This document shows, piece after piece, positions 1 through 64,000 of a DNA stretch of 64,000 bases. Each line of letters begins with the position of its first letter. Positions within the stretch are counted from its first letter, which is position 1. This DNA is from Bacteroidota bacterium (GTDB taxonomy: Bacteria > Bacteroidota > Ignavibacteria > Kapaibacteriales > UBA961). Under the pieces are notes generated by a model, which ran no database searches, was not told where the DNA came from, and saw only the letters and a list, made by a program, of their open reading frames with translations. Where the stretch lies: positions 3,539 to 67,538 of the forward strand of contig JBEEPK010000002.1 in the NCBI GenBank assembly GCA_041191145.1. The letters are read 5' to 3'. Both the position numbers and the translations under genes were made by a program.

Positions 1-1190
1 CAAAAACTCTAAGTGAACCCTTGAGTGAAGTGACATCGGTATTTGCATCACCGAGAGCAGTATTACCATTGACAGCAAGATTTCCGGATGCAGTTACATT
101 GGTAGTATTTACAGATGAAGACCAAGAAAGTACACCTGATCCATTTGTTGTTAGCATATTGCCACTTGACCCGTCTGCTGAAGGCAATGTATATGTAACA
201 TTTACTGCCATTGCATCAGCAGCTTTAAATGCTGAATAATTTGATCCATTTGCTGCAAGTTCATACCATCTAATCTCACCGGTATTACCCGCACCTGTTC
301 CCGTTGGCTGCAAGCTCAATGCACCATTGGCAGACAGGGTTGTAAATGCACCGGTATTAGGAGTTGTTGAGCCAATTGTACCGGGAGCTGACCAATCGGG
401 TGTTGGAGTAGACCATGAAAGTGTTCCAGATCCATTGGTAGTGAGTACTTTTCCATTTGAACCGGCATCAGTTGGAAGAATAAAGTTCAAATCTGCAATT
501 TGTGCTGTGCCATCCCCACCTTTAATATCTGTATAATTTGAAGCATCAGAATCATATACTCTGAGAGTACCATTAAGTGAAGTGATATCGCTACTCGAAT
601 TACCAAGTATAGTATTCCCACCAACGGTTAAATCTCCAGTTGCTGAAACATTGCTACCACTTACTGAAGGTGACCAAACCAATTGGCCTGAACCATTTGT
701 TGTTAGCATATTACCATTTGAACCATCCGCACTAGGCAATGTATACACTACATTAGCTGCCATTGCATCAGCAGCCTTAAATGCTGAATAATTTGTTCCA
801 TTCGCTGCAAGTTCAAACCATCTTACTTCGCCTGTATTTCCTGCATTTGTACCGGTTGGAAGTACATTGAAATTGCCATTTGCAGATAATGTTGTAAAAG
901 CACCAGTGCTTGGAGAACTAGATCCAATATCACTAGATACATTCCGCCAAACCAATTCCCCGGAATTATCATAAACAAGTGCTTCACCGGCAAGTGGTGG
1001 ATTTCTTGGTAAAATATAGTGTATGCTGGACGATTGATTTAAAGGTGCACGGAAGGTTGTAAGATGACCTGAATTGGATTGAAAATAAATTCTACCATTG
1101 TTAGTCCCAGCCCAATTCTGTGCCTTCTGTGAATGCAGAAAGTTCACCACCCCCAAAAAGCCTAAACAAAATATGAGAAAAAATCTCATT
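1..1190 (-). CDS. Secreted cell-surface repeat protein, 3'-truncated by the window edge (N-terminus at 1190). It has a signal peptide MRFFLIFCLGFLGVVNFLHS and ~187-aa tandem repeats carrying a 'YTLPSADGSNGNMLTTNGSG(Q/V)L(V/S)WS' motif (tail-fibre/adhesin-like).
   Basis: By manual reverse-complement translation, the minus frame reads open from the ATG at 1190 to the window start. The track's + strand ORFs 21-239, 327-536 and 582-791 are antisense shadows that repeat with a ~560-bp period. The N-terminus is hydrophobic. The gene is missing from the ORF track because it has no in-window stop. Confidence 0.6.
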
Positions 1191-1453
1191 ATACCAACCT
1201 CGTGTAATGTAATAAATTTTATGCGTTTACATGAAATTACTGAAAAGCCACTTGTTAACCAAGTTGTTAAAGATAGTGTTACTATTACACTGTGAAAAAC
1301 AAATGTACATGGTGAAAACAAATGATGTCATTTATGTACATATCTCAAATATCCTATATTTGAGCATTGCCGGGGCATTGATGATTGAGCATCAAGGGAA
1401 TTATGCTGATATTATCTTCGCCGGATATGAGTCAAAGAAAGAGAGATAATTAC

Positions 1454-2770
1454 ATGAAACAATCGCATTTCGGGCCTATTGCCGCAATGTCCATAGTCAT
1501 TGCAAATATGATAGGCACAGGAGTATTTACAAGTCTGGGCTATCAATTACTGACCATTCAAGATTTTGCTGCAATTATTGCATTATGGGTGATTGGTGGC
1601 TTACTTTCTCTTTGTGGTGCTTTTGTCTATGCCGAGCTTGGTGCTTTATTCCCTCATTCAGGTGGTGAATATCGGTATTTATCAGATGTTTTTCATCCAA
1701 GCATAGGATTTCTCTCAGGTTGGACAAGTTCCACGATTGGCTTCACTGCGCCTCTTGCCATGAGTGCTATTGCTGTGGGGAATTATGTTGTGGCTTCCAT
1801 TGGTATGGGACATCCCATGATAATCGGACTCATCACGCTTCTCACTTTGACTGCCATCCATACCATGAGTCATAAGGCCAGCGGTGCTTTTCAGTCATTC
1901 TCAACTGGTGCCAAAGTATTATTTGTTACTTTACTCATCATCCTTGGTTTTTCTCATGCAGACTGGAATTTCGAGCATTTTACGCCAACCATTTCCACTG
2001 CTCAACAAATGACTTCACCTTCATTCGCTGTTTCTCTCATCTATGTGATCTTTGCCTATTCCGGCTGGAATGCATCTGCATATGTTGCTTCAGAGTTGAA
2101 AAATCCGGAAAGAGATGTTCCTCTTTCAATTATACTCGGAACGGTATTCGTGACCATTGTTTATGTACTCATCAATATGATGTTTCTCATGGTTGCTCCG
2201 ATTAATGAGCTAATGGTGAATCCTGAAACCATGATGCCAAAAGAATTGGTTGTTATTGCCGGCTCACATTTTCTGCCTCCAATATTTGCAACCATTTCCG
2301 GACTCATCATTGCTTTTATGTTGATTTCTTCCATGAGTGCGATGGTTGTTGCAGGACCAAGAGTTCTACGCTCGATGGTGAGCGAATATCTGCCAAGTCA
2401 ACAAGGGAAAGATATATCAACCATTCCAGTGAAAAGCATTTGGATACAAACTGGCATTGCGGTTCTGATGATCTTGACTAGCACTTATGACACTTTGATT
2501 ACATTCACGACTTTTCTGATCACGCTTTTTTCTTCGCTTACTGCACTCGCAGCTATCTATGCAAGATTCAGCATGAGAAAAGCATATAGACCCTATCGCA
2601 TGTTTGCTTATCCGGCAACTCCTGTCCTTTTCTTACTCATAAATCTGTGGATCATGCAAAAGACCATTCAGGATAAACCCACTGACATATATTATGTTGC
2701 CGGAATACTCATTACCGGTATTATTGCTTATATCATGTTTTCCACGAAAAAATCTCAGGTGAATGCATGA
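1454..2770 (+). CDS. APC-family amino acid permease
   Basis: Twelve-TM-like hydrophobic profile. N-terminal 'IANMIGTGVFTSLGY' motif typical of amino acid/polyamine/organocation transporters. The internal ATG at 1454 is preferred over the track start at 1385. Confidence 0.8.
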   Translation: MKQSHFGPIAAMSIVIANMIGTGVFTSLGYQLLTIQDFAAIIALWVIGGLLSLCGAFVYAELGALFPHSGGEYRYLSDVFHPSIGFLSGWTSSTIGFTAPLAMSAIAVGNYVVASIGMGHPMIIGLITLLTLTAIHTMSHKASGAFQSFSTGAKVLFVTLLIILGFSHADWNFEHFTPTISTAQQMTSPSFAVSLIYVIFAYSGWNASAYVASELKNPERDVPLSIILGTVFVTIVYVLINMMFLMVAPINELMVNPETMMPKELVVIAGSHFLPPIFATISGLIIAFMLISSMSAMVVAGPRVLRSMVSEYLPSQQGKDISTIPVKSIWIQTGIAVLMILTSTYDTLITFTTFLITLFSSLTALAAIYARFSMRKAYRPYRMFAYPATPVLFLLINLWIMQKTIQDKPTDIYYVAGILITGIIAYIMFSTKKSQVNA

Positions 2771-4287
2771 AGTTCATAGTGATGATTCTATTATTGATCA
2801 TGGGATGTACTGAAGAAAAAAAGGTAATTACGAAGGTATCAAAGAAGAGAGTCGAAAAAGAGACAAGTGGATTCTTGACATTGCAAAGACAGCCATCAGC
2901 AGACATGGTTGAGTTTAAAGTGTATCTATTAGATTCTATTCATCCTCCATTCAATGTTGATACAATATCATCGTATGATAGATTTCCCGGAATCGCTACC
3001 TTTCGTGGTGGACCATTTCGTGATATGCCATTGACCGGACTCTTGGATTCCATGCCAACCTCATTACACATCGATTGGGTGTTCAAAACAAATGGCGGTA
3101 AATTCGGCGAAGGTGTAAATGGCAAGGGTCGCGGTTGGGGTGGTGGTGCCGGATGGACGGGGCAGCCATGTCTTAAAGTCGATACAATCAAAAAGGCAAT
3201 TACACTGTATCAAGGATCACTTGCGGGTAAAGTTTTTCGTTTGGATTATGCCACAGGAATGGAAACAGATAGTGCCCTTGACATACATAATCCGATCAAA
3301 GGTTCTGTGGCATTAGACCCTGAATTGTCAGATATGCTCTATATAGGACAGGGCATACGATATCAATCGGAATCCGGAGCAAGAGCATTCAATCTCATGA
3401 GTGGAAAACAAGTCGCATTTCAAACTGCATATGATAGACATGCCAAAAGAAGCTGGGGATTTTTTGATAGTTCTCCCATAGCTTGGGGACCCTATCTGAT
3501 ATGGCCTGCTGAAAATGGCATCCTCTATAAATTTCTCAGAACAGCAGATGGGTTTAAGCCACATTCGAAATTTGTGTATTCCGTGAAAGGGAATTCGCAT
3601 CTTGGCTTGGAGGCAAGCATCGCAATCTATGGTAGATATGGAATCTTTGCAGATAATGGTGGAAGCATCATTTGCATTGATCTTGAAACACTCACACCAA
3701 TGTGGTATAGTGCGAATGGTGATGACACCGATGCCACTCCTGTGATTGCAATTGAAAATGGAAAGCCATTTGTATATACAGGATCAGAGGTTGATAAGCA
3801 AGGGAAGCAGGGGATGTCTGTTTTTCGTAAACTTTCAGTCTTGACTGGAGAAGAAATATGGCGATATGAACAAGCTTGTCATTCAATCAGCATTGGCAAA
3901 CATATCCTGAATGGTGGGATGCTTGGTACGCCATTATTGGGTAGAGACAATTGTTCATCAATGATTTTTACATCTTTTGTTCAACATAGACCAGGGAATT
4001 CAGGTGTACTCACTGCTTTCGACAGAGTATCAGGTGCAGTGAAATGGCAAACTGAATTGTCAGCATATTCTTGGTCTTCACCAATTGGCTATATGGTGAA
4101 AGGTGGAGGATTCATTATTCTCATGGGTGATGTCATTGGAAATATCTATGTGATACATGGAACAACGGGTGAAATACTTATCAAACAAAGAGTGGGTTCA
4201 AATTTTGAAGCATCTCCAATACCTTGGAGAAATACGGCTGTGATTACTTCGAGAGGAACAAATATGTATAGGATTTCATTGCGATGA
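2767..4287 (+). CDS. Lipoprotein with PQQ-like/BamB-like beta-propeller repeats, function unknown
   Basis: Lipobox 'LLIMGC'. Repeated G/W-rich blade-like segments. Start overlaps the permease stop by 4 bp (ATGA). Confidence 0.45.
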   Translation: MKFIVMILLLIMGCTEEKKVITKVSKKRVEKETSGFLTLQRQPSADMVEFKVYLLDSIHPPFNVDTISSYDRFPGIATFRGGPFRDMPLTGLLDSMPTSLHIDWVFKTNGGKFGEGVNGKGRGWGGGAGWTGQPCLKVDTIKKAITLYQGSLAGKVFRLDYATGMETDSALDIHNPIKGSVALDPELSDMLYIGQGIRYQSESGARAFNLMSGKQVAFQTAYDRHAKRSWGFFDSSPIAWGPYLIWPAENGILYKFLRTADGFKPHSKFVYSVKGNSHLGLEASIAIYGRYGIFADNGGSIICIDLETLTPMWYSANGDDTDATPVIAIENGKPFVYTGSEVDKQGKQGMSVFRKLSVLTGEEIWRYEQACHSISIGKHILNGGMLGTPLLGRDNCSSMIFTSFVQHRPGNSGVLTAFDRVSGAVKWQTELSAYSWSSPIGYMVKGGGFIILMGDVIGNIYVIHGTTGEILIKQRVGSNFEASPIPWRNTAVITSRGTNMYRISLR

Positions 4288-5072
4288 AAAGTGTTATTAC
4301 TGTAATATCAATAGTATTCTTCTTCCATCTTAGTGTTGAAGGTGGAATCAGTTATCATAAAAAGGGAAGTGGTTATCCATTTATTTTAAGCAAACCAAAA
4401 GGCTATGTGAAAGGACAACCCATGCCATTGATTGTGTTTTTACATGGGAAAAGTCTGAGTGGTGATTCACTTGAAAAATTAAAAGCCTATGGCACCATCT
4501 CCGCAATCACAAAAGGGAAGCATATTCCCGCGCTTGTTGTTGCACCACAAACTCCGGAAGGCGAGGGTTGGGTGCCTGCAAAAATCATGAGACTTATCAA
4601 TCATATCAAGAGAATTGCATCGGTTGATACCAATAGGATTTATGTCACGGGTATGAGCATGGGAGGATATGGAACATTTCGATTCGTTGCCGCCTATCCG
4701 CATATCGTGGCTGCTGCCGCACCAATGGCGGGTGGTGGAGATCTTCATGGAGCGAAGAATCTGAGTACTGTTCCGCTATGGGTTTTACATGGGAAGAAAG
4801 ATGTGGATGTGCCATTTGTTCAATCATCAAAAATGGTTGCCGCCATCGCAAAATGTGATAGTACGAAATGTATCTTCACGCCTTTCCCAAAACTTGGACA
4901 TGCAGAGTTCACCCAAATGTTTGAAAAAGATGAACTCTATGAATGGTTATTGGCACACAAAAGAGAACAAGGAATATCTTCTTTGAAAATGCCAGTTCCT
5001 CGCATTCCGACATTGCGATATAGTCCTGTGAAGAAAAAGAAGGACACTGTCAATAGTGCTTTACCTCGATGA
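4284..5072 (+). CDS. Secreted alpha/beta-hydrolase esterase (phospholipase/carboxylesterase or PHB-depolymerase-like)
   Basis: Signal peptide. 'PLIVFLHGKSLSGD' oxyanion region and 'GMSMGGYG' nucleophile elbow (GxSxG). Overlaps the upstream gene by 4 bp. Confidence 0.7.
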   Translation: MKSVITVISIVFFFHLSVEGGISYHKKGSGYPFILSKPKGYVKGQPMPLIVFLHGKSLSGDSLEKLKAYGTISAITKGKHIPALVVAPQTPEGEGWVPAKIMRLINHIKRIASVDTNRIYVTGMSMGGYGTFRFVAAYPHIVAAAAPMAGGGDLHGAKNLSTVPLWVLHGKKDVDVPFVQSSKMVAAIAKCDSTKCIFTPFPKLGHAEFTQMFEKDELYEWLLAHKREQGISSLKMPVPRIPTLRYSPVKKKKDTVNSALPR

Positions 5073-6293
5073 TTTCCTCACAGCTTTATAGATATTCTGT
5101 GCATCTCCTCTGCGCAAGAGATAACCGGACATAAAGGGAAGTGGTCTTTTCTTGAATTCAGGATTTGCATATGCACTGTCCAATGCAGGACTATATCGTT
5201 TGGCAAATAGATTGATAGGTCTTGCATATCTGCCATAGAGTACGAAATCCCAAGAATTCTGATCATACATTTCAAATGGAATTCCCGTATCATCTTGGAA
5301 TACTGTTTGAGCATTATTATGGATGAAATTGCGAATCTCTGAAAATCCTGCATTATGCATTAGATAACTCGCACTTTTGACATATGTATTAAAACCTTTC
5401 ATTGATGTAAGGTAATTTCGAAGGGGAGTATTATTCATAAATCCAATTTTGCCTGCATAAGCACCATTCCCAAGATTGGCATAAATATATGTCAGTCTCT
5501 GAATATATGTCGAACCATTCTTTGTGAAGTAAATATCATTCACTTCTTGAACGGGTATCTTGGAAGTATCACGCGGATTTGAGTCAATCGATCCATTTGC
5601 ATGCAAATATCTTTTTCCATGCCCAATGAGCGTATGATCGGTATGCACAAGAAATAATCCAATGAGTGGCAAAGCACCATCCACTTTTTCGGCAGTGATA
5701 TATTTGCGCATTTTATCTGTTATGAAATAACTGTAATTGGTCACTTCATTGATGGTAATCTGCACTGATTGCAAATAGTCAGGAATGCCTGTTGTATCGC
5801 GTGATGAGAATTTCTTGAATGATCCCGGTGGCTCAAAAGCAATGAAAACATATTGCTTGTAATTTGGGAAAAGCGTCACTGCATGCAATGCATCGGGTCC
5901 ACTGAAAGGATAGAACAATGTGCCATCACCAATTTTATCTGAAGCAAGCTCTGCCTGTGAAAATCCCGACATTGCATTGAGTCTCTTTGACTTCACCCGC
6001 TTGAACAATTCAATCAATCTTTTGGAATGTGATTGATAAAACGGATTCTGAGACATTCCACGCAGTCTATTGCTTGACAATGGAAGACCTGCAATGAATC
6101 GGGAAGATTCATCAATGGTAGTATCCAAACCCCGTGGTAACTCAGATATAGGTTGTTGATATTTTTCTTTTTTGATCGAATCTGATTTCTGTACTGTCTC
6201 TGCATGTAATTCTGATTGCTGTTCCTGTGATCTTTGATTCGTCTCACAACCCCAGAATGAAATACTCGCAATTATTAGTAATAAAACAGTCAT
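5061..6293 (-). CDS. Hypothetical lipoprotein
   Basis: Long ORF. The internal start gives the signal/lipobox 'MTVLLLIIASISFWGC'. No recognisable catalytic motif. Confidence 0.45.
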   Translation of the reverse strand: MTVLLLIIASISFWGCETNQRSQEQQSELHAETVQKSDSIKKEKYQQPISELPRGLDTTIDESSRFIAGLPLSSNRLRGMSQNPFYQSHSKRLIELFKRVKSKRLNAMSGFSQAELASDKIGDGTLFYPFSGPDALHAVTLFPNYKQYVFIAFEPPGSFKKFSSRDTTGIPDYLQSVQITINEVTNYSYFITDKMRKYITAEKVDGALPLIGLFLVHTDHTLIGHGKRYLHANGSIDSNPRDTSKIPVQEVNDIYFTKNGSTYIQRLTYIYANLGNGAYAGKIGFMNNTPLRNYLTSMKGFNTYVKSASYLMHNAGFSEIRNFIHNNAQTVFQDDTGIPFEMYDQNSWDFVLYGRYARPINLFAKRYSPALDSAYANPEFKKRPLPFMSGYLLRRGDAQNIYKAVRKSSR

Positions 6294-6420
6294 AATCCTA
6301 CCGAAAAAGTGAATGACAAATTGGCCCTTTGGGCAATAACTATTTCTATCAAGAATCAGACCAAACAATCGAGATGAAATTGTTGAATATGATGATGAAA
6401 AATCTACTGCTTAACCCTAT

Positions 6421-6804
6421 TTATGGCATTTTACGATAAAAAACAGATCTTCTCTGTGTAGTATTCATGAGGAGTCTTGTTGTATCGGAAATATTTTTAC
6501 AAATGACTGTAAAGGTTTCGGCTGTACCAAAAATGGTTCTTTGATAATTCATTGATTCAATGGATTTCAATGCTTTTGACCTACCAATCTTTCTAAGCTC
6601 TTTGGGTTCATAGAGGAAAGGCAGCATTTCTTCATATCGAGAATTTTTATGGAGAATCTGCAAATAGCCAAGAATATCCGTTGCATAAAAACATAATGGA
6701 CTCTTGAAGAGACATGAAGCATCCTTCGCAGTGAAGCGTACTGGATTCATCGTGCAGATTATGCCGGCTAATAGCATGGTAGATAATTTCTGAAATCGCT
6801 TCAT
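6421..6804 (-). CDS. Hypothetical protein (weak call)
   Basis: ORF directly downstream of the M28 peptidase gene. The track's longer form overlaps the M28 start, so it is trimmed here to the internal Met 'MKRFQKL'. Confidence 0.25.
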   Translation of the reverse strand: MKRFQKLSTMLLAGIICTMNPVRFTAKDASCLFKSPLCFYATDILGYLQILHKNSRYEEMLPFLYEPKELRKIGRSKALKSIESMNYQRTIFGTAETFTVICKNISDTTRLLMNTTQRRSVFYRKMP

Positions 6805-6836
6805 TGTATCAATGATGTATATATGTGAGAATTGAA

Positions 6837-8225
6837 TCACTTCCTCGGAATGCGTTTTGGCATATCTGCGGCAACATATGTTAAAATAGCCATTGATGCA
6901 GTACATAAAGCCAATTCTCTTGGATCAATTTTGTCGACCATATCTGCTTGGGTATGATGATAGTTAAAATATTTTGAATCATCAACGATGAGTCCCATGC
7001 CGGGAACTCCTTGCTCCATGATTGGTCCAATATCTGCACCACCGCCACCTTCTTCGCATGAAGATGCATCTATTTTTCCGAGAAGTGAGCATAATTCTCT
7101 GGCCATTTCTAGACCTTTAGCGCTTCCTCCAAAATCATAACCTCTGGGTTTGAATGTTCCGGCATCACTTTCAACTGCAAGTACATGATTGGGAATTTCT
7201 TTTGCATGAAGTTTCGCATAGGTCTTTCCACCCATCAAGCCATTTTCTTCATTTGTCCAAAGACATACACGCATAGTGCGTTTTGGACGCAATCCCAATT
7301 GCTTTATCACTCGAAGGGCCTCCCAAGCTACGATACATCCGCCGCCATCATCCATTGCACCTTGTCCAACATCCCAGGAATCAATATGTCCGCCAAACAC
7401 AACAATCTCTTCTGGTTTTTCTGAACCACGAATCTCTGCAATGACATTGCGTGAATTGGCATCCGGCAAGAATTTTCCTTCAAGTTTCAAAGTTATGGTT
7501 GGTTTTAAACCTAGGCCGCATTGTCTTGACAACATTTCAGCATCTTCAAGGGAAATTGCTGCATGCGGTATCTTTTTGACATCATCAGCATATTTCATTC
7601 CACCTGTATGTGGTGTATACATGGAGGCAGGTCCGACAGAGCGTACCAAACTCGCGATTGCTCCATGTTTTGCAGCTTCAGATGCTCCATTAACGCGATA
7701 GCGAACTGTTTCGCCATATTTCGTGAAGGGCACATTGAATAAAACAATCTTACCTTTTACCTGTTTGGCGCGTTTTGTTAATTCATCAAAACTCTTAACT
7801 GTGATCACTTCCCCGGTAACTCCTGAAGCTTCGGTTGCAATGGTTCCACCCAAACCAAGTACTGACATGTTTTTTTGATATGGAGAATTGAGTGTAAGTG
7901 ATTCATTACCTCGAACCCAATGGGGTACTTTCACAGGTTCAGTATAGACAGTATCAAATCCATCTTTTTTCATGGTTGCAACAATCCAGTCAATTGCTTG
8001 TTCAAGATTCTTGCTTCCGCTCAGTCGTGGACCATATGTGTCACACATGATGGAAAGTCTCTGATGGGCATTGCTATCTTGTAATGCACGAACAATAATC
8101 TTTGAAGTGATGTCTGAATATTGATCCCTTAAGGTAGATTCTTCAGTTGTTTTGGTAAAAAAACCAAATGATGTTCCAATAATTGCAAGTAATGCAATGA
8201 TTGATATCTGTACTGTTTTTTTCAT
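6837..8225 (-). CDS. M28-family aminopeptidase with PA domain, secreted
   Basis: Signal peptide. 'GGHIDSWDVGQGAMDDGGG' and 'WTNEENGLMG' zinc-ligand motifs of the M28 family. Confidence 0.8.
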   Translation of the reverse strand: MKKTVQISIIALLAIIGTSFGFFTKTTEESTLRDQYSDITSKIIVRALQDSNAHQRLSIMCDTYGPRLSGSKNLEQAIDWIVATMKKDGFDTVYTEPVKVPHWVRGNESLTLNSPYQKNMSVLGLGGTIATEASGVTGEVITVKSFDELTKRAKQVKGKIVLFNVPFTKYGETVRYRVNGASEAAKHGAIASLVRSVGPASMYTPHTGGMKYADDVKKIPHAAISLEDAEMLSRQCGLGLKPTITLKLEGKFLPDANSRNVIAEIRGSEKPEEIVVFGGHIDSWDVGQGAMDDGGGCIVAWEALRVIKQLGLRPKRTMRVCLWTNEENGLMGGKTYAKLHAKEIPNHVLAVESDAGTFKPRGYDFGGSAKGLEMARELCSLLGKIDASSCEEGGGGADIGPIMEQGVPGMGLIVDDSKYFNYHHTQADMVDKIDPRELALCTASMAILTYVAADMPKRIPRK

Positions 8226-8237
8226 TTCGCACCTATT

Positions 8238-9425
8238 TTATGAGATGATTTGTTTCAAACTATGAAAAATATCCATGGGAGAAATATCGCGAATGCAAGT
8301 GAATGCCTTATCTGTGCCTTCAAATTGACATGATGCGGGTTTTGGAGAAAAATAGAAGCATGGACTGCATGATACATCTCTTCTCGCAACAACTGCTTTG
8401 GGATTATTCCAAGGTGCTGTATGCACATGACTTGTATAACCAAAAATTGCGATCATTGGTAACTGTAATGCCGCCGCACAATGCATGAGACCTGAATCAT
8501 TGGAAATGAATGCTTTGCAATGATTCATAATTGCCAAACTTTTGGTGAGAGTCGGAGCTTGAACAATCTCTATTCTTGCTGTTGGATGACTATTCCGAAT
8601 CATTCGGTAAATATTTTCATTCAAAGCTTGTTCTTCAGGTCCACCAAAGAGTAGAATATTCATTCCTAAAACTGAGCTTGCCTTGGCACATAATTGGGCA
8701 TAATGTTCGGGGTTCCATCGCTTATTGATTTGATTCTTAACGATTGCTGATCCGGCATGAATTCCAAGCAGGGAAGAGTCTTTATTAAAATCATGTTTTG
8801 CAAGCCATTCCACAGCATAGTCTTGATCTTCTTTTGTTATGTGAAGTGACATCGGAGGGAGTATTTCAGGAATGCTAGCACCAAGTGTTGATGCAATGCG
8901 AATATTCTCTTCACAATTATGTAATTCATTCTTTTCATCAAGAAGAATATTGTTTAATGTATTGAGTTGAGAAATTGAATTATGAAGATATCGATGACCA
9001 ATTCTATGCTTTGAACCAATCAGGCGAGCTACGATTGCATAGTGGAATCTATTTGCCGGAAATCCGGTGATAGTATGCGAATATCTTCCGCGCAATGAAA
9101 ACAAAAATGTTAGCGTTTTGAATGGAGATTCTTTGAGAAAATTCCAAAAGAGTACTTTGGAGATATTGGGATTCGTGGAAAAGATATCTGCAATACCCTT
9201 GAACATTGTGAGAATTTCTATCTCATTATCTGGGAATGATTTTTTTAGGATTTTCAATGCAGGTGTGAACATCAAGGCATCACCAATGCCGGATAAAGCA
9301 AGAATGAGTATTCGATTTCCCGGTTTGATTTGTGATCTGATATTCTCTTTCAAAAGTGATGTATCATTTATGCTCACATGCAGTGAATTGCTTGAGAGAA
9401 TAGTGAAATCTGTGATTGTCTGCAT
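8238..9425 (-). CDS. Glycosyltransferase family 9 (ADP-heptose:LPS heptosyltransferase-like)
   Basis: N-terminal 'ILILALSGIGDALMFTPALKILKK' and C-terminal 'SNDSGLMHCAAAL' motifs of GT9. Confidence 0.75.
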   Translation of the reverse strand: MQTITDFTILSSNSLHVSINDTSLLKENIRSQIKPGNRILILALSGIGDALMFTPALKILKKSFPDNEIEILTMFKGIADIFSTNPNISKVLFWNFLKESPFKTLTFLFSLRGRYSHTITGFPANRFHYAIVARLIGSKHRIGHRYLHNSISQLNTLNNILLDEKNELHNCEENIRIASTLGASIPEILPPMSLHITKEDQDYAVEWLAKHDFNKDSSLLGIHAGSAIVKNQINKRWNPEHYAQLCAKASSVLGMNILLFGGPEEQALNENIYRMIRNSHPTARIEIVQAPTLTKSLAIMNHCKAFISNDSGLMHCAAALQLPMIAIFGYTSHVHTAPWNNPKAVVARRDVSCSPCFYFSPKPASCQFEGTDKAFTCIRDISPMDIFHSLKQIIS

Positions 9426-9430
9426 TGGAT

Positions 9431-10618
9431 TTATCCCAAATACATCATGTGTTGCTGAGGTGCAAGGCCAGATACAATTGGTTTTCCATCTTGCATGAAA
9501 ACCATGTCTATTTCTGTTCTCATGCCAACTTTACCGGGAATATAAATGCCAGGTTCAATCGAACATGATGTCATTGGCAAAACGATTCTTGTGTCTTTGG
9601 TTTCATAATTATCCATATTCGCCCCCGGACCATGCGTTTCTGTCGTAATGCTATGTCCTGTTCTATGCACAAAATATTGACCAAAATCTTTGTCAACTAT
9701 CACGGCTCTTACGGCATCATCTATTTCACAACCCATTACTGATGTATGTTCATTGAATCGCTGTTCAAACAGTGCAATGCCTGCATTTCTTGCTTGAATG
9801 ATTGTATTGAAGATGAGGGATTCTTCTTCATTCATTGATGTTCCTGTATGACACATCCATGTGATGTCTGAATAAGTGCCATTGCCATGCACAGGGCAAG
9901 CCCACATGTCTATGAGGACTATTGTGTCATATCCGAATTGTGATGATTGTTTGGAAATTGGCGCATAATGCGGACTGGCGGCATTGATGCCTTTTGCGAT
10001 GATTGGTTCGCTATAGGTCATAAGTCCGCAATCGGCAAAGCGTTTCATCACGAATTGTTGTATGGCATATTCATCTGCTTGACCCGAAATTCGAATTGAT
10101 CTACGAATCTCTTCAAATGTCTCTTGCATGATTGCGCCGAGTGTGGGAGCAGTGAATTCAAGATTCTCCTGCAATTGTTCTTCTGTCCATACTGCTGCAA
10201 TCATCTGTAGAAGATCTGCCGAGCTATGAATGTCTGCATGCATGCTTCGTAATAGTTCAACTGTACCGGCATCAACTTTTGATGCAGTCGGAATGGCATT
10301 CATGGGAGAATATTCAATTGCAATCTTTGGATATCGATCAATGAAAGATTGTAAACCTTGATGCCAACCTTCATGTCCGGCATAGATGGCATGTTTTGCG
10401 GTGAGATGTGCGAGAGTGAAGTCCTCAATTGCATGTACCAATGTTTGCATTTCTCCAATTGCAGGAATCAATACTGCCCAGCGTCTTGTGCAATGCATAT
10501 TTTGTGGCATTTCGATTATTTCATGAGCAATCGCATTGCTTCCCCGAAAATCAAGAAGCAACCAGGCATCTAATCCCAGTTTTTGCAAAGCTTCCTGTAT
10601 TTTTTCAAGGGATTTCAT
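9431..10618 (-). CDS. M24-family metallopeptidase (Xaa-Pro aminopeptidase/creatinase-like)
   Basis: Pita-bread fold motifs, e.g. 'HRTGHSITTETHGPGANMDNYET' and 'EPGIYIPGKVGMRTE'. Confidence 0.7.
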   Translation of the reverse strand: MKSLEKIQEALQKLGLDAWLLLDFRGSNAIAHEIIEMPQNMHCTRRWAVLIPAIGEMQTLVHAIEDFTLAHLTAKHAIYAGHEGWHQGLQSFIDRYPKIAIEYSPMNAIPTASKVDAGTVELLRSMHADIHSSADLLQMIAAVWTEEQLQENLEFTAPTLGAIMQETFEEIRRSIRISGQADEYAIQQFVMKRFADCGLMTYSEPIIAKGINAASPHYAPISKQSSQFGYDTIVLIDMWACPVHGNGTYSDITWMCHTGTSMNEEESLIFNTIIQARNAGIALFEQRFNEHTSVMGCEIDDAVRAVIVDKDFGQYFVHRTGHSITTETHGPGANMDNYETKDTRIVLPMTSCSIEPGIYIPGKVGMRTEIDMVFMQDGKPIVSGLAPQQHMMYLG

Positions 10619-11949
10619 GAGAGCGCCTGAACTGCTGACTTGAACACGAGACCACGATGCTCAAAATTGGCAAACATGTCGAAAGACTTGCAAGCAGGGG
10701 AAAAGAGTACCACATCTCCGCTTTTGGATTCATTTGCCGCTAGAAGCGTGGCTTCTTCCAAACTCTTTGCTTTGAGGCATCGTTTTGTCGTACAATAATG
10801 ATTGAAAATCACTTCTTGTTCTTCACCAATTGCAATGATTGTTTTGACATGTTTTTGAACGAGTGGATCCAATTCAGAATAAGAATTATTATCGCCTCTT
10901 CCACCCGCAATCCATATAATTGGCTCGGCATAACTGGATAATGCATACCATGCCGCATTGATATTCGTGGCTTTGGAATCATTGATATAATTGACATTGT
11001 TGAATGATCGGACGAATTCCAGGCGATGTTCCACACCGGCAAATTGCATGAGACCATCACGAATATTTTCATTTCGGATCTCAAATGCTCTTGCTGCCAA
11101 TGCGGCGGCCATGGAATTATACCTATTGTGAACGCCGGGGAGGCGCACATCTTTGAATGGCATTAATACTTCCTCTAAATGCTGTGAAGTAGCGAATACC
11201 AAATGTTCATCTCTCATATAAGCCCCTTGCTGCACGGGATTCATACTAAAGAATTGAATATTCGCTCTTGAAATCTCGGCGCATGCTGCTGCATCGAGAT
11301 TGTCTGCATTCAAAATTACAATATCATTCTCGTCTTGATTCAAGGAAGTTTTCCACTTTGCTTTCTTATAGCTCTCAAAGGTTCCATGATAATTCAAATG
11401 ATCTGGTGTGATATTGAGTATCATTCCCACTTTGGGTTTATAGTCTTTGATTCTATCCAATTGATAACTACTCGCTTCAATCACAAGAATAGTATTGGGG
11501 TCAATCTCATGAACGCAGTCACTGAGTGGAGTACCGATATTTCCCGCGGCAATTGCATGTTTACCTGCATTATTGAAGAGAAATGCAGTCAAAGCAGTTG
11601 TGGTTGTTTTTCCATTTGTTCCAGTAATGGAAATGATTGGATTTCTTACATGCGATGCCGCATATTCCAATTCGCTGATGATGGAGATTCCTCGAGATTC
11701 TGCTTCAAGAATTATTGGAGATGTGGGTGGGACGCCGGGTGAAGTAATGATCAAATCACATTGTTCCAATGCTTTTGATGTATGACCGCCAAATTCATGA
11801 GGAATCCCAGCATCGCTGAGGATGCCTATCGCGGATTGATATGTATCATTCAATCCAGATTCCGTGACAAATGGCTTGTCGTCGTCTTTTAAGGCAAGTT
11901 TAGCGGCTGAAAGACCACTTTTTCCTGCACCTATGATTGTTATATTCAT
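10615..11949 (-). CDS. murD: UDP-N-acetylmuramoylalanine--D-glutamate ligase-like Mur ligase (MurD or a MurD2-like paralog)
   Basis: 'MNITIIGAGKSGLSAAKLA' Rossmann N-domain and 'ITGTNGKTTTTAL' P-loop typical of MurD. The gene lies outside any dcw cluster and overlaps the M24 gene by 4 bp. Confidence 0.7.
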   Translation of the reverse strand: MNITIIGAGKSGLSAAKLALKDDDKPFVTESGLNDTYQSAIGILSDAGIPHEFGGHTSKALEQCDLIITSPGVPPTSPIILEAESRGISIISELEYAASHVRNPIISITGTNGKTTTTALTAFLFNNAGKHAIAAGNIGTPLSDCVHEIDPNTILVIEASSYQLDRIKDYKPKVGMILNITPDHLNYHGTFESYKKAKWKTSLNQDENDIVILNADNLDAAACAEISRANIQFFSMNPVQQGAYMRDEHLVFATSQHLEEVLMPFKDVRLPGVHNRYNSMAAALAARAFEIRNENIRDGLMQFAGVEHRLEFVRSFNNVNYINDSKATNINAAWYALSSYAEPIIWIAGGRGDNNSYSELDPLVQKHVKTIIAIGEEQEVIFNHYCTTKRCLKAKSLEEATLLAANESKSGDVVLFSPACKSFDMFANFEHRGLVFKSAVQALS

Positions 11950-12130
11950 GGTATTATTAAAAACAGTGTCACATCGCTCATGAAGAGTCGATTCGTTCAG
12001 ATCTCATGCGTCATGCCAACCAAGCATGACACTGCAATGTGAAGTTTGCAAGTAGAGAGTAATGATCAGTGATTGCATACATAAGTCGGCGTCCGAACAT
12101 CCTCACTGCAATGTGACACATATTCAGTGA

Positions 12131-13522
12131 TTATAAAGCCATTTCCTGATAGAAATACAATGATGCTTCCATTCCGAGACGAACATTTTCAAGTGAGAAA
12201 TGTTCATCGGGTGAATGTGCATTTTCGTCTTGCAAACCAAAACCCATGAGAACAGTAGGTGCATTCAATTGTTGATCAAAAATAATGCAGACCGGAATCG
12301 ATCCACCTTCTCGGGTGAAATAGGGTTCTACGCCATATGCTTTTTGAAGTGCTCTTGATGCAGCATTCATGCCTTTTCCTGTACGCTCAACCAATACAGG
12401 ATTTGCTCCATGTAAATTCACTACTTCCACTTTGACTGTTTTGGGAGCTATATTCATCACATGTTCAGTGAATTTCTTGGCGATATCTTCGGTGTCTTGA
12501 TTTGCCACAAGTCGCATCGAAACCTTTGCAGATGCTTTGGCCGGCAATACTGTTTTTGCGCCAATACCTGTGAATCCTGAATTGAGTCCATTTACATCGA
12601 GCGTTGGTCTTCCAGAAATATGTTCCAATGTTGTATACCCTGCCTCTCCAAACAATGCCGGTACATCAAGTCCATTCCTGAAAGCTTCGGAATCAAATGG
12701 TAATGCGGCATAGCCGGCTCGCTCTTCAACTGATAAATCAATCACATCATCATAAAAGCCTGGAATTGTGATACGACCATGCTCATCTTTAAGTTTTGAA
12801 ATGATTTCACAGAGTGCATTTGCGGGATTTGTGATACTACCACCATAACTTCCTGAATGTAAATCTCTGTTTGGACCCTGTACATGGATTTCCATATAAC
12901 AAAGTCCTCGCAATCCATAACATAGAGAAGGAAGTCCGGGGCCATACAATGGAGTGTCAGATACTACAACTGCATCACAAGCCAAGCGCGCTTTATTATG
13001 TTCAATATATTCCGGTAGATTAATGCTCCCAATTTCTTCTTCACCTTCGAGGAGGATTTTGACATTAATGGGTAAAGTTCCATCAATAGCCAACAATGCT
13101 TCCAGAGCCTTCAAATGAAGGAACACTTGTCCTTTATCATCGGTTGCGCCTCTGGCGAATACCTTTCCATCTCTAAAGACAGGAGTAAATGGTGGATTGG
13201 TCCAAAGATCGAGGGGATCCACGGGTTGAACATCATAATGTCCATAAAACAAAACAGTCGGCTTTTCAGGTCCTGCCTCACAATGCTCAGCATAAACTAT
13301 CGGATGGCCCGGAGTTTCATGTAATTCTGCATTCTTGATACCGATGGATTGCAGATGCTGTATGAGCCATTCTCCGCATGCACGGACATCACCTGCATGT
13401 TCCGGAGCTGTGCTAATGCTGGGAAATGTCAAAAATTCAGTCAATTCTCCAATGAAACGATCATGATGAAGTTCGAGATATTCTTTGTGTGTCATTCTTG
13501 ATTTCCTTAATGGTACAGGCAA
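12131..13522 (-). CDS. M20-family dipeptidase (ArgE/DapE/PepV-like)
   Basis: 'HYDVQP' and 'GATDDKGQ' metal-binding motifs. Confidence 0.75.
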   Translation of the reverse strand: MPVPLRKSRMTHKEYLELHHDRFIGELTEFLTFPSISTAPEHAGDVRACGEWLIQHLQSIGIKNAELHETPGHPIVYAEHCEAGPEKPTVLFYGHYDVQPVDPLDLWTNPPFTPVFRDGKVFARGATDDKGQVFLHLKALEALLAIDGTLPINVKILLEGEEEIGSINLPEYIEHNKARLACDAVVVSDTPLYGPGLPSLCYGLRGLCYMEIHVQGPNRDLHSGSYGGSITNPANALCEIISKLKDEHGRITIPGFYDDVIDLSVEERAGYAALPFDSEAFRNGLDVPALFGEAGYTTLEHISGRPTLDVNGLNSGFTGIGAKTVLPAKASAKVSMRLVANQDTEDIAKKFTEHVMNIAPKTVKVEVVNLHGANPVLVERTGKGMNAASRALQKAYGVEPYFTREGGSIPVCIIFDQQLNAPTVLMGFGLQDENAHSPDEHFSLENVRLGMEASLYFYQEMAL

Positions 13523-13638
13523 AATTACGAATTCGAAGTCTCATCAGGAATATGAAAACAGGAAACTTAAAGTTCATTATGCGTGTTTAAAGTTTCTTGA
13601 AAATTTGGTGAATATGGCCAAATAGGATAGTTTTGATG

Positions 13639-13664
13639 GAAACTATTAGGACATTAATAGTTTC
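13639..13664. promoter_or_regulatory. Perfect 10-bp inverted repeat (GAAACTATTA-n6-TAATAGTTTC), candidate TetR operator
   Basis: The palindrome is read directly from the sequence. It sits 16 bp upstream of the TetR start, in the divergent region between the M20 peptidase gene and the efflux operon. Confidence 0.45.
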
Positions 13665-13679
13665 TAAAGTGTAATTTGT

Positions 13680-14345
13680 GTGAGTGTTTTTATGATCGAA
13701 GAGCAATTGGACAAAACTAAGGATGATCTCATAAGAGAGAGATTACTATTGACCGCGATGCAAGAATTCATGCAATATGGCTTCAGTCGCATATCTATGG
13801 ACGATTTGGCGATACGCATGGGTATGAGTAAAAAAACGCTCTACAAGTACTATCCATCAAAAGAAGAACTTGTTAAAGCTGTACTAGAACTCAGAAAGCA
13901 AAGAGCCAGTGAGTTAATGGCTTTCATTGAAACAAAAGTACCGAAACATGCCTTTGGAGAAAAAATCGTACAGGTTAGCCAAAAAGTAGCAGAAAGTATC
14001 TCAGAGATTCAGCCCCATGTGATGTACGATTTGAAAAAATCATTTCCCCTGATCTTCGAAGACTTCGATGCATTTAAGAAAGCCAGTATCGTGAAGGGAT
14101 TTACCGCTGCACTGAATGAGGGGAGAGCAAGTGGTGTATTTCGTGATGATATTCCGATTGAACTCGCAGTGCATATGCATTTGACATTGATTTCAACCAT
14201 GATGAATCCAGAGTATTTATCATCTCTGCCATATACACCGCTTCAAGTATTCAATATGATTTTACGCTGTACTATGGAAGGCCTTTGCACAAATAAGGGG
14301 CGTTCCATTGTAGAAGCTTCATTATTCACCAAGACAGTTTTATAA
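13680..14345 (+). CDS. TetR/AcrR-family transcriptional regulator
   Basis: HTH 'ISMDDLAIRMGMSKKTLYKYYPSKEEL'. First gene of the efflux locus. An alternative ATG start lies at 13692. Confidence 0.8.
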   Translation: MSVFMIEEQLDKTKDDLIRERLLLTAMQEFMQYGFSRISMDDLAIRMGMSKKTLYKYYPSKEELVKAVLELRKQRASELMAFIETKVPKHAFGEKIVQVSQKVAESISEIQPHVMYDLKKSFPLIFEDFDAFKKASIVKGFTAALNEGRASGVFRDDIPIELAVHMHLTLISTMMNPEYLSSLPYTPLQVFNMILRCTMEGLCTNKGRSIVEASLFTKTVL

Positions 14346-14346
14346 T

Positions 14347-15693
14347 ATGTATTACCACATCAAGAAGAGTTGTCGAATCATCTTCATGACATTCTTATTT
14401 CTTTATTATCCATGTATGAATGCTGATGCTCAAGACACTCGTTCATTGAGTTTGCAGGATGCCTTGGACATTGGACTTGGTAAGAGCAGAATGCTATCGA
14501 TAGGCAAAGAAAAGATTAAAGCCGCGGATGCGAAAGTTGATGAAGTTCAGGCATCCAGACTACCAGCATTGAAATTTCAGACAGGTTATACCAGACTCAG
14601 TCAGGTGCCACCATTTATTGTTTCGCTTCCGATTCCGGGAACCACTCCATTTACGATTGCACCGGTGATTCTTGATAATTATGTCATGAAATTGAGTGCG
14701 GCACAACCTGTCTTCACAGGCTTTAAATTAGAGAATCTTGAAGAGTCGGCCGAGCTTGCCGCAAAAGCGGTACAATCAGACTATGACAAAGACAAAATTG
14801 AATTGATTGCAATGATCAAAACACAGTATTGGATATATGTGAAAGCCCGGCAATTCGTATTAGTTGCCAAAGAAAATGTGGAGATGCTCAAAGCACATTT
14901 GAAAGATGTGGAGATTCTGAATAAGGCCGGAATGGCACAACTAAATGATATTCTAAAGCTTCAAGTTCAAGTGTCCGAAGCTGAATATCGATTGCTCGAA
15001 GCGAATAATCAAAAGCAATTAGCAATGATGGGATTGAATAATGCTCTGAGATTACCTCTCACAACGAATCTTGAAACAACCGATAATCCTTCAGAAGCAG
15101 GAATACAAATTCCCATTGATAAAATGCTCACGGATGCAATTGAATTCAGACCAGATGTGAAAGCAGCGGATTTTCGCGTGAAGGCAAGTGCATCACAAGT
15201 GAAAGTTGCCGAGGCATCATGGTATCCGCAAGTGAGTGTGTTTGCTGAGTACAATTATAATAATCCAAATATGCGAATCGTGCCGGCAAGATCCCAATTC
15301 GATGATACATGGGCGGCGGGAATTCAACTTACAATGGATGTTTGGAATTGGGGATTGAATTCTTCCCAAACCCAACAAGCTGAAGCGCAATTAGCACAGG
15401 CAATCGATGCCGATTTGCTGACAAAGGAGAGTATTCAAATAGAAGTGATGCAAGCATATACGCTCATGAAACAGGCATCTGATAAAATTCCTGTGACTGA
15501 AACTTCCATCAAACAAGCCGAAGAACAAGTTCGAACAATTAATATTCGCTTCAAAAATGGCAATGCAATCATGACAGATGTATTGGATGCTGAAACTGCT
15601 TTGTTGTTGGCAAAGATGAATAAAGTACAAGCAATCATTGATCTCGAAATTGCTAAAGTGAAATTAGAAAAATCAATTGGACATTCATTATAA
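14347..15693 (+). CDS. TolC-family outer-membrane efflux protein
   Basis: Signal peptide and two OEP repeats. Adjacent to the MFP and RND genes. Confidence 0.8.
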   Translation: MYYHIKKSCRIIFMTFLFLYYPCMNADAQDTRSLSLQDALDIGLGKSRMLSIGKEKIKAADAKVDEVQASRLPALKFQTGYTRLSQVPPFIVSLPIPGTTPFTIAPVILDNYVMKLSAAQPVFTGFKLENLEESAELAAKAVQSDYDKDKIELIAMIKTQYWIYVKARQFVLVAKENVEMLKAHLKDVEILNKAGMAQLNDILKLQVQVSEAEYRLLEANNQKQLAMMGLNNALRLPLTTNLETTDNPSEAGIQIPIDKMLTDAIEFRPDVKAADFRVKASASQVKVAEASWYPQVSVFAEYNYNNPNMRIVPARSQFDDTWAAGIQLTMDVWNWGLNSSQTQQAEAQLAQAIDADLLTKESIQIEVMQAYTLMKQASDKIPVTETSIKQAEEQVRTINIRFKNGNAIMTDVLDAETALLLAKMNKVQAIIDLEIAKVKLEKSIGHSL

Positions 15694-15712
15694 TCCGGAT
15701 AGAGTAATCACC

Positions 15713-16774
15713 ATGAAGAAAATTCTCATACCAACAACAATCATCGTCTTTCTTGCGATCATTATTGGTGTATTGGAGTATAACAAATCGAAGGCAGAAC
15801 AAGTTATTGCCAAGCAGACCTTTGTTCAAAATGCAATTCCAGTGACAATTGCCGAAGCTGAGATAACCGATCTTAGCAATTCACTCACATTAATCGGCAC
15901 AATCATGGCCGGAAGTGATGTCAATATCGTATCAGAGGCAGGTGGACGAATTATACGATTACAAGCAAATCCAGGTCAATTTGTTTCAGCAGGATCAGTA
16001 ATAGCTGAAATTGATTCAGAATTGCGAAGAGCTTCTGTCATGAATGCACAAGCAGCTTATGATAAAGCAAAAACGGATTATGATAGAACTGAGAAAATGT
16101 TCAAAGAGGGCGTTGTGAATGCAATGCAAATGGATCAGGCACGATATGGATTTCAAGCTTCTGAAGCTCAACTCATTATGTCGAAAAGACAATTGCGTGA
16201 TACAAAAGTCACAACGCCTATCAGCGGAATTATCAATGCAAGAATGGTGGATCAAGGAGCGACTGTGGGTATTAATGCTGTGATTGCAAATATCGTTGAT
16301 ATTTCCACTTTAAAAGTGAAAGTAAATGTGTCTGAAAAAGATGCATTTGCATTGAAAAATGGTGATAAAGTTATTGTAACAACTGATGTATATACAGGAA
16401 TTGAATTCCCGGGTACAGTTTCTTCGATAGCTCCCAAAGCTGATGAAGCTCATACATATCCAATTGAAATCCGCATGTCAAATTCAAAACAATATCCATT
16501 AAAGGCGGGTATGTTTGGAAGAGTATCATTCACAAGTATTAAAAAATCTGATGCTTTGATTATACCACGAAGTGCATTGATAGGAAGTATCAAAAATCCA
16601 AAAGTGTTTGTCGTTACAGATGGAAAAGCAGAATTGCGTGATGTACAAACAGGCGCTGATGCAGGAACAAAACTTGAGATTATATCGGGTTTGCAAGCAG
16701 GAGAGTCAATAGTTACGAATGGACAAAACAATCTTCGTCCTGGATCGAAAGTCACCATTATCAATAAGAAGTAA
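15713..16774 (+). CDS. Efflux RND periplasmic adaptor subunit (MFP/HlyD family)
   Basis: N-terminal TM segment and lipoyl/beta-barrel adaptor motifs. The internal start 'MKKILIPTT' was chosen to avoid overlapping TolC. Confidence 0.8.
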   Translation: MKKILIPTTIIVFLAIIIGVLEYNKSKAEQVIAKQTFVQNAIPVTIAEAEITDLSNSLTLIGTIMAGSDVNIVSEAGGRIIRLQANPGQFVSAGSVIAEIDSELRRASVMNAQAAYDKAKTDYDRTEKMFKEGVVNAMQMDQARYGFQASEAQLIMSKRQLRDTKVTTPISGIINARMVDQGATVGINAVIANIVDISTLKVKVNVSEKDAFALKNGDKVIVTTDVYTGIEFPGTVSSIAPKADEAHTYPIEIRMSNSKQYPLKAGMFGRVSFTSIKKSDALIIPRSALIGSIKNPKVFVVTDGKAELRDVQTGADAGTKLEIISGLQAGESIVTNGQNNLRPGSKVTIINKK

Positions 16775-16782
16775 ATACCACA

Positions 16783-19700
16783 ATGACTATCACCGAATTA
16801 TCAATAAAAAGGCCGACACTTGTTGTTGTATTATTTACAGTGCTCGGTATCCTGGGTGTTTTTGGCTATTCACAATTGAAATATGAATTATTGCCAAAAA
16901 TTAGTCCTCCTGTTGTGGTTATTACAACAATATACCCCGGTGCTTCGCCTCAAGAAGTTGAAAATGGAATTACCAAATACATCGAGGATGCTGTTTCCTC
17001 ACTAGATAAGGTTACGGCAGTACGCTCGACTTCTGCTGAAGGTATTTCAGTTGTCACCATTGAATTGACTCAATCTGCAAAAGTTGATATCGCCTTACAA
17101 GATGCACAGAGAAAAGTCAATGCCGCCCAACAATTGCTTCCCAAGGATGCCAGAACTCCGGTTCTGTCAAAAATAGCTCTTGATGAAATTCCTGTTTTGC
17201 GTGTTGGTGCAACGAGTACGATGAACACTCGTGAATTTTATCAATTCATGAAGGATAAGATTCAGCCCGCTTTGTCGAAAGTCGAAGGTGTTGGTAATAT
17301 CTCTTTGCTTGGTGGAGAAGAAAGAGAAATTAAAGTGAATGTTGATATTGAAAAAGTTCGTGGTTATGGACTTGGCCTAAATCAAATCGCAGGCATGATC
17401 AAAGCTTCCAATTTGGATTTTCCAACAGGAAAAATCAAGGATAGTGATGGACAATTCATTGTTCGTTTAGCTGGGAAATTTTCAACAATCGAGCAAATCG
17501 AGAATATCATCATTGGTAGATCTAAATCGGGTGGTGATATCAAATTGAAAGACATAGCAGAAATTGAGGATGGTCGAAAAGAATATGCATCTATCAGTAG
17601 ATTGAATGGAATCACGACAATCGCCGTTCTCGTGCAAAAACAAAGTGATGCCAATTCAGTGGATGTGAGCAAAAAAGTACGCGCTCAAATGAAGAGTCTC
17701 GAAGAACAATATGCCGAGAAGAAACTCGCATTTACAATTGCCCAAGATGGATCTTTGTTTACAATCGAAGCTGCAGATGCAGTGAAATTCGATCTCATCA
17801 TAGCAATTATCCTCGTAGCTGCAGTGATGTTCATCTTTCTGCATTCACTTCGTAATTCATTGATCGTTATGATTGCCATTCCCGCATCGCTTCTAACCAC
17901 CATCTTTGCGATGTACATGCTCAATTATTCGTTCAATTTGATGACACTCCTTGCGATGTCACTCGTGATCGGTATTCTCGTCGATGATTCAATCGTGGTA
18001 TTGGAGAATATTTACAGACATCTTGAAATGGGAAAAGACAGGATTACTGCTTCCATTGAAGGTAGAAATGAAATTGGATTTGCAGCTTTGTCGATCACTC
18101 TTGTGGATGTCGTGGTATTTGTTCCACTATCGGTTGTCGGTGGTTTGGTTGGTAATATCATGCGTGAATTTGCGGTGGTCGTATTCACCTCAACTCTCAT
18201 GAGTTTGCTTGTTTCATTTACGATCACACCTGCTCTTGCTTCAAGACTTGCTAAACATGAACATCTTTCTCAAAATTCTCTCATGGGCAGACTCGCCTTA
18301 ATGTTTGAGAGATTCTTTGATAAGATTACGGGTCAATATGAACAAGTACTCGAATGGGCTTTACGAAAGCGATTGAGCAGAATGATTGTAATTATTGGAT
18401 CTTTCTTGGCAATCATCGGTGGCATGGCTCTGGTACCTCTTGGATATATCGGTGCTGAGTTCATTTCTCAATCAGATCGTGGTGAATTTGCAGTCACTGT
18501 AGAGATGCCTCCACAATATTCCGTTGAAGAAACAAATTATACGGCACTCTATATCGAAGAATTATTGAGAAGTTTTCCTGAGACAGAGCGAATATTTACA
18601 TCTGTTGGTGTTTCCAATGAAGGATTGATTGGGCAAAATTCAAATAATGCTGCAGAATTTAATGTAACCCTGAAGCCAGCCAAACAAAGACAGCGCTCGA
18701 CAGATGAGATCGGTATGCTGATGAAAGAAAAAATATCAACGATTCCAGGCGCAAAAGTCCGAGTAAATCCCATTGGTATTTTTGGTACGGCTAATCAAAC
18801 GCCAATCCAAATCGTGGTGAATGGAACGAGTTTTGAGGAAGTCTATGCTTCCGCTTCAAAACTTGCGAATGTAGCAAGATCTATCAAAGGAGCTCAAGAT
18901 GTCCGATTGAGCGTTGATGATGGAAAACCCGAATCCAGAATTGAAATTGATCGTGATAAATTGGCAGCATTTGGTTTGACCATCGGTGAAATAGGAAATT
19001 CATTGCAGATTGCACTAACTGGTGACAATTCCGCGAAATATCGTGATGGAAATACTGAATATGATATGCGTATTTTCCTCGATGAATATGATCGTTCGGA
19101 AACAGAGAAATTACTTCGCTTGCCATTTATTAATGCAAAAGGACAACAAGTTGAATTGCAACAATTCGCCTCGATTGTACCCGCAAGTGGTCCAACCAAA
19201 TTGCAAAGGGAAAATCGCAATACGGCAATTACTGTCTTTTCTCAAGCTGTAGGCAGACCTTCTGGCAATATCGTTGCTGATATTCAAAAAGGAATGGAAA
19301 AAGAGCAATTGCCTGCTGGTGTATCAATTTCTTATCTCGGGGATCAAAAGAATATGCAAGAATCATTTGTGAGCCTGGGACTTGCTCTCGGCGCAGCGAT
19401 TCTATTTGTGTATTTGATCATGGTTGCTTTATATGATTCATATATTTATCCATTTGTGGTATTATTCTCCATACCGGTTGCATTTGTTGGAGCTTTACTC
19501 GCGATGGCATTGAATATGAAAGCATTGGGTATATTTCCAATCTTGGGTATCATCATGATGATTGGATTGGTGGCAAAAAATGCGATTTTGCTTGTAGATA
19601 GAGCCAATCAAAATCGTCTTGAAGGTTTGTCGATCATGGAATCGCTTTTGGAATCAGGTCGTACCAGATTGCGACCCATCCTCATGACAACAGTGGCAAT

Positions 19701-19929
19701 GGTTTTGGGAATGCTTCCAATTGCAGTTTCGAAAAGTTCAGGAGCTGAATGGAAAACCGGATTGGCATGGGCCATCATTGGAGGTTTGACCAGCTCGCTA
19801 CTCCTAACATTGGTATTGGTTCCGGTGATTTATCATATCGTTGAATCAATAAAAGATAAAAGGGCAAAAAAGAAATCAAAGACATCAGATCGTACACTTG
19901 CTGAAATGAATGAAGGATTTACTTCATGA
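16783..19929 (+). CDS. RND efflux permease (AcrB/CzcA family)
   Basis: 1048-aa 12-TM protein with the typical 'MTITELSIKRP' start and a conserved TM4 region. Confidence 0.9.
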   Translation: MTITELSIKRPTLVVVLFTVLGILGVFGYSQLKYELLPKISPPVVVITTIYPGASPQEVENGITKYIEDAVSSLDKVTAVRSTSAEGISVVTIELTQSAKVDIALQDAQRKVNAAQQLLPKDARTPVLSKIALDEIPVLRVGATSTMNTREFYQFMKDKIQPALSKVEGVGNISLLGGEEREIKVNVDIEKVRGYGLGLNQIAGMIKASNLDFPTGKIKDSDGQFIVRLAGKFSTIEQIENIIIGRSKSGGDIKLKDIAEIEDGRKEYASISRLNGITTIAVLVQKQSDANSVDVSKKVRAQMKSLEEQYAEKKLAFTIAQDGSLFTIEAADAVKFDLIIAIILVAAVMFIFLHSLRNSLIVMIAIPASLLTTIFAMYMLNYSFNLMTLLAMSLVIGILVDDSIVVLENIYRHLEMGKDRITASIEGRNEIGFAALSITLVDVVVFVPLSVVGGLVGNIMREFAVVVFTSTLMSLLVSFTITPALASRLAKHEHLSQNSLMGRLALMFERFFDKITGQYEQVLEWALRKRLSRMIVIIGSFLAIIGGMALVPLGYIGAEFISQSDRGEFAVTVEMPPQYSVEETNYTALYIEELLRSFPETERIFTSVGVSNEGLIGQNSNNAAEFNVTLKPAKQRQRSTDEIGMLMKEKISTIPGAKVRVNPIGIFGTANQTPIQIVVNGTSFEEVYASASKLANVARSIKGAQDVRLSVDDGKPESRIEIDRDKLAAFGLTIGEIGNSLQIALTGDNSAKYRDGNTEYDMRIFLDEYDRSETEKLLRLPFINAKGQQVELQQFASIVPASGPTKLQRENRNTAITVFSQAVGRPSGNIVADIQKGMEKEQLPAGVSISYLGDQKNMQESFVSLGLALGAAILFVYLIMVALYDSYIYPFVVLFSIPVAFVGALLAMALNMKALGIFPILGIIMMIGLVAKNAILLVDRANQNRLEGLSIMESLLESGRTRLRPILMTTVAMVLGMLPIAVSKSSGAEWKTGLAWAIIGGLTSSLLLTLVLVPVIYHIVESIKDKRAKKKSKTSDRTLAEMNEGFTS

Positions 19930-20098
19930 CATTACATGTGATCACTGGAATGCTCTGCTTATTCTTATTCGGCAGAATGCTCTTTCTATTCAAATCATTG
20001 GGAGACAAACAGAAGCAAAATTCTCCCATTTTGAAGGAATTGCTCACTTTACTTGGATTGACGGCATTATTGCCATTCATACTATCATTATTTGCACA

Positions 20099-22678
20099 TT
20101 GAAGAAATTGATTCATAAATATCTATCATTGGGATGTATCATTTTCATGATTGCATCCCATCTTGCATTCGGGGAAATGCAAGATCAAGTTTCCTTTGTT
20201 CTGATGAAACAATTGAGAATGCCGATTGCTCAATCATATTTGACTGATGTAGAATTGCCAATGGAGTATATTCTAAATCAATGGAAAGCAGGATATCATG
20301 TATCTGGAATATCACATGGTGATAAAGGGTATGCCATAATCATGAATGGCGGTTTGATTCCTCAGAAAATTATATCATCGGATACTTTTCCAAGCACTCA
20401 ATTGCGAGATTATATGGCAATGGGTTTTCGCATGACTTCAATTTCAGCACATGCGGGAAAATGGGATATAGTTATGTCACTCGAAAATGGAGTATACTCT
20501 CAAGTTATAACCACACACACTCAATTTCCTGCAAAGCATATTCAAGAATATTGGGAGAAAGGATTTCGCATCGCATGCATTGAGTTTGGGAATGGTTTAT
20601 GGACTCTTGCCATGAATAGGGCAATGTTCACACAATCACAATCCTATGTCACCACTGATTCAATCCCCGAGAGAATTACATCTCTCATGAAAGGACTTGC
20701 AATAAGATCTTGCATGAATGTTCAAGGTAAATATTTTATTGTCGGAGAGGGCGGAGATGATGGCGCGCCGTATTTGCTTCTCTCAAAAGATTCACTCCGA
20801 AAGGAGATAATCGATACAGCATGGCAGAAGCGGTATGCTCTTTTGGAGTTTCAAATGGAGAGAAAACCTATACGGTATATGCTTCCTGAATATCAATTGA
20901 AAGAACAATTCATTGAGTCATTGGATCTTACCACTGTGCCATCAGACTCAATGCGACATGAAGAATTTAATACACATATTTTGATATGCAAAGATCATGG
21001 TAGCGCTCGAATTGCGATGCGAAGAAGAGCTCAATCGTATTTATTGAGAAAGGATACTGCTTCAGCGATTGATGTATATGTGCGATATAGAGAACTCATC
21101 CCGAAGCATAGAGCATGGATTGATTCTTCGATTGCATTGCTCACCATGCCTATCCAACCATTGGAAATCATCAATATCGGACAACCCATCAATACAAATG
21201 GATCCGAATGGGACCCGGTGCCATCACCTGATGGAAAATATTTGTTCCTCTCCGTGAGAGATCGCATTGGTGGGGAAGGAAGACAAGATGTATTTGTCTC
21301 CGAACGAAAGGATTCACTTCCTGGATCTCCATGGGGAATCCCAAAAAGCATTGGACAAGGCGTGAATTCTGCACAAGGTGAAGAAACGATAGACAATGTT
21401 TCAACAGATGGTAATACAATTTTATTATCAGGAACATTCCCCGGATCATATGGAAAATTTGACATTTATACAGCAGAAAGAACTTCATTTGGTTGGGATA
21501 ATCTCAGACAAATGCCTCGTCCAATCAATTCAGAATATCATGATGAAAGTGGATGTTTCAGCTCAGATGGAAGAGTTATTTTATTTAGTTCTGAAAGACC
21601 AGGTGGAATTGGTGGGATAACAGTACCCATGAATTATCGTTATGCAGATGGAACGCATGGGAATATGGATTTATGGGCTTGCATCAAAACTGATACAGGA
21701 TGGAGTGAACCAATCAATCTCGGACCAAATATCAATACTCCATTTGCCGAACGCTCACTGTTTCTACATCCTGATGGTAGGACTTTGTATTTCTCAAGCA
21801 ATGGACATCCCGGACTTGGCGGTTTGGATGTATACAAATCATATAGGGTACATGAAGATTCTTGGACTGAATGGACTGTTCCTCAAAACTTGGGTCGCTC
21901 CATCAATACATTGGATGATGATTTCAGTTATAAAATCACGGTGAATGGTGATACTGCCTATTATGCGGCTCAAGATGCTCCGGGAGGCTTTGGACAATGG
22001 GATGTGTATAGAGTGATACTTCCAAAAGATGTAAGACCGCAACCAATTGCATCTATTTCAGGAAAAGTGATTTCAAAGAAAGATGGACTTTCCATTTCCG
22101 CAACAATCATCTGGGAAGATCTGAGCACCGGAAAAACAATTGGTTCATCGAGAATCAATCCGGTAGATGGCTCATTTTTCATCGTTCTTCCACTCGGAAA
22201 AAAATATGGATATTATGCAAGCTCTCCAGGGTACTTTCCTTCATCATCAAATATTGATTTACGAAAAAACACAAAATCATTGACAAGAAAACAAATCATC
22301 GAATTGTCTAAAATGCCTGATGAACAAGCAAAAGAAGTTACTATTGAATTGACCAATGTCTTCTTTGACTTCCTTTCTTCCGAACTCTTGAAAGATTCAT
22401 ATCCTGAATTACAAAGATTGGCTGATATCATCAAAGAAAGAAAGTATCAGAAAATCCTCATAGCCGGACATACTGATGATAGGGGGTCTGATGCATTCAA
22501 TAATGATCTTTCACAAAAAAGGGCAGAATCCGTGAAAAAGTATCTTGTTAGCTTGGGAATTGCATCAGAATACCTGAAAACGCAGGGATTTGGGAAGAGA
22601 AAACCACGATATGTCGGGAAATCTGAGGAAGAAAGAGCGGGTAATAGAAGAGTGGAAGTCACCATAATCAAAGAATAA
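20099..22678 (+). CDS. OmpA-family protein with TolB-like PD40 beta-propeller repeats and an N-terminal ~45-aa repeat domain of unknown function
   Basis: The C-terminus carries the OmpA/MotB peptidoglycan-binding motif 'IAGHTDDRGSDAFNNDLSQKRAESV'. The middle carries PD40 repeats ('PSPDGKYLFLS', 'FSSDGRVILFSSERPGG', 'LHPDGRTLYFSSNGHPG'). A start at TTG 20099 gives the signal peptide MKKLIHKYLSLGCIIFMIASHLAFG. The track's ATG at 19910 overlaps the RND stop and is unlikely. Confidence 0.65.
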   Translation: MKKLIHKYLSLGCIIFMIASHLAFGEMQDQVSFVLMKQLRMPIAQSYLTDVELPMEYILNQWKAGYHVSGISHGDKGYAIIMNGGLIPQKIISSDTFPSTQLRDYMAMGFRMTSISAHAGKWDIVMSLENGVYSQVITTHTQFPAKHIQEYWEKGFRIACIEFGNGLWTLAMNRAMFTQSQSYVTTDSIPERITSLMKGLAIRSCMNVQGKYFIVGEGGDDGAPYLLLSKDSLRKEIIDTAWQKRYALLEFQMERKPIRYMLPEYQLKEQFIESLDLTTVPSDSMRHEEFNTHILICKDHGSARIAMRRRAQSYLLRKDTASAIDVYVRYRELIPKHRAWIDSSIALLTMPIQPLEIINIGQPINTNGSEWDPVPSPDGKYLFLSVRDRIGGEGRQDVFVSERKDSLPGSPWGIPKSIGQGVNSAQGEETIDNVSTDGNTILLSGTFPGSYGKFDIYTAERTSFGWDNLRQMPRPINSEYHDESGCFSSDGRVILFSSERPGGIGGITVPMNYRYADGTHGNMDLWACIKTDTGWSEPINLGPNINTPFAERSLFLHPDGRTLYFSSNGHPGLGGLDVYKSYRVHEDSWTEWTVPQNLGRSINTLDDDFSYKITVNGDTAYYAAQDAPGGFGQWDVYRVILPKDVRPQPIASISGKVISKKDGLSISATIIWEDLSTGKTIGSSRINPVDGSFFIVLPLGKKYGYYASSPGYFPSSSNIDLRKNTKSLTRKQIIELSKMPDEQAKEVTIELTNVFFDFLSSELLKDSYPELQRLADIIKERKYQKILIAGHTDDRGSDAFNNDLSQKRAESVKKYLVSLGIASEYLKTQGFGKRKPRYVGKSEEERAGNRRVEVTIIKE

Positions 22679-22729
22679 AGCCCCAAAATTGAATATCTTT
22701 GTGTCCGACTATCATTCATTTGAGCTTCA

Positions 22730-23851
22730 ATGTCCTTCTTTTCCCTGCAACATACAGATCAACATAGCCGAGCAAGAGCCGGTGTTATGCAAACAGATCA
22801 TGGTCAAATCGAAACACCGATCTTCATGCCGGTAGGAACAGTTGGATCTGTCAAAGCCATTGAGCAAAGAGAACTCATTGAGATTGGCGCTCAAATCATT
22901 CTTGGAAACACCTATCATTTATATCTTCGACCCGGTGAAGATGTTTTGAGTCATTTCGGCGGACATCACCGTTTCATTTCATGGCCTCTGCCGATTCTTA
23001 CCGATTCGGGTGGTTATCAAGTGTTTTCACTCAAAGAATTACGAAAAATAACTGAACAAGGCGTTGAATTTAGATCACATATTGATGGCTCAAAACATTT
23101 CTTTTCTCCGGAACGAGTGATTGAAATACAGCGTTGTATCGGCAGCGACATCATGATGGTTTTGGATGAATGCACCTCATTTCCCGCAACTCATGAAGAA
23201 GCCAAAACTTCGATGGATTTGACGCTTCGCTGGGCAAAGAGAAATAAGGATGCTTTTGACAATAGCATACCTAGGTATGGCCATAAGCAATTTCTTTTCG
23301 GTATTGGTCAAGGAAGCACATATAAAGATCTACGTAGTGATTGCATGAATCAATTGATTGATATGAATTTTGATGGTTATGCAATTGGTGGTTTGGCAGT
23401 TGGTGAGCCTTCTTTCGACATGTATGACATCATTGATCATTCAACGAATGCAATGCCAAAAGAAAAGCCGCGATATCTCATGGGAGTTGGCACTCCTGAA
23501 AATATTCTCACCGCGATTGAAATGGGAGTCGATATGTTCGACTGTGTGATGCCTACAAGAAATGCACGCAATGGAACGATTTTCACCACTCGCGGAAGGA
23601 TGAATATTCGCAATTTGAAAAATAAATTCAGTGATGAGCCAATCGATCCGGGTTTGGATCTCTATGCTTCACAAGAATTCTCACTTGGCTATTTGAGACA
23701 TCTCTTTACGGTTGGAGAAATTGTTGGTTTGCAACTCGCAACATTACAGAATCTAGGATTTTACATGTGGCTTGTTCGCGAAGCCAGAAAACATATTTTG
23801 GACAATACATATTCACAATGGAAATCCTCCATACTTGAAATCATACGATAA
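22730..23851 (+). CDS. tgt: Queuine tRNA-ribosyltransferase
   Basis: 'ARAGVMQTDHGQIETPIFMPVGT' N-terminal signature. Zinc-site region conserved. Confidence 0.9.
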   Translation: MSFFSLQHTDQHSRARAGVMQTDHGQIETPIFMPVGTVGSVKAIEQRELIEIGAQIILGNTYHLYLRPGEDVLSHFGGHHRFISWPLPILTDSGGYQVFSLKELRKITEQGVEFRSHIDGSKHFFSPERVIEIQRCIGSDIMMVLDECTSFPATHEEAKTSMDLTLRWAKRNKDAFDNSIPRYGHKQFLFGIGQGSTYKDLRSDCMNQLIDMNFDGYAIGGLAVGEPSFDMYDIIDHSTNAMPKEKPRYLMGVGTPENILTAIEMGVDMFDCVMPTRNARNGTIFTTRGRMNIRNLKNKFSDEPIDPGLDLYASQEFSLGYLRHLFTVGEIVGLQLATLQNLGFYMWLVREARKHILDNTYSQWKSSILEIIR

Positions 23852-23878
23852 GTTTATACATCATTTAAGGTAAAGACA

Positions 23879-24205
23879 ATGCCATTTTTCCCAGTAGAAG
23901 TATTTGCACAAGGTGCCCAAGCAGGAAGTGCAGATCCTATTTCACAATTACTCACTTCACTTCTTCCAATGGCCGCCATATTTGCGGTTTTCTATTTCCT
24001 TATGATTCGTCCGCAAAGGAAACGTCATAATGATCACATGAAACTGATTTCAGAACTCAAAAAGGGTGATAAAGTGATCACTTCCGCAGGTATTCACGGC
24101 ATCGTGGATTCTGTTGATGAATCAGGTATCATCAAATTGAAGATCGCTGAAACAACAATCATCAAGATTGACAAGGTTGCAATTTCTCAGGTAAATACTC
24201 AATAA
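23879..24205 (+). CDS. yajC: Preprotein translocase subunit YajC
   Basis: Single TM segment. 'FLMIRPQRKR...ELKKGDKVITSAGIHG' motif. Confidence 0.85.
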   Translation: MPFFPVEVFAQGAQAGSADPISQLLTSLLPMAAIFAVFYFLMIRPQRKRHNDHMKLISELKKGDKVITSAGIHGIVDSVDESGIIKLKIAETTIIKIDKVAISQVNTQ

Positions 24206-24208
24206 TCC

Positions 24209-25417
24209 ATGAAAAACACTTTTGATTCCATAGAGCAAGCAATCAAAGATTTGAAAGCAGGCAAAGTTGTGGTCGTGCTTGATGATGAAGATCGTGAAAA
24301 TGAAGGAGATGTCATTTGTGCAGCAGAGTTTTGTACTCCGGAACTTGTCAATTTCATGGCTTCACAGGCAAAAGGATTGATTTGTGTGGCAATGCCTCCT
24401 GAAAAAGCACTTGCCTTGGATCTTGCTCCAATGGTTCCGGACAATACCGCATTGCATGGTACAAAATTCACAGTCTCAATTGACTATCTGCATGGTACCA
24501 GCTCAGGAATTTCTGCAAGTGATCGCTCGGCTACAATCAAAGCATTGGTGCAGGATGATATCAAACCTGAAGATTTCGGAAGACCAGGTCATATTTTTCC
24601 TTTGATTGCAGTCGAAGAGGGCGTGCTGAGGAGAGCTGGTCACACTGAAGCAGTTGTTGATCTCATGAAACTTGGAAATCTCAAGTCAGTTGGCGTTCTA
24701 TGCGAGATTCTTGCCGAAGATGGCACGATGATGCGCACACCACAATTGATGGAATTTTCAGAAAAACATGCACTTTCCATCATCACGGTGAAAGACCTTA
24801 TCAAATATCGATTGAATAAAGAACAATTGGTCGAACCGGTGGCAGAGGCTCAATTGCCAACTGAATTCGGGAATTTTACGCTTAAGGTATTTGCTAATAC
24901 CGTTGATGGGAAAGAACATGTGGCTTTGGTTAAAGGTACATGGAATGAGGATGAACCTGTCTTGGTTCGTGTTCATAGCGAATGTCTGACCGGTGATATA
25001 TTTCACTCACTTCGTTGTGACTGTGGTCCACAATTGTCTGCCGCTCTTTCTATGATTGAACAAGCAGAGAAAGGCGTATTGCTGTATATGCGACAAGAGG
25101 GAAGAGGAATCGGACTTGTCAATAAAGTGAAGGCATATTCTTTGCAGGAAAAAGGACTTGATACTGTTGAGGCAAATGTTCAATTGGGCTTTCAGCCGGA
25201 TCCTCGAGATTATGGCATCGGTGCACAGATTCTTGCTTCGCTTGGTATTAGAAAGATGCGATTGATGACGAATAATCCCACAAAAAGAGTCGGACTTGAA
25301 AGTTATGGACTTGAAGTGATTGAGCGTGTCCCCATAGAAATGCAACCTAATCCTGTGAATCGTGATTATTTGGAGACCAAAAAGGTCAAAATGGGTCATT
25401 TATTGACTCATCTTTGA
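24209..25417 (+). CDS. ribBA: Bifunctional 3,4-dihydroxy-2-butanone-4-phosphate synthase / GTP cyclohydrolase II
   Basis: DHBP synthase N-domain ('RENEGDVICAAE') and GCHII C-domain ('RVHSECLTGDIFHSLRCDCG'). Confidence 0.9.
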   Translation: MKNTFDSIEQAIKDLKAGKVVVVLDDEDRENEGDVICAAEFCTPELVNFMASQAKGLICVAMPPEKALALDLAPMVPDNTALHGTKFTVSIDYLHGTSSGISASDRSATIKALVQDDIKPEDFGRPGHIFPLIAVEEGVLRRAGHTEAVVDLMKLGNLKSVGVLCEILAEDGTMMRTPQLMEFSEKHALSIITVKDLIKYRLNKEQLVEPVAEAQLPTEFGNFTLKVFANTVDGKEHVALVKGTWNEDEPVLVRVHSECLTGDIFHSLRCDCGPQLSAALSMIEQAEKGVLLYMRQEGRGIGLVNKVKAYSLQEKGLDTVEANVQLGFQPDPRDYGIGAQILASLGIRKMRLMTNNPTKRVGLESYGLEVIERVPIEMQPNPVNRDYLETKKVKMGHLLTHL

Positions 25418-25545
25418 AGTTTTGCCATCTCCCATAAATTCAATACATTTGCTCTGTACTCAAAATGTACGCCTCGAGACAAAGTCGTTATGAAGATAAC
25501 GGCTTTGTCTTTTTTTGCTGTAATACACTCTCTTTGGAGAAATCC

Positions 25546-26028
25546 ATGTCATCCGGTCCAGTATACATGACCCGCGAAGGTGTTGCGAAAATTGAAGATG
25601 AAATAAAGCAACTCAAGGGAAAGGGAAGAAAGGAAATTGCCGAGAAGATTGCTTATGCACGCTCACATGGTGATTTATCTGAGAATGCCGATTATGATGC
25701 CGCAAAGCATGAGCAGGAATTGCTTGAGATGCGCATTTCAAGATTGGAATCTACTTTGGTAAAAGTGCAAGTTATTGATCCGAAGGACCTTCCAAATGAT
25801 AAAATATATATTCTTTCGAAAGTGAAACTAAAGAACAATAAAACCAGTAAAATGGTTGAATATACATTGGTAAGTGCAGAAGAAGCAGATTTTCAAGCCA
25901 ATAAATTGGCTGTTTCTTCACCTTTGGGTAAAGCATTACTTGGAAAGACAATTGGTGATAAGGTCATAACAAAGGTTCCAGCAGGCGATATCGAGTATGA
26001 AATACTTGAAATTGGAAAAATTGATTGA
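25546..26028 (+). CDS. greA: Transcription elongation factor GreA
   Basis: 'HGDLSENADYDAAK' coiled-coil acidic finger. The internal ATG is preferred to the track start. Confidence 0.85.
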   Translation: MSSGPVYMTREGVAKIEDEIKQLKGKGRKEIAEKIAYARSHGDLSENADYDAAKHEQELLEMRISRLESTLVKVQVIDPKDLPNDKIYILSKVKLKNNKTSKMVEYTLVSAEEADFQANKLAVSSPLGKALLGKTIGDKVITKVPAGDIEYEILEIGKID

Positions 26029-26057
26029 ATTAAACCAAATGGATAGAAACATTGTCT

Positions 26058-26091
26058 AATTCCCGTGATTTCACATGGGAATTTTTTTTTG
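26058..26091 (+). terminator. Rho-independent terminator after greA
   Basis: Hairpin TTCCCGTG-attt-CACATGGGAA (with one G·U pair) followed by a T9 run. Confidence 0.6.
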
Positions 26092-26102
26092 TCGGAGATT
26101 GA

Positions 26103-26657
26103 GTGAAGCCTGAACAAGACATATTAGATCTCCTTGAAAAAGGTAAAACTCATGAGGTTATGTCCATTCTGATGTCGAATTATAAACGATTCGTACATTC
26201 AACGGCAATGCGCTATCTGAAAGATGATGATGATGCAAAAGATGTAACTCAAGAAGTTTTTATTAAAGCTTATAACTCCCTTGATTATTTTCGAGGTGAT
26301 TCCAAGATTCAGACATGGCTCTATGCAATTACTAGAAATCTTTGTTTGAATGCTCTTGACAAAAAGAAAAGAAAAGGAAATGTGATTCATTTGGAAACTT
26401 TGGAAGTATTGTCCGATGAAAGATCAGATAGACTTGTGAATGAATCTGAGTTCTCAAAGTTCTTTAAGGAATGCATGTCCATATTACCTGAAAAACAAAG
26501 AGAAACATTCATATTACGACATGTTGAAGAATTGACATATGAAGAAATCTCCGAAATGCTTGGCACCAGCATTGGTGGACTCAAAGCAAACTATTATCAA
26601 GCAGTACAAAAATTGTCTCAATATCTTTCTTCCAAAAAAGAAGGGAACATACAATGA
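26103..26657 (+). CDS. ECF-subfamily RNA polymerase sigma-70 factor
   Basis: Region 2 'DAKDVTQEVFIKAYNSLDYF' and region 4 'LTYEEISEMLGTSIGGLK'. GTG start. Confidence 0.85.
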   Translation: MKPEQDILDLLEKGKTHEVMSILMSNYKRFVHSTAMRYLKDDDDAKDVTQEVFIKAYNSLDYFRGDSKIQTWLYAITRNLCLNALDKKKRKGNVIHLETLEVLSDERSDRLVNESEFSKFFKECMSILPEKQRETFILRHVEELTYEEISEMLGTSIGGLKANYYQAVQKLSQYLSSKKEGNIQ

Positions 26658-27208
26658 ATAATCATGAAAATATCGAATATTTGTTACCTGATTATATCAA
26701 TGGTACTTTGTCTGAGGATGATATCTATATTGTGGAACAAGCTCTTGCTTCTTCCAAAGACTTGCAACAAAAACACGATGAATTTGTACAAGTATTTAGT
26801 GTATTGAAGCAAGACAATATCATTCAATTGATGAATGATGAGGTAGAATTCGTGGATGTAATCATTCCTCTTAAAGCAAAGAAGAAGATGATAATCCCAA
26901 AGATCATCATCGGAACCACAACTTCAATAGCAGCTTGTTTATTGCTTTGGATTGGTATTAATAACCAAATATCCAGCAATGTTCAAAATGGTGATGTCAA
27001 GAAAATACCTACTATTGAATTGGCTGAGACAATCGATGAATTTACTCCTTTGGAATTACAATCAGAGGATGTGGAAGAAGTGATATTGGATGAACTTCTT
27101 ACATTGTATGTAAGTGATATCGAATCAGGTAAAGAGATCAATCCGCTACTCGAAAATGAAATCACAAATTATCTTTTGCAGGAGAGTTCAGATGAAGAAG
27201 TATTATAA
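26654..27208 (+). CDS. Anti-sigma factor (membrane-spanning)
   Basis: Overlaps the sigma gene by 4 bp. N-terminal 'YLLPDYINGTLSEDD' anti-sigma motif and a central TM helix. Confidence 0.65.
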   Translation: MNNHENIEYLLPDYINGTLSEDDIYIVEQALASSKDLQQKHDEFVQVFSVLKQDNIIQLMNDEVEFVDVIIPLKAKKKMIIPKIIIGTTTSIAACLLLWIGINNQISSNVQNGDVKKIPTIELAETIDEFTPLELQSEDVEEVILDELLTLYVSDIESGKEINPLLENEITNYLLQESSDEEVL

Positions 27209-27644
27209 ACTCATCTGCTTTGCAACACTTTTCATGTTCTTAGGTACTGCTTCGCTTTGTAGTCAAAATCCGGAAAAAATGCGTGAGAGATTGAAGACTT
27301 ATAAAAAGATCATGTTGATGGAAAAACTCAATATGAGCGAAGAACAATCTATTAAGTTTTTTACAAGATACACCGAGTATGAGGAATTCATAAAAAAGGC
27401 CAAAAATGAATTGGATCAATCCGTGGATTTGCTTGAGCAAGTTGTGGAATCAGGGAAGGCAGAAAATGAAAAAGCAATCCAATTGGTCTTTGAGAAAGAC
27501 ATTGCATTGAAAAAAGTCATCATTGAACGAATCAAAGCAATGAAGAATGTACTCAGTGAGAAGCAATATGGGAAGTATGTTCTCCTTGAATATCGCTTAT
27601 TGGATAAAGTTAAAGATGCAGTGAAAAAAAGACGAAAGAAGTAA
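27192..27644 (+). CDS. Periplasmic Spy/CpxP-like (LTXXQ-motif) protein
   Basis: Signal peptide MKKYYKLICFATLFMFLGTASLCS. Helical K/E-rich protein with LxxxQ-type repeats. Third gene of the sigma/anti-sigma module. Confidence 0.5.
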   Translation: MKKYYKLICFATLFMFLGTASLCSQNPEKMRERLKTYKKIMLMEKLNMSEEQSIKFFTRYTEYEEFIKKAKNELDQSVDLLEQVVESGKAENEKAIQLVFEKDIALKKVIIERIKAMKNVLSEKQYGKYVLLEYRLLDKVKDAVKKRRKK

Positions 27645-27653
27645 TGCTATTAA

Positions 27654-28643
27654 TTAAAATTTCAGATAAAGTGAGTCAGAATTATAGAAAAATATATCCT
27701 TTTTTAGCTTAGTATATCTTTGTATATAATGTTCTTTATAATTGAAAGAAGACTCACTTAGTTCATATTGTTTTTTTATGAGAGGGATATAAGTAGAAGG
27801 GTGATAATATTCTAATGTATATTGTTTCAGATATCTTCCTTGATGACCATATTGTGAATAATCATAAATGCACTTTGACTTTGGATTTATATTTAAGGGA
27901 AATTGTTGAAAATCAATAAATCTATAGTATGTACCTAATATTGAAATATAAGTATACCAAGATCCAAATCTATCATGTGTTTCATATACTTGAAAATCTC
28001 TTATCCCATCTAGATTGATGTCTGTATAAATGATTCTGATTGTCTGAGTTAAATCATAATTTAGATAATTGAATTGTTTCTGTTTTATGAACAGTAACAA
28101 TTCTTGCAGAAAATTCTGACCTTTTGGAATTCTGATATTTTGATTTATCCCAAAATCAACAAGAGTAGTTTCAGGGGGGCTGAAGATTGAATTATCATAT
28201 AATATATTGCTTACAAAGACAATCTTTCCGCTTTCTTTATTGTAAACAAGGATTCTCGTTCCATCATACTGAATATATTCATCATTGTAATAATCCTCAT
28301 CTTTCCCTTCAGCAACAACTTTTTTGAGTGTAGGTTTGCGATATGCAGAAATGATATAGGATTGTGCTAGCAATGAATCATGTACAGGGAATATTGCCGA
28401 GTTATGAAAGAATTGATTTTGTATGTTAACCAGATGTGAAGTTAAATCGCAATTCTGGAATTGATACAAATTCAATAATGAAGGAAATACATATGCTTCA
28501 ACTCGCAAGTGTTTATATACATTGTTATGATATTCGAGAAGTGATGATATATTAGTTGTGCACTTATTCATTGTATTTGACTCTATACATGAATAGGTAA
28601 TAAATGAAAATATAGATACAAATAAAAGAATAAAATATTTCAT
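27654..28643 (-). CDS. Hypothetical secreted Tyr/Asn-rich protein
   Basis: Signal peptide. Strongly AT-rich coding sequence. No recognisable motif. Confidence 0.4.
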   Translation of the reverse strand: MKYFILLFVSIFSFITYSCIESNTMNKCTTNISSLLEYHNNVYKHLRVEAYVFPSLLNLYQFQNCDLTSHLVNIQNQFFHNSAIFPVHDSLLAQSYIISAYRKPTLKKVVAEGKDEDYYNDEYIQYDGTRILVYNKESGKIVFVSNILYDNSIFSPPETTLVDFGINQNIRIPKGQNFLQELLLFIKQKQFNYLNYDLTQTIRIIYTDINLDGIRDFQVYETHDRFGSWYTYISILGTYYRFIDFQQFPLNINPKSKCIYDYSQYGHQGRYLKQYTLEYYHPSTYIPLIKKQYELSESSFNYKEHYIQRYTKLKKDIFFYNSDSLYLKF

Positions 28644-28655
28644 GACATTATGTTC

Positions 28656-29660
28656 TTAATTCATGATTTTTGTACCAATCTCAGTCCCACCCCATTCAAT
28701 TACAGTATATCCATTGCGCTTTAATGAGGGTAATTCTTGTTCTTTGATAGGGTTATTAGGTATTTCATGACTATACTCCATAAAGACTCTTATGAGTGTC
28801 TCTGGTTTTGGGGTGATTTCCAAGAATGAAGTATTTCGAATGTTATCATTTATTGAAAAGTGAATAAAACATTCCTCTTTACTCATCATTCTTGGTGCCC
28901 AAAAAGTAATGAAGTCATTAGATTCTAATTTATTTAGACCAAATTGATATAATACTTTCTCTAAAAATGGGATTACATCTTTTGCTTTTATAATGAATCC
29001 TTCATTGAATATATCTCTTGCTAAGCTTTTGTATGATATTCCCTCCCAAAACAAATATCTATGTTCTGTCGAGTCATTTAGGTTTAAAAGTAAACCATCA
29101 GTCTTTGCAAGGACTTTCCAACCATCCAAATATTCCGGATAAGTAAATGTTATCTCACCCAGATAAGTATGCTTGACTTCTGTAATCTGATCTTGTTCGG
29201 GGTAAATGTAGATGACAGGTTTTTTATACATATGTCTTATTGGTAAAGTATCGCAATGAGATATATCAACCATACATTTCGAATTGTTCTTATATGGTAT
29301 TTGGATTTTTGTAGAGCAAGGTGATGAATAGTTCGAATGGGTAATCACCATGATATGACTGTATTGTTGTAATTGTTCTGCATTCAGAGTAACAGAAAAT
29401 TTGGGTTTACTTCTCGACTGGATGAAAAGTGATGAATTATGTTCTGACTCATCATAAAGATAGATGTCATAACTTCCTGTAAATGCAACAGTATCCGTGC
29501 CATGTATTGAATGCACAAGCATTCCAAGCACTTTATGAATGGATTTTGATGATTGTCCATATCCTGACATTGTAGCACTTAGAATCAATAGTAGTATTGT
29601 CAATGATATATGCAGAGTATTGCCACGTTTATTTTGAATCCAATTTAATGATGTATGCAT
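28656..29660 (-). CDS. Hypothetical secreted protein
   Basis: Signal/TM N-terminus. AT-rich. No recognisable motif. Confidence 0.4.
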   Translation of the reverse strand: MHTSLNWIQNKRGNTLHISLTILLLILSATMSGYGQSSKSIHKVLGMLVHSIHGTDTVAFTGSYDIYLYDESEHNSSLFIQSRSKPKFSVTLNAEQLQQYSHIMVITHSNYSSPCSTKIQIPYKNNSKCMVDISHCDTLPIRHMYKKPVIYIYPEQDQITEVKHTYLGEITFTYPEYLDGWKVLAKTDGLLLNLNDSTEHRYLFWEGISYKSLARDIFNEGFIIKAKDVIPFLEKVLYQFGLNKLESNDFITFWAPRMMSKEECFIHFSINDNIRNTSFLEITPKPETLIRVFMEYSHEIPNNPIKEQELPSLKRNGYTVIEWGGTEIGTKIMN

Positions 29661-29799
29661 ATGTAATTCCTATAGACACAAAGATTCAATATTTCAAGTT
29701 CAGACTGACAATGATACTGGAGTACATATACTCATACATTATGATATGAAAAATATAAATGAGCTAGTTTCTGTGAAAGCAGTCAACTTGATTGTTATA

Positions 29800-31617
29800 T
29801 CATTTACCAATATATCTTGCTTCTTCAAGTAATTTTAAATATTCGCCTCTATATCCATCCTCATCATCTCCAAGTCCTGAATTTCCAAGTTCCTTTGCTT
29901 GTTTCCAATTTGCACTACCTTTAAAGGGACTTTCTCTCAATAACATTCCAAATTCAGCTACTGAACATATGAAACGAAAATCATCGCTCACATTTAAGAT
30001 ATTTTTTGGTGTATTGTATACTATCTCTTCAAGAGCATATTCACTATTGTTTTCAGGTTTTTTGTACTTAACATTAATTGTAAGGAGTTCATAATTTGGA
30101 TTATAGCTAATTGGATTTATTGGTAAAAAGTATTTCTTACTTTTTGGACTTGCACAATTACCTAGAATTATTTCGTACAATGCTGTGACACTATGACCAG
30201 AACCCATTTCGCCTGCATCAATCCTTGAATCATCAAAATCTGAGTTTTTTAAACCCCTATTTTCATATCCTATCTGTCTATAACTTGAAACAAAACTTGG
30301 ATTAAATTCTAATTGTGCTTTCACATCTTTCGCAACAGTAAGTAAAGTACCGCGAAATTCTTCGACAAGCACTTTTTTAGCTTCAATCACATTATCAATA
30401 TGGAAATAATTTCCATTTCCTTTGTCAGCAATAATTTCGAGTTTATTATCCTTCAAGTTGTCTAATCCAAATCCTAAAACTGTAATTTCAATCTTATCTT
30501 TACGTAATCGTTCCATCATCCGCTGCATTTCTCCATCACTATTGATCCCCATATTGAAATCGCCATCTGTAGCAACAATTACGCGATTATTTGTCTTGCT
30601 ATTCAAGTTCTTTCTTAGCAATTGATAAGCAGCTTCAATTCCCGGTGCTCCAGGAGTTGCTCCATCTGCTTGCAATTCCTGTATCTTTTGAGAAATATTC
30701 CTCCTATCACTGCAACTTATAGGTTCAAGTACTATGTTGGCTGTACTTCCACTATATGTAACTATCGAGACAACATCATCTTCTCGCAGTTTGTTAAGTA
30801 ATAAATTAAATGCCCTTTTGGCTAATGGTAGCTTCACTTTTGAATCCATTGAACCTGATATATCAATAAGAAGAACCACATTATTCGAAGGACTAATATT
30901 CGTATTGACTTTCTTACTCTTTAAACCTACTTTTAACAATAGTGCATCCTTATTCCATGGACATTTGGTCAATTCAGTATTGAGCATGATATCTTGATTA
31001 TTCTCAGGTTCAGGGTAATCATATGGAAAGTAATTTATGAATTCTTCTATTCTCACAGCGTCAATTGGTAGCCTACGACCTGAATTGATAAAATGTCTTG
31101 CAATGCTGTAGGAAGCTTTATCTACGTCTATTGCAAAGGTTGAAAGTGGTTCTTGTATGACTACATTAAATCCATTCTCATTAATTGGCGAAAAATCATA
31201 TGTAAAGTAACCGCCATAGGAAATTGGAGCAGAAACAGAATGAGCAGTCATAGAAGCACTCCGGGCTTCACTCGCAGAATATATTTGTGGAGAAATCAAT
31301 GTATCGTATGTTCTGTCTGGATTAGAGGATTGCAAATATATCCGCCCTTTAAAATTCGATTTGGCAATGAATGAGTAATTGTTAAATCCCTTAGCAGAAA
31401 CAGTAATTTTATCACCATTTCTTGCATTTATTAAAAAATATCCATTGGATTGAGTTATAACAATATCTTGATTCATTGTGTTTTTGATTGTTGCTGAAGC
31501 AATCGCTGTGCTATCTTTGGCATTTAATACAAATCCATCAATAATCACTCTTGAAGCTTTTTGTGCATGTATTACACATGTTGCACAAATCAATACCGTG
31601 TAAATAATAAAACGCAT
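29800..31617 (-). CDS. von Willebrand factor type A domain protein (YfbK-like, secreted)
   Basis: Signal peptide. Carboxypeptidase-regulatory-like N-domain. MIDAS motif 'VVLLIDISGSMD'. Long YfbK-type C-terminal region. Confidence 0.75.
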   Translation of the reverse strand: MRFIIYTVLICATCVIHAQKASRVIIDGFVLNAKDSTAIASATIKNTMNQDIVITQSNGYFLINARNGDKITVSAKGFNNYSFIAKSNFKGRIYLQSSNPDRTYDTLISPQIYSASEARSASMTAHSVSAPISYGGYFTYDFSPINENGFNVVIQEPLSTFAIDVDKASYSIARHFINSGRRLPIDAVRIEEFINYFPYDYPEPENNQDIMLNTELTKCPWNKDALLLKVGLKSKKVNTNISPSNNVVLLIDISGSMDSKVKLPLAKRAFNLLLNKLREDDVVSIVTYSGSTANIVLEPISCSDRRNISQKIQELQADGATPGAPGIEAAYQLLRKNLNSKTNNRVIVATDGDFNMGINSDGEMQRMMERLRKDKIEITVLGFGLDNLKDNKLEIIADKGNGNYFHIDNVIEAKKVLVEEFRGTLLTVAKDVKAQLEFNPSFVSSYRQIGYENRGLKNSDFDDSRIDAGEMGSGHSVTALYEIILGNCASPKSKKYFLPINPISYNPNYELLTINVKYKKPENNSEYALEEIVYNTPKNILNVSDDFRFICSVAEFGMLLRESPFKGSANWKQAKELGNSGLGDDEDGYRGEYLKLLEEARYIGK

Positions 31618-31745
31618 ACACTCTCCTAAAAAATAACCCTAACAAGGTACATTACTTTATATTGTAAATATTTTAAGTCTTTGATGAAAAAGGGGATGTC
31701 CCAGTCAATAAATCACAAACTAGTACTTAAATAGTAAAATGAAAA

Positions 31746-31772
31746 CAAAAAATCCCCATAAGGGGATTTTTT
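31746..31772. terminator. Bidirectional rho-independent terminator
   Basis: A6-ATCCCC-ataa-GGGGAT-T6, immediately 3' of the rsmI-like stop. Confidence 0.7.
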
Positions 31773-31775
31773 CAA

Positions 31776-33515
31776 TTAGTACTTTCTTCTTGGTGGCTTC
31801 ATTCCTGATGAGGAATCGGATGTTCCCTTATACTTCTTTTTATCTTTTGAGTCAAAAGAAGGTTTTCCACCGAACTTCCTGTCTCTACCTCCACTTCTCT
31901 CGGAATATGAATCTCCATCGCGTTTTCTGAATCCACCGGAATCTCCATCGCGTTTTCTGAATCCGCCGGAATCGCCATCGCGCTTTTTGTATCCACCAGA
32001 ATCTCCATCGCGCTTTTTGTATCCACCGGAATCTCCATCGCGTTTTCTGTAACCACTGGAATCTCCATCGCGTTTTCTGTATCCACCGGAATCTCCATCG
32101 CGCTTTTTGTAACCCCCTGAATCACCATCGCGTTTTCTGAATCCGCCGGAATCGCCATCACGCTTTTTGTATCCGCCGGAATCGCCATCGCGCTTTTTGT
32201 ATCCACCGGAATCACCATCGCGTTTTCTGTATCCGCCAGAATCACCATCGCGTTTTCTGAATCCACCGGAATCGCCATCGCGCTTTTTGTATCCACCGGA
32301 ATCACCATCGCGTTTTCTGTATCCGCCAGAATCACCATCGCGTTTTCTGAATCCACCGGAATCACCATCGCGTTTTCTGAATCCGCCGGAATCGCCATCG
32401 CGTTTTCTGAATCCACCGGAATCACCATCGCGTTTTCTGAATCCGCCGGAATCGCCATCACGCTTTTTGTATCCACCGGAATCACCATCGCGCTTTCTGA
32501 ATCCGCCGGAATCGCCTTCACGTTTTCTGTATCCGCCGGAATCGCCATCACGCTTTCTGTATCCACCGGAATCGCCTTCACGTTTTCTGTATCCGCCGGA
32601 ATCGCCTTCGTGCTTTTTAAAATCGACCGATTCTTCATCACTATTGCTATAGCTATCTAACTCATCTTCGTGGATATCAATATCTTGCTTTATAGGCAAT
32701 GAATCTTCATCAGCTTCAAAAAGCTCATCATGAGTTTCTTCTGAAACTTTCAACTTTTTAGAATCGCTGATAGCAATGCGTTCTTTCTTCTTTTCGAAAT
32801 TTGACAATACGCTAAGAAGTGTTCTTCCGGGATGACCTTCAAACACTATCACGAATTCACCCTTGAAAGGTGTATCGGTAAATGCTTGATGAAGTTCTGA
32901 AAATGTGCCATAATGATGATGTTCAAAGGACATTGTTAGATTACATCCGATATAAGCTTTACGATCGGGCATCACTTTTGCAGCTGCTTCAAGGATTTGT
33001 TTTAGTCGATAGGGAGTTTCAAGAAGAACAGTTGTTCTTGGTTCCAGTGCAAGCGCTTGCATTTCCATTAATCTGTCTTCTGTGGTTCTGCTCAAGAAAC
33101 CTGCGCAGGTAAAAACATCAGATTTAAAACCACTTCGTACTAGTGCTGTCATAATAGAACTTGGACCGGGAACTACGACGATATTGATATTCGCATCCAA
33201 TGCCAGATTCAAAAAGTACCTACCTGGATCGGCAAATATGGGAGTTCCTGCATCTGAGATCAAAGCAAATGATTCTCCATTTTGGAGTCTTTCGATCAAT
33301 TGAGGAGCATATTCATCTTCATTATGCTCATTGAGTTGTTCGAGATTTGCACTGAAGTTATGTCTTTTTGCAAGCAAAGCTCCAATTTTCTCTTCTTCAC
33401 AAATAACTGTATCCACTTTCTTCAGTACTTTCAAAGCACGAAGTGAGATGTCATCCTCATTACCAATTGGTGTTGAAACGATGTATAATACCGACTGTTC
33501 TTGCTTCTTCCGCAT
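31776..33515 (-). CDS. rsmI: 16S rRNA (cytidine1402-2'-O)-methyltransferase RsmI fused to a ~340-aa acidic linker plus a tail of ~24 decapeptide repeats
   Basis: The N-terminal ~230 aa have the tetrapyrrole-methylase fold motifs ('LYIVSTPIGNEDDIS', 'SDAGTPIFADPG'). One continuous ORF then continues through (D/E)GDSGG(Y/F)(R/K)KR x ~24. Confidence 0.75.
   Translation of the reverse strand: MRKKQEQSVLYIVSTPIGNEDDISLRALKVLKKVDTVICEEEKIGALLAKRHNFSANLEQLNEHNEDEYAPQLIERLQNGESFALISDAGTPIFADPGRYFLNLALDANINIVVVPGPSSIMTALVRSGFKSDVFTCAGFLSRTTEDRLMEMQALALEPRTTVLLETPYRLKQILEAAAKVMPDRKAYIGCNLTMSFEHHHYGTFSELHQAFTDTPFKGEFVIVFEGHPGRTLLSVLSNFEKKKERIAISDSKKLKVSEETHDELFEADEDSLPIKQDIDIHEDELDSYSNSDEESVDFKKHEGDSGGYRKREGDSGGYRKRDGDSGGYRKREGDSGGFRKRDGDSGGYKKRDGDSGGFRKRDGDSGGFRKRDGDSGGFRKRDGDSGGFRKRDGDSGGYRKRDGDSGGYKKRDGDSGGFRKRDGDSGGYRKRDGDSGGYKKRDGDSGGYKKRDGDSGGFRKRDGDSGGYKKRDGDSGGYRKRDGDSSGYRKRDGDSGGYKKRDGDSGGYKKRDGDSGGFRKRDGDSGGFRKRDGDSYSERSGGRDRKFGGKPSFDSKDKKKYKGTSDSSSGMKPPRRKY
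31890..32630. repeat. Tandem 30-bp coding repeat (~24 copies) inside the rsmI-like gene
   Basis: Near-identical units 'CCATCGCG(T/C)TTT(C/T)TG(A/T)ATCC(A/G)CC(G/A)GAATC(T/G/A)' read directly from the sequence. They cause the shadow ORFs in the other frames. Confidence 0.85.
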
Positions 33516-35188
33516 TAAAATCCTGTGTGGAGTATGAGTGATGATGAATACTGTGTTGAATAAATTGTCAACATCCGCATTGCATTAGGTATATCATGTT
33601 GAATGGAAATGGTAGCATTCAAACCATCCCATTGTATGTTTTGTGTGTAGTCTTGTAACTCTTTCCCTTGCATGTCAAAAAGTTTCACAATGCACTGTTC
33701 TCTTTTTGGAAGTGAGAAGGTAATCACTTGTTTTCTTGATTCAAGGGCAGGGTTAGGGAATGCATTGACTAATGGAGTCATCACATATTCAGAAATTGAA
33801 TTTGCATTTCCCTGAGTTGAAATAGGAATCGACAAAGTTGGTATACCATCTGCAAAGCGAAGTCTGAGGAGCGTTGCCGACTCAATGGGAGATTTCATTA
33901 TAAGTGAAAGATATTGCATCGTACCGGGTTTAATAATACTATCAAAAGGTAAAACCCTTGCATTGGAAATGGTTGGTCTGAATTCCGTGGAATTGATTTT
34001 CAATGATTGATTCCCTTTATTGATTACAGGAATGCGCATAAGCATGGAATCGCCGGAAACAATTTGTGCAAATACTCCAAGTGAATCCGTTACCGGTTCA
34101 GGATATAATGGAAAATCAGGTTGTGTTGAGAGTCTGAACATTCGATCGATCATATTAGGATGAGCGATATATGGATTCATTCTTTTCTGAACGGAAGCGA
34201 TAGACATTCCACGGCTTCTTTCTCGCTCATCAACAGGATCTTGCTTATTCCATGTTCTGATAATGGTTTCCATATTGGTTAGAAAACCACTTTGGTCAAA
34301 GCTTCCTTTACGATTGCCATAACGAGTTGCGAAATATAAGATACCACGAGCAATATTGCCTTTCATGATATCTCGTGGTTCAAAAACTGTATCGGCTGAG
34401 GATTGTGGAAGTCCTAATGTAGAGCCACCGGATTCCCAAGAAATGGAACGAGAAACTATGCCAAATGGATGATTTGATCTTTTTTCATTTGCTTTTGAGT
34501 CAGTAGGGTACAAATGAAAAATATCAGATCTGGCAGGTTCTTTATCGGCTCCTTTGCTTTGTGGCCAAGAATGTTCGGTATTGAACACACTCGCATTTGG
34601 AATGCCGGTTGTTTGAATCTTGCGTCCTGTATAAGCACATTCCACAGTCCCATTCACATTGTCTGCTTTTGAGAACATATGTTGTCTTGCATCTGTATAT
34701 GTAAACATGAGTGCCTGGTTCAGGTAAGCATTAAGGGCATTGTATAATGCCTGACCTTCCAAGTCTTGCGTGAATGCAAATTCTGGTTCTGAATACTCAG
34801 CTCTACCTTTTAGTTTTACAGCCAATGAATACCGCGTTTCAGGACAAGTGACGCGTAAAAGTAGATGTCCAATATGCGTGATATTATGCGGGGTTTTGAA
34901 AGATAGAGGCAATTCTTGTTTTTGACCCGGCTGAATGGTTATGGAACCGGATTGCAAAACTGAAAACACAGGCCAACGAGAATATGTAAAAACGGTATCT
35001 ATTCTAATCAATGAACTCGAAGTATTGGTAATAGTAAGAATCTTAATGCTTTCATCACCCGTCAATACAGTACCAAAATCAATTGAGTCTGCTGATATTG
35101 TAATCCTACAGGGCAATTCATTTGCAATCATTGATTGAAAATGATGCATTCCAAGAATCATCAGTAATATTGAGATTATTATTTTCAT
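33515..35188 (-). CDS. Extracellular endonuclease I family nuclease with T9SS C-terminal sorting domain
   Basis: Signal peptide. Endonuclease_1 motifs 'FNTEHSWPQS' and 'DIFHLYPTDSKANEKRSNHPFG'. C-terminal 'AFPNPALESRKQVITFSL...VKLFDMQGKEL' matches a Por_Secre_tail pattern. Confidence 0.7.
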   Translation of the reverse strand: MKIIISILLMILGMHHFQSMIANELPCRITISADSIDFGTVLTGDESIKILTITNTSSSLIRIDTVFTYSRWPVFSVLQSGSITIQPGQKQELPLSFKTPHNITHIGHLLLRVTCPETRYSLAVKLKGRAEYSEPEFAFTQDLEGQALYNALNAYLNQALMFTYTDARQHMFSKADNVNGTVECAYTGRKIQTTGIPNASVFNTEHSWPQSKGADKEPARSDIFHLYPTDSKANEKRSNHPFGIVSRSISWESGGSTLGLPQSSADTVFEPRDIMKGNIARGILYFATRYGNRKGSFDQSGFLTNMETIIRTWNKQDPVDERERSRGMSIASVQKRMNPYIAHPNMIDRMFRLSTQPDFPLYPEPVTDSLGVFAQIVSGDSMLMRIPVINKGNQSLKINSTEFRPTISNARVLPFDSIIKPGTMQYLSLIMKSPIESATLLRLRFADGIPTLSIPISTQGNANSISEYVMTPLVNAFPNPALESRKQVITFSLPKREQCIVKLFDMQGKELQDYTQNIQWDGLNATISIQHDIPNAMRMLTIYSTQYSSSLILHTGF

Positions 35189-35925
35189 AAAGGTAATTTT
35201 CCTTCCATTGCATTCCATGTATCGCTAATTGCTTGTGCAATTTCGGAAAATTCACATGAATACCCGAAACATTCCGACAAGCAGGTTGAATGTGAAACAA
35301 TGTTCTGCTTCAAAATCGATTGTTCTTCCTGATCATTTGTGAGTAGCTTCACAATATCTAGATATGATTGATCCAAGGGAAGAGAACCATGTTGAAGAAG
35401 CACTCCGTCAAAGAATCTTTGAGCACTTCCCATGAGTTTTTTGCCATTGCAGGTAAGTTCATATCGAGCAGATGAAGAGAAACATGCAGAAGAAACTTGA
35501 AGTGCATAATGCTCATTGAAATCCGCATTGGATTTTGCAAAATCCAGATTCTTAACTCCTATGCCATCAAGAGCTCTTAAAAAAAATGCATGAATTTCTC
35601 TGTACGCATTTCTCGCAATATCCATCGAATCACAAGGCATGACAATACAATATGTCAATTCATTGGAATGTAAAACTGCTCTTCCACCGGTGGGTCTTCT
35701 GACAATTGGAATATCGAGTGATGCACAATTGACTTCAATATCGCGGGAAATCACTTGGTTTTTTCCAAGCGACAAAGTTGGCTTGTCCCATCCATATATT
35801 CGAAAATGACCTGTTACATCTTTATTGTTTCGCAAAGCAATTGACATTGTCTCCGCTTGCGTGAAGTCCAAGAGCATATTTTGTTCACCGGACAAAAATC
35901 CGCTCTCCATGAAGGTCCATTTCAT
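35185..35925 (-). CDS. Lipoate--protein ligase family protein (BPL/LplA/LipB catalytic domain)
   Basis: 'RRPTGGRAVLHSNELTYCIVMP' motif of the lipoyl/octanoyl transferase family. Confidence 0.6.
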   Translation of the reverse strand: MKWTFMESGFLSGEQNMLLDFTQAETMSIALRNNKDVTGHFRIYGWDKPTLSLGKNQVISRDIEVNCASLDIPIVRRPTGGRAVLHSNELTYCIVMPCDSMDIARNAYREIHAFFLRALDGIGVKNLDFAKSNADFNEHYALQVSSACFSSSARYELTCNGKKLMGSAQRFFDGVLLQHGSLPLDQSYLDIVKLLTNDQEEQSILKQNIVSHSTCLSECFGYSCEFSEIAQAISDTWNAMEGKLPL

Positions 35926-36887
35926 GATTCGTCTTCAATATTGTCCAAACTATCCATGATTTCTCGACATGTCATTTCATCTCGATGCAATTGATCTTTC
36001 AAATGATTGAGTGATGCGAATGCTTGTTCTTCTCGGATATATTTCAAGAACCAAATAACCAATTGTGTATCATACAAATCTTCATTTACATCAAAGAAAT
36101 GTACTTCGAGTGATATTTGATCAGTAACTCCTACAGTCGGTCTATTCCCGATATTTGCCATCCCATAAACAGTTATGCCATTGATATCAGTCGAAACAAA
36201 ATACACCCCTTTTCTGGGAAATAACTTGTAATGAATCGCAGGTTTGATATTTGCCGTTGGAAAACCGATTGTTCTGCCTCTTTGATCACCTTTTATAACG
36301 ATGCCTTCAATGAAATAAGGATGACCAAGCATATCAAATGCTTCGGGTAAATTACCATTTGAAAGTGCTTTGCGAATCTCTGTACTGCTCACTGTTTTAT
36401 GATCGATGACATAAGGCTCGATTGGATGTACGGTGAACTGCAATTCCTCTGAAAGTGCATGAAGCGTATTTGCTCCTCCTTCACGAGCTTTGCCGAATCC
36501 ATGATCATGGCCTATGAAGATGTCTGAAAAACCAATCTTTTCATGAATATATGTTCTAATGAATTCATCGGATGAAGTCTGTGCAAATTCCTTGGTGAAT
36601 GGAATGATCACCACCATGTCAATCCCATAAGATTCAAGCAATTGCAATCGCTCGGAAATATCGCTCAGTAAAGTAATCGGGGGTTTGTCTTTTCTTGGGA
36701 TGACAGTTTGAGGATGCGGATCAAAAGTGACTATAACTGTGCGTGCATCTTTCTTCTTCTGTTGTAAAGTCAACATTGATTCAATTATGAATTGATGTCC
36801 TTTATGCACTCCGTCAAATGTTCCAACAGTGATGATAGTATTATTGTCATGCGGAATTGCATCATGTAATGTAAAAACTTCCATCAT
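35922..36887 (-). CDS. ribF: Bifunctional riboflavin kinase/FAD synthetase
   Basis: 'VGTFDGVHKGHQ' nucleotidyltransferase motif and a C-terminal flavokinase domain. Overlaps truB by 4 bp. Confidence 0.9.
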   Translation of the reverse strand: MMEVFTLHDAIPHDNNTIITVGTFDGVHKGHQFIIESMLTLQQKKKDARTVIVTFDPHPQTVIPRKDKPPITLLSDISERLQLLESYGIDMVVIIPFTKEFAQTSSDEFIRTYIHEKIGFSDIFIGHDHGFGKAREGGANTLHALSEELQFTVHPIEPYVIDHKTVSSTEIRKALSNGNLPEAFDMLGHPYFIEGIVIKGDQRGRTIGFPTANIKPAIHYKLFPRKGVYFVSTDINGITVYGMANIGNRPTVGVTDQISLEVHFFDVNEDLYDTQLVIWFLKYIREEQAFASLNHLKDQLHRDEMTCREIMDSLDNIEDES

Positions 36888-37645
36888 TCCGCCGAAATAT
36901 GTAATGATTGAAACTCTTCAGCTTGCATCACATGCATAGCTTGCTCAAATTCGCGAATATCCAAGGCATCTTCCACTGAAAAATCACCACTTGAAATTCG
37001 TCTGAGTGCAGTCAAATACCCAACTGTACCTAACTTTTCAGCAATATCCCTTGCAAGTGATCTTATATAGGTGCCTTTTGAACATTGTACGGTAATCGTC
37101 AAGTGAATTCCATCAAATGCATCTAGAGTTACATACTCAATATGGATGTCTCTGGGTTCAATCTCGACTTGAATACCCTTTCGCGCTTTATGATAAAGTG
37201 GGATTCCATTCTTTTTAAGTGCGGAATACATTGGTGGAATCTGTTTTGTATTACCGGTAAATGAATGCAATACTTCTCTGATTGTCTCTTCACTCAAATG
37301 ATGGGGAATATCGACAAAGACAGATTCAGGACTTTCTGAATCTAGAGACACAGTTGAGGCACCAAGTTTAATGGTTGCGATATATGCTTTGTGGCTATTC
37401 TGATAGGTGGAAATCAATTTTGTTGCTTGTCTTCCAATGCATACGATCAATAATCCGGTGGCAAGGGGATCGAGCGTTCCGGCATGACCAATCTTTTTGA
37501 TTCCGACTATTCTTCTGAGTTTAGCCACGACATCAAATGAAGTCCATGAAATTTCTTTGTCAATGAATATAATAGCTCCATTTTCCCGAGCATCAGCATA
37601 CCATTGCTTGAGAGAAGCCAAAGATTGTTTGGTGAGAATATTCAT
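36884..37645 (-). CDS. truB: tRNA pseudouridine(55) synthase
   Basis: 'GHAGTLDPLATGLL' catalytic Asp motif. Confidence 0.9.
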   Translation of the reverse strand: MNILTKQSLASLKQWYADARENGAIIFIDKEISWTSFDVVAKLRRIVGIKKIGHAGTLDPLATGLLIVCIGRQATKLISTYQNSHKAYIATIKLGASTVSLDSESPESVFVDIPHHLSEETIREVLHSFTGNTKQIPPMYSALKKNGIPLYHKARKGIQVEIEPRDIHIEYVTLDAFDGIHLTITVQCSKGTYIRSLARDIAEKLGTVGYLTALRRISSGDFSVEDALDIREFEQAMHVMQAEEFQSLHISAE

Positions 37646-37694
37646 GGAATAAAGGGAAGAAATGAATCAGCATCAGAGAGTAAATCGCCTGAAA

Positions 37695-38066
37695 TTACTC
37701 GGACGCGTGACCATCACGAAGGCGATCATTTTTCTTTGTTTGTTCAACAAGGTTTTGAATTTGTTCCATTGCATCCATTGTTTCATCACGATAAAATCGT
37801 AATTCCGGAGCAAAACGAAGCTGAACCTTGGATGCGACATGTTTTCTGATCGCATGTTTTTCTTCATCAATGGCATATAGAACATCAGCAACCGATGCTT
37901 TTCCGCCGATAGCACTGATATACACTTTTGCTATTTGTAAATCAGGTGACATCTTGACAGATGTCACCGTGATTAACCCTGCTCTTTTTTCAGAAGCAAT
38001 TCTTCGAAGAGGTTCGGACAATGCTTCCATTATGACTGAAGCTACTTTTTCAGTTCTGATCGACAT
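37695..38066 (-). CDS. rbfA: Ribosome-binding factor A
   Basis: KH-like 'ITVTSVKMSPDLQIAKVYIS' motif. Sits between infB and truB. Confidence 0.9.
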   Translation of the reverse strand: MSIRTEKVASVIMEALSEPLRRIASEKRAGLITVTSVKMSPDLQIAKVYISAIGGKASVADVLYAIDEEKHAIRKHVASKVQLRFAPELRFYRDETMDAMEQIQNLVEQTKKNDRLRDGHASE

Positions 38067-38067
38067 A

Positions 38068-40998
38068 TTAGCTTAATTTCCTTTTGACTTCAACTTGCTT
38101 ATAAGCTTCGATGATATCTCCGACTTGAATGTCATTGAAACCATTGATGCTCATACCACATTCATAGTTGCTATCAACTTCTCTCACATCATCTTTGAAG
38201 CGTTTGAGTGCGGACAATGTTGAATTATAAACAGGGAAGCCGTCTCGCAGAACACGAACACGATCATTTCTATTGATTTTACCAGATGTTACATAACAAC
38301 CAGCAACAGTTCCAATTTTGCTAATCTTGAATACTTGGCGAATCTCTGCTGCACCGGTGATTTCTTCTTTAATCTCGGGGGAGAGAAGTCCTTCGAGTGC
38401 CATTTGAATTTCATTGATACAGTCATAGATGATTGTATACAATCGTATGTCAACACCTTCATTTTCTGCTGATTTACGAGCTTGTGATGTTGGTGAAACA
38501 TGGAAACCAACCACAACTGCACTGGATGCAGCTGCCAACATGACATCCGACTCTGAGATTGGTCCGACACCTTTGTGAAGAATCGTAACCTTGGCTTCAT
38601 CTCTAGAAAGTTTCTGCAATGAATCAGACAATGCTTCCAATGAACCACTAACATCACCTTTGATGATAAGTCGCAATTCTTTTGTTCCACCACGCAAGAT
38701 ATCTTGAGAAATCTCATCGAGGGTGGTTGGTCGCATTTGCTTGAATGTTTGTTCGCGCTTGAGTTGTTGTCTCTTGGTTGCAATTGCTCTCGCTTCGGTT
38801 TCTTGTTCAAGTACTGCAAATAAATCACCTGCCTGAGGAGCGCCATCAAAACCAGATACTTGAACGGGAACAGATGGACCTGCTTTCTCAACACGATTTC
38901 CGCGTTCATCAAACATTGCACGAACTCTACCGGAATAAATACCTGCTACGAATGCATCACCAATGGAAAGCGAACCTTTTTGAACCATAACGGTTGCCAA
39001 AACACCCTTTCCTTTGTCTAGATGAGCTTCAATAACTGTACCTCTCGCAATGCGGTCAGGATTTGCTTTAAGATTCAAAATCTCCGCCTCTAAGAGAATC
39101 TTCTCCATGAGACCTTCAATATTGATACCTTTCTTTGCAGAAATATGAGCACATTGATATTTTCCGCCCCATTCTTCAACCAATACACCGCGATCTGCTA
39201 ATTGTTGCTTCACGCGATCAGGATTTGCATCTTCTTTGTCGATTTTATTCAATGCAACAACAATGGGAACATTGGCTGCTTGAGCATGGCTGATGGCTTC
39301 TATTGTTTGAGGCATAACATTGTCATCGGCTGCAACAACAAGAACGACGATATCAGTTACTTGAGCTCCTCTGGCACGCATTGCTGTAAATGCTTCATGT
39401 CCGGGAGTATCAAGGAAAGCAATTGTACGACCATCGGGCAAATCAACATGATAAGCGCCAATATGCTGAGTAATACCACCAGATTCACCGGCTACAACAT
39501 TAGCTTTTCTGATATAATCGAGAAGTGATGTCTTACCATGATCCACATGACCCATGATGGTAACTATCGGTGGACGAGTTACAAGTGTATCTTCTGCATC
39601 TTCAATGTCTGTGATCTCTTGTGCGGCTTGTTCATCTAGGAATTCTACTTGGAATCCATAATCATCAGCAATCAATGTAATTGTGTCTTTGTCGAGTCTT
39701 TGATTAATGCTCACCATTAATCCCAAAGACATACACTTTACGATGATTTCTGCAGCTGTTGTGCCCATCAGTGCAGCAAGATCGGCAGTAGTCACAAATT
39801 CAGTTAGGCGGAGAATTGTACTTTCGCGTTCAACTTCTTCAATACGGCGAGCCTCTTTTTCTTCGCGCTCCATTTTCTTTCTTTGCTTGAGCTTATTTCT
39901 GAAACCGGAACCGGAATCTTCCATGCCGGATAGGGTTTCACGAATTGCTCTTGTTACATCCTCTTCGGTGATTGTCTCACGAATGGATTTCTTTTTCTTT
40001 TTCTTCTTATCTATTCCTTTCGCATCTTTTGGAGGTGCTGGACGAAGATTCTTCTTTGCTGCTTTGTCTTTATCTTCCTCCGTTTTGGCTGGAGCAAGAC
40101 CTAATCCACCCTCTTGACCTTTAGCGCGAAGTCTTTCGCCGATGGATTGCTGATTTCCTGCTGTAGGTCTATTTGGCCTACGATCATTATCTCTACTATC
40201 TCTACGCTCTCCACCTGCACCTTGTTGTTGCTGTGGACGATCTCCGGTTTTTTTTGCATTTCGATCGGGACGACCATATCTGCCACCTTCTTCTCTGCGA
40301 GAGGAGACATCAATTTTTCCAACAACAGTTAAGCCACGAAGCTGAGGCATTGCTCCTGCTTCATACTCAACTTCCATGATGCGTTTCTTTCTCTTCTTTT
40401 TTGGATCTTTGGAGTCATCTTCTTGAGATACTGCTTCAGATTCCACCGGAGTAGTATTTTCGACTACCTCTTCAGCTTCCTTGACAACTTCAACTTCAGG
40501 TGTCTTTATCTCTACTAGTTCGGCTACTGGTATAGTCTCAGGTTGTGGCTCGATTTCTTTTTTGATTTCAATATGAATTGTTTCCGGCTCAGAAGGCTCG
40601 GGCATGACTTCCGGTTCAGATGCTACTTCTTCAATTGGAGCCTCAATGATTTTCTCTTTCGATTCAACCATTACCGGTTCTTCAATTTCTACAGGTATAT
40701 TAGTAACGGGAATTTCTTCAATGATCGCTTCTTCAATATGTGACGATTCTTCAGAATCACCCTTTTCAGGATTGCGAGCATGATGATATTTTTCTAGTTT
40801 CTCTCTCTGCTTTTCAGCTGCTTTCGCTTCACGGGCAAATTTGTCCATGACTACTTCCACCATCTCATCATTTAAGACAGATGTTGGTTTGTTTTCAATG
40901 GTGAATCCTTTTCCTTGAAGGAATTCAACAATGGCATCCTTCCCAATATTAATCTGGGAGGCAAGCTTAAAAAGACGTGTTCCGTTAGATGCAGGCAT
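38068..40998 (-). CDS. infB: Translation initiation factor IF-2
   Basis: G-domain 'IMGHVDHGKTSLLD' and 'DTPGH' motifs. Long charged N-terminal region. Confidence 0.95.
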   Translation of the reverse strand: MPASNGTRLFKLASQINIGKDAIVEFLQGKGFTIENKPTSVLNDEMVEVVMDKFAREAKAAEKQREKLEKYHHARNPEKGDSEESSHIEEAIIEEIPVTNIPVEIEEPVMVESKEKIIEAPIEEVASEPEVMPEPSEPETIHIEIKKEIEPQPETIPVAELVEIKTPEVEVVKEAEEVVENTTPVESEAVSQEDDSKDPKKKRKKRIMEVEYEAGAMPQLRGLTVVGKIDVSSRREEGGRYGRPDRNAKKTGDRPQQQQGAGGERRDSRDNDRRPNRPTAGNQQSIGERLRAKGQEGGLGLAPAKTEEDKDKAAKKNLRPAPPKDAKGIDKKKKKKKSIRETITEEDVTRAIRETLSGMEDSGSGFRNKLKQRKKMEREEKEARRIEEVERESTILRLTEFVTTADLAALMGTTAAEIIVKCMSLGLMVSINQRLDKDTITLIADDYGFQVEFLDEQAAQEITDIEDAEDTLVTRPPIVTIMGHVDHGKTSLLDYIRKANVVAGESGGITQHIGAYHVDLPDGRTIAFLDTPGHEAFTAMRARGAQVTDIVVLVVAADDNVMPQTIEAISHAQAANVPIVVALNKIDKEDANPDRVKQQLADRGVLVEEWGGKYQCAHISAKKGINIEGLMEKILLEAEILNLKANPDRIARGTVIEAHLDKGKGVLATVMVQKGSLSIGDAFVAGIYSGRVRAMFDERGNRVEKAGPSVPVQVSGFDGAPQAGDLFAVLEQETEARAIATKRQQLKREQTFKQMRPTTLDEISQDILRGGTKELRLIIKGDVSGSLEALSDSLQKLSRDEAKVTILHKGVGPISESDVMLAAASSAVVVGFHVSPTSQARKSAENEGVDIRLYTIIYDCINEIQMALEGLLSPEIKEEITGAAEIRQVFKISKIGTVAGCYVTSGKINRNDRVRVLRDGFPVYNSTLSALKRFKDDVREVDSNYECGMSINGFNDIQVGDIIEAYKQVEVKRKLS

Positions 40999-41070
40999 AC
41001 AACCTATGGTTGAATGTTAAAAAAAAACGAATGCATGAACTTTCATGCAATATTCCGGCTACAGGCTCAA

Positions 41071-42423
41071 TTATTCTGCAGAATCTTCATCTGCAGTTGA
41101 ATCATCCGGAAAAGTATTGGCTACAAGAATCGCATCGCGAATCTCGGATCTTTCTTGTTCTTCAAATTCAGACAATATGATGTCTCTGATTTCAAGAAGA
41201 GTGTTCTTTGTCATGCCGGGTATTTCCAGCAAATCATAAATATCGGCATCAAGGAATTCTCTTGCTGTGTCAATTCCAAGATTAATGATATTCTCATACA
41301 TTTCTTTACCGATTTCATCTCTGAATTCGATAAGCTCGATGTCTTCTCCACCTTCTTTGATCAATGTGATATTGTAGCCTGTCAATTTGGATGCAAGGCG
41401 AACATTTTGTCCATTGCGACCAATGGCAAGGGAAACCTGATCATCGGGCACAACAACGGTTGCAGATCTTGTTTCTGTGGATACAACGATATCACGAATG
41501 CGTGCTGGAGCCAATGCCTTCGCAATGAAAACTTTTGGATCCGCTGAATATTCAATCACATCAATGTTTTCATTGTTCAGTTCGCGAACGATTGAGTGAA
41601 TGCGAATTCCTTTCATTCCTACGCAAGCGCCCACAGGATCGACTCTTTCATCATATGATAATACAGCAACCTTGGCTCTTTCTCCGGGATCACGAGCGAT
41701 GGACTTGATTTCTATGATTCCATCATATACTTCGGGGATTTCAATTTCAAAAAGGCGTGCGAGGAATTCATCAGCAGATCTGGAAACGATGATGTCAGGC
41801 GTGCCACTGCCTTGCATTCTACGTACTTCCTTGATAACTGCCTTGATGGACATATTTTTCTTATATCGCTCATTGTGAATCTGTTCTTCTCGTGGCATGC
41901 GCATTTCATTTTTATTGTGCATGATGAGAAGACTTCCTGGGCGAACTTGATATACTTCACCTACAATGATTTCACCGACTTTGTCATTGAATTCATTGAA
42001 AATATTGTCCTTTTCAACATCACGTATTCTTTGTCCCAAAGTTTGAGTGGCAAGCGCAATCAATCTTCTTCCAAAGTTATCTGAAATGTTTTCAAGGGTG
42101 ATTTCTTCAATAAATTCATCGCCGATCTCATACGCTTCTTCGGAACGAGATTGTATTTCTTTCATGGAGATTTCCAGAGAAGGATCTTCCACCTCTTCAA
42201 CGATTGTACGCATGAGATAGATTTCCAAATCACCTTTGTCCATGTTTACAACGATGTCGAAATTAGCTTCCTGACCATACTTTTTTCTAATCAGCATGGA
42301 GAGTGTTTCGACAAGCATACCTTGCAATAGGTCTTTGTCAATGCTTTTTTCTCTTGCCATTTCTGCGAATGCTTCGATGATAAGCTTTTTGTCGTACTTA
42401 GGTTTGACTTTACGGCGTGCCAT
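41071..42423 (-). CDS. nusA: Transcription termination/antitermination factor NusA
   Basis: S1, KH1 and KH2 motifs. Acidic C-terminal repeats. Confidence 0.95.
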   Translation of the reverse strand: MARRKVKPKYDKKLIIEAFAEMAREKSIDKDLLQGMLVETLSMLIRKKYGQEANFDIVVNMDKGDLEIYLMRTIVEEVEDPSLEISMKEIQSRSEEAYEIGDEFIEEITLENISDNFGRRLIALATQTLGQRIRDVEKDNIFNEFNDKVGEIIVGEVYQVRPGSLLIMHNKNEMRMPREEQIHNERYKKNMSIKAVIKEVRRMQGSGTPDIIVSRSADEFLARLFEIEIPEVYDGIIEIKSIARDPGERAKVAVLSYDERVDPVGACVGMKGIRIHSIVRELNNENIDVIEYSADPKVFIAKALAPARIRDIVVSTETRSATVVVPDDQVSLAIGRNGQNVRLASKLTGYNITLIKEGGEDIELIEFRDEIGKEMYENIINLGIDTAREFLDADIYDLLEIPGMTKNTLLEIRDIILSEFEEQERSEIRDAILVANTFPDDSTADEDSAE

Positions 42424-42464
42424 TGTGTTGACTATGTGTAATGTGATACTATCTATGCAATCTA

Positions 42465-42950
42465 TTACAGCGAAATGAGAACGATTGCTTTATGAATTTC
42501 TGAATAGGGTAAAGAGAATGTCGTATCTTCGTCGGCCTTGTTCTTGCTTTTCTTCTTCGGCTGTTGAACAATGAGTTTCTGTTCATCAGCTTCAAGCAAT
42601 GTCAATGATTCGGTGATTTGAGCATCTTCTTTTGTATATGTCAATTCTAGTGTTCTGCCTATATTCCTAGGAAATTGCCACCAGTGAATCAGCGGTCTAT
42701 CAGTCCCCGGAGAAGAAACTTCTATGCTGCGGACAGCATCCAAAAAGGCATTGGACTCAGCTTCGATAAGTAATGCACGATTGATTGACTCGCATTGCTC
42801 AAGTGAAATTCCTGCTGGTGTATCCACATATAATTCAAGAATCATGCGCTCTTTTGTTCCTCGCAAAACAACATCTATCAGCGTTGCATGCTGTGCTGAA
42901 CAAGCAGATTCTAATATTGGGCGGATATCGCCAGGTAATTCCAATGGCAT
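42465..42950 (-). CDS. rimP: Ribosome maturation factor RimP
   Basis: Immediately upstream of nusA. 'LELYVDTPAGISLEQCE' motif. Confidence 0.85.
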   Translation of the reverse strand: MPLELPGDIRPILESACSAQHATLIDVVLRGTKERMILELYVDTPAGISLEQCESINRALLIEAESNAFLDAVRSIEVSSPGTDRPLIHWWQFPRNIGRTLELTYTKEDAQITESLTLLEADEQKLIVQQPKKKSKNKADEDTTFSLPYSEIHKAIVLISL

Positions 42951-43023
42951 GATATAATGTCAACAATCCATACAAACAAAAAAGGGACTTCCGCTGAGAA
43001 GACCCAATCACACATGCAAATAT

Positions 43024-45009
43024 ATGTCTTTTTTTAGTTCATCGGCATTTTCGACTTGTAAATTCTTCATTATCACCATTTTATGTGTGATTGTACAAAT
43101 GTTGCATTTTAGTTTGTCACTCCAAGCAAGTTCGGATGACTCCACGTCGCTTTACATAGTAAAACCAATTGTGAAAGTTGCTGATTCTTCATCTTTCCTT
43201 CTAATAAATGGCAAATATTCATTTAAAAAGTCATTGAGTAATGAATTGCAAGGATTTTTGGGGAATAGTCGGTTGCAAGCGATTTCAATGCTCATTCCTT
43301 CGATAGAATTGCGTGATTATGGTGGGCCCGGAGCATTGAATTTATTCTCCATTCGTGGATTGGGTCCATTGAGAAATGTCATACTCTTGGATGGCATCCC
43401 TCTTACATCTTCTCAATCGGGTCTTTTTGACATTTCCTCAATTGCGATGTTTCCGGGACAATCCATTGAAATGGACATGGGTGGTGGTTCATCAATTATT
43501 GGAAGTGGAGCAATGTCTGGAATATTGGATATATCAATGAATTCCCTTACTGATACAAGCTTTGCTTCCATTTCGGGAGGAATTGGGAGTTTTGGTGAAG
43601 AAATATACCGAATCGGAGGCGGTATTGCGAATAACTCTACATCATTCATGGTGAATACTGACCATTTGAGTTTTGATGGCACATTTCCTATCCGATTTCA
43701 ACCAACTGGTAATGTACCATCTATATCAGTTGAAAGAGGAAATGCTGGGAATTCCAAAATGAATGTCTTTGCTCGAGTTTCACATCATTGCAAGGAAGAA
43801 AAGCTGAAAGCAACTTTCTGGACTTCATTTGTGAATGGCGATAGAGGAGTTCCGGGTGCTGTTCTTACCGGAAAAATAGAGGATTCAGAAGCTAGTTTTG
43901 GGGATCAGGATTTTATGATTGCAGGTAATGTCAATGCTATTGTCTCAAATAGGTCAACTATTAATGTAAAAACTTCACTTCGTACATCATGGAGCTATTT
44001 CAGGGATCCATTTGCTTTATATGCGGGCAATGAGGGAGCCAAATATGTGTTTTCAACAAAAGAATTATTCTCACAAGCTGAATTATTGCTGATGCCTTCT
44101 CATGAAATTATCATCAAATCAGGTGCAGTATTTGCACATGCTGACCTTAGAGGTGAATTGTTACAACCTTTTGCAGGAGATAACCCCTCAAGAACTACAG
44201 GTGCATTATTTACCAGATGGATGATGAATATTGAAGAACATGATATTGATGCTGGTTTACGATTGGATGCATTCAGTGATCAACAAGGACCCGCATTTTC
44301 CGGTCATTTGGCCATTGCTCAAGAAATCTTGTCGGGATATACTATATCAGGAAAGGTAACTCGAGATTTTCGAGTGCCTTCTTTTAATGAATTGTATTAT
44401 CTCAATTATGGTACTCAGTTTCTCAAACCAGAAACTTCAATGGGAATTGATATTGGCTGCTCTTATGATGAGGGAGATGTAAAAGGTGAAATCTCTATCT
44501 ATCACATGCAGGTAAAAGATCAAATTCTAGCAATGCCGATTTCTCCAGTACAATGGAGAGCCAGTAATATCGGCATGGTATGGTCTTCCGGTATTGAAGC
44601 ATCTTTTGGACATAAGATTTCTATTATCAATGGAGCGATACAATGCAACTATGCATTCAAACATGTCATAGATAAGAGCCCTGAATCTGATACGTATGAA
44701 AGTAGTATACCATATGTGCCAAAACACACATTTTCTTCCACTTTGATTTCGACTTTTTCTACACATTCTTTGGGAATAATGGTAACAGCCATAGGAGAAC
44801 GCTATGGTATGTTGGGGGAATTGCCTGAATCTAAAATGAATCCTGTGATACTTGTCAATCCCCATGCTGAATTACGAATGCGATTATTAGACGGGATGCT
44901 TAGAATCAGAGGTGAAATTCGCAATCTTCTCAATGAAGAATACCAAATGATTCTCAATTTCCCACTTCCCGGAAGATCCTATATTATATCAATGGGGTAT
45001 GATCTGTAG
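43024..45009 (+). CDS. TonB-dependent outer-membrane receptor
   Basis: Plug-domain motif 'LFSIRGLGPLRNVILLDGIPL'. C-terminal beta-barrel ending in 'YIISMGYDL'. The exact start is uncertain. Confidence 0.75.
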   Translation: MSFFSSSAFSTCKFFIITILCVIVQMLHFSLSLQASSDDSTSLYIVKPIVKVADSSSFLLINGKYSFKKSLSNELQGFLGNSRLQAISMLIPSIELRDYGGPGALNLFSIRGLGPLRNVILLDGIPLTSSQSGLFDISSIAMFPGQSIEMDMGGGSSIIGSGAMSGILDISMNSLTDTSFASISGGIGSFGEEIYRIGGGIANNSTSFMVNTDHLSFDGTFPIRFQPTGNVPSISVERGNAGNSKMNVFARVSHHCKEEKLKATFWTSFVNGDRGVPGAVLTGKIEDSEASFGDQDFMIAGNVNAIVSNRSTINVKTSLRTSWSYFRDPFALYAGNEGAKYVFSTKELFSQAELLLMPSHEIIIKSGAVFAHADLRGELLQPFAGDNPSRTTGALFTRWMMNIEEHDIDAGLRLDAFSDQQGPAFSGHLAIAQEILSGYTISGKVTRDFRVPSFNELYYLNYGTQFLKPETSMGIDIGCSYDEGDVKGEISIYHMQVKDQILAMPISPVQWRASNIGMVWSSGIEASFGHKISIINGAIQCNYAFKHVIDKSPESDTYESSIPYVPKHTFSSTLISTFSTHSLGIMVTAIGERYGMLGELPESKMNPVILVNPHAELRMRLLDGMLRIRGEIRNLLNEEYQMILNFPLPGRSYIISMGYDL

Positions 45010-45114
45010 TATCAAGGGAATTGTGATGGAAAACAAGGGCAGATGCAGTATATTTGTCATTACAATTTCGGGCATATACCCATTTTTGCTTCTCTTTAGA
45101 TCATCGGAGTCACA

Positions 45115-45669
45115 ATGATCATCGTCATGTTTGGAGCCCCCGGAGTGGGCAAAGGAACACAAGCCGCAATTCTTGCCGAGCGTAAAGGAGTTCAACATCT
45201 CTCAACCGGTGAAGCATTCCGTTCAGCCATCTCTGCCGGAACCGAACTCGGAAAAACTGCTCAAAGCTATGTACAATCTGGTGGTTTGGTACCGGATGAC
45301 ATCGTGACTGGAATCGTGGAAGAAGCAATGTCAAAAGCAGAATATGATTTGGGAGTCATACTTGATGGTTTCCCCAGAACACTTGGTCAGGCACAAGCAT
45401 TGGATGCATTGTTGGAAAAGCAGGGAAAAGCGATTGCTCATATTGTAAATATTACCGTTGACAATGATGAAATTGTAAAGAGAATGCTATTGAGGGGTAG
45501 ACAAGATGACAATGAGGATATCATAAGGCATCGTTTGAATGTTTATAATGAGCAGACAGCTCCATTATTGGAGTATTATGCAGGATCGGGAAAAATGCTG
45601 AATATTGATGGCGATGCAGATGTAGAAACTGTCTATTCACGCATTGATAACAGTATTATGGGTCTATGA
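45115..45669 (+). CDS. adk: Adenylate kinase
   Basis: P-loop 'GAPGVGKGTQA' and the LID region. Confidence 0.9.
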   Translation: MIIVMFGAPGVGKGTQAAILAERKGVQHLSTGEAFRSAISAGTELGKTAQSYVQSGGLVPDDIVTGIVEEAMSKAEYDLGVILDGFPRTLGQAQALDALLEKQGKAIAHIVNITVDNDEIVKRMLLRGRQDDNEDIIRHRLNVYNEQTAPLLEYYAGSGKMLNIDGDADVETVYSRIDNSIMGL

Positions 45670-45732
45670 TTTACAGCGGGAACATTTACTTCTGATGCTA
45701 TGTTCGAGGTGATTGAATTATAGGCAATCACC

Positions 45733-46182
45733 ATGCACTCCTTTACTCGCAACATAATCATCAGATCACCGATAGAAGAAGTATTTCTCTTCCACACTGA
45801 TGTGAATAATCTTATTCGCATCACTCCACCATTCATTAAAGTTATTGTTGAACATGCTGATCCTGCTGGTCAGGGACAAAGAGTCAATTTGCTTGTGAAG
45901 CAGTTTGGCTTTATTCCAATGCGGATGCACATGGAATTTTTCCTCTTTGACTATCCTTCTTGCTTGGCAGACAGACAAGTCAAAGGTCCATTCAAGAAAA
46001 TGGTGCAATACAGATATTTTGAGGATATGGGCGGGGGATATACTCGAATGCGCGATGTGTTTGAATATGAATTGCCTTTTGGCAGACTTGGAATATTGGC
46101 ACATTCACTACTCATCCGAAAAATGATAGAGCAAATGTTTAGACATAGGCAGAATATCACAAAAAAATTACTTGAGATGTAA
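45733..46182 (+). CDS. SRPBCC-superfamily protein (polyketide cyclase/dehydrase-like)
   Basis: START/Bet v1-like N-terminal motif 'IIIRSPIEEVFLFHTDVNNLIRITPPF'. Confidence 0.6.
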   Translation: MHSFTRNIIIRSPIEEVFLFHTDVNNLIRITPPFIKVIVEHADPAGQGQRVNLLVKQFGFIPMRMHMEFFLFDYPSCLADRQVKGPFKKMVQYRYFEDMGGGYTRMRDVFEYELPFGRLGILAHSLLIRKMIEQMFRHRQNITKKLLEM

Positions 46183-46184
46183 AG

Positions 46185-46943
46185 CTAGGCCGATTGTGCA
46201 ATTGCCAAAAATGATTCCACATTCAAAGATGCACCACCAATCAGCGCACCATCTATATTTGGCATGGCGAAATATGCAGATGCATTCTCGGGTTTTACAC
46301 TTCCACCATATAAAATTCGAATCATGTCTGATTGACCGGGAAGATATTCATAAAGAATCGATCGTATGAATTTGTGGACATTCTCTGCCTCATTGGGATC
46401 TGCGGCAAGTCCTGTACCTATCGCCCACACAGGTTCATATGCGATTACAATGTCAGAAGTCAAAATAGATTCCAAGATTGCTTCATTCTTCAACATTGAC
46501 AATAATTGTTCCCTTACAATTCCTTCGAAATTCCCTGCATTTCTTTCTTCCAAAGTTTCTCCAATGCATATGATTGGTATCATGCCGGCTTTTAAGACAG
46601 CGTGACACTTATGTGCAATTATCTCATTGGATTCATTGAATAAAACCCTTCTTTCAGAGTGGCCGATAATCACATATTCCACGCCCATCGATGCAAGCAT
46701 CAAAGGTGAGATTTCTCCGGTATATGCACCAAATTCATGGTAATCACAGTTTTGAGCACCCAAGCTAATGGTAGCATCATTACTTTCAATAATGACAGAA
46801 CACTGTGCCAAATGCGTGAATGGTGGACATATGAGTATCTCAGTCTCCGATGAGATACTCTTCATTCCCTCACAAATATCATGCGTGAGAAGCATGCCTT
46901 CATGAGGCAATAAATTCATTTTCCAATTACCGGCAATTAACAT
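46185..46943 (-). CDS. tpiA: Triose-phosphate isomerase
   Basis: 'LIAGNWKMN' and 'AYEPVWAIGTG' signatures. Confidence 0.95.
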   Translation of the reverse strand: MLIAGNWKMNLLPHEGMLLTHDICEGMKSISSETEILICPPFTHLAQCSVIIESNDATISLGAQNCDYHEFGAYTGEISPLMLASMGVEYVIIGHSERRVLFNESNEIIAHKCHAVLKAGMIPIICIGETLEERNAGNFEGIVREQLLSMLKNEAILESILTSDIVIAYEPVWAIGTGLAADPNEAENVHKFIRSILYEYLPGQSDMIRILYGGSVKPENASAYFAMPNIDGALIGGASLNVESFLAIAQSA

Positions 46944-46946
46944 GCA

Positions 46947-47720
46947 TCACCATTCTGCTGAAGGATCAATTCGGAATACTTCTGTCATTTCTTCAAGCAA
47001 TGGTTGTAGATGATCTGAATGAAAGCCTTTGCGACCACCATATACAGGAGTAATGGTCTCACGAGAAGGAATAGTTAAACCTGCTTTCTCGCAAATTGCT
47101 TGAATTCTTTCATGCCATGCTTTTTCAAGTTCTTGCTCACCATTGAAAATCTTCTGTTCAATCAAAATGTGTTCGGATTCGGAAGGTTCGAAAATACCTA
47201 GAGCCAAAGGATAACACTCATTTAATGCACTCTGCATTCTTGATTTACTTTCTTCATTACCTTGTGCACCTAATTGAATAATCCAAGTATCAGCATGAAA
47301 TACGTGATATTTTATTTCGCCACGGATCTTGGTTGACAATTTTGCTAAAGGTTGATAAGAACTTCGTTCAAGCATTTCAAAACGCAATAGTTCTGCGCTA
47401 TCAAAAAGAAAATGTCTCATTAAACTGAAATCATATCCACCAATAGGATATTCCACAAAGTGACAACAAGTATAATCTTTCTCATTTCTCGTGAATGCAG
47501 TGATATCAGGCTCCGGTTCACCTAATTGTTCAAGCAAAGTATAGAGAGCCAATGCATGGCCTATCTTATCTTGAGCAATGGATGAAAATGCGATGTCTTC
47601 TTCCAAAATAGGTCCTAATCCTGTCCATTCTGAATTTCTATGAGCAATGATGAGTGCATCATCTGCCATGTGATAGAGAAGGTCTTTGAGTGCTTTGATT
47701 GATGTTTGATCTTGTGTCAT
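46947..47720 (-). CDS. PaaC-like ferritin-fold protein (phenylacetic acid catabolic protein family), stand-alone
   Basis: 'LIIAHRNSEWTGLGPILEEDIAFSSIAQDKIGHA' resembles the PaaC/PaaA family signature. The internal start 'MTQDQ' is preferred. Confidence 0.5.
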   Translation of the reverse strand: MTQDQTSIKALKDLLYHMADDALIIAHRNSEWTGLGPILEEDIAFSSIAQDKIGHALALYTLLEQLGEPEPDITAFTRNEKDYTCCHFVEYPIGGYDFSLMRHFLFDSAELLRFEMLERSSYQPLAKLSTKIRGEIKYHVFHADTWIIQLGAQGNEESKSRMQSALNECYPLALGIFEPSESEHILIEQKIFNGEQELEKAWHERIQAICEKAGLTIPSRETITPVYGGRKGFHSDHLQPLLEEMTEVFRIDPSAEW

Positions 47721-47850
47721 TGTTATATCTCCGATTGAAATCACATACAAACATACAATAGTTACTGCTATGCATTGATATATCCAATTCCACTGCTTGT
47801 TCATTAGGTAATCATGAGTATATTTGGAGGTTAAAAGGAAGCATTACAAC

Positions 47851-48666
47851 ATGGTAAAAAATCTACTATTTCTGGTCATCAGTCTTTTTGCACTCTGTGG
47901 AGTGATGGTACAAGCCGATTTGACTGAAATTTTGAGCTTTGGTGCACCCCCTTCTTCAACAGGTGCCCCCGGTGAAATTACTTGTGCTGAATCTGGTTGT
48001 CATGATGATGGACCAATTCCACAGAATCATGTATCTCATACACTGAGTTTAGAAACGAGAAATGGTGTTTTCATTCCCGGTGATACTGCATTGATCACTA
48101 TTCATGTACAAGACCCTGAAGTTCAGAGATTCGGTTTTCAATTGACTGCAATAAATGAAAATGGAAAGGCATTGGGAGAATTTTTGATTACAGATTCTAT
48201 GCATACTCAGATGATGCAAAATCATGTGAATCTGACGGATAGAGAATATGTGACATATACAAAAGCGGGAACACTTGCACAGCAAAGAGGGAAGCATTCT
48301 TGGACTTTTAAATGGATCATACCACAAACACAGTCTAGTTTTGCCAGGTTTTACCTTGCAACAGTTTCAGCGAATAATGACAATAGAGATAAAGGTGATA
48401 GAGTATTTCTGAGAGACACTATCATTTCTCTTCAGAAAGTAAATTCTGTGCTTGATAATAAAGAAATCTCGATTGAGCAAAAAGGTAAAAACTTGATCGT
48501 GCATCAAGAATTCAATCCCAAACCGATAAAAGTCTACACAATATTAGGTGATATCTACAGAGAATATCCCGGTAATTATGTTCAATCAAGTATTGATCTT
48601 ACTGATTTTCCAAATGGATTGTATGTATTGAAAACCGGTAATATTCTTCATTCATTTATTCCTTGA
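47851..48666 (+). CDS. Secreted protein with N-terminal 'STGAPGEITCAESGCH' motif and T9SS-like C-terminal sorting domain (paralog A)
   Basis: Signal peptide MVKNLLFLVISLFALCGVMVQA. Shared motifs with the downstream paralog. C-terminal 'LTDFPNGLYVLKTGNILHSFIP' matches a Por_Secre_tail pattern. Confidence 0.6.
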   Translation: MVKNLLFLVISLFALCGVMVQADLTEILSFGAPPSSTGAPGEITCAESGCHDDGPIPQNHVSHTLSLETRNGVFIPGDTALITIHVQDPEVQRFGFQLTAINENGKALGEFLITDSMHTQMMQNHVNLTDREYVTYTKAGTLAQQRGKHSWTFKWIIPQTQSSFARFYLATVSANNDNRDKGDRVFLRDTIISLQKVNSVLDNKEISIEQKGKNLIVHQEFNPKPIKVYTILGDIYREYPGNYVQSSIDLTDFPNGLYVLKTGNILHSFIP

Positions 48667-48672
48667 CATACA

Positions 48673-49545
48673 ATGAAATCATCAATATTACTCTCAATCA
48701 TCATGTGTTTTGTTTTTGGAAGCATTGCTTCAGCAATTTCTGATGAAAAAAATGGTGAATATACCTTTAAATCATCTGGATCACATGAAAGTAGTACAGG
48801 TGCACCCGGTGATCGCACATGTGCTCAGTCAGGCTGTCATGAAATGAGCGAAATAATCAATGATGATACAACGAATACTTTGATCTTTTCTGATGGTGAT
48901 GGATTGTATGGAAATGCGATGGAAGGAATTAGACTGAGAGTACGCAAAGAAGATAAAGTCAAATTTGGATTTCAAATCGTATGTCTTGATTCTCTCAATA
49001 AAAATGCTGGTTCATGGGTTCTGTTGAATAAAGAAAGAGTTCAAACTCAAGGTGCAGATTTTTTCTTGGTAAGTGCTTTTGGAAGATCTTATGTAACCCA
49101 TACCTATAAAGGTAACTTGGCTCAAGTACCAGGTGAAATATACTGGGATTTTGCTTGGTTGCCCCCTGCAAATGGATATCAGGGAAAAGTCACTTTTTAT
49201 GTCATGAGCAATTGTGCAAACAATGACAACACGAATGGTGGTGATACTTTTTATGCCTCAAAGCATACATTACGACATATGTCAAGCATGACATCAATTG
49301 AAGATGATGGACAAATCCCTTGTAAAATTGGGCATAACACATGGTTCTTACCAATGAATCTTCATCATGAGATTACACAAATTCGATGCATTGATATAAA
49401 GGGTAGAGTCCAACTCATTAACTGGAATATCATTGGTGATCAGGGATTCGAAATTACATTGCCATCAACCGATTTGAGAGGATTTGTTACTCTCATCATT
49501 GAATTCGAGAATGGGATAACACTGAAAAAACACGTAATTATCTGA
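48673..49545 (+). CDS. Secreted protein with N-terminal 'STGAPGDRTCAQSGCH' motif and T9SS-like C-terminal sorting domain (paralog B)
   Basis: Signal peptide. Shares the 'SSTGAPG..TCA.SGCH', 'FGFQ', 'THTYKGNLAQ' and 'ANNDN..GD' blocks with paralog A. C-terminal 'GFVTLIIEFENGITLKKHVII' tail. Confidence 0.6.
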   Translation: MKSSILLSIIMCFVFGSIASAISDEKNGEYTFKSSGSHESSTGAPGDRTCAQSGCHEMSEIINDDTTNTLIFSDGDGLYGNAMEGIRLRVRKEDKVKFGFQIVCLDSLNKNAGSWVLLNKERVQTQGADFFLVSAFGRSYVTHTYKGNLAQVPGEIYWDFAWLPPANGYQGKVTFYVMSNCANNDNTNGGDTFYASKHTLRHMSSMTSIEDDGQIPCKIGHNTWFLPMNLHHEITQIRCIDIKGRVQLINWNIIGDQGFEITLPSTDLRGFVTLIIEFENGITLKKHVII

Positions 49546-49627
49546 ATTTGATTCTGATACTGTAAGGAATTCAATACTTTTGTGTCTTACTCTTTGGCGG
49601 ACGCCTTGTCCGTATTGAGAACCACGG

Positions 49628-49987
49628 ATGCAAGACATTATGGCGGACTCAGAAGTGCATACAATCAAAGAAGTTAGCTTGATTGTTGATGAAGAACAAC
49701 ATGTTCTTCGTTATTGGGAAAGAGAATTTGCTTTTCTCAATCCCCAGAAAAATGAAGCAGGAAATAGGATGTACACTTCAGTTGATTTGGCAATTGTCAA
49801 GGAATTGAAGCGATTGATCAGAACGGAAAGGAAAACCATACAGGAAGCAAGGAAAGCTTTTCTTGAACAATATCCCGATGGCATTGTAGAAATACCAAAA
49901 GTTAGCAAGGTTCAATCTCAAGGTAATTCTGATTTGTCTCAAATACAATCTGAATTAGAAGAGATTATCAAAAAGCTCAAAACCTAA
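49628..49987 (+). CDS. MerR-family transcriptional regulator
   Basis: HTH 'HTIKEVSLIVDEEQHVLRYWEREF' followed by a coiled-coil. Confidence 0.6.
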   Translation: MQDIMADSEVHTIKEVSLIVDEEQHVLRYWEREFAFLNPQKNEAGNRMYTSVDLAIVKELKRLIRTERKTIQEARKAFLEQYPDGIVEIPKVSKVQSQGNSDLSQIQSELEEIIKKLKT

Positions 49988-50037
49988 GATTAGTACATAA
50001 CAACTCAACATTTAAAGTAATTTGGGAATCACACAAG

Positions 50038-51054
50038 ATGCGCAATATGCTCAAGTATGTCGCAATCCCTATTGCAAGTTATATGATGATGTCTTTTTCG
50101 ACATTTGCGCAACAGCGCACATATGACTTGAAAACAGTAGGAAAGCATGATGATGAAGTTCTCGGTGTATTTGTCAATGGAGACAATACACGATTTGCAA
50201 CTTCTAGTTTGGATGAAAGCATAAAAATTTGGTCAATACCTGAAGGGAAGGATTTGATCACCATCAAAGGTCACCTTGGTCATGTCAATAATATTTCATT
50301 TTCCGGTGATGACAAGCAAATTGCTAGTGCAAGCACTGATCGTACAGTAAGAGTATGGGATGTTGCAACAGGCACACAGCAATATGTACTCACAGGACAT
50401 ACAGCAGAAGTAATTGGCGTATATTTTAGTCCTAAAAATGATTATATCGCTAGTACTAGTTTTGATCGAACCGTAAAATTGTGGGACACCAAACTTCGTA
50501 CGGAAGTCAAGACTTTACGCGGTCATACTGATAAAACAAATGATGTTGCGTATAGTTATGATGGACAATATCTTGCTTCATGCAGTGATGATAAAACAAT
50601 CAAAATATGGAGTACAGACATTAACTCAAAAGAGGCATTATTGACACTGACAGGACATGATACTCAAGTATTAACAGTCCTTTACAGTTTTGATTCCAAA
50701 AGACTTGCTTCTGCTGATGAAAAAGGCGTTGTTAAAATATGGGAAATGCCATCTGGCACTTTGCTCCGTACAATCAATGCTCATAATGAAATCGTTCAGT
50801 CTGTTTCTTGGGCAGAAGACAATCGTACTATTGTTACTGCAAGCCTTGACAAGTTCGTTAAGCTTTGGAATAGTGATACAGGTGAAAATTTGATGTCGAT
50901 GGATGTAGGTTCTGATATCTGGGGTGTTGATTTAACCAGTAGTGCCGATCATATCATGGTTGGTTGCGCCGATGGTACTGTCAAAATGTTGGTCGAGAAA
51001 AAAGAAGCAATCAAAGGCAAAGAAAAACCCAAAGGCAAAGGAGGTAAAAAATGA
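50038..51054 (+). CDS. Signal-peptide WD40-repeat beta-propeller protein with Lys-rich C-terminus
   Basis: Cleavable signal 'MMMSFSTFAQQ'. Seven WD repeats ('GH.D.V..V.FSPDG...AS.S.D.T.K.W'). Confidence 0.75.
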   Translation: MRNMLKYVAIPIASYMMMSFSTFAQQRTYDLKTVGKHDDEVLGVFVNGDNTRFATSSLDESIKIWSIPEGKDLITIKGHLGHVNNISFSGDDKQIASASTDRTVRVWDVATGTQQYVLTGHTAEVIGVYFSPKNDYIASTSFDRTVKLWDTKLRTEVKTLRGHTDKTNDVAYSYDGQYLASCSDDKTIKIWSTDINSKEALLTLTGHDTQVLTVLYSFDSKRLASADEKGVVKIWEMPSGTLLRTINAHNEIVQSVSWAEDNRTIVTASLDKFVKLWNSDTGENLMSMDVGSDIWGVDLTSSADHIMVGCADGTVKMLVEKKEAIKGKEKPKGKGGKK

Positions 51055-51755
51055 AATATCTATCGTATCTCCTGCTTTCAAGTTTATTCTTGATTTTTAG
51101 CTTTAATTCTGTTTCTGCTCAGCAAATCATGAGTGTTACCGGAGCTGTAATAGATCAGACGACTCGAAATCCTGTCAGCATAATCGTGTCATTCTATGAT
51201 AAAAACAATAAAAAAATGGGTTCTTCAAAAAGCAACTCTGCAACAGGTTATTATCTTGTAACAGGTTTGAAGCAAGGCGAAACCTATAAAGTGCAACTTG
51301 AATCTCCTGATTATTTCAAAGATGAATTTGAAGTTACGCTTCCCGTGTCCAAGAAATATGCTGATGTTTCTCGTGACTTTGCAGTTAAGCCTCTAGCTAA
51401 AGGCACAAAGATCCTATTGGAAGTGGCTCCATTTGAATTGAAGAAGTCTAAACTTCGAGTGGGTGCTGAAGATTATCTGGCAGATGTAAAAAAAATGATG
51501 ATCTTAAATCCAGGTGTTACAGTTGAAATTCAGACATATCCAGATGCCGAAGGTGACCCAGCGGTGAATGAGACATTCACCATGGAAAGAGCTCAAGCAA
51601 TCAAGAAGTATTTGGTAGATAATGGGGTACGCGAGCAGAAAATAGTACTCAAAGCTTCAGGTCAGACTGATAGCATTAATCCACCTCCAAAGTATAAAAC
51701 AGCGAAAGGAAAACGCTATATCGGACCAATTTATATAGTAGTTACCAAGGTATGA
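51051..51755 (+). CDS. OmpA-like/carboxypeptidase-regulatory-like domain protein, secreted
   Basis: Signal peptide. N-terminal CarbopepD_reg-like beta-sandwich ('VTGAVIDQTTRNPV'). Degenerate OmpA_C-like C-terminal region ('ERAQAIKKYLVDNGV'). Overlaps the WD40 gene by 4 bp. Confidence 0.5.
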   Translation: MKYLSYLLLSSLFLIFSFNSVSAQQIMSVTGAVIDQTTRNPVSIIVSFYDKNNKKMGSSKSNSATGYYLVTGLKQGETYKVQLESPDYFKDEFEVTLPVSKKYADVSRDFAVKPLAKGTKILLEVAPFELKKSKLRVGAEDYLADVKKMMILNPGVTVEIQTYPDAEGDPAVNETFTMERAQAIKKYLVDNGVREQKIVLKASGQTDSINPPPKYKTAKGKRYIGPIYIVVTKV

Positions 51756-51794
51756 TTCAGTAATAGCATCTGAAGACTTTTTTCCTATCTTGCA

Positions 51795-51826
51795 GGGCAT
51801 TCATGTGAATGCCCTCATTATTTTAA
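51795..51826 (+). terminator. Rho-independent terminator
   Basis: GGGCATTC-atgt-GAATGCCC hairpin followed by a T-rich tract. Confidence 0.65.
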
Positions 51827-51832
51827 AGAAAG

Positions 51833-53392
51833 ATGAGCAATTATTCAGATAGAAGAGATTTTCTTAAAGTGCTGATCGGGGGAACCGGTGCAGCATTTCT
51901 CGCACTGCACGGTTGTGGAGATGACACATCTAAAATACAAAGGGTTGCCGGTCCTAATCCTGAGACCATACTCAAAAGACAAAGATTCTCCATTGCACAT
52001 CAATATGTGCGTGATAAAAGTATAGATGGGGCAAAGAATAATAATGTACCATTGCAATGTGATGTAGTAATAATCGGAGCAGGAGCTTCTGGTTTGGCAG
52101 CTGCATTGACATTACATGATGCGGGTTACGATGTGTTATTGCTTGAAAATGAAAGTCAAGTAGGAGGTGCAGGAATTCATGGAAGCATGCATGATATAAA
52201 ATATCCATATGGCTCTGTTTATTTTGTTGATTACTCGGATGATATTAAAAAGATCTGTGCAAGAACAGGCTTGCAACCATTGCCCGCACCTGAAGATGCG
52301 GTATTGCATCAAGGACAATTGATTGGTAATTTTTGGTCAGATGCATCTCTTCAATCTTTAGAAGTATCTCAAATTGAAAAAGATGGTATGAAGCTATTCA
52401 GGGATGTGCTTTTAAATGATCAAAAGGTCCCTTCCTATCCTTTGCCTCGAGTATTGTCGAAATATGAAGCAGAATTGGATGCACAATCTGCAAAGGATTA
52501 TCTGTCTCAATTTTCTTCCCCATATCTTGAAACATTGCTTGATCTTTATTCAAGATCTTCAATGGGTGGTGCATTAAATGAATCCAATGCATATTGCTTA
52601 TTAAACTTTTATTCTTCTGAGATTGGAAGCGAGTTTGGAAAAGATCGCTTTACTTTTCCTGGTGGTATGAATGCACTGTACAAAGCAATTGCTACTCTGA
52701 TCCCACAGGAAAAGGTGATGACAAATCATTTGGCATTTGCAATTGTAAATACAAAAGATGGCGTTGAAGTATCCTGTGTGAGTGATGACAATGAAATCAG
52801 AAAAGTGAAGGCAAAAAAAATCATTATGACAGGTCAAAAACATGTTTCTGCTTTTATGATTCAAGATTTACCAGACGCTCAAAGATCAGCGATGATGTCA
52901 ATGCAATATCCTCCATATGCCACCATGCATTTTACATGTGAAGAAGAACTCTTTCCGAATCATATCATGGATGTATGGACTCCCGAGGCTACCCCATTTT
53001 GTACTGATATCATTTGTTCAAATGCAATGCAAGGATCTAAGAAGAAGTATGATCATCATGTGTACTCAATTTTTGGTGCAATGCCACAACAGCAAAGAAG
53101 TGTTTTGTTGGATGATCAAGCCATGGCCAAACATGGTGTAGACATTATTTCAAAAACAATGAAGTATCTTGGCAAGTCGCTTGATTCAATTTCTCAAATT
53201 GAAGTATTTGGATGGGGACATGCCCTTGCAATACCATTTCCCGGCTCACATAATGGTCCGGCTCAATTGGCTTCTGCCAGACATGGAAATATCTTCTTCG
53301 GTGCATCTGACAATGATGCCGCATCTAGCGTAGAGAATGCACTTGCAAATGGTTTCGCTTCAGGTAGGGAGGTCATTCAGTCATTGAATTAA
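51833..53392 (+). CDS. Tat-exported FAD-dependent oxidoreductase (amine-oxidase/phytoene-desaturase-like), probable lipoprotein
   Basis: Twin-arginine signal 'RRDFLKVLIGGTGAAFLALHGC'. Dinucleotide-binding 'VVIIGAGASGLAAAL...LLENESQVGG'. Confidence 0.65.
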   Translation: MSNYSDRRDFLKVLIGGTGAAFLALHGCGDDTSKIQRVAGPNPETILKRQRFSIAHQYVRDKSIDGAKNNNVPLQCDVVIIGAGASGLAAALTLHDAGYDVLLLENESQVGGAGIHGSMHDIKYPYGSVYFVDYSDDIKKICARTGLQPLPAPEDAVLHQGQLIGNFWSDASLQSLEVSQIEKDGMKLFRDVLLNDQKVPSYPLPRVLSKYEAELDAQSAKDYLSQFSSPYLETLLDLYSRSSMGGALNESNAYCLLNFYSSEIGSEFGKDRFTFPGGMNALYKAIATLIPQEKVMTNHLAFAIVNTKDGVEVSCVSDDNEIRKVKAKKIIMTGQKHVSAFMIQDLPDAQRSAMMSMQYPPYATMHFTCEEELFPNHIMDVWTPEATPFCTDIICSNAMQGSKKKYDHHVYSIFGAMPQQQRSVLLDDQAMAKHGVDIISKTMKYLGKSLDSISQIEVFGWGHALAIPFPGSHNGPAQLASARHGNIFFGASDNDAASSVENALANGFASGREVIQSLN

Positions 53393-53400
53393 GGGGTAGT

Positions 53401-54492
53401 ATGCAGAATAATATGCGATGGGGAGCTAATGAAATCATTGGATTGTCTTTGTTGAGTTCAATCCATGGACCACTACTTCGATCAATTGTCGAAAAATACT
53501 CCTCTCTTGAATCCTATTGTAGATATGGCTTGACACAGCCATTATTTTTGGGAAATGAACAATCAAACGCAGAACATATCATTCAAATAGGAAGAAATCA
53601 TAGGGAACAACATGAACAATACAATATCTCAATCATTACGTTTAATTGCGAAAACTATCCAGAAACTCTCAAACATATAGAGTATCCTCCTCCATTACTC
53701 TATGTAAAAGGTTCTTTGAATCATTCAATGGGGTATGCAATTGTAGGGACAAGGAATCCAACGCTTTATGGACAAAGAGTTACGGAACAATATGCCGAAG
53801 AATTTTCACGACATGGAATATGCATCATCAGTGGATTGGCACAAGGCATTGATACCATAGCGCATCGCTCAACATTGAATTCAAATGGTTTAACTTATGC
53901 CGTTATAGCATCAGGACATGAAATGATTAGTCCTAAATCTGCAAAGTGGCTATCGGATGAAATTATTGAAAAAGGTGGTGCAGTCATCAGCGAATATTCA
54001 ATGAATGTAAAGGCAAAACCTCCATTTTTTCCTAGAAGAAATCGCATCATTAGTGGTCTGAGTTCTGCTGTATTAATTGTTGAAAGCGGTAAATCAGGTG
54101 GATCAATGATAACCGCTCAATTTGCCTTCGATCAAAATAGAGATCTATATGCCATTCCGGGAAGTATTTACTCTCCAATGTCTGAAGGAAATCATTTATT
54201 ACTTGCCCAACAAAAAGCAATCTTGACTCAATCTCCACTAGACATGTTGGTTCAAATAAAGGAACATGTCACAGTACCCATAAAATGCAGCGAATGTGAT
54301 TCAAATGAACATGCTATATTGCAAGTATTGGGCGATGAACCATTGCATATAGATCAAATTATTGCATTGACTACATTTACTATGTCCAATGTTCTATCTA
54401 CTTTATTGGCTTTGGAGTGCCGGCAACTTGTGAAGCAAATGACCGGCATGAATTTCATACGATTGACACATGCATTCACACTCAAATCGTAA
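53401..54492 (+). CDS. dprA: DNA-processing protein DprA (Smf)
   Basis: 'GYAIVGTRNPTLYGQRV...ISGLAQGIDTIAHRSTL' Rossmann-fold signature. Confidence 0.85.
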   Translation: MQNNMRWGANEIIGLSLLSSIHGPLLRSIVEKYSSLESYCRYGLTQPLFLGNEQSNAEHIIQIGRNHREQHEQYNISIITFNCENYPETLKHIEYPPPLLYVKGSLNHSMGYAIVGTRNPTLYGQRVTEQYAEEFSRHGICIISGLAQGIDTIAHRSTLNSNGLTYAVIASGHEMISPKSAKWLSDEIIEKGGAVISEYSMNVKAKPPFFPRRNRIISGLSSAVLIVESGKSGGSMITAQFAFDQNRDLYAIPGSIYSPMSEGNHLLLAQQKAILTQSPLDMLVQIKEHVTVPIKCSECDSNEHAILQVLGDEPLHIDQIIALTTFTMSNVLSTLLALECRQLVKQMTGMNFIRLTHAFTLKS

Positions 54493-55489
54493 ACGCGATC
54501 ATATTGATATCTGTCTTGGACCCGAAATTGAGCATGCTTCGGGCAGTGGTTTTGATGCATATGAATTCCTTCATGTGGCATTGCCTGAGATTGATTATGA
54601 AGATATTGAACTTCAAGTCAATTTCTTGGGTCATGACATCAGTGCTCCACTGTTTATTTCAGGAATGACAGGTGGAATTAATGATGCAGTTAACATTAAT
54701 GGTGAATTGGCTGAATTATGTTCAGATATGAATATTCCATTTGTGCTCGGATCACAGAGATCAATGTTATACGATCTTGCATCTGATGAATCATTCACCA
54801 TTGCTAGAAAAAGAGCTCCAAATGGATTGATATCAGCAAATATTGGCGCAACAGAAATAGCATGTAGTGAACATCAGGCGGGAATTTTGTCTATCATTGA
54901 TAGGATTGACGCAAACTTTCTAACAGTACATGCTAATCCTTTGCAAGAGTTGTTTCAACCTGAAGGGAATACGAGATTTTCCGGTGTATTGCGAGGAATT
55001 GAACAAATTCGTGGAAAAATTGACATTCCAATCATTGTCAAGGAAGTGGGTTCCGGTATTTCTTTGGAGTTAGCCAAAAAATTACATGATATCGGAGTGG
55101 ATGCAATCGATGTAGCGGGAAAAGGTGGCACCAGTTGGTCTGCGGTTGAAATGAAAAGAAATCAAAGTGAGTTTTCAGAATACTTCAGAGAATGGGGAAT
55201 GCCAACTTCCTATTGTTTGCTATCACTTCGGGAGTATTGCGGTAAAGTTGGAATGAGTATAATGTCTTCAGGTGGAATCAGGAATACGCATGATATAGCG
55301 ATGTCTATTGCAATGGGAGCAACATCAGTCGGTATGGCTAGACCTATTCTACTGGCATATCATGAGAATGGAATTCAAGCTGTTCAAGCATTACTGGAGG
55401 ATAACATGATAAATCTGAAAAGAATCATGTTTCTTACCGGTTCCAAAAACTGCAATCAATTATCACATGCAATGTTCAGAAAGATTTAA
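54470..55489 (+). CDS. fni: Type 2 isopentenyl-diphosphate delta-isomerase (FMN-dependent)
   Basis: 'KRDHIDICLG', 'FISGMTGG' and a TIM-barrel FMN motif 'SGGIRNTHDIAMSIAMGATSVG'. Confidence 0.85.
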   Translation: MHSHSNRKRDHIDICLGPEIEHASGSGFDAYEFLHVALPEIDYEDIELQVNFLGHDISAPLFISGMTGGINDAVNINGELAELCSDMNIPFVLGSQRSMLYDLASDESFTIARKRAPNGLISANIGATEIACSEHQAGILSIIDRIDANFLTVHANPLQELFQPEGNTRFSGVLRGIEQIRGKIDIPIIVKEVGSGISLELAKKLHDIGVDAIDVAGKGGTSWSAVEMKRNQSEFSEYFREWGMPTSYCLLSLREYCGKVGMSIMSSGGIRNTHDIAMSIAMGATSVGMARPILLAYHENGIQAVQALLEDNMINLKRIMFLTGSKNCNQLSHAMFRKI

Positions 55490-56154
55490 CGAAATTGATC
55501 CTCAGTGATTCCTTTATTGACTATGATATTTGTGTAAGCGATTTGTGCGCTCCCTTTTGTATTCTTCTTCTCACCACCCTTCTTCTTTTCTGCTAGTAAA
55601 TCACCTGTCATGGATTTTGGGAGCGAGAAAGCGGGGACATCAAATGACATAAAAATTGAGGATGGCAGAGCATATCTTTCAAATTGCTTCTCATAATTCA
55701 TGTCCATGATGATAGTTCCACCTTTGGTCACAGCAGACATCTTGCCTATCAATTCTTTCTTAGAATCGATCCATACTGTTGCTACAATGATCTGACCTGT
55801 ATCAGCAATGGGAATGACTTTTTTTACTTTATACACTATTCCCTTGATATTTTCATCTGGAAGATCAACACTTGTGAATGGGGATTCCAATAATGCAGCA
55901 AATGGTAAACCTGCACCTTGTTTGGGAAGCATGGAAAAACCTTCGGACTTGACTTTAAGTCTACCCGGTGCTTTGTAGAGTATTGTGGCTTTAGAAGGCT
56001 TGGCTTTTAAAAACTCAACATTTAGAGTGATAACTGCCTCTGCTCTGAAATCTTTGATTGTACGAACTTTGTCTCTGACTTTTAATAATAAAGCATCATT
56101 TGCAAAAAGTGGGGAAGCAAGCAAGAAAGAAATTGCGATGATGATCAAATGCAT
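55486..56154 (-). CDS. LolA-like outer-membrane lipoprotein-sorting-fold protein
   Basis: Signal peptide. 'FRAEAVITLNVEFLKAKPSKATILYKAPGRLKVK' resembles LolA/LppX-fold proteins. Confidence 0.4.
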   Translation of the reverse strand: MHLIIIAISFLLASPLFANDALLLKVRDKVRTIKDFRAEAVITLNVEFLKAKPSKATILYKAPGRLKVKSEGFSMLPKQGAGLPFAALLESPFTSVDLPDENIKGIVYKVKKVIPIADTGQIIVATVWIDSKKELIGKMSAVTKGGTIIMDMNYEKQFERYALPSSIFMSFDVPAFSLPKSMTGDLLAEKKKGGEKKNTKGSAQIAYTNIIVNKGITEDQFR

Positions 56155-56213
56155 GATGGATATACCTTGTTAATGATGCGCTTGTAACACGCTGGATAGA
56201 CTAATCGTTCCTT

Positions 56214-57440
56214 TCAAACCTCCACATAATTCATGTCTTTACCGAATGTCTCTTCCAAGGGTAATACTGATATGATGGCAATTGCAGTACAGGCAAGTCC
56301 TACGCAAAGTGCGGCATATTTCATACCTATCATTGGTATGAGAGCTGCAAAAGCCACAGATATGATATTGAGTGACCCACGAGCAATATTGGGTACGGTG
56401 GTTGCAACTGTCGCTCGAAGATTGGTTCCAAATTGCTCCGCTGCAATCGTAACGAAAATTGCCCAAAAACCTACTGAAATTCCCAATATGAAAATCCACC
56501 AATACATCATTATTGCACTTGAAAAAGGTATTGTAAGATAGCCGATGAAACAGAATGCATTGAATGTCAAAAACTGTAACATGACTTTTCTTCTGCTCTT
56601 ATAAACCTGGCTGAGCCATCCTGAAAGAAAATCTCCAATGGCAAGCCCTGCATAGCAAAATGCGATTGCATCTCCTCCCGATATCTTTTCGGTTATACCA
56701 TGCTCTTTGGCAAATTCAGGTGCAAGAGTCACCAAAATACCAACCACAAACCAAGTAGGCATTCCAATCAAAATGCACAGAATAAAGCGTCTGAGTAAAT
56801 GCGGGGTCGTGAGCAATTGCAATAAGCTTCCTTTTTTATGATCTGATTTCTTGACATTAGAAAACATATCTGATTCCACCACTTTGATCCGCAATAACAA
56901 TAATGCTAACCCCATTATTCCACCAACGATATAGGCAGTTCTCCAATCCAACTTTGCAACCATATTTGCGAGTAAAGCTCCCGTGACACCAATTCCGGCT
57001 ACTATCATTGTGCCATAACCTCTTTGATCTTTTGGCAATACTTCGGAGACAAGAGTAATGCCTACTCCCAATTCACCGGCAAGTCCAATACCGGCTATGA
57101 AACGAAGAATCGCATATTGCTCTACAGAAACCACAAAGGCATTTAATGTATTAGCCAATGAGTATAATAATATAGAACCAAATAAAGTGGATATTCTTCC
57201 TTTTTTATCACCTAAAACTCCCCAGAACACGCCACCAATCAAAGTTCCGGCCATCTGCATGTTCAATAAAAACAAACCTTGTGATGTGATTTGTTCAGGC
57301 AATAAACCAAGTGATGCCAAGCTGGGAACTCGGACAACACTGAAGAGAATGAGATCATAGATATCAACAAAATAACCGAGTGCAGCCACAATAACCGCTG
57401 CATTCATCGCTGAATTTCGTAAACCTGCTAAATGAGACAT
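56214..57440 (-). CDS. MFS transporter
   Basis: Twelve-TM hydrophobic profile. 'GDKKGRISTLF'-type MFS motif A. Confidence 0.75.
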   Translation of the reverse strand: MSHLAGLRNSAMNAAVIVAALGYFVDIYDLILFSVVRVPSLASLGLLPEQITSQGLFLLNMQMAGTLIGGVFWGVLGDKKGRISTLFGSILLYSLANTLNAFVVSVEQYAILRFIAGIGLAGELGVGITLVSEVLPKDQRGYGTMIVAGIGVTGALLANMVAKLDWRTAYIVGGIMGLALLLLRIKVVESDMFSNVKKSDHKKGSLLQLLTTPHLLRRFILCILIGMPTWFVVGILVTLAPEFAKEHGITEKISGGDAIAFCYAGLAIGDFLSGWLSQVYKSRRKVMLQFLTFNAFCFIGYLTIPFSSAIMMYWWIFILGISVGFWAIFVTIAAEQFGTNLRATVATTVPNIARGSLNIISVAFAALIPMIGMKYAALCVGLACTAIAIISVLPLEETFGKDMNYVEV

Positions 57441-57454
57441 AGAGTAACCATAAA

Positions 57455-58378
57455 TTAATGTCGTCCGCTAAAATATGTTGCATCAATGAATTCTTCGGTA
57501 TACACTCTTTTTTCTTTAATTGAAGGATCGGTATTCTCGAGCATTTCCTGATCAATGATCCATTCACTTCCTGTCAACATCTTGATGATATCTTGAGATT
57601 TGCGAATCTCGGCAGAGTATTTCTCTATTTGCTGATTGAGTGTGATTCCATGATTAGTAATCCAATTGGAATCTTTCAAACCCAATGCATAGCAGAATGG
57701 AATCTGAGTTTTGAGTTTTGCTATATATTCAACTTCTTTGCTTATCAGAGTTTGTACTTTTTGTAATTCATGCATCAATTCTTCTTTATTAGAGCTTGAT
57801 TCTTCCAATGAATCTGAAACTACTAGGGGAGAGTTGCATATGAGTGTGTGTAGTGCATGAAGTGTATGAAGATCTTTCTCATCATATGCTTTTTGTACTG
57901 AAATCCAATATTTCTGAGTTAGATCCGGATCGGCGCCGGAATCTGGATGTAGTTTCTTTGCCAATTCTTTATACAACTTTGGTAGAGATGCATGAACATG
58001 TGAATGATCTAATGCAATCTTCGCTTTTGATTGCTGACTAAGTAATTCTTGCATTCTGTCTTTTAATGCAGCGAATTCTTTGTCAACCACTTTATGAATC
58101 AATGCAATCAACTCAGGAGTTAATTTTTCCCCTCTCTGAAATTTCGTCATCAATAACTCAGCTCTTCTTTGCAATTCGCTGTTTTGCAATGCTTTCTGCT
58201 GAATTTCAATCTCCAGATGTTTGAAATGTATATCATATTCGGCATGTAAAGAGCTTTTCTCGTGTTCCTTCATTCGATGATGCTCATGCATCAATTCCTG
58301 CAATTCTCTTCTGGATTTGAGAATCTGATTTTTTAGATCAATGATTTCTTGATGAAGCGATATCTGCGACATACTCAT
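57455..58378 (-). CDS. Coiled-coil protein with J-domain-like segment
   Basis: 'LYKELAKKLHPDSGADPDLTQKYWISVQKAYDEKDL' contains an HPD tripeptide in a DnaJ helix II/III context. Long heptad-like N-terminal region. Confidence 0.45.
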   Translation of the reverse strand: MSMSQISLHQEIIDLKNQILKSRRELQELMHEHHRMKEHEKSSLHAEYDIHFKHLEIEIQQKALQNSELQRRAELLMTKFQRGEKLTPELIALIHKVVDKEFAALKDRMQELLSQQSKAKIALDHSHVHASLPKLYKELAKKLHPDSGADPDLTQKYWISVQKAYDEKDLHTLHALHTLICNSPLVVSDSLEESSSNKEELMHELQKVQTLISKEVEYIAKLKTQIPFCYALGLKDSNWITNHGITLNQQIEKYSAEIRKSQDIIKMLTGSEWIIDQEMLENTDPSIKEKRVYTEEFIDATYFSGRH

Positions 58379-58962
58379 TGCGGCATGAATGAATGAAAAG
58401 CAAGGGCAATTGATGGAGAATTTGAGAATGCATCTTTGGAAGTCGTCAAAATGGCAATGTGATAGAGTCTGTCATCGAAAAGATACATTTCCGAAGTGCC
58501 ATAGTATCTTGTCATCCCATCGAGCATGGTGTAAAAAGTTCGTAAACCCTCAGTTGATTTGTTGTGTATTGCTTTGACACATTTCATTGATTGAGTACTT
58601 TTTGCATCCATGGCATGAAGAAAATAATTCATAGCGGATTCAAAGAGTTTTTCGGGCTTCCGTTTTTGAATCACATTTTTGGAATAGCTCGCCACGCTAA
58701 TGGTCATGGAAATTGAATCATTCTCCATCAAGTACACATCTTGTATCGCATTGTCATAAATGGTTTTTAAGGTATCTCTTTGCTTAAAAGAAATTCCATT
58801 TAGCTCTTTTGACAATGAAATGACAAAAGAATTATTGTTGCCTGTAAATACTTTTGAAGCGGGCCATTGATTCTTGCGATTCTGAGATGGCAATTGTTGC
58901 TCTTTTTCATCCGAACAAGAAGTGAGGAAGATCACAGCAAATACTATGCAGAGATATTTCAT
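58375..58962 (-). CDS. Hypothetical lipoprotein
   Basis: Lipobox 'FLTSC'. Overlaps both neighbours by 4 bp. Confidence 0.4.
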   Translation of the reverse strand: MKYLCIVFAVIFLTSCSDEKEQQLPSQNRKNQWPASKVFTGNNNSFVISLSKELNGISFKQRDTLKTIYDNAIQDVYLMENDSISMTISVASYSKNVIQKRKPEKLFESAMNYFLHAMDAKSTQSMKCVKAIHNKSTEGLRTFYTMLDGMTRYYGTSEMYLFDDRLYHIAILTTSKDAFSNSPSIALAFHSFMPQ

Positions 58963-61268
58963 GATTGATTGTTCTTCCTTCTTTGCATGAATAAACCAAT
59001 CGCAATGCCAATGATTGTGATGCCAAAACCTGCATAACTGATGGTTCTTCCTGTTTCATAGGAATTAGAAATGAAATGCAATTCCAATGTATGCTTTCCT
59101 GCAGGAATCTCAATCCCTCTTAATGACCAGTTCACTCGGTTTATGTCTACCGATGATCCATCCAATGTTGCTTTCCATGAAGGAAACCAAATTTCACTGA
59201 GACAAAGGATTCCGGGTTGACTTGTTTCTATGGAGTATACTTGATGATTCGGCTCATATGTCAATGTTTTTACAATATGCTTTACTGAATCAGGCATCTG
59301 TCCTGACAATGAAATTGATGGCTTTTTCTCAAGATACGCCGTATGACGCATGTCTGATCCGGCCTTCATTATGGCTCTTTTCAATGAAGAATCATCTGAG
59401 AAGACTTTTGCATTATATACCATTCTTGCGTGACCATAAGCGCTTTCTCGTTTTCTGAAATACAATGAACCTGATGTGGAATCAAGCGAGAGAGCATAGC
59501 GTATGTTTAATACATCAAATCTATCTTCTTCAGATTGGAGTGGAGGATTTCTTCTTGCAAGCAAAATGGGATTATATCCCTCATAGAGCATAATGCCGGA
59601 GGCCATGCCCCCATTCCTTTGAAATGCCATGCCATATTGATTTCTCATTGACACACGAAAAATGGAATTTGGAGGATTGATGGCGAGTTGGGATTTCAAC
59701 TCATTTGAAAGTACATACATACTTTCAGGATTCTCTTTTGATCCATGAAATCCTTTGAATTGCATGCTAAGATCAATGAACAACAAAGAGGAAATCGCAA
59801 GGCCCGCTATCATTGGATTGACCTTCCCATTGCCTCGAAGATAGATAAGACCAATACCAATGATCGCAATCACAAGAATGATTCCCGCTTGGCTAGAAAC
59901 ATATGAACTTAGTGGTTCATGTACGGATGCAAAAGATTGCAGAATTCCCAGTACTCCAAGAATGAGTAGAGTCAATGGTATGCCAATAAGAATATATGTG
60001 CGTGTTCTCAGTGTGGAGTCTTTGAAAAGGGAGGGGAGAGCATCAAATGTCAAGCCGGCCAATAATGGAAATCCAAATGCGGCATAAAACATCATCCTTC
60101 CTGGATTTCTGAATTGACCGAATATTGGAATATTCGAAAGCAAACCATGTAAAAATCCATTATTTCCGATACCATAAAGAAATGCAAATATCCATAGATA
60201 TTGACATGTCAATATGATGGGTGTTCTTGGTAAAACGAGAAAGGATAATACTCCCAATATCACCGCAAGAATTCCGAAATAAAATGCTGTATCCCAATAC
60301 CAATGTGTTTGAACGGGTTGATTATTCGCATCCAACATCATGAATTGAGCATCTGAATCTTTGGGTCCCGGATTTCCAATGATCTTTCCATGAAGTGAAG
60401 GAAGAATCATATGAAACAATTGTGAAATCTGCATGGAGCCATCCGTGGTCTTTTCATAAGTGATATCATTTCTCTCGGAGAAAGATGCCAATTCTTGACC
60501 AGGCAAATACTGAATCGACGCAATGGAAGATGCAATAATTACAGGTAATGCCAATAGAGAAAGACTTTTCACGGCAGACAATCCATTCAATTCCTTCTTC
60601 ATTATTCCCTGAATCACATGAATAAATCCAAGCACAGCCAAGAAAATCAATATATATGTCGATGTTTGTGCATGTCCTGCAAGAACTGCAATGCCAAGTA
60701 ATAATCCGGCATACAGAATATTCTGTAATCTGAAGAGTTGTATGCCTTTCAATACATGGTGTACAATGAGTGGGAACAATGCCAAATGATAGATAATCAT
60801 CGGATGATTGGTTCGAACGGCCATTGCACCGCTAAATGCATATGCAATTGAGGTTAGAATCGCACCCCATTGACTCACTCCCAATCCGCGCATTAAATAG
60901 ACCATGCTGAGTTGCGCAATCACAAAATGTAAAATGATGACATATTCAATCACCTTGGCTTTCAGCATCCCGCTTGTAGGATCAATGAAATACGGGAAAA
61001 TCCAATGGGCCGGATAAAAATATTGTGCCTGAAAGTCGGCAAGAAATGGCATTCCATTGAACATGAATGGATTCCAAAATGGAATCTCTCCCTTTGCAGT
61101 CATGGATGCTCCAAAACTTGCCATAGGATATACATACTGCGATATATCATCCCAGAAATAGGATGAACCAAAAAGAATATCCGAAAAGAATATCATTGTG
61201 GTGAGTATCGATATTCCAATAATGAGCGGCCAGGAATATAAACTTGAGGTAGTCAACTTTGTGGTCAT
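58959..61268 (-). CDS. YfhO-family polytopic membrane protein
   Basis: Many TM helices. N-terminal 'FWDDISQYVYPMASFGASMTAKGEIPFWNPFMFNGMPFLADFQAQYFYP' is typical of the YfhO family. The start is trimmed to 'MTTKLTT' to avoid overlapping yqeY on the opposite strand. Confidence 0.6.
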   Translation of the reverse strand: MTTKLTTSSLYSWPLIIGISILTTMIFFSDILFGSSYFWDDISQYVYPMASFGASMTAKGEIPFWNPFMFNGMPFLADFQAQYFYPAHWIFPYFIDPTSGMLKAKVIEYVIILHFVIAQLSMVYLMRGLGVSQWGAILTSIAYAFSGAMAVRTNHPMIIYHLALFPLIVHHVLKGIQLFRLQNILYAGLLLGIAVLAGHAQTSTYILIFLAVLGFIHVIQGIMKKELNGLSAVKSLSLLALPVIIASSIASIQYLPGQELASFSERNDITYEKTTDGSMQISQLFHMILPSLHGKIIGNPGPKDSDAQFMMLDANNQPVQTHWYWDTAFYFGILAVILGVLSFLVLPRTPIILTCQYLWIFAFLYGIGNNGFLHGLLSNIPIFGQFRNPGRMMFYAAFGFPLLAGLTFDALPSLFKDSTLRTRTYILIGIPLTLLILGVLGILQSFASVHEPLSSYVSSQAGIILVIAIIGIGLIYLRGNGKVNPMIAGLAISSLLFIDLSMQFKGFHGSKENPESMYVLSNELKSQLAINPPNSIFRVSMRNQYGMAFQRNGGMASGIMLYEGYNPILLARRNPPLQSEEDRFDVLNIRYALSLDSTSGSLYFRKRESAYGHARMVYNAKVFSDDSSLKRAIMKAGSDMRHTAYLEKKPSISLSGQMPDSVKHIVKTLTYEPNHQVYSIETSQPGILCLSEIWFPSWKATLDGSSVDINRVNWSLRGIEIPAGKHTLELHFISNSYETGRTISYAGFGITIIGIAIGLFMQRRKNNQS

Positions 61269-61383
61269 TCGAATAGACTCATGAATTATTTGTTTGAATG
61301 AATCGCAAAATACCCCTTGCAAACTCTTTTTCCAAAGCCTCTCTTTTGTCATGAAGTGATGAGAGAGTATTTTTGAATAACAT

Positions 61384-61845
61384 TTGGAGATAATCATGAC
61401 ATTTGAACAACAAATCAATGAAGATTTGAAGGAATCCATGAAGTCTGGCGATAAACTACGCCTGGAAACACTTCGTAGTTTACGGGCTTCAATTATCGAA
61501 TTCAGCAAAAGCGGAACCGGTAAGGATATGTCCGAAGAAGATGCACAGAAGATTCTGTTAAATGCATCAAAGAAGAGAAAAGATGCCATTGAAATGTATA
61601 AGCAAGCGGGAAGACAAGATTTATTGGAAAAGGAAGAATCTGAGCTTGCTATCATCGCAGCATATTTGCCCGAACAATTATCCGAATCAGAAGTTGTAGA
61701 TGCACTAAAGTTGATTATTCAACAAGTTGGTGCGGAAGGACCAAAAGATATGGGGAAGGTGATGGGACTTGCAATGAAAGAGCTTCGTGGAAAGGCAGAT
61801 GGTACGCTAGTGCAACAGTGTTTGAAACAATTGCTTCAATCCTAA
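61384..61845 (+). CDS. yqeY: GatB/YqeY domain protein
   Basis: 'LKESMKSGDKLRLETLRSLRASI' N-terminal YqeY signature. Confidence 0.8.
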   Translation: MEIIMTFEQQINEDLKESMKSGDKLRLETLRSLRASIIEFSKSGTGKDMSEEDAQKILLNASKKRKDAIEMYKQAGRQDLLEKEESELAIIAAYLPEQLSESEVVDALKLIIQQVGAEGPKDMGKVMGLAMKELRGKADGTLVQQCLKQLLQS

Positions 61846-61847
61846 TC

Positions 61848-61991
61848 ATGAAAAAACAATTTCTTGCCAGTAAAATGTGTGAGACATGCTCCAGAGAATT
61901 TGTCTGGCGAAAAAAATGGGAAAAAGTTTGGGATGAAGTGAAATACTGCTCTGAACGCTGTCGAAATGAACGGAAACGAAAAAAGCCCTGA
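61848..61991 (+). CDS. DUF2256-family small zinc-ribbon protein (47 aa)
   Basis: Hand-translated as MKKQFLASKMCETCSREFVWRKKWEKVWDEVKYCSERCRNERKRKKP. It has two CxxC pairs and the characteristic 'CETC...F.WRKKW...YCSERCR' pattern. Missed by the ORF track because it is under 60 aa. Confidence 0.65.
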   Translation: MKKQFLASKMCETCSREFVWRKKWEKVWDEVKYCSERCRNERKRKKP

Positions 61992-62005
61992 AAAACAGGG
62001 CTTTA
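61983..62005. terminator. Bidirectional rho-independent terminator
   Basis: AGCCCTG-aaaaa-CAGGGCT hairpin flanked by A/T runs, lying between the DUF2256 stop and the 3' end of tRNA-Val. Confidence 0.65.
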
Positions 62006-62011
62006 ATGTTG

Positions 62012-62086
62012 TGGGCGAAGAGGGATTTGAACCCCCGACATCCTGCTTGTAAGGCAGGCGCTCTGGACCAGCTGAGCTATTCGCCC
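62012..62086 (-). tRNA. tRNA-Val (anticodon TAC)
   Basis: The reverse complement folds as a cloverleaf: GGGCGAA/TTCGCCC acceptor stem, GCTC/GAGC D-stem, CCTGC-CTTACAA-GCAGG anticodon arm, GGGGG-TTCAAAT-CCCTC T-arm, discriminator A, and no encoded CCA. Confidence 0.85.
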
Positions 62087-62134
62087 CCTCAAAATATTTT
62101 TTCAAAAACACAAATCATTTTCTTTTCAATAATC

Positions 62135-62377
62135 TTATCTCACCGCTTCAATGCGTTTCAGAGATGGAATTCCTGCCAATAACCATCGTTCAACTCCGGC
62201 ACGAAGTGTCATTAATTGCATGGGACATTGCGCACATTGTCCTAAGAATCGAACTTCAACCACGCCGATTTGATCTTCATAAGCCACAAATTCAATGTCC
62301 CCACCATCTGCCTGTAAATACGGTCTTAATTGGTCAAGGATTGCTTGAATTTTTACTATGACTTCTTCTGTATTCAT
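62135..62377 (-). CDS. NifU-like (Nfu) Fe-S cluster assembly domain protein
   Basis: 'LRPYLQADGGDIEF...QCAQCPMQLMTL' CxxC motif. Confidence 0.8.
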   Translation of the reverse strand: MNTEEVIVKIQAILDQLRPYLQADGGDIEFVAYEDQIGVVEVRFLGQCAQCPMQLMTLRAGVERWLLAGIPSLKRIEAVR

Positions 62378-63465
62378 TAAAGAGTTATTGAAATAGTTTG
62401 TGCATTTCTTGATGCATGAGCATTCTTGCGTATCATTGATACTATGGAAGCAGTGATATCTCGAATGATATCACCTTGAGCCAAAAAATCAGGGTTCAAT
62501 ACCACCGGAAATCCATTGTCGCCGCCTTCTCTGGTGTCAATAGTGAGTGGGACGGCACCAAGAAATGGAACACCTGACTCAGTAGCAACTTGTTCTCCAC
62601 CACCTTTACCGAAGATATAGTATTGTTTTTCAGGGGCATCCGGGGGCACGAAATAACTCATGTTTTCGATGATGCCGAGTATGGTTACATTCACCTTCTT
62701 AAACATGCTGATGCTTCTTCGAACATCTGAAACGGAAATTTCTTGAGGTGTGGTAACAATCACTGCCCCATCAAGTGGAACTCTTTGAGTTAGTGTCAAT
62801 TGGATGTCGCCTGTTCCGGGAGGCAAATCAAAGACGAGAAAATCCAAATCACCCCATGCAATTTGATCCATCAATGTTGTGAAATAGCCTGCGAGCATCG
62901 GGCCTCGCATTATGGCCGCTTGATCGCGATCCATGATAAAACCGATAGATGCTATTTTTACGCCATATTGTTCAATTGGAAATCCAATTAAAGCACCTGA
63001 TTCTGTCTTCTCGGCCTCCATTTGCGCTCCTGCAACTCCATACATTGTAGGAATGCTTGGTCCATAAATATCTGCATCAAGAAGTCCAACACTGGCACCT
63101 CTTTGTGCAAGTGAAGCCGCTAGATTTGCAGCTATCGTAGATTTTCCAACTCCACCTTTTCCGGATGATACTGCAATGAGATGCTTTACAGTTGGGAGCA
63201 CATTTGGATTTGTTGCTCTTGGAGTTATGATTTCGCGAACATAAATTCTAATTTCATAACCTTCCGAAATGACAAGAATCTTTTCGCGAATTTCATCTTC
63301 AATTACTTTTGCAATCCAATGTACCGGAGGATATAATTCTATATAAACTGAAATGGACATGCCATCAATTTCTATTGATTTTATTGCATTGAGGTCTTTG
63401 AGAGTGATTGCCAAATCTGGATCTAAAATCGAATCTATTGCTTCGCGAATAACTTGTTCATTCAT
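62377..63465 (-). CDS. apbC: Mrp/NBP35-family Fe-S cluster carrier ATPase (ApbC)
   Basis: N-terminal DUF59-like region. P-loop 'SGKGGVGKST'. CxxC carrier motif. Confidence 0.85.
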   Translation of the reverse strand: MNEQVIREAIDSILDPDLAITLKDLNAIKSIEIDGMSISVYIELYPPVHWIAKVIEDEIREKILVISEGYEIRIYVREIITPRATNPNVLPTVKHLIAVSSGKGGVGKSTIAANLAASLAQRGASVGLLDADIYGPSIPTMYGVAGAQMEAEKTESGALIGFPIEQYGVKIASIGFIMDRDQAAIMRGPMLAGYFTTLMDQIAWGDLDFLVFDLPPGTGDIQLTLTQRVPLDGAVIVTTPQEISVSDVRRSISMFKKVNVTILGIIENMSYFVPPDAPEKQYYIFGKGGGEQVATESGVPFLGAVPLTIDTREGGDNGFPVVLNPDFLAQGDIIRDITASIVSMIRKNAHASRNAQTISITL

Positions 63466-63877
63466 GTGTATCGGTATGGTTTGGTTGACAAAATTCCATT
63501 AATACTCCGCCAGTTGAACTCGGATGTAAAAATGCGATTTGCATATCATGTGCGCCGGGAACAGGTATCTGATTGATGAGTCTAATGCCATGTTCTTCAG
63601 CATGCGACAGATCATCTTCAATTGCATTTGATGTGAATGCTATGTGGTGAATACCTTCACCTCTTTTTGCTATGAATTGTGCGATGGGTGAATCGTCAGA
63701 AATAGCAGCCGTGAGTTCAATCAAAACACCATTGAGTGAAAATGATGCTATGCGAACCTTTTGCATTTCGATTGTTTCTTCATGGAATTGTTCAACTCTG
63801 AACAATTGCGCATAGCGTTGTTTACTTACTTCAAGATCCTTGACAGCGATTCCGATATGATTGATTCCTTGTAGCAT
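63458..63877 (-). CDS. mce: Methylmalonyl-CoA epimerase (VOC/glyoxalase family)
   Basis: 'INHIGIAVKDLE...GEGIHHIAF...GGVLMEF' pattern. Confidence 0.75.
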   Translation of the reverse strand: MLQGINHIGIAVKDLEVSKQRYAQLFRVEQFHEETIEMQKVRIASFSLNGVLIELTAAISDDSPIAQFIAKRGEGIHHIAFTSNAIEDDLSHAEEHGIRLINQIPVPGAHDMQIAFLHPSSTGGVLMEFCQPNHTDTHE

Positions 63878-63879
63878 CA

Positions 63880-64000
63880 GCGATTATCCTTTTGCATGTT
63901 TGCATAAACCTCTTCAGCATTAGCCAATTCCTGCAAAGTGTTTATGCCCATGAATTCAGTAGAATTCAAAGAGGGAATTGCATAGACATGTTTCTGTTTT
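63880..64000 (-). CDS. 3' end of an unidentified CDS (5'-truncated by the window edge)
   Basis: Open minus-strand frame ending '...EFMGINTLQELANAEEVYANMQKDNR*' with its stop at 63880. Only ~40 codons are visible. Confidence 0.3.

Follow-up and report, generated by a model that had tools for sequence, protein, structure and literature searches.

The locus examined here raises the question of why a gene resembling rsmI should continue in frame into a long array of decapeptide repeats, and of what such a tail might do for an enzyme that acts on ribosomal RNA. RsmI works as a dimer, and its target is the 2'-OH of C1402, which it methylates in assembled 30S subunits. The gene lies within a window of 64,000 nucleotides, the whole stretch of DNA that was analysed, from an uncultured freshwater bacterium of the Kapaibacteria/Ignavibacteria group. 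A preliminary description of this sequence had reported a single ORF that runs from an RsmI-type core through an acidic linker into a decapeptide array rich in Gly, Arg/Lys and Tyr/Phe, a layout on which the ORF itself, Pfam, TIGR00096 and TRF agree (Table 1). The central point of the present analysis, which that description did not contain, is that the tail occupies the site of the missing C-terminal domain (CTD) of RsmI.

Gene layout and the methyltransferase core

The rsmI ORF consists of 579 codons and a stop, and its product is identical to P0002, which is labelled by NCBI/JGI as 16S rRNA (cytidine1402-2'-O)-methyltransferase or as hypothetical protein. The genes beside rsmI vary among lineages, with no conserved adjacent partner gene. 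An Rfam scan of the whole window gave no match in the rsmI region, the sole match being a tRNA at 62012-62086.

Table 1. Features of the rsmI locus, in positions of the 64,000-nucleotide window
Feature	Position	Strand	Basis or remark
rsmI ORF, 579 aa	31776..33515	-	One base of the ATG also belongs to the stop of the Endonuclease_1 gene upstream
Endonuclease_1 gene	33515..35218		Upstream neighbour of rsmI
RsmI NTD and core methyltransferase, aa 1-232	32820..33515	-	Pfam, TIGR00096, alignment to 9pzg/5hw4, AF2, Foldseek
Proximal acidic linker, aa 233-302 (70 aa, net charge -11)	32610..32819	-	
Repeat array, 23 in-register 30-bp / 10-aa units, aa 303-532	31920..32609	-	TRF, unit pattern
Stub of a 24th unit (DGDS) with the unique basic end of the protein, aa 533-579 (net +7)	31779..31919	-	
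Intrinsic-terminator-like hairpin, 11-bp stem then T run	31747..31772	-	Begins 4 nt past the rsmI stop codon

Residues 10-208 were matched by the Pfam family TP_methylase (PF00590) with an E-value of 2.6e-30, and residues 9-230 by the RsmI equivalog model TIGR00096 of NCBIfam, with 174.4 bits against a cutoff of 167.9. The core (aa 1-232) has an AF2 pLDDT above 90, and its best matches, in sequence and by Foldseek in structure, were the RsmI structures 9pzg, 3kwp and 5hw4, with about 36-37% identity to the E. coli enzyme (9pzg/5hw4). In the alignment, residues E44, T19, P20, N23, D92, F144, R174 and E203 of E. coli RsmI are kept, and the query equivalents E40, T15, P16, N19, D88, F140 and R170 are invariant or nearly so (alignment A1). 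The conserved set comprises the SAM, metal and h44-pocket residues. Judged by its sequence, the ORF is a genuine rsmI gene for a putative 16S rRNA C1402 2'-O-methyltransferase. An identity as an MSCRAMM Ser-Asp repeat adhesin was rejected as a match of composition only (NCBIfam scores of 24-28 bits against cutoffs of 999-2500), as was a compositional artefact with Pfam PF23348 (RDM3_C) on the relatives P0036-P0040 (26 bits against a cutoff of 35).

The site of the missing C-terminal domain

The methyltransferase domain had been regarded as complete, which holds for the NTD and the core but not for the canonical CTD. The TIGR00096 match stops at profile position 224 of 275, and the alignment to E. 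coli RsmI runs out at 'FEGH'/...IVEGH. In a Pfam search, RsmI_C (PF23016) was not found in the query. A custom CTD HMM built from 31 canonical CTDs recovered 31/31 of its training sequences as well as five canonical CTDs outside the training set, and matched none of 165 tailed proteins, even though HMMER was run with its filters off. The canonical CTD is a three-helix element of 42 aa, and in the query the tail is attached at the same point. The proximal linker, a predicted helix (aa 233-260) followed by an acidic disordered stretch, sits where canonical enzymes have their linker and CTD, yet has no similarity to either. The helix was considered as a CTD remnant or dimerisation element and rejected, as it shows no similarity to the CTD HMM and is conserved in the nearest relatives only.

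In E. coli RsmI, the CTD binds U697-A702 of 16S helix h23b as seen by cryo-EM, the docking CTD being that of the auxiliary protomer of the dimer, and the enzyme without its CTD or without helix alpha3 has almost no activity (bioRxiv 10.1101/2025.08.28.672957). Residues R196 and K200 of the E. coli core contact G1405 and C1404, and K200A/E reduces or eliminates activity. In the query both basic residues are replaced, R196 by C191 and K200 by M195. The first position holds R in 22/24 canonical enzymes and C/M in 63/67 tailed ones, while the second holds K in 23/24 and M/L in 63/67. From these alignments and profile searches, the query is a member of a large RsmI subfamily that has lost the canonical three-helix CTD. 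It shares the TP_methylase NTD and core fold and the pocket residues with canonical RsmI (E. coli YraL; PDB 5HW4, 9PZG), whereas the latter has the CTD, R196 and K200 where the query has a disordered repeat tail, C and M. Short-form RsmI of the Bacteroidota type (226-248 aa; Bacteroides domain structures 3FFY/3FQ6) is without a CTD like the query and has the same substitutions at R196/K200 and at D45/R47. Many of these short forms end in a short Arg/Lys-rich peptide, but they have 0-23 extra residues compared with 347 in the query, and neither an acidic linker nor tandem repeats.

A search with the core alone gave the 65 closest 50%-identity clusters, at 47% identity or more. Sixty-four of them have a length of 324-693 aa, the remaining one having 277 aa with a 31-aa tail. 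Nearly all 65 carry basic, repeat-rich tails of 59-459 aa, in which the repeat unit differs per lineage and sequence, period and length turn over completely. Tail properties were determined for 64 proteins, namely the query and 63 representative clusters. The median tail length was 226 aa and the median net charge +20, with a net positive charge in 56/64; the distal third was more basic than the proximal third in 58/64, and the last 15 aa had a median charge of +5. Significant internal periodicity was found in 47/64 tails, with periods of 5-40 aa, suggesting that the repeats arose many times independently. At least three RGG were present in only 13/63 of the representative tails. Basic/aromatic end motifs occurred in the last 30 aa of 58/165 tails against 10.7 +/- 3.1 after shuffling, a count that ignores relatedness. 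A more specific C-terminal motif, KP[FY][RK]K, was rejected: it was present in 10/165 tails, enriched over shuffles with relatedness again ignored, and is restricted by lineage, and it was kept only in the general sense of a basic and aromatic terminus.

On the proteins surveyed, members of the query's CTD-less RsmI subfamily normally carry a basic low-complexity tail, and the architecture is not the unusual one that had been supposed. The preliminary description had named a widespread and already annotated domain as evidence against its proposal; the tail did prove to be widespread in the clade, but no Pfam or NCBIfam model covers it. Within the literature that was accessible, a search on disordered tails of RsmI found no relevant account. 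The exchange of CTD for tail, although it is the usual state in an entire RsmI branch, is apparently without an earlier description.

The repeat array and its copy number

The repeat unit has the pattern D-G-D-S-G-G-[YF]-[RK]-K-R, with one aromatic residue per 10 residues. A single array was reported by TRF at 31909-32610 (period 30, 23.4 copies, 87% matches, 0% indels), and a degenerate 29-nt pattern of the unit gave 23 in-register matches, with none elsewhere in the 64 kb and 0 expected from 100 shuffles. The count of 24 copies given earlier is corrected to 23 full units and a 'DGDS' stub, and the acidic linker, put at about 100 aa, to 70 aa. The DNA units had also been called almost identical; their pairwise nucleotide identity has a mean of 0.87 and a range of 0.73-1.0. 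The recent expansion or homogenisation read from this was overstated, given that 7/10 third codon positions differ among the units and that the order of units is conserved between strains. The remaining variation among units consists of conservative D/E, Y/F and R/K exchanges and one G/S exchange.

Each unit contains three basic and two acidic residues, giving a net charge of +1 and of +23 for the array, which is composed of G 30%, D 19%, R 17%, K 13%, S 10% and Y+F 10%. With an FCR of 0.50, an NCPR of +0.10 and a low-to-moderate kappa of 0.11-0.17, the array is a strong polyampholyte and not the polycation first proposed. The comparison with RGG-type tails likewise fails at the level of motif, with 0 RGG and 0 RG in the 347-aa tail, which is otherwise like a GAR domain in being Gly-rich, basic (R+K 30%), aromatic-punctuated and predicted disordered. 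The expectation of disorder is borne out by an AlphaFold pLDDT below 50 across aa 272-573. As a whole, the tail (about 345 aa) passes from the acidic linker (-11) through 23 ampholytic decapeptides (+23) to a basic end (+7). The protein terminates in GMKPPRRKY, and the end motif GM[KR]PPR[KR][KR][YS] is common to relatives with a different repeat unit (P0018 to P0035).

An antisense ORF at 32167-32652 (+) of 161 aa was also considered. The unit-to-unit synonymous fraction was 0.67 in the RsmI frame versus 0.81 in one antisense frame, a geometric effect in that the third positions of the two frames coincide. The antisense ORF was rejected because it meets stops within the array, and because in all relatives it is the sense frame alone that links RsmI without a break to the conserved C-terminus.

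Copy-number variation, which had been predicted, was found as whole-unit differences between near-identical strains. Close strains differ by whole 10-aa steps and all variants are in frame, the range of 10-30 units within the lineage being taken from metagenome assemblies, in which contigs often break in the array and a 30-bp collapse stays in frame. One strain pair differs by two units with flanks that are 97-99.9% identical, and another by one unit with 98.3% identity over 7.5 kb. The unit of 30 bp is a multiple of three and lies within the coding region, which does not correspond to a phase-variable on/off switch. A metagenome scan with the DNA unit gave nine stretches, and in all eight with a readable repeat ORF this was rsmI (nothing was readable in L017), which indicates that the unit is confined to rsmI and is not a mobile module. 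Searching proteins with the tail only reduced 24 candidates to six matches, of which five have the RsmI methylase domain and one, a fragment of 290 aa, shares the end of the tail. This search brought up no further family of carriers, but its sensitivity is poor, P0001-P0012 themselves having been missed. The array is a product of tandem duplication within rsmI and gains or loses whole 30-bp units. What selection keeps seems to be composition and the pattern of charge, rather than exact sequence or length.

It was also considered that the array is mis-assembled, or that a hidden frameshift or stop splits the methyltransferase from the repeats and prevents synthesis of the tail. The array is where a number of MAG contigs break off (L002-L006, L011, L012, L015/L019), and assemblies cannot verify copy number where a 30-bp collapse keeps the frame. 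However, more than 14 homologs from independent assemblies show the same uninterrupted frame and the same unique C-terminal segment, in agreement with the continuous fusion described initially, and the fused frame is present in every readable metagenome locus with the repeat unit. In the window, rsmI closes with a stop followed by a terminator. Analogous tails are also encoded on contigs of 3.28 Mb and 4.23 Mb, and thus occur in very contiguous assemblies. An artefact of this kind is considered highly improbable. Because the 30-bp array breaks short-read assemblies, 'partial' and 'hypothetical' are frequent labels for rsmI in these MAGs.

A second explanation would take the tail as real but without specific function, the C-terminus having been freed by CTD loss for the tolerated, nearly neutral expansion of slippage-prone low-complexity repeats. 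The complete turnover of sequence, period and length between lineages is what such runaway growth would produce, as are the copy-number differences of near-identical strains and the almost tail-less short forms. This is set against tails in 64/65 of the closest clusters and a convergent composition, with positive net charge in 56/64, a proximal-to-distal charge gradient in 58/64 and a basic terminus. The end motifs are enriched (58/165 against 10.7 +/- 3.1 shuffled, relatedness ignored), substitutions within units are conservative only, and the frame is kept in all assemblies. Functionless expansion is judged quite unlikely.

Possible roles of the tail

The preliminary description had suggested tethering to rRNA, which is plausible. 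In the form preferred here, to which about an even chance is given, the place of the lost CTD would be taken by a disordered, multivalent anchor to rRNA/30S, with the mechanism itself being inferred. Through multivalent contacts, electrostatic and aromatic and not specific for sequence, the tail would anchor the enzyme to 16S rRNA on the 30S or pre-30S particle. Canonical enzymes owe their distal binding energy and their capture radius to the contact between CTD and h23b, and here both would come from the tail. The tail would also make up for the replacement of the core residues R196 and K200 by C/M in the subfamily, and unwinding of h44 and methylation of C1402 would stay with the folded core. 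More speculatively, the acidic linker may moderate or mask the basic part of the tail in enzyme that is not bound to the ribosome. Some features fit this anchor less well. The tail is far longer than the reach to h23b requires, which leaves its length unexplained by CTD replacement, and the two acidic residues per unit weaken a purely polycation-RNA picture. Furthermore, if the short-form CTD-less enzymes of 226-248 aa, with 0-23 extra residues, are active, a long tail would be dispensable once the core has changed.

Length is better accommodated by the proposal that a sticker-and-spacer tail drives phase separation with nascent rRNA or pre-30S particles, concentrating RsmI at sites of ribosome assembly in a kind of condensate or 'mini-nucleolus'. 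A tail of at least 230 aa that tolerates 10-30 units suits valency better than a fixed tether, and the array has an aromatic residue every 10 residues, Gly/Ser spacers and alternating acidic and basic micro-blocks (FCR 0.50, kappa 0.11-0.17) in a region predicted to be disordered. Bacterial precedents exist in RhlE (PMC11260450) and the BR-bodies of RNase E (PMC11321048), and a eukaryotic one in the GAR domain of fibrillarin (PMC7194090, PMC9957100). Against this, RsmI is presumably of low abundance, the tail has no RGG/RG and its well-mixed charge disfavours strong self-coacervation, and the same subfamily has short-tailed members. Condensate formation is considered rather unlikely. It should be noted that this proposal overlaps with the anchor and that the two are not mutually exclusive.

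The known systems are only partly comparable. The DEAD-box helicases RhlE/DeaD and RNase E, as the query, carry a disordered charged low-complexity extension on an RNA-acting core, and in RhlE the basic disordered tails enhance binding and unwinding of RNA as well as condensate formation (PMC11260450). They differ from the query in catalytic family, and its tail is a regular decapeptide array with a net charge of +1 per unit in which no docking microdomains of the RNase E type are evident. The eukaryotic protein fibrillarin is also an rRNA 2'-O-methyltransferase with a Gly-rich, basic, aromatic-punctuated disordered domain (PMC7194090, PMC9957100), but the likeness is one of analogy only. Its methyltransferase is of Rossmann class I and that of the query of TP_methylase class III, an unrelated fold, and its GAR domain is N-terminal with RGG/RG repeats, whereas the tail of the query is C-terminal and has none. 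That this RsmI branch swapped the folded, site-specific docking of CTD on h23b for a fast-evolving disordered polyampholyte, which recruits the enzyme to the nascent 30S by condensate-like multivalent contacts and plays in bacteria the part of the fibrillarin GAR domain, is regarded as unlikely.

It was also considered that the array is a flexible spacer and that the tail binds a target other than rRNA, such as polyphosphate, DNA or the nucleoid, the membrane, or a partner recognising the GM[KR]PPR[KR][KR][YS] end. This end motif is kept across relatives with different repeat units (P0018 to P0035) and a strongly basic terminus is found family-wide; the D/S/K-rich units may loosely resemble polyP-interacting sequences. 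The motif is, however, lineage-restricted, no conserved partner gene lies beside rsmI, where the neighbours vary by lineage, and the 30S subunit is the sole known substrate of RsmI. Binding of another target is held to be improbable.

E. coli RsmI depends absolutely on its CTD for 30S recognition, and for this reason a natural RsmI clade without the CTD and without the two core basic residues stands out. The tailed subfamily can be seen as an evolutionary experiment on how an rRNA-modifying enzyme might give up a folded contact for recognising its substrate and come to rely on disordered, multivalent contacts. If the anchor model is true, activity would be lost on deletion of the tail, and a tail grafted on CTD-less E. 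coli RsmI may restore its activity. If recruitment were condensate-like, late 30S maturation would be organised in a nucleolus-like manner in Ignavibacteria, Kapaibacteria and other Bacteroidota. The subfamily offers a bacterial system in which to ask whether disordered tails on ribosome-biogenesis enzymes are tethers, RNA chaperones or drivers of condensates.

The rsmI gene, its repeat array and its surroundings

An ORF scan returned the rsmI gene of 579 codons at exactly the coordinates given in the preliminary description (see table), and the union of an RsmI-type core with repeats in a single ORF was borne out. Residues 10–208 of the product match Pfam TP_methylase (E 2.6e-30), residues 9–230 score 174.4 bits against the RsmI equivalog TIGR00096 (cutoff 167.9, exceeded), and a Foldseek search against the PDB gave RsmI structures as the best matches. 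Tandem Repeats Finder detected one array (31909–32610, period 30, 23.4 copies, 87% matches, no indels), which is the sole sizeable tandem repeat of the 64-kb window. A degenerate pattern of the 29-nt unit produced 23 matches, all in register and none elsewhere in the window, with none expected from shuffles. The decapeptide array was thus confirmed, with 23 full units and a truncated 24th (DGDS) in place of the approximately 24 copies proposed, followed by a unique 47-aa basic end (...GMKPPRRKY). The linker measures 70 aa and not about 100, and the DNA units, described as near-perfect, have a mean identity of 0.87. With a charge of +1 per unit, an FCR of 0.50 and an NCPR of +0.10, the array is a strong polyampholyte and not the polycation suggested. 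The supposed RGG-type likeness also fell away, as the tail contains neither RGG nor RG and was ruled out as an RGG/GAR domain.

Coordinates of features in the window
Feature	Position	Strand	Remark
rsmI ORF	31776–33515	-	579 codons; ORF scan
23 complete units D-G-D-S-G-G-[YF]-[RK]-K-R	31920–32609	-	aa 303–532; protein-level count
Antisense ORF, repeat YPPESPSRFL	32167–32652	+	161 aa; covers part of array
Endonuclease I gene, Ig-domain, secreted-type	33515–35218	-	co-directional run
lipoate-protein ligase gene	35185–35925	-	co-directional run
ribF	35922–36887	-	co-directional run
truB	36884–37645	-	co-directional run
infB (IF2)	38068–40998	-	co-directional run
nusA	41071–42423	-	co-directional run
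rimP	42465–42950	-	co-directional run
tRNA gene	62012–62086	-	only Rfam gathering-threshold match in window

Between units, seven of the ten third codon positions vary, and amino acid differences are limited to D/E, Y/F, R/K and one G/S. The synonymous share of these differences was 0.67 in the RsmI frame and 0.81 in one antisense frame, which scores high because its third positions fall on those of the sense frame; the synonymous test alone therefore cannot fix the frame. The antisense ORF was rejected as a coding frame, being kept so short by stops inside the array, and shows that reading frames in repeats should be called with care. In more than 14 homologs from independent assemblies, and in all eight metagenome loci with a readable repeat ORF, the sense frame runs unbroken from the core to the unique C-terminal segment. 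Homolog continuity and the antisense stops together indicate that methyltransferase and repeats are one protein.

The protein is identical to P0002, a homolog from an NCBI MAG labelled 'Bacteroidota bacterium' (also in JGI), and the closest genome loci lie in MAGs titled Candidatus Kapaibacterium or Ignavibacteria. The gene is the last of the co-directional run starting with rimP (33515–42950), which could be a translation-related operon, the secreted nuclease being an odd insertion in it. The Endonuclease I stop codon and the rsmI ATG overlap by one base, and a terminator-like hairpin (11-bp stem and T run) starts 4 nt past the rsmI stop codon, with a YfbK/VWA gene downstream. Close strains share these immediate neighbours and more distant tailed lineages have other ones, so that little can be learned about the tail from gene context. 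It should also be noted that G+C is 0.32–0.35 at 26001–32000, including the YfbK/VWA gene, and 0.38–0.42 in the rest of the window. The only other ORF of the window with a 40-aa segment of at least 60% G/R/K/D/E is IF2, in which residues ~80–340 of the N-terminal region comprise an acidic E/P/V-rich stretch and then a basic R/G/Q/D-rich low-complexity stretch (RREEGGRYGRPDRNAKKTGDRP...), the same acidic-then-basic order as in the RsmI tail.

The C-terminal domain and the core residues

In the RsmI-30S cryo-EM study of the E. coli enzyme, the final 42 residues fold into a three-helix C-terminal domain (CTD), that of the auxiliary protomer contacts h23b nucleotides U697–A702, and deletion of the CTD or of helix alpha3 alone leaves virtually no activity (bioRxiv 10.1101/2025.08.28.672957). 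Alignment of the window's RsmI to E. coli RsmI (9pzg, 5hw4) ends at an ...IVEGH motif at residue 230, and the TIGR00096 profile is matched as far as position 224 of its 275. The Pfam model RsmI_C (PF23016) had no match in this or the other tailed proteins, with weak matches in canonical enzymes of 285–288 aa. A custom HMM, built from the C-terminal 45–75 residues of 31 canonical RsmIs and run with filters off, picked up five CTDs outside its training set and gave no match at E <1e-3 in any of 165 tailed proteins. As judged from sequence, the protein is entirely without the domain that the E. coli enzyme needs.

An AlphaFold2 model (98-sequence input alignment) has pLDDT >90 in the core, a helix at residues 233–260 (pLDDT 79–91, conserved in the nearest relatives only) and pLDDT <50 over residues 272–573, in agreement with the disorder anticipated for the tail. 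Taken as a whole, this RsmI has no CTD and carries a repeat tail that is predicted to be disordered, is ampholytic with a net basic charge and has aromatic residues at intervals.

Residues from the cryo-EM study were transferred, via E. coli RsmI, onto an alignment of canonical, short-form and tailed enzymes. E44, T19, P20, N23, D92, F144, R174 and E203 were kept in all groups. The R196 column holds R for 22 of the 24 canonical enzymes, and 63 of the 67 tailed ones have C or M there; at K200 the canonical set has K in 23 of 24 and the tailed set M or L in 63 of the 67. In E. coli, K200A lowers activity and K200E eliminates it (bioRxiv 10.1101/2025.08.28.672957). D45/R47 become E/K in tailed enzymes, a change shared by the short forms, which also lack R196 and K200. 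The median net charge of the folded core was lower in tailed enzymes (-5 vs. 0); with R196 and K200 replaced and the tail basic, the folded parts have therefore become poorer in positive charge and the tail richer. R196, K200, D45 and R47, located at the h44 interface in the E. coli structure, co-vary sharply with CTD presence and are a candidate signature splitting RsmI into two subfamilies.

The tailed subfamily and variation in copy number

Relatives were sought with the core alone (aa 1–235), to avoid tail bias, against 1.84 billion cluster representatives. Among the closest 65 clusters (at least 47% identity), 64 are of 324–693 aa with the core N-terminal, the exception (277 aa) having a basic tail of 31 aa. 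Below 47% identity, the matches comprised short forms (226–248 aa), canonical forms (275–300 aa) and a group extended at both ends, with C-terminal tails rich in Gly. In this last group (P0160–P0171 and P0199; 39–47% core identity, 460–757 aa), the N-terminal extension is 70–185 aa and Gly often makes up a very large share of the C-terminal tail (up to 40%).

For 64 proteins (the window's RsmI and 63 representative clusters), the median tail is 226 aa with a net charge of +20, and the last 15 residues have a median charge of +5. Tails are net positive in 56, and the distal third is more basic than the proximal third in 58. Significant internal periodicity was detected in 47 of the 64 (periods of 5 to 40 residues), the unit differing by lineage, e.g., DDGGYKKR, SRDRKDSRGGSGF, DRKPREFGDKPYS or ERRPDGERSGGFNR. 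An end motif GM[KR]PPR[KR][KR][YS] is common to the window's protein and nearer relatives with the DDGGYKKR unit. Across the subfamily, it is composition and charge architecture that are conserved, not sequence. Neutral runaway expansion, to which CTD-less forms with short tails lend some weight, is disfavoured as the origin of the tail by its convergent composition across lineages, its proximal-to-distal charge gradient and its near-universal presence in the subfamily. Tailed genes also lie on contigs of 3.28 and 4.23 Mb, and tails therefore occur in highly contiguous assemblies too. These comparisons point to a family-wide trait and not a one-off; of the 'widespread, already annotated domain' that the preliminary description named as a refutation, the first half applies and the second does not, as no Pfam or NCBIfam domain model covers the tail.

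Close homologs range from 459 to 639 aa in exact 10-aa steps, and 10–30 units were found in this lineage. One matching locus (L007) has exactly two units fewer than the window between flanks of 97–99.9% identity, and another (L008) matches it at 98.3% identity over 7.5 kb, the one gap being of 30 nt. Unit-order maps gave homolog P0010 as the window's protein minus units 2–3, P0248 as P0003 plus one unit and P0260 as P0003 minus 13 units. The anticipated copy-number variation is thus present as whole-unit differences among close relatives, a signature of slippage or unequal exchange. A 30-bp repeat collapsed by assemblers would leave the same picture, and absolute copy numbers come from assemblies in which several MAG contigs end within the array. 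Many contigs of MAGs and metagenomes (L002–L006, L011, L012, L015/L019) break there, which is why annotations in these organisms often label rsmI as partial or leave it divided between contigs. As the unit is a multiple of three, only length varies, and an on/off switch was rejected.

A possible role of the tail

On the favoured reading, the tail would hold on to 16S rRNA of the 30S or pre-30S particle through multivalent contacts, both electrostatic and stacking, that are not sequence-specific; basic disordered regions supply contacts of this kind in bacterial RhlE helicases (PMC11260450). Such contacts would stand in for the distal CTD-h23b anchor and make up for the lost core charges, with the core still unwinding h44 and methylating C1402. 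It is conceivable that the acidic proximal linker shields the basic part when off the ribosome. The tolerance of 10–30 units argues that valency and composition weigh more than exact length; it also leaves room for a condensate-type role, by analogy with the fibrillarin GAR domain (PMC7194090, PMC9957100) or RNase E BR-bodies (PMC11321048).

An RsmI with its folded docking domain swapped for a disordered repeat tail is a real feature of a known enzyme, of which the present protein is an especially regular 23-unit version; the lone gene is not exceptional within its clade. Among the papers searched, none dealt with disordered tails of RsmI, and the clade-wide domain-to-disorder substitution appears to be undescribed. 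The recognition mechanism of RsmI has just been solved, and the substitution is directly testable.

Follow-up and report, generated by a model that had tools for sequence, protein, structure and literature searches.

Two adjacent genes, here called A and B, lie on the same strand of the 64,000-nucleotide stretch of Kapaibacteriota DNA that we analyzed (hereafter the window). The stop codon of A and the start of B are separated by 6 bp, and scanning of the 47600-49800 span revealed no terminator-like site. The open frame of gene A starts upstream, at a TTG at 47824, and the gene-A ATG is at 47851. The genes and their features are as follows.

47851..48666, + strand: gene A, an A-type (first-position) choice-of-anchor V / Reeler-like secreted protein (271 aa, open reading frame from ATG)
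47851..47916, + strand: signal peptide of A, aa 1-22, predicted cleavage VQA/D (sequence inspection; predicted N-terminal helix 2-22)
47953..48003, + strand: motif of A, S35-S-T-G-A-P-G-E-I-T-C45-A-E-S-G-C50-H51, its columns (nearly) invariant in alignments A1, A2 and A5
48256..48258, + strand: Tyr136 of A in the strand R-x-Y-x-T-Y-T, an A-type signature and candidate second (distal) ligand
48463..48663, + strand: C-terminal beta-sandwich of A, a divergent T9SS type-A C-terminal domain by hhalign (strands 206-269)
48673..49545, + strand: gene B, a B-type (second-position) choice-of-anchor V / Reeler-like secreted protein (290 aa, open reading frame)
48673..48735, + strand: signal peptide of B, aa 1-21, predicted cleavage ASA/I (sequence inspection; model helix 2-23)
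48784..48840, + strand: motif of B, H38-E-S-S-T-G-A-P-G-D-R-T-C50-A-Q-S-G-C55-H56, with C50, C55 and H56 invariant in alignment A5
49099..49101, + strand: His143 of B in the strand R-x-Y-x-T-H-T, a B-type signature and candidate second (distal) ligand
49321..49542, + strand: C-terminal beta-sandwich of B, a divergent T9SS type-A C-terminal domain by hhalign (seven strands, 223-289)

The first-pass annotation of this DNA had described two adjacent genes, each with a signal peptide, and this description holds: both open reading frames were confirmed and both N-termini are typical Sec signals on inspection. A was ruled out as a lipoprotein, as the sequence around Cys16 (FALC) is not a lipobox. 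The two proteins are 31% identical over 183 aa (BLASTP, E=5e-26), a similarity far beyond chance, and all of the blocks that had been quoted as common to them were found, namely (A/B) SSTGAPGEITCAESGCH / SSTGAPGDRTCAQSGCH, FGFQ in both, TYTKAGTLAQ / THTYKGNLAQ, and ANNDNRDKGDRVF / ANNDNTNGGDTFY. Orthologs of A are 271 aa long, the gene B product is 100% identical to the homolog P0049, and the AF2 models of A and B have pLDDT values of 85.2 and 87.6, respectively. Two other genes of the window were considered as possible copper genes. The MerR neighbor is probably not a copper sensor of the CueR type, because it has no Cys and its best matches, far sub-threshold, are CarH/MlrA-like, and a copper type was rejected for the TonB-dependent receptor, which is closest to BtuB with every score far below cutoff.

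We compared the pair with loci found using the seed STGAPG[ED]x[TN]C, which was taken from an 8-sequence alignment subset, so that the sample of loci favors members of the CX4CH type. Between locus groups, first-position genes had another first-position gene as their best match in 53 of 55 cases, and second-position genes another second-position gene in 51 of 55. The pair had been read as a product of duplication followed by diversification. The proteins are indeed paralogs, but a local event is not what produced them, since Kapaibacteriota and Bacteroidota both keep the A-then-B order and Acidobacteriota have similar pairs; judged from their sequences, A and B are two old orthologous subfamilies that form an ancient and widely conserved pair. 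The two types are also told apart by a second conserved position, that of Tyr136 in A and His143 in B, which is Tyr in 48 of 50 scorable first-position genes and His in 39 of 41 scorable second-position genes (and in 96% of 23 de-replicated B-type proteins). Further upstream, 29 of 31 scorable second genes have a “G-x-H” containing the B-specific His38, where first genes have “G-A-P”.

The earlier view that these proteins fit no nameable family was not borne out. Both exceed the cutoff of 42 bits for the NCBIfam model NF041895, “choice-of-anchor V domain” (A 71.1 bits, B 69.6 bits), and their homologs are named choice-of-anchor V by NCBI. The family comprises 7,566 clusters at 50% identity and ranges over Bacteroidota, Kapaibacteriota/Ignavibacteria, Chlorobiota and Acidobacteria. 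Its members, A and B included, have an N-terminal head followed by a lineage-specific anchor, which is a T9SS C-terminal domain in Bacteroidota and Kapaibacteriota, while in Acidobacteriota and others TIG/FG-GAP/FN3/Ig stalks and a TIGR03437-type C-terminus stand behind the head. The related, MXYO-CTERM-anchored MXAN_6652 family (NF041894) is matched weakly by A and B (15.7-18.6 bits vs 200). That the family is uncharacterized does stand: in the literature searched we found no published study of the bacterial choice-of-anchor V or Reeler-like family and no function, cofactor or paired A/B organization described for NF041895, a model that is only a name, and source annotations of members read just “hypothetical protein” or give anchor names. 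A mention of “choice-of-anchor” in a paper on iron regulation was set aside, as it concerns domain J, not V.

Beyond this name, the head resembles the eukaryotic Reeler domain. Against the Pfam Reeler model (PF02014, threshold 21) A scored 20.8 bits, just below, and B had no match; many homologs have a precomputed match to this model, with longer members at 22.8-30.2 bits. A Foldseek search with the model of A retrieved the F-spondin Reeler structures 2zou, 2zot and 3coo (TMt 0.6-0.69, 18-20% identity), and one with whole-chain B only generic two-Ig-domain proteins, such as PapD-type chaperones. The F-spondin Reeler was the only PDB profile match of the family (E about 1.5e-4), and hhalign aligned the family to vertebrate FRRS1 with 90% probability (E 1.7e-6). 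The blocks Y.PG, (R)FGF, aG.F, TQ, W..P and the (S/T)-H-T strand are common to the bacterial and eukaryotic domains, and the Tyr136 position of A aligns with “S-H-T” of FRRS1 in hhalign. Homology of the bacterial domain to the eukaryotic Reeler domains of F-spondin and FRRS1 is supported by these matches. Like the heads of A and B, eukaryotic Reeler domains (PF02014: F-spondin, reelin, FRRS1/SDR2, insect CG8399) are extracellular, N-terminal beta-sandwiches. They differ in their cysteines, with FRRS1 sequences having a single N-terminal Cys in “C-x2-M-x-P-x-H” and the bacterial family two Cys and “CH”. In the F-spondin Reeler structure, we take the N-terminal Cys to be disulfide-paired with a distant Cys. 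Such a eukaryote-type long-range disulfide, between an N-terminal Cys and a Cys after the “TQ” strand, is not found in mature A, which has exactly two Cys, Cys45 and Cys50, and no Cys occurs at the position of FRRS1 “LLTC” or F-spondin “MSNC”. An equation of bacterial “GAP-x10-H” with the eukaryotic “G(K/R)V-x10-H” block was dropped because the hhalign register differs, placing the bacterial second Cys opposite the eukaryotic Cys.

The Cys/His motif of the head has the core CAESGCH in A and CAQSGCH in B. It had been placed just after the signal-peptide cleavage site, but cleavage is predicted after VQA22 (A) and ASA21 (B), which puts the C-x4-C-H 23-29 residues further downstream. Its description as invariant was correct: 148 of 155 close homologs, 143 of 143 further representatives and all intact genes of 88 loci have a C-x(n)-C-H. 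The four close homologs without it are shorter sequences of 155-357 aa, and at least three of these look like fragments. Within the loci, three genes lack the motif, each being a contig-end fragment or a masked-N artefact. The spacing between the cysteines is four residues in the majority of members, with 2, 5, 6 and 8 also occurring, and a His directly follows the second Cys in all intact members examined, whatever the spacing. The canonical CxxCH is found in two close homologs (P0044, P0048), four further representatives (P0259, P0270, P0287, P0291) and 17 genes in loci. The motif thus behaves as the first-pass annotation had supposed in likening it to a non-canonical heme-c (or metal) site, with His always after the second Cys. 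Documented heme-c motifs are CX2CH, CX3CH, CX4CH, CX11CH, CX15CH and CX17CH, with the residue after the second Cys as the proximal ligand (PMC11492766).

Our tentative reading, to which we give slightly less than an even chance, is that A and B may be mono-heme c-type cytochromes of Reeler fold that the cell displays on its surface. It is based on the invariance of the motif together with a variable spacing in which His always follows the second Cys, as in documented heme-c motifs, on the existence of canonical CxxCH members, on N-terminal signal sequences in the members examined, on the Tyr (A-type) or His (B-type) at the second conserved position, on the orthologous A and B subfamilies in fixed order with a 6 bp gap, and on redox-enzyme neighbors (multicopper oxidase, cytochrome P460, di-heme CCP/MauG). 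Homology to the eukaryotic Reeler domain adds to this, as ferric reductases combine that domain with heme domains (DOMON, cytochrome b561) in one protein, and the Reeler function in these CYBDOM reductases is stated as unknown (PMC10691727). Two features of c-type cytochromes are present in A and B, the C-x(n)-C-H motif and export to the periplasmic side (signal peptides by inspection, predicted helices). Parallels also exist among known cytochromes. The cytochromes c3 of Desulfovibrio have CX4CH motifs of the form C-x-x-x-G-C-H, and A and B are like such non-canonical tetraheme proteins in their C-x(2-8)-C-H, in the His directly after the second Cys and in export. Cytochrome f, itself a beta-sandwich, carries its heme motif close to the N-terminus, and A and B likewise have a heme-type motif near the mature N-terminus of a beta-sandwich, while MauG provides an example of a His/Tyr c-heme. 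However, A and B differ from both cytochrome c3 and cytochrome f in having one site per protein, a Reeler fold and no sequence or profile similarity to them.

Several observations argue against heme. Neither Pfam nor NCBIfam showed any similarity to a known cytochrome family, nor did the 50 best Foldseek PDB matches for each model; none of the sources annotates any member as a cytochrome, and the window ORFs that were scanned included no cytochrome c biogenesis gene (Ccm or CcsBA). Among solved structures, the closest in fold is the F-spondin Reeler, which has no cofactor. The STGAP...C segment is partly common to eukaryotic Reeler domains, which cannot carry heme c and in which the Cys of this segment is presumably a disulfide partner. 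In addition, members with spacings of 5, 6 or 8 fall outside the established heme motifs, and heme attachment there might call for a permissive synthase. On the two points by which the first-pass annotation was to be judged, a match to a cofactor-less domain and loss of the Cys/His positions, the results are divided: A and B have the fold of the F-spondin Reeler, a domain without cofactor, and bacterial members always retain the Cys/His positions.

The remainder of each protein bears on where the head is displayed. Each had been said to end in a Por_Secre_tail-like domain, which is true at the profile level and in the models but not by the standard Pfam and TIGRFAM searches. In hhalign comparisons with bona fide T9SS C-terminal domains, B matched with 95% probability (E 2.5e-8, 72 columns) and A with 91% (E 1.1e-6, 49 columns), A stopping at column 71 of the 80-column reference, short of the terminal stretch, and both AlphaFold models have a C-terminal 7-stranded beta-sandwich. 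Against PF18962 and TIGR04183, A stayed below threshold (17.6 vs 27 and 15.8 vs 23) and B had no match; the B ortholog in locus L001 has a “faint” Por_Secre_tail match. WD40 and CarboxypepD_reg/OmpA genes at +2/+3 show weak PorE resemblance (46 bits vs a cutoff of 600), a slight hint of T9SS machinery in this organism. Long family members carry a single head at the tip of Ig/FN3/PKD/TIG/FG-GAP stalks, with no other heme or redox domain. A role as a multi-heme extracellular electron conduit was rejected on these grounds, there being one motif per protein and no other redox domain in the long members, and the same architecture, one head on an Ig/FN3/PKD stalk with no further heme to connect it electrically to the cell, counts among the points against the heme reading.

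Such adhesin-like architecture, together with fold and profile matches to the cofactor-less, heparin-binding F-spondin Reeler, could instead mean that A and B are lectin- or adhesin-like heads. In this explanation, which we consider unlikely, a short Cys-Cys disulfide staples the N-terminal segment to the Reeler sandwich in place of the eukaryotic long-range disulfide, and His, Tyr, Glu and Asp line a ligand surface for, e.g., a glycan or a mineral. A varying loop between the two Cys would be natural for a disulfide loop, mature A has just these two Cys, and insect Reeler proteins are described as pattern-recognition molecules. Yet a cofactor-less domain leaves unexplained the constant His after the second Cys in about 300 sequences at <=30% identity, the dichotomy of Tyr in A and His in B, and the fixed A-then-B module with its enrichment in copper and redox neighbors. 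A related candidate, an adhesin with an internal Cys-Gln thioester (TED-like), was rejected, as the fold differs and the two Cys and the His would be unexplained.

Analysis of gene neighborhoods showed that their strongest signal is copper handling, and in many bacteria the pair is embedded in a copper-resistance cluster. Copper or metal genes lie within 7 kb of the pair in 9 of 46 de-replicated locus groups (about 20%), with a multicopper oxidase in 6 groups (13 loci, in variable positions), CusA/CusB in 5 and an AraC regulator with an N-terminal MxCxxC in 4. Same-strand clusters of the form HMA-AraC / Trx-like-T9SS / MCO / A / B occur at L032, L041, L055 and L049, and at L062 a CPH-type P1B ATPase (CopB-type) is directly upstream of the pair. 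Met/His-rich, MxCxxC-motif, Cys-rich and DUF305 proteins are found at L024 and L004, and HMBD is also among the copper-handling neighbors. The L007 group has a CDF efflux pump at -1 and a cytochrome P460 at -3, two di-heme CCP/MauG genes follow the pair at L048, and T9SS-tailed thioredoxin-fold proteins with CSPC or CGSC flank the pair in two phyla. Metal genes are absent near the pair in 37 of the 46 groups and in Kapaibacteriota, the lineage of the window, where the module has no copper genes beside it.

The copper-handling neighbors (CusAB, CopB-type ATPase, HMA-AraC, HMBD, DUF305) argue against heme, as a copper site explains them equally well or better. The Cys-x(n)-Cys-His, with Tyr136 in A or His143/His38 in B, could form a Cys2His(+His/Tyr) site for copper or another thiophilic metal on the Reeler sandwich, making the pair a surface or periplasmic copper chaperone or sponge alongside T9SS-tailed MCO, thioredoxin-like proteins and Cus/CopB efflux. 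We regard this, the main alternative to heme, as somewhat unlikely. The clusters and individual copper genes listed above, the CDF pump and the thioredoxin-fold neighbors speak for it, a single head on a long stalk suits a binding role, and Sco proteins bind copper by Cys2His coordination. The proteins of cop/pco/cus systems (CopC, PCuAC, CusF, Sco) are also small, secreted and beta-sandwich or thioredoxin-like, and are encoded beside multicopper oxidase and Cus-type efflux genes, and the Cys and His of A and B are plausible copper ligands. However, these systems have no counterpart to the A/B pairing and T9SS display, the association with copper genes is limited to the fraction of locus groups given above and does not extend to the lineage of the window, and no CopC, PCuAC, CusF, Sco or cupredoxin match was found in Pfam/NCBIfam at E<=1. 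Moreover, a His fixed next to the second Cys while the spacing varies from 2 to 8 is unusual for a preorganized metal site and typical of heme c, and copper binding would require free thiols on an aerobic cell surface with no obvious reductant. Taken together, the invariant site is most likely for covalent heme or else copper, and A and B, first proposed as “redox or metal-binding” proteins, are candidates for such a role.

If the heme-c reading is correct, A and B would be two subunit types of one conserved two-gene module. Both are exported by Sec, as their N-terminal sequences show, and a periplasmic cytochrome c synthase would attach heme to Cys45/Cys50 of A and Cys50/Cys55 of B, the motif suggesting His51 and His56 as the respective proximal ligands. 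Tyr136 of A and His143 of B, about 86 positions downstream, are candidate distal ligands, and a His/Tyr heme in A beside a His/His heme in B may give the two different redox potentials. Based on the profile similarity of their C-terminal domains, the folded holo-proteins would then be taken via the type IX secretion system to the surface, where A and B would work together, probably as a heterodimer. The gene neighborhoods suggest that this surface redox couple may serve extracytoplasmic oxidoreductases, the commonest partner in Bacteroidota probably being a T9SS-tailed multicopper oxidase in a copper-stress regulon.

Binding of heme by the Cys-x(n)-Cys-His would define a new structural class of cytochrome c and, to our knowledge, the first cytochromes recognized as T9SS cargo, and would bear on the surface redox chemistry of non-proteobacterial soil and freshwater bacteria. 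Should the site bind copper, the pair would be a new component of the copper-homeostasis systems of Bacteroidota, which are, as far as we know, little studied. In its fullest form, which we hold to be unlikely, the bacterial Reeler-like family would be an unrecognized c-type cytochrome fold class. Its A/B pairs would be obligate, A holding a His/Tyr heme and B a His/His heme, and would leave the cell in the holo form via the type IX secretion system for display on the surface, sometimes at the tips of long stalks, where they would perform or assist extracellular copper or iron redox chemistry. If that cytochrome reading is true, the Reeler domain found in ferric/cupric reductases of eukaryotes (FRRS1/SDR2, CG8399) would, by homology, have a cofactor-binding redox or metal domain as its ancestor and would not be a mere adhesion module. 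Whichever cofactor applies, the bacterial family gives a handle on the role of the homologous Reeler domain in animal ferric reductases.

Genes A and B are two adjacent genes for secreted paralogs in the window:

47851-48666, + strand: gene A, ORF from ATG 47851, 271 aa (orthologs likewise 271 aa)
48673-49545, + strand: gene B, ORF, 290 aa

The open frame of gene A reaches back to a TTG at 47824. Only 6 bp separate the stop of A from the start of B and no terminator-like sites were found in the scanned span 47600-49800, so the two genes are likely co-transcribed. Over 183 residues the two proteins show 31% identity (E = 5e-26), and they share all the conserved blocks from which the first-pass annotation had concluded that they are related. 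By inspection, both carry a typical N-terminal signal peptide, again as proposed. The Cys-x4-Cys-His motif (CAESGCH in A, CAQSGCH in B) had been placed just after the cleavage site; it does lie near the mature N-terminus, but 23-29 residues beyond that site.

The same annotation could not name a family for the proteins from sequence alone. We found that both exceed the curated cutoff of 42 bits for NCBIfam NF041895, “choice-of-anchor V domain” (A, 71.1 bits; B, 69.6 bits), and that A falls one-fifth of a bit short of Pfam Reeler (20.8 vs a threshold of 21). For A, AlphaFold gave a confident model (pLDDT 85.2), whose best single-domain PDB match was the human F-spondin Reeler domain (2zou/2zot/3coo; target-normalised TM 0.6-0.69), and a family profile searched against the whole PDB sequence set matched these entries only (E about 1.5e-4). 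Against real FRRS1 sequences of vertebrates, a profile-profile alignment gave 90% probability (E 1.7e-6). A and B are thus members of a named, uncharacterised family and remote homologs of the eukaryotic Reeler domain, from which the bacterial proteins differ in having no long-range disulfide partner and in carrying Cys-x(n)-Cys-His.

At E <= 1e-3 the family comprises 7,566 representatives of 50%-identity clusters. The species-representative genomes with members belong to Bacteroidota (Chitinophagales, Saprospiraceae, Sphingobacteriaceae, Flavobacteriales), Kapaibacteriota/Ignavibacteria, Chlorobiota and Acidobacteriota. The window comes from an organism of the Kapaibacteriota/Ignavibacteria type: a JGI protein matches B with 100% identity, and the nearest named relatives of both proteins are in MAGs that carry the label Candidatus Kapaibacterium or Ignavibacteria(e). 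Family genes with tails of the type IX secretion system (T9SS) were also seen on MAG contigs labelled Bifidobacteriaceae/Bifidobacterium, Heliomicrobium/Heliobacteriaceae or Chloroflexota (loci L042, L043, L071, L075 and L022), labels that are probably binning or labelling errors. No papers on the bacterial family were found in the literature searched.

Of 155 close homologs, 148 carried Cys-x(n)-Cys-His, as did 143/143 additional representatives and all intact genes of 88 related loci from other genomes (46 de-replicated groups), which bears out the invariance first suspected. Four motif-less close homologs had shorter sequences, and at least three of these appeared to be fragments; three seeming exceptions among the loci were masked-N or contig-end artefacts. 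The spacing n was mostly 4, but also 2 (canonical CxxCH), 5, 6 and 8, and whatever its value the His directly followed the second Cys. Documented heme c sites include CX2CH, CX3CH, CX4CH, CX11CH, CX15CH and CX17CH, with the proximal ligand always immediately behind the second Cys (PMC11492766). A fixed His with variable Cys spacing is what defines sites of c-type heme attachment. We therefore tentatively read A and B as Reeler-fold mono-heme c-type cytochromes, whose heme would be attached covalently in the periplasm at this motif before export through the T9SS. Their likeness to c-type cytochromes is limited to the motif and export.

Adjacent same-strand family genes occur in 56 of the 88 loci, two per locus and once four. 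Across de-replicated groups, the best match of a first-position (A-type) gene was another first gene in 53/55 cases, and that of a second-position (B-type) gene another second gene in 51/55. Partners within a pair are only 28-38% identical, whereas orthologs across groups are 40-59% identical. The pair is thus an ancient module, and not the product of local duplication and diversification that had been suggested. The four-gene array (L023, 6008-9116) has the appearance of a module duplicated again locally: its outer two genes are B-like (292 and 295 aa, with the upstream G-x-H block), and between them lie two A-type near-duplicates, both short (190 aa).

The two types also differ at particular residues. 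In the strand R-x-Y-x-T-X-T, about 86 residues past the CH, Tyr is found in 48/50 A-type and His in 39/41 B-type proteins, and the block upstream of STGAP reads G-A-P in A-type and G-x-H in B-type proteins (29/31); in the window, the corresponding residues are Y136 (A) and H38 and H143 (B). The candidate distal heme ligand would be the Tyr in A and the His in B. Among 55 A-type genes, 13 fall below 230 aa and lack room for a B-like C-terminal domain (CTD); no B-type gene is that short. This A/B pattern suggests that A and B act together, possibly as a heterodimer with the sorting signal on the B subunit.

The proposed Por_Secre_tail-like C-termini found no backing at HMM thresholds, where A was below threshold and B gave no match, but were recovered by other means. 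A profile built from the C-terminal 80 residues of B orthologs matched one of bona fide T9SS CTDs with 95% probability over 72 columns; for the C-terminus of A the probability was 91% and the match spanned 49 columns, stopping at column 71 of the 80 in the reference. The AlphaFold models of A and B both have a 7-stranded C-terminal sandwich. The label “T9SS-type” is therefore reasonable, with a caveat for A. Near the pair, a WD40 beta-propeller gene (50038-51054, +) overlaps a CarboxypepD_reg + OmpA gene (51051-51755, +) by 4 bp; jointly they bear a resemblance to the T9SS component PorE split in two (NF052230, 46 bits vs a cutoff of 600), and they are kept at +2/+3 in 12-13 Kapaibacteriota-type loci.

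In the window's lineage the gene order is TonB-dependent receptor, adk, SRPBCC, tpiA, PaaC-like, A, B, MerR-like, WD40, OmpA-like and Tat-type FAD amine-oxidase-like, even where protein A identity drops to 48%. This neighbourhood is conserved yet uninformative. The PaaC-like gene (46947-47804, -; TIGR02158, 229.9 bits vs a cutoff of 133) stands alone, without further paa genes close by; it is transcribed divergently from gene A and keeps position -1 in 13 loci. Directly downstream of B, and at +1 in 14 loci, a MerR-family gene (49628-49987, +) encodes a 119-aa, Cys-less protein, with CarH/MlrA N-termini as best sub-threshold matches, that might regulate the pair. The FAD amine-oxidase/phytoene-desaturase-like gene (51833-53392, +), at +4 in Kapaibacteriota-type loci, has a twin-arginine-type N-terminal signal (RRDFLK), indicating an exported flavoprotein near the exported pair. 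Farther away, a low-GC stretch (26001-32000; 0.32-0.35 vs about 0.40 elsewhere) may be an island; within it, three tandem ORFs (26103-27644; about 176-184 aa each) and two that match nothing in Pfam (27654-29660; 329 and 334 aa) lie beside a vWA/YfbK protein.

Elsewhere, the most recurrent neighbour outside conserved synteny was a multicopper oxidase, often T9SS-tailed, at positions -4 to +3 in 13 loci (6/46 groups). If a genome of roughly 4,000 genes has 1-3 multicopper oxidases, a rough estimate is that one would turn up in fewer than 1% of 14-kb windows taken at random; 6/46 is thus a strong enrichment, yet far from universal. CusA/CusB-type RND efflux genes occur in 5 groups and an AraC regulator with an N-terminal MxCxxC motif in 4, and 9/46 groups have at least one gene of these three kinds within 7 kb. 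Further neighbours are a CPH-type P1B ATPase gene directly upstream (L062), Met/His-rich, MxCxxC-motif, DUF3347, HMBD, Cys-rich and DUF305 proteins (L024, L032, L004), and a CDF pump at -1 (the L007 group). Heme enzymes occur too: cytochrome P460 at -3 (the L007 group) and, in a single occurrence, two consecutive di-heme CCP/MauG genes directly downstream of A/B (L048, a Flavobacteriales MAG, 3019-5108). A Thioredoxin_2/Omp28 T9SS protein flanks the pair in a second Kapaibacteriota clade, as do T9SS-tailed thioredoxin-fold proteins in Chitinophagia (CSPC/CGSC sites, by inspection). Such proteins (CSPC/CGSC/CGTC, with a GMPT cis-Pro-type loop) recur on one or both sides of A/B and beside the multicopper oxidase. 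By inspection, the T9SS-tailed thioredoxin-fold genes are:

L032: 8397-9188
L041: 6031-6846
L055: 4331-5131 and 8434-9210
L051: 8420-9241
L022: 276-1307

A Cys2His(+His/Tyr) copper site, with A/B as chaperone or sponge, would account for these copper islands better than heme does, and less well for the fixed CH with variable Cys spacing; likeness to copper chaperones is limited to genomic context, and we consider this main rival rather unlikely. As mono-heme cytochromes, A and B may instead form a surface redox couple, often beside a surface multicopper oxidase under copper-responsive control.

Members of 440-1,058 aa have the Reeler-like head at the N-terminus, next to it Ig, PKD, FN3, TIG or FG-GAP repeats and finally an anchor, and in none of them is a cytochrome, cupredoxin or other redox domain fused to the head. 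The head is therefore the distal, surface-displayed functional unit. A wired electron conduit is excluded, since with just one cofactor on a long stalk the protein could not form part of it. Display on stalks and the F-spondin fold would both suit a cofactor-less adhesin with a short disulfide, an improbable reading that leaves the invariant His unexplained and is at odds with the Tyr/His dichotomy and the gene neighbourhoods. Our findings thus describe a very widespread and experimentally tractable family with a strong putative cofactor signature, which combines a conserved two-gene logic with a link to copper biology.

Follow-up and report, generated by a model that had tools for sequence, protein, structure and literature searches.

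The window analysed here, a 64,000-nucleotide stretch of DNA, contains three consecutive open reading frames on the + strand: a MerR-like gene at 49628-49987 (119 aa), a WD40 gene at 50038-51054 (338 aa) and an OmpA-like gene at 51051-51755 (234 aa). The first-pass annotation of this DNA had described a MerR gene followed by a signal-peptide WD40 gene and an OmpA-like gene, and all three lie where it placed them and run in the same direction. The locus is best explained as an operon-like, lineage-specific three-gene transcription unit (merR-like, wd40 and crd-ompA) of Kapabacteria, a low-GC MAG lineage within the FCB group. The unit is real and previously undescribed, and it is a variation on a known theme.

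The stop codon of the WD40 gene overlaps the start codon of the OmpA-like gene in the sequence ATGA (51051-51054, + strand), the overlap of translational coupling that had been reported at first reading. The Shine-Dalgarno sequence of the OmpA-like gene, GGAGG (51040-51044, + strand), falls within the last WD40 codons, where it reads in frame as ...KGGKK. Tight junctions are common among the 77 related loci: a -4 overlap occurs in 12 and a -1 overlap in 5 (17 overlaps in total), a gap of 0-5 nt in 21 and a gap of 6-30 nt in 33, and the median is 7 nt. A Shine-Dalgarno-like tetramer lies 5' of the OmpA start in 61 of the 77, and in 40 it is inside the WD40 open reading frame.

An intrinsic-terminator-like hairpin with a T-rich tail (51794-51825, + strand) marks the end of the unit. 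The hairpin itself (51794-51815) has a 9-bp stem with 5 G-C pairs, lies 39 nt past the last stop codon and is followed by CATTATTTTA. The count from a terminator scan over the region is no higher than chance. Across related loci, terminator-like sites follow the OmpA gene in 38 of 75 and occur in 2 of 70 MerR-WD40 spacers, and the hairpin of the window is kept, with small changes, in loci L008-L013. The downstream terminator noted earlier therefore stands. A search of the leader and spacers against Rfam (E<=1) returned one spurious lncRNA match only. A defence-system reading was also considered and rejected; PADLOC gave only a generic repeat match.

Two predicted exported proteins

The middle gene (50038-51054, + strand) encodes a canonical WD40 propeller of seven blades. 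The Pfam WD40 family (PF00400) matches with E=6.4e-60 over 6 scored repeats, and seven GH...WD units are readable between residues 31 and 322, as had been claimed. Sequence matches in the PDB include 2YMU (E=2e-202), WDR5 and PkwA (E down to about 1e-56). The earlier label ‘eukaryote-type’ was too strong, since the best solved match, 2YMU, is cyanobacterial (Nostoc) and PkwA matches too. Orthologues across 80 genomes are 56-98% identical. NCBIfam holds no match for this protein, and PD40 is absent from the best 25 of the 50 Pfam families that match it.

Export of the propeller is predicted from a Sec-type signal peptide (residues 1-24; 50038-50109, + strand), with cleavage between ...STFA and QQ. 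Signal peptides were judged by a hydrophobic-core heuristic together with conservation, and the misses are start-codon or truncation artefacts. By this strict heuristic, 76 of 81 WD40 orthologues have a hydrophobic core ahead of the conserved mature domain, in line with the signal peptide proposed at first reading. The orthologues have no Tat motif, and a lipobox-like string found in 7 of the 81 is not conserved. At the other end of the protein, the C-terminal tail varies from 5 to 24 aa, and 40 of 68 tails contain [K/R/E]GG. A Lys/Gly tail is thus present where a poly-Lys tail had been described, but it is variable, and its ...KGGK end mostly represents the Shine-Dalgarno sequence of the next gene, read in frame.

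The third gene (51051-51755, + strand) encodes a CRD + OmpA_C protein that is predicted to be exported and to bind peptidoglycan. Its predicted signal peptide (residues 1-23, cleavage between ...SVSA and QQ) is of signal peptidase I type, with no Cys, and signal cores recur in 75 of 79 orthologues by the same strict heuristic, so this part of the earlier description held up. The protein has no lipobox; a lipobox-like string occurs in 2 of the 79 orthologues, and none has a Tat motif. Both the WD40 and the OmpA-like protein lack a lipid anchor and a membrane barrel.

The AF2 model of the OmpA-like protein (pLDDT 89.6) comprises two domains. A CRD-like beta-sandwich, defined by the AF2 strands, spans residues 26-112 (51126-51386, + strand) and matches the carboxypeptidase D transthyretin-like domain (5AQ0) and CnaB2 (8BDW) in Foldseek. 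An OmpA_C-like domain spans residues 120-233 (51408-51749, + strand) and carries the invariant C-terminal motif NPxP..K.[AS]KGKRYIG. The best Foldseek match of the model is the PorE C-terminal domain (6TOP), followed by Pal, OprF, OmpA and TagL (E about 3e-6 to 1e-4), and TolB/Pal complexes are also matched. Of the two domains named in the first-pass annotation, OmpA is above its Pfam cutoff (E=9.3e-10, 39.2 bits versus 27.2). The sandwich fold is modelled, but CarboxypepD_reg (PF13620) itself, although recorded for many orthologues, scores below its cutoff here (E=1e-3, 19.9 bits versus 32.3).

In OmpA_C domains, a conserved Asp, Asn and Arg bind the DAP residue of the stem peptide. Codons for a predicted contact triad lie at 51543-51590 (+ strand): D165 at 51543-51545, N173 at 51567-51569 and R180 at 51588-51590. 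The spacing, D-x7-N-x6-R, is identical to that of D576/N584/R591, the peptidoglycan contacts of PorE (PMC7192894). Among 28 family members, D165 and R180 never vary; N173 does, and part of the family does not conserve it. The domain had been called degenerate, which overstates the case. Because the PorE contact triad is kept with identical spacing, the OmpA domain does not appear to be functionally degenerate, and its sequence suggests that it binds peptidoglycan.

Conservation and duplication of the pair

A scan of genome contigs found 562 relatives, from which the best 80 species-level loci of the Kapabacteria lineage were analysed; most of the surveyed genomes are MAGs and their taxon labels are unreliable. 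The OmpA-like gene lies directly 3' of the WD40 gene in 78 of these 80 species-level genomes (the best 80 of the 562 relatives). This conservation rules out chance adjacency, and the neighbourhood survey bears out the suggested pairing across relatives. At least 78 species-level genomes, all from an uncultured lineage, thus keep the operon, for which their annotation offers no more than ‘OmpA family protein’ or ‘hypothetical’. A MerR-like gene occurs 5' of the WD40 gene in 69 of the 80 genomes, at a median spacing of 53 nt and mostly with spacers of <=100 nt. At locus L086, the sequence of which contains Ns, the WD40 gene occurs alone.

Flanking genes vary between clades. Clustering of 420 flanking open reading frames found no recurrent fourth gene, only clade-specific synteny. 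The clade-specific neighbours include rpoZ, an FtsW/RodA-like gene and an amine oxidase. Literature searches found no paper that combines Kapabacteria with WD40, and nothing informative on Kapabacteria with T9SS.

Six loci without a MerR-like gene group into one clade in both the WD40 and the OmpA clusterings. Two genomes hold one copy from this clade and one from the other. The WD40/OmpA pair was duplicated as a unit, given that the MerR-less second copies form one clade in both protein trees. The distance matrices of the two families correlate at r=0.86, and mean pairwise identity is 0.65 for the WD40 protein and 0.43 for its OmpA-like partner.

The MerR-like protein and its upstream region

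The first gene (49628-49987, + strand) encodes a MerR-type winged-HTH protein without a sensor domain (Pfam MerR_1, PF13411, E=1e-14; 54.8 bits versus a cutoff of 21.6). In the AF2 model (pLDDT 82), a winged HTH (residues 11-81) is followed by a disordered linker (82-95) and a C-terminal helix (96-118). The linker that sets this 23-residue helix apart from the winged HTH has 14 residues here and several dozen in orthologues, and no effector domain was found beyond the helix. The PDB sequence search returned CarH/LitR (2e-11), CarA and GlnR/TnrA. Foldseek ranked the RacA DNA-binding domain best, and also matched sensor-less HiNmlR, CueR, MtaN, CarH and GlnR. NCBIfam models for CarH, MlrA, MerR and HspR match the HTH only, far below their cutoffs, and a word-index homologue search returned matches from the window's own clade only. 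The recognition helix is well conserved. The protein resembles HiNmlR, GlnR/TnrA, RacA and the DNA-binding domain of CarH/LitR in having a MerR-type winged HTH with no ligand-binding domain, and in having a C-terminal helix separated from the DNA-binding domain. It differs from CarH in having no B12 domain, and from classical MerR in that no alpha-5 coiled coil runs on directly from alpha-4 in the model.

Alignment of 8 close relatives reveals a candidate promoter/operator region 5' of the gene (49562-49590, + strand). It comprises the invariant block GTAAGGAA (49562-49569) and a Bacteroidota-type -7 box, TACTTTTG (49575-49582), which is flanked by the dyad arms GTAAG (49562-49566) and CTTAC (49586-49590) in a clade-specific GTAAG-N19-CTTAC arrangement. 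The motif TAnnTTTG occurs in 18 of 68 upstream regions, where 7.4 are expected (shuffle maximum 15); it is found at -53 throughout the window's clade and is not conserved family-wide. For a MerR operator, which the first-pass annotation had proposed to seek in 49546-49627, the clade-specific block and dyad are therefore what was found. No family-wide operator emerged from k-mer, dyad and mismatch-tolerant seed searches of 56-68 upstream regions, which yielded only A/T runs, near shuffled controls. The leader also contains a small hairpin, CGGAC-GCCTT-GTCCG (49597-49613, + strand). This is a weak feature whose folding energy is not significant (z=-1.47); its stem, at an unchanged position, reads GAGGA/TCCTC in L012 and ACGGG/CCCGT in L013.

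Is the MerR-like protein a regulator of the pair? It is probably co-transcribed with it, and this sensor-less DNA binder, with its tethered C-terminal helix, may autoregulate the three-gene unit. The gene is of MerR type, as first described, and although it has no sensor domain, a role as dedicated regulator is plausible. Rather unlikely, in our view, is that it is a bystander, an unrelated small DNA-binding or nucleoid-associated (RacA-like) protein that happens to share the transcription unit. The missing effector domain, the RacA fold match, the lack of a family-wide operator motif despite the well-conserved recognition helix, and the existence of a paralogous WD40/OmpA pair without MerR would all fit such a protein. 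However, the gene is immediately 5' of the pair in 69 of 80 genomes, with mostly short spacers (<=100 nt) and almost no terminators between, and within the window's clade a conserved block and dyad surround the -7 box.

Relation to PorE, CHU_0125 and TolB-Pal

Diderm bacteria couple their outer-membrane machines to the wall by pairing a propeller with an OmpA_C peptidoglycan binder, as in TolB-Pal, PorE and CHU_0125. The operon follows the same propeller/OmpA_C design, but draws its propeller from another family and distributes the parts over two genes coupled in translation. The first-pass annotation had likened the pair to TolB-Pal made from unrelated folds. For half of the pair this is wrong, as the OmpA_C domain is homologous to Pal (Foldseek matches Pal, TolB/Pal and PorE). 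PorE and CHU_0125 are better comparators, and their series of beta-propeller, CRD and OmpA_C recurs here as two polypeptides.

Residues 15-206 of the OmpA-like protein align to positions 413-597 of the 648 in the NCBIfam PorE model (NF052230, E=1.7e-12), at 46.4 bits against a cutoff of 600, and residues 44-209 align to the C-terminus of the CHU_0125 model (E=1.2e-9). In an exhaustive profile search, the nearest outgroups of the family are the C-termini of proteins of 450-940 aa, and 14 of the 20 examined carry PD40 repeats with CRD and/or OmpA. Judged by these alignments, the CRD-OmpA_C unit is homologous to the C-termini of PorE/CHU_0125-like proteins. The window itself contains such a gene, the fused PD40-CRD-OmpA gene that had been noted at first reading and is real (open reading frame 19910-22678; PorE/CHU_0125-like, 199-219 bits). 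From a TTG start at 20099 it would have the lipoprotein-like N-terminus MKKLIHKYLSLGC. Our OmpA-like protein aligns with this gene product over both domains (24% identity, E=5e-11), whereas the WD40 protein shows no sequence similarity to its PD40 propeller (E>1). Neither the WD40 nor the OmpA-like protein matches TPR. PF00400 WD40 is absent from the 20 outgroup proteins examined, among which no fusion of it to CRD-OmpA was found. The Rosetta-stone argument therefore draws on a propeller (PD40) that is analogous, not homologous, to WD40.

We lean, if only modestly, towards reading the pair as a periplasmic scaffold of PorE/CHU_0125 type that is anchored to the wall, is divided between two polypeptides and has WD40 in place of PD40. 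The ‘envelope-tethering module’ of the first-pass annotation thus remains the best reading; the complex and its further partner are inferred. Both products would be exported by Sec as soluble periplasmic proteins, and translational coupling would make the seven-blade WD40 protein in fixed proportion to the CRD-OmpA_C protein. The latter would bind the stem peptide of peptidoglycan non-covalently through its canonical OmpA_C pocket (D165/N173/R180), and the two would most likely act together. In PorE, the OmpA_C domain is essential and the propeller likely binds the outer-membrane barrel PorP (PMC12773672). By analogy with PorE-PorP, the WD40 propeller may keep a partner, in the outer membrane or elsewhere in the envelope, aligned with the cell wall. 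If the complex forms, the propeller, whose orthologues in 80 species-level genomes are at least 56% identical to the window protein, would give a handle for finding that partner.

More tentatively, and as a possibility that we would not put first, a PorE/CHU_0125-type anchor may have undergone fission in Kapabacteria, with its PD40 propeller replaced non-homologously by a separately exported WD40 protein to give a two-protein, peptidoglycan-anchored hub. If true, this would define a periplasmic role for a G-beta-type WD40 protein in bacteria. The hub would serve as an envelope tether or as an anchor for a secretion machine, would belong to the core features of the lineage and would be expressed with a sensor-less MerR-type protein. 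The operon by itself opens no long-standing question. Should the complex form, it would cleanly illustrate how a domain of an envelope anchor can be displaced by a non-homologous one, and would add to the few canonical WD40 proteins that function in the periplasm.

Alternatively, the two proteins may be co-expressed yet independent, the WD40 protein serving another process as a periplasmic scaffold or enzyme-like protein and the CRD-OmpA protein being a generic peptidoglycan binder, with an operon shared only as both serve the envelope. That complex formation is itself deduced leaves room for this, as does the lone WD40 gene in L086. The much higher conservation of WD40 (0.65 versus 0.43) could mean that its constraints come mainly from other partners, and there are precedents for periplasmic propeller scaffolds whose partners are unrelated, such as Rv3035-FecB (PMC13041763). 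Nevertheless, adjacency in 78 of 80 genomes, the median 7-nt junction, the frequent stop/start overlap, and the co-duplication and co-divergence of the pair argue against independence, as does the fact that 14 of 20 outgroup proteins examined carry the CRD-OmpA_C unit and a propeller in one polypeptide. We regard it as unlikely.

So, is the pair the Kapabacterial PorE itself, a true T9SS component that was split in two and had its propeller exchanged? The nearest relatives of its CRD-OmpA_C unit are PorE/CHU_0125-type C-termini and its best fold match is 6TOP. Putative T9SS cargo genes with weak Por_Secre_tail matches lie just upstream in the window, and one outgroup protein (P0187) fuses PorP/SprF to OmpA domains. 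However, the cargo-like genes are syntenic only in the window's clade, and no clade links a T9SS gene to the trio. The NCBIfam score of 46 bits is set against a cutoff of 600, TPR and lipobox are absent, the propeller is non-homologous, and a much closer PorE/CHU_0125-like gene exists in the window (199-219 bits). Identity with PorE is consequently improbable.

The scaffold that we favour does resemble PorE in its series of beta-propeller, CRD and OmpA_C, in its predicted periplasmic location and in the peptidoglycan-contact triad and its spacing (D576/N584/R591 versus D165/N173/R180), and 6TOP is the best structural match of its OmpA-like component. PorE, about 670 aa long, is one lipoprotein in which an N-terminal TPR accompanies a five-bladed propeller of PD40 type, whereas the window pair consists of two polypeptides predicted to be soluble, with no TPR and no lipid anchor. 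Its propeller is a seven-bladed canonical WD40 on a separate polypeptide and has no sequence similarity to that of PorE. CHU_0125 of Cytophaga hutchinsonii, also of the FCB group, is a TPR-PD40-OmpA_C ‘Pal-like’ outer-membrane integrity protein, and thus likewise combines a propeller with OmpA_C. Its loss impairs outer-membrane integrity (PMC5891637), and it provides a precedent for a function in envelope integrity instead of secretion. Unlike the pair, CHU_0125 is a single fused protein with TPR and PD40, and a closer relative of it is already present in the window (19910/20099-22678, 219 bits).

TolB-Pal shares with the pair a periplasmic beta-propeller and an OmpA_C-type peptidoglycan binder encoded by adjacent genes, as well as the OmpA_C fold of Pal. 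By the same logic, and given the Foldseek matches to Pal and TolB/Pal complexes, the pair might functionally replace TolB-Pal, its propeller cycling on and off the OmpA-like protein for outer-membrane constriction or stabilisation. We consider this very improbable and ranked it low. Pal is a lipoprotein without a CRD domain, and the OmpA-like protein lacks the lipobox that it would need to tether the outer membrane in Pal's manner. TolB has an extra N-terminal alpha/beta domain and a six-blade PD40 propeller, whereas the window WD40 protein consists of a signal peptide and seven blades only. No tolQ/tolR/tolA-like genes were found in the flanks of the 80 loci or in the window neighbourhood.

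The propeller of the favoured scaffold has its sequence family and seven-blade fold in common with 2YMU (Nostoc punctiforme), Thermomonospora PkwA and WDR5. These known WD40 proteins either reside in the cytoplasm or form part of larger proteins with kinase or signalling domains. The window protein differs from them in its signal peptide, its single-domain architecture and its conserved gene partnership with a predicted peptidoglycan binder.

A conserved three-gene unit

Three plus-strand open reading frames lie exactly where the first-pass annotation had placed them. They encode a MerR-like protein (49628-49987, 119 aa; Pfam MerR_1, E=1e-14), a WD40 protein (50038-51054, 338 aa; Pfam WD40, E=6.4e-60) and an OmpA-like protein, here CRD-OmpA (51051-51755, 234 aa; Pfam OmpA, E=9.3e-10, above the gathering score, with a sub-threshold CarboxypepD_reg match). 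The suggested translational coupling is borne out by an ATGA overlap of the WD40 stop and OmpA start (51051-51054, plus strand) and by a GGAGG within the WD40 tail, 7 nt upstream of that start. The putative downstream terminator is a hairpin with a 9-bp stem and a T-rich tail (51794-51825). GC content is uniform across the region and thus gives no sign of recent transfer.

Homologues of the OmpA-like protein carry the taxon labels Kapabacteria, Ignavibacteria or Chlorobiota. Three distant homologues (39-55% identical) occur in the same trio with a MerR gene and a ~335-aa protein, within wholly different flanks; the protein between the two is clearly orthologous to the WD40 protein and bears a signal peptide. 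A scan with the WD40 alignment, using one genome per species, returned 562 relatives, and the best 80 loci (56-98% identity) were analysed. The proposed pairing is retained in 78 of these 80, with the OmpA-like gene directly 3' of the WD40 gene, and a MerR-like gene lies 5' in 69. Of the two loci without an OmpA neighbour, L067 is at a contig end. The other, L086 (3917-4948), is the sole locus with a lone WD40 orthologue flanked by neither a MerR-like nor an OmpA-like gene; it contains runs of N and an ABC transporter downstream, and could reflect gene loss or an assembly artefact.

The WD40 to OmpA junction is tight (median gap 7 nt; overlaps in 17/77, 0-5 nt in 21/77, 6-30 nt in 33/77), and the median spacer between the MerR-like and WD40 genes is 53 nt. 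Downstream of the OmpA gene, 38/75 loci have a terminator-like hairpin, as against 2/70 MerR-WD40 spacers, 7/81 intra-ORF regions and 3/75 opposite-strand controls. Clustering of 420 flanking ORFs revealed no fourth gene common to different clades. Gene order, junctions, terminator-like sites and the lack of a shared fourth gene indicate that the trio is a conserved unit. The operon structure and its conservation are near-certain, and the sequence features imply that the trio is very probably a single transcript.

The same trio occurs in MAGs labelled Hyphomicrobiales, Patescibacteria, Chloroflexota, Bradyrhizobiaceae and Didemnitutus (L021, L025, L027, L031, L038, L043, L053 and others); the common synteny and WD40 identities of 56-68% make it probable that these labels are mistaken. 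Precomputed Pfam records for three related loci (L001, L004 and L006) list no family for unmistakable WD40 orthologues, so context tables drawn from such records can miss the family.

Two predicted exported proteins that diverged together

Both the WD40 and OmpA-like proteins begin with a charged segment, a hydrophobic core and an A-x-A-type site (TFA/QQ and VSA/QQ, respectively), as anticipated for signal peptides, and the export signal, predicted by a heuristic, is conserved. The predicted mature chains are residues 25-338 of the WD40 protein and 24-234 of CRD-OmpA. Neither carries a lipobox or twin-arginine motif. Direct reading of the WD40 protein gives seven GH...WD units (residues 31-322). 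Its closest solved relative is Nostoc 2YMU (E=2e-202), with WDR5 and PkwA ranking below it, so the label 'eukaryote-type' was unwarranted. The propeller is of the canonical G-beta type; its unusual traits are a conserved export signal and a fixed partner. Among its conserved surfaces, the blade-4 motifs NNVAYSYDG and EVKTLRGH are invariant. The reported poly-Lys tail is indeed basic, but it varies from 5 to 24 residues and is nearly absent in some orthologues, and its [K/R/E]GG portion (40/68) is the downstream Shine-Dalgarno read in frame.

In the confident AlphaFold model of the OmpA-like protein (28 family members; pLDDT 89.6), a signal helix precedes a beta-sandwich (26-112), after which comes the alpha/beta domain of OmpA_C type (120-233). 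[quoted passage not shown] In PorE, stem-peptide DAP is bound through the side chains of D576, N584 and R591 (PMC7192894). D165, N173 and R180 of the window protein have the same spacing, and of these the D and the R do not vary within the family. YPD replaces the usual GHTD, and KGKRYIG replaces NRRVEI. The domain, earlier described as degenerate, is divergent but, on sequence evidence, not degenerate in function. Replacement of Tol-Pal by the pair, which would fit the Pal and TolB/Pal matches, we consider very improbable.

Six MerR-less loci form one identical clade in the WD40 and OmpA-like clusterings. Two MAGs encode two pairs each (SCSM01, L035 and L039; JBEKWK01, L048 and L076), in each case one from the MerR-less clade and one from the MerR-linked clade. 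The WD40 and OmpA-like distance matrices correlate at r=0.86. Together these observations argue that the two genes duplicated and diverged as a pair, and that the MerR-like gene is an accessory of the primary copy. Mean pairwise identity is 0.65 for WD40 versus 0.43 for the OmpA-like protein, making WD40 the much more constrained partner. Shared transcription would also suit two independent, merely co-expressed proteins; set beside the joint duplication, this seems a distinctly weaker reading than one in which the partners act together.

The MerR-like protein and the flanking genes

The MerR-like HTH is nearest to the DNA-binding domains of CarH/LitR, CarA and GlnR/TnrA. In its AlphaFold model (pLDDT 82) the winged HTH is complete (11-81) and is joined by a disordered linker to a single helix of 23 residues; across orthologues the low-complexity linker varies in length and the terminal amphipathic helix is retained. 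Neither domain search nor model revealed an effector domain, and RacA is among the fold neighbours, as is HiNmlR, described as 'a MerR family regulator lacking the sensor domain'. Members of the window's clade keep a -7 box of Bacteroidota type, TACTTTTG (49575-49582), at -53, with an invariant GTAAGGAA ahead of it and GTAAG/CTTAC arms on either side; no motif upstream of the gene is shared family-wide. It is therefore plausible that the protein regulates the pair; alternatively it may be a mere passenger, a question separate from what the pair does. A leader hairpin (49597-49613) keeps its position while its stem changes (CGGAC/GTCCG, GAGGA/TCCTC, ACGGG/CCCGT in the window and loci L012 and L013); its folding energy alone is not significant (z=-1.47).

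Flanking genes differ by clade. Directly upstream of the MerR-like gene are tandem 'choice-of-anchor V' paralogues (47824-48666 and 48673-49545; NCBIfam E ~1e-19), the first also with weak Reeler and Por_Secre_tail (T9SS C-terminal signal) matches; this synteny is confined to the window's clade (8 loci). Just downstream, a flavin amine oxidase (51833-53392), syntenic in that clade and two other loci (10 loci), has a twin-arginine-type N-terminus, SDRRDFLKVLIGG, which makes export by Tat and a periplasmic location probable for this flavoenzyme. One clade of 16 loci (L023-L026, L032, L036, L041, L043, L045, L050, L053, L055, L061, L062, L066, L080) has a same-strand FtsW/RodA-like (SEDS) gene ~35 nt upstream of the MerR-like gene, itself preceded by a histidine kinase gene; a separate clade of 23 loci has a divergently transcribed rpoZ upstream.

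Comparison with PorE and CHU_0125

PorE is described as comprising TPR, WD40(-like), CRD and OmpA_C domains; its OmpA_C is essential, its CRD dispensable, and its propeller probably contacts PorP (PMC12773672). CHU_0125 is required for outer-membrane integrity (PMC5891637). Residues 15-206 of the OmpA-like protein, spanning both domains, align to the C-terminal part of both NCBIfam models, with scores far below their cutoffs. When 1.84 billion representatives were searched exhaustively with a profile, ~50 belonged to the ~235-aa family. Matches in the next tier cover the entire CRD-OmpA unit, placed at or close to the C-terminal end of 450-940 aa proteins. Of 20 such proteins examined, 14 have PD40 propeller repeats, often with TPR, the PorE/CHU_0125 architecture, and none has a true WD40. 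One of the 20, the outgroup protein P0187 (810 aa), joins a PorP/SprF outer-membrane barrel and OmpA domains in one polypeptide, a direct barrel-to-wall link that parallels the PorP-PorE interaction.

The window itself encodes a PorE/CHU_0125-type protein (CHU_0125, 219 bits; PorE, 199 bits), the fused PD40-OmpA gene previously recognized at 20099-22678, which in full is PD40-CRD-OmpA and whose ORF opens at 19910. It aligns with the small CRD-OmpA protein across both domains (24% identity, E=5e-11), and its propeller has no similarity to the WD40 protein. The TTG at 20099 gives a lipoprotein-like start, MKKLIHKYLSLGC. The gene directly follows a TetR, outer-membrane factor, HlyD and AcrB efflux operon (13680-22678 in all), and its longest frame overlaps the AcrB stop at 19929; the RND pump may therefore share a transcript with a wall-anchored propeller protein. 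A further predicted propeller protein (2767-4287, 506 aa) has weak BamB/PQQ-type matches.

CRD-OmpA homology to the PorE and CHU_0125 C-termini, combined with a non-homologous WD40, suggests that the pair supplies propeller, CRD and OmpA_C in trans. A genuine split PorE of the T9SS would share that homology; given the unrelated propeller and low model scores, we regard it as unlikely. In the mechanism we propose, one transcript would start near 49590 and end at the 51794 hairpin, and translational coupling would set the WD40 to CRD-OmpA ratio. The remaining three of its five steps we infer: Sec would export both proteins, which would then be soluble in the periplasm, CRD-OmpA would dock on peptidoglycan via D165/N173/R180, and the propeller would bind CRD-OmpA and present the surfaces left over to a partner in the outer membrane or elsewhere in the envelope, as in PorE-PorP. 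Overall we lean slightly towards this mechanism.

We found no description of the trio or pair in the searchable literature. The finding is real and conserved, and the core idea of the first-pass annotation stands, with corrections. The Kapabacterial pair has the same series of propeller, CRD and OmpA_C as PorE and CHU_0125, but is made of two polypeptides and uses a different propeller family, a variation on propeller and OmpA_C wall anchors and not a new category.
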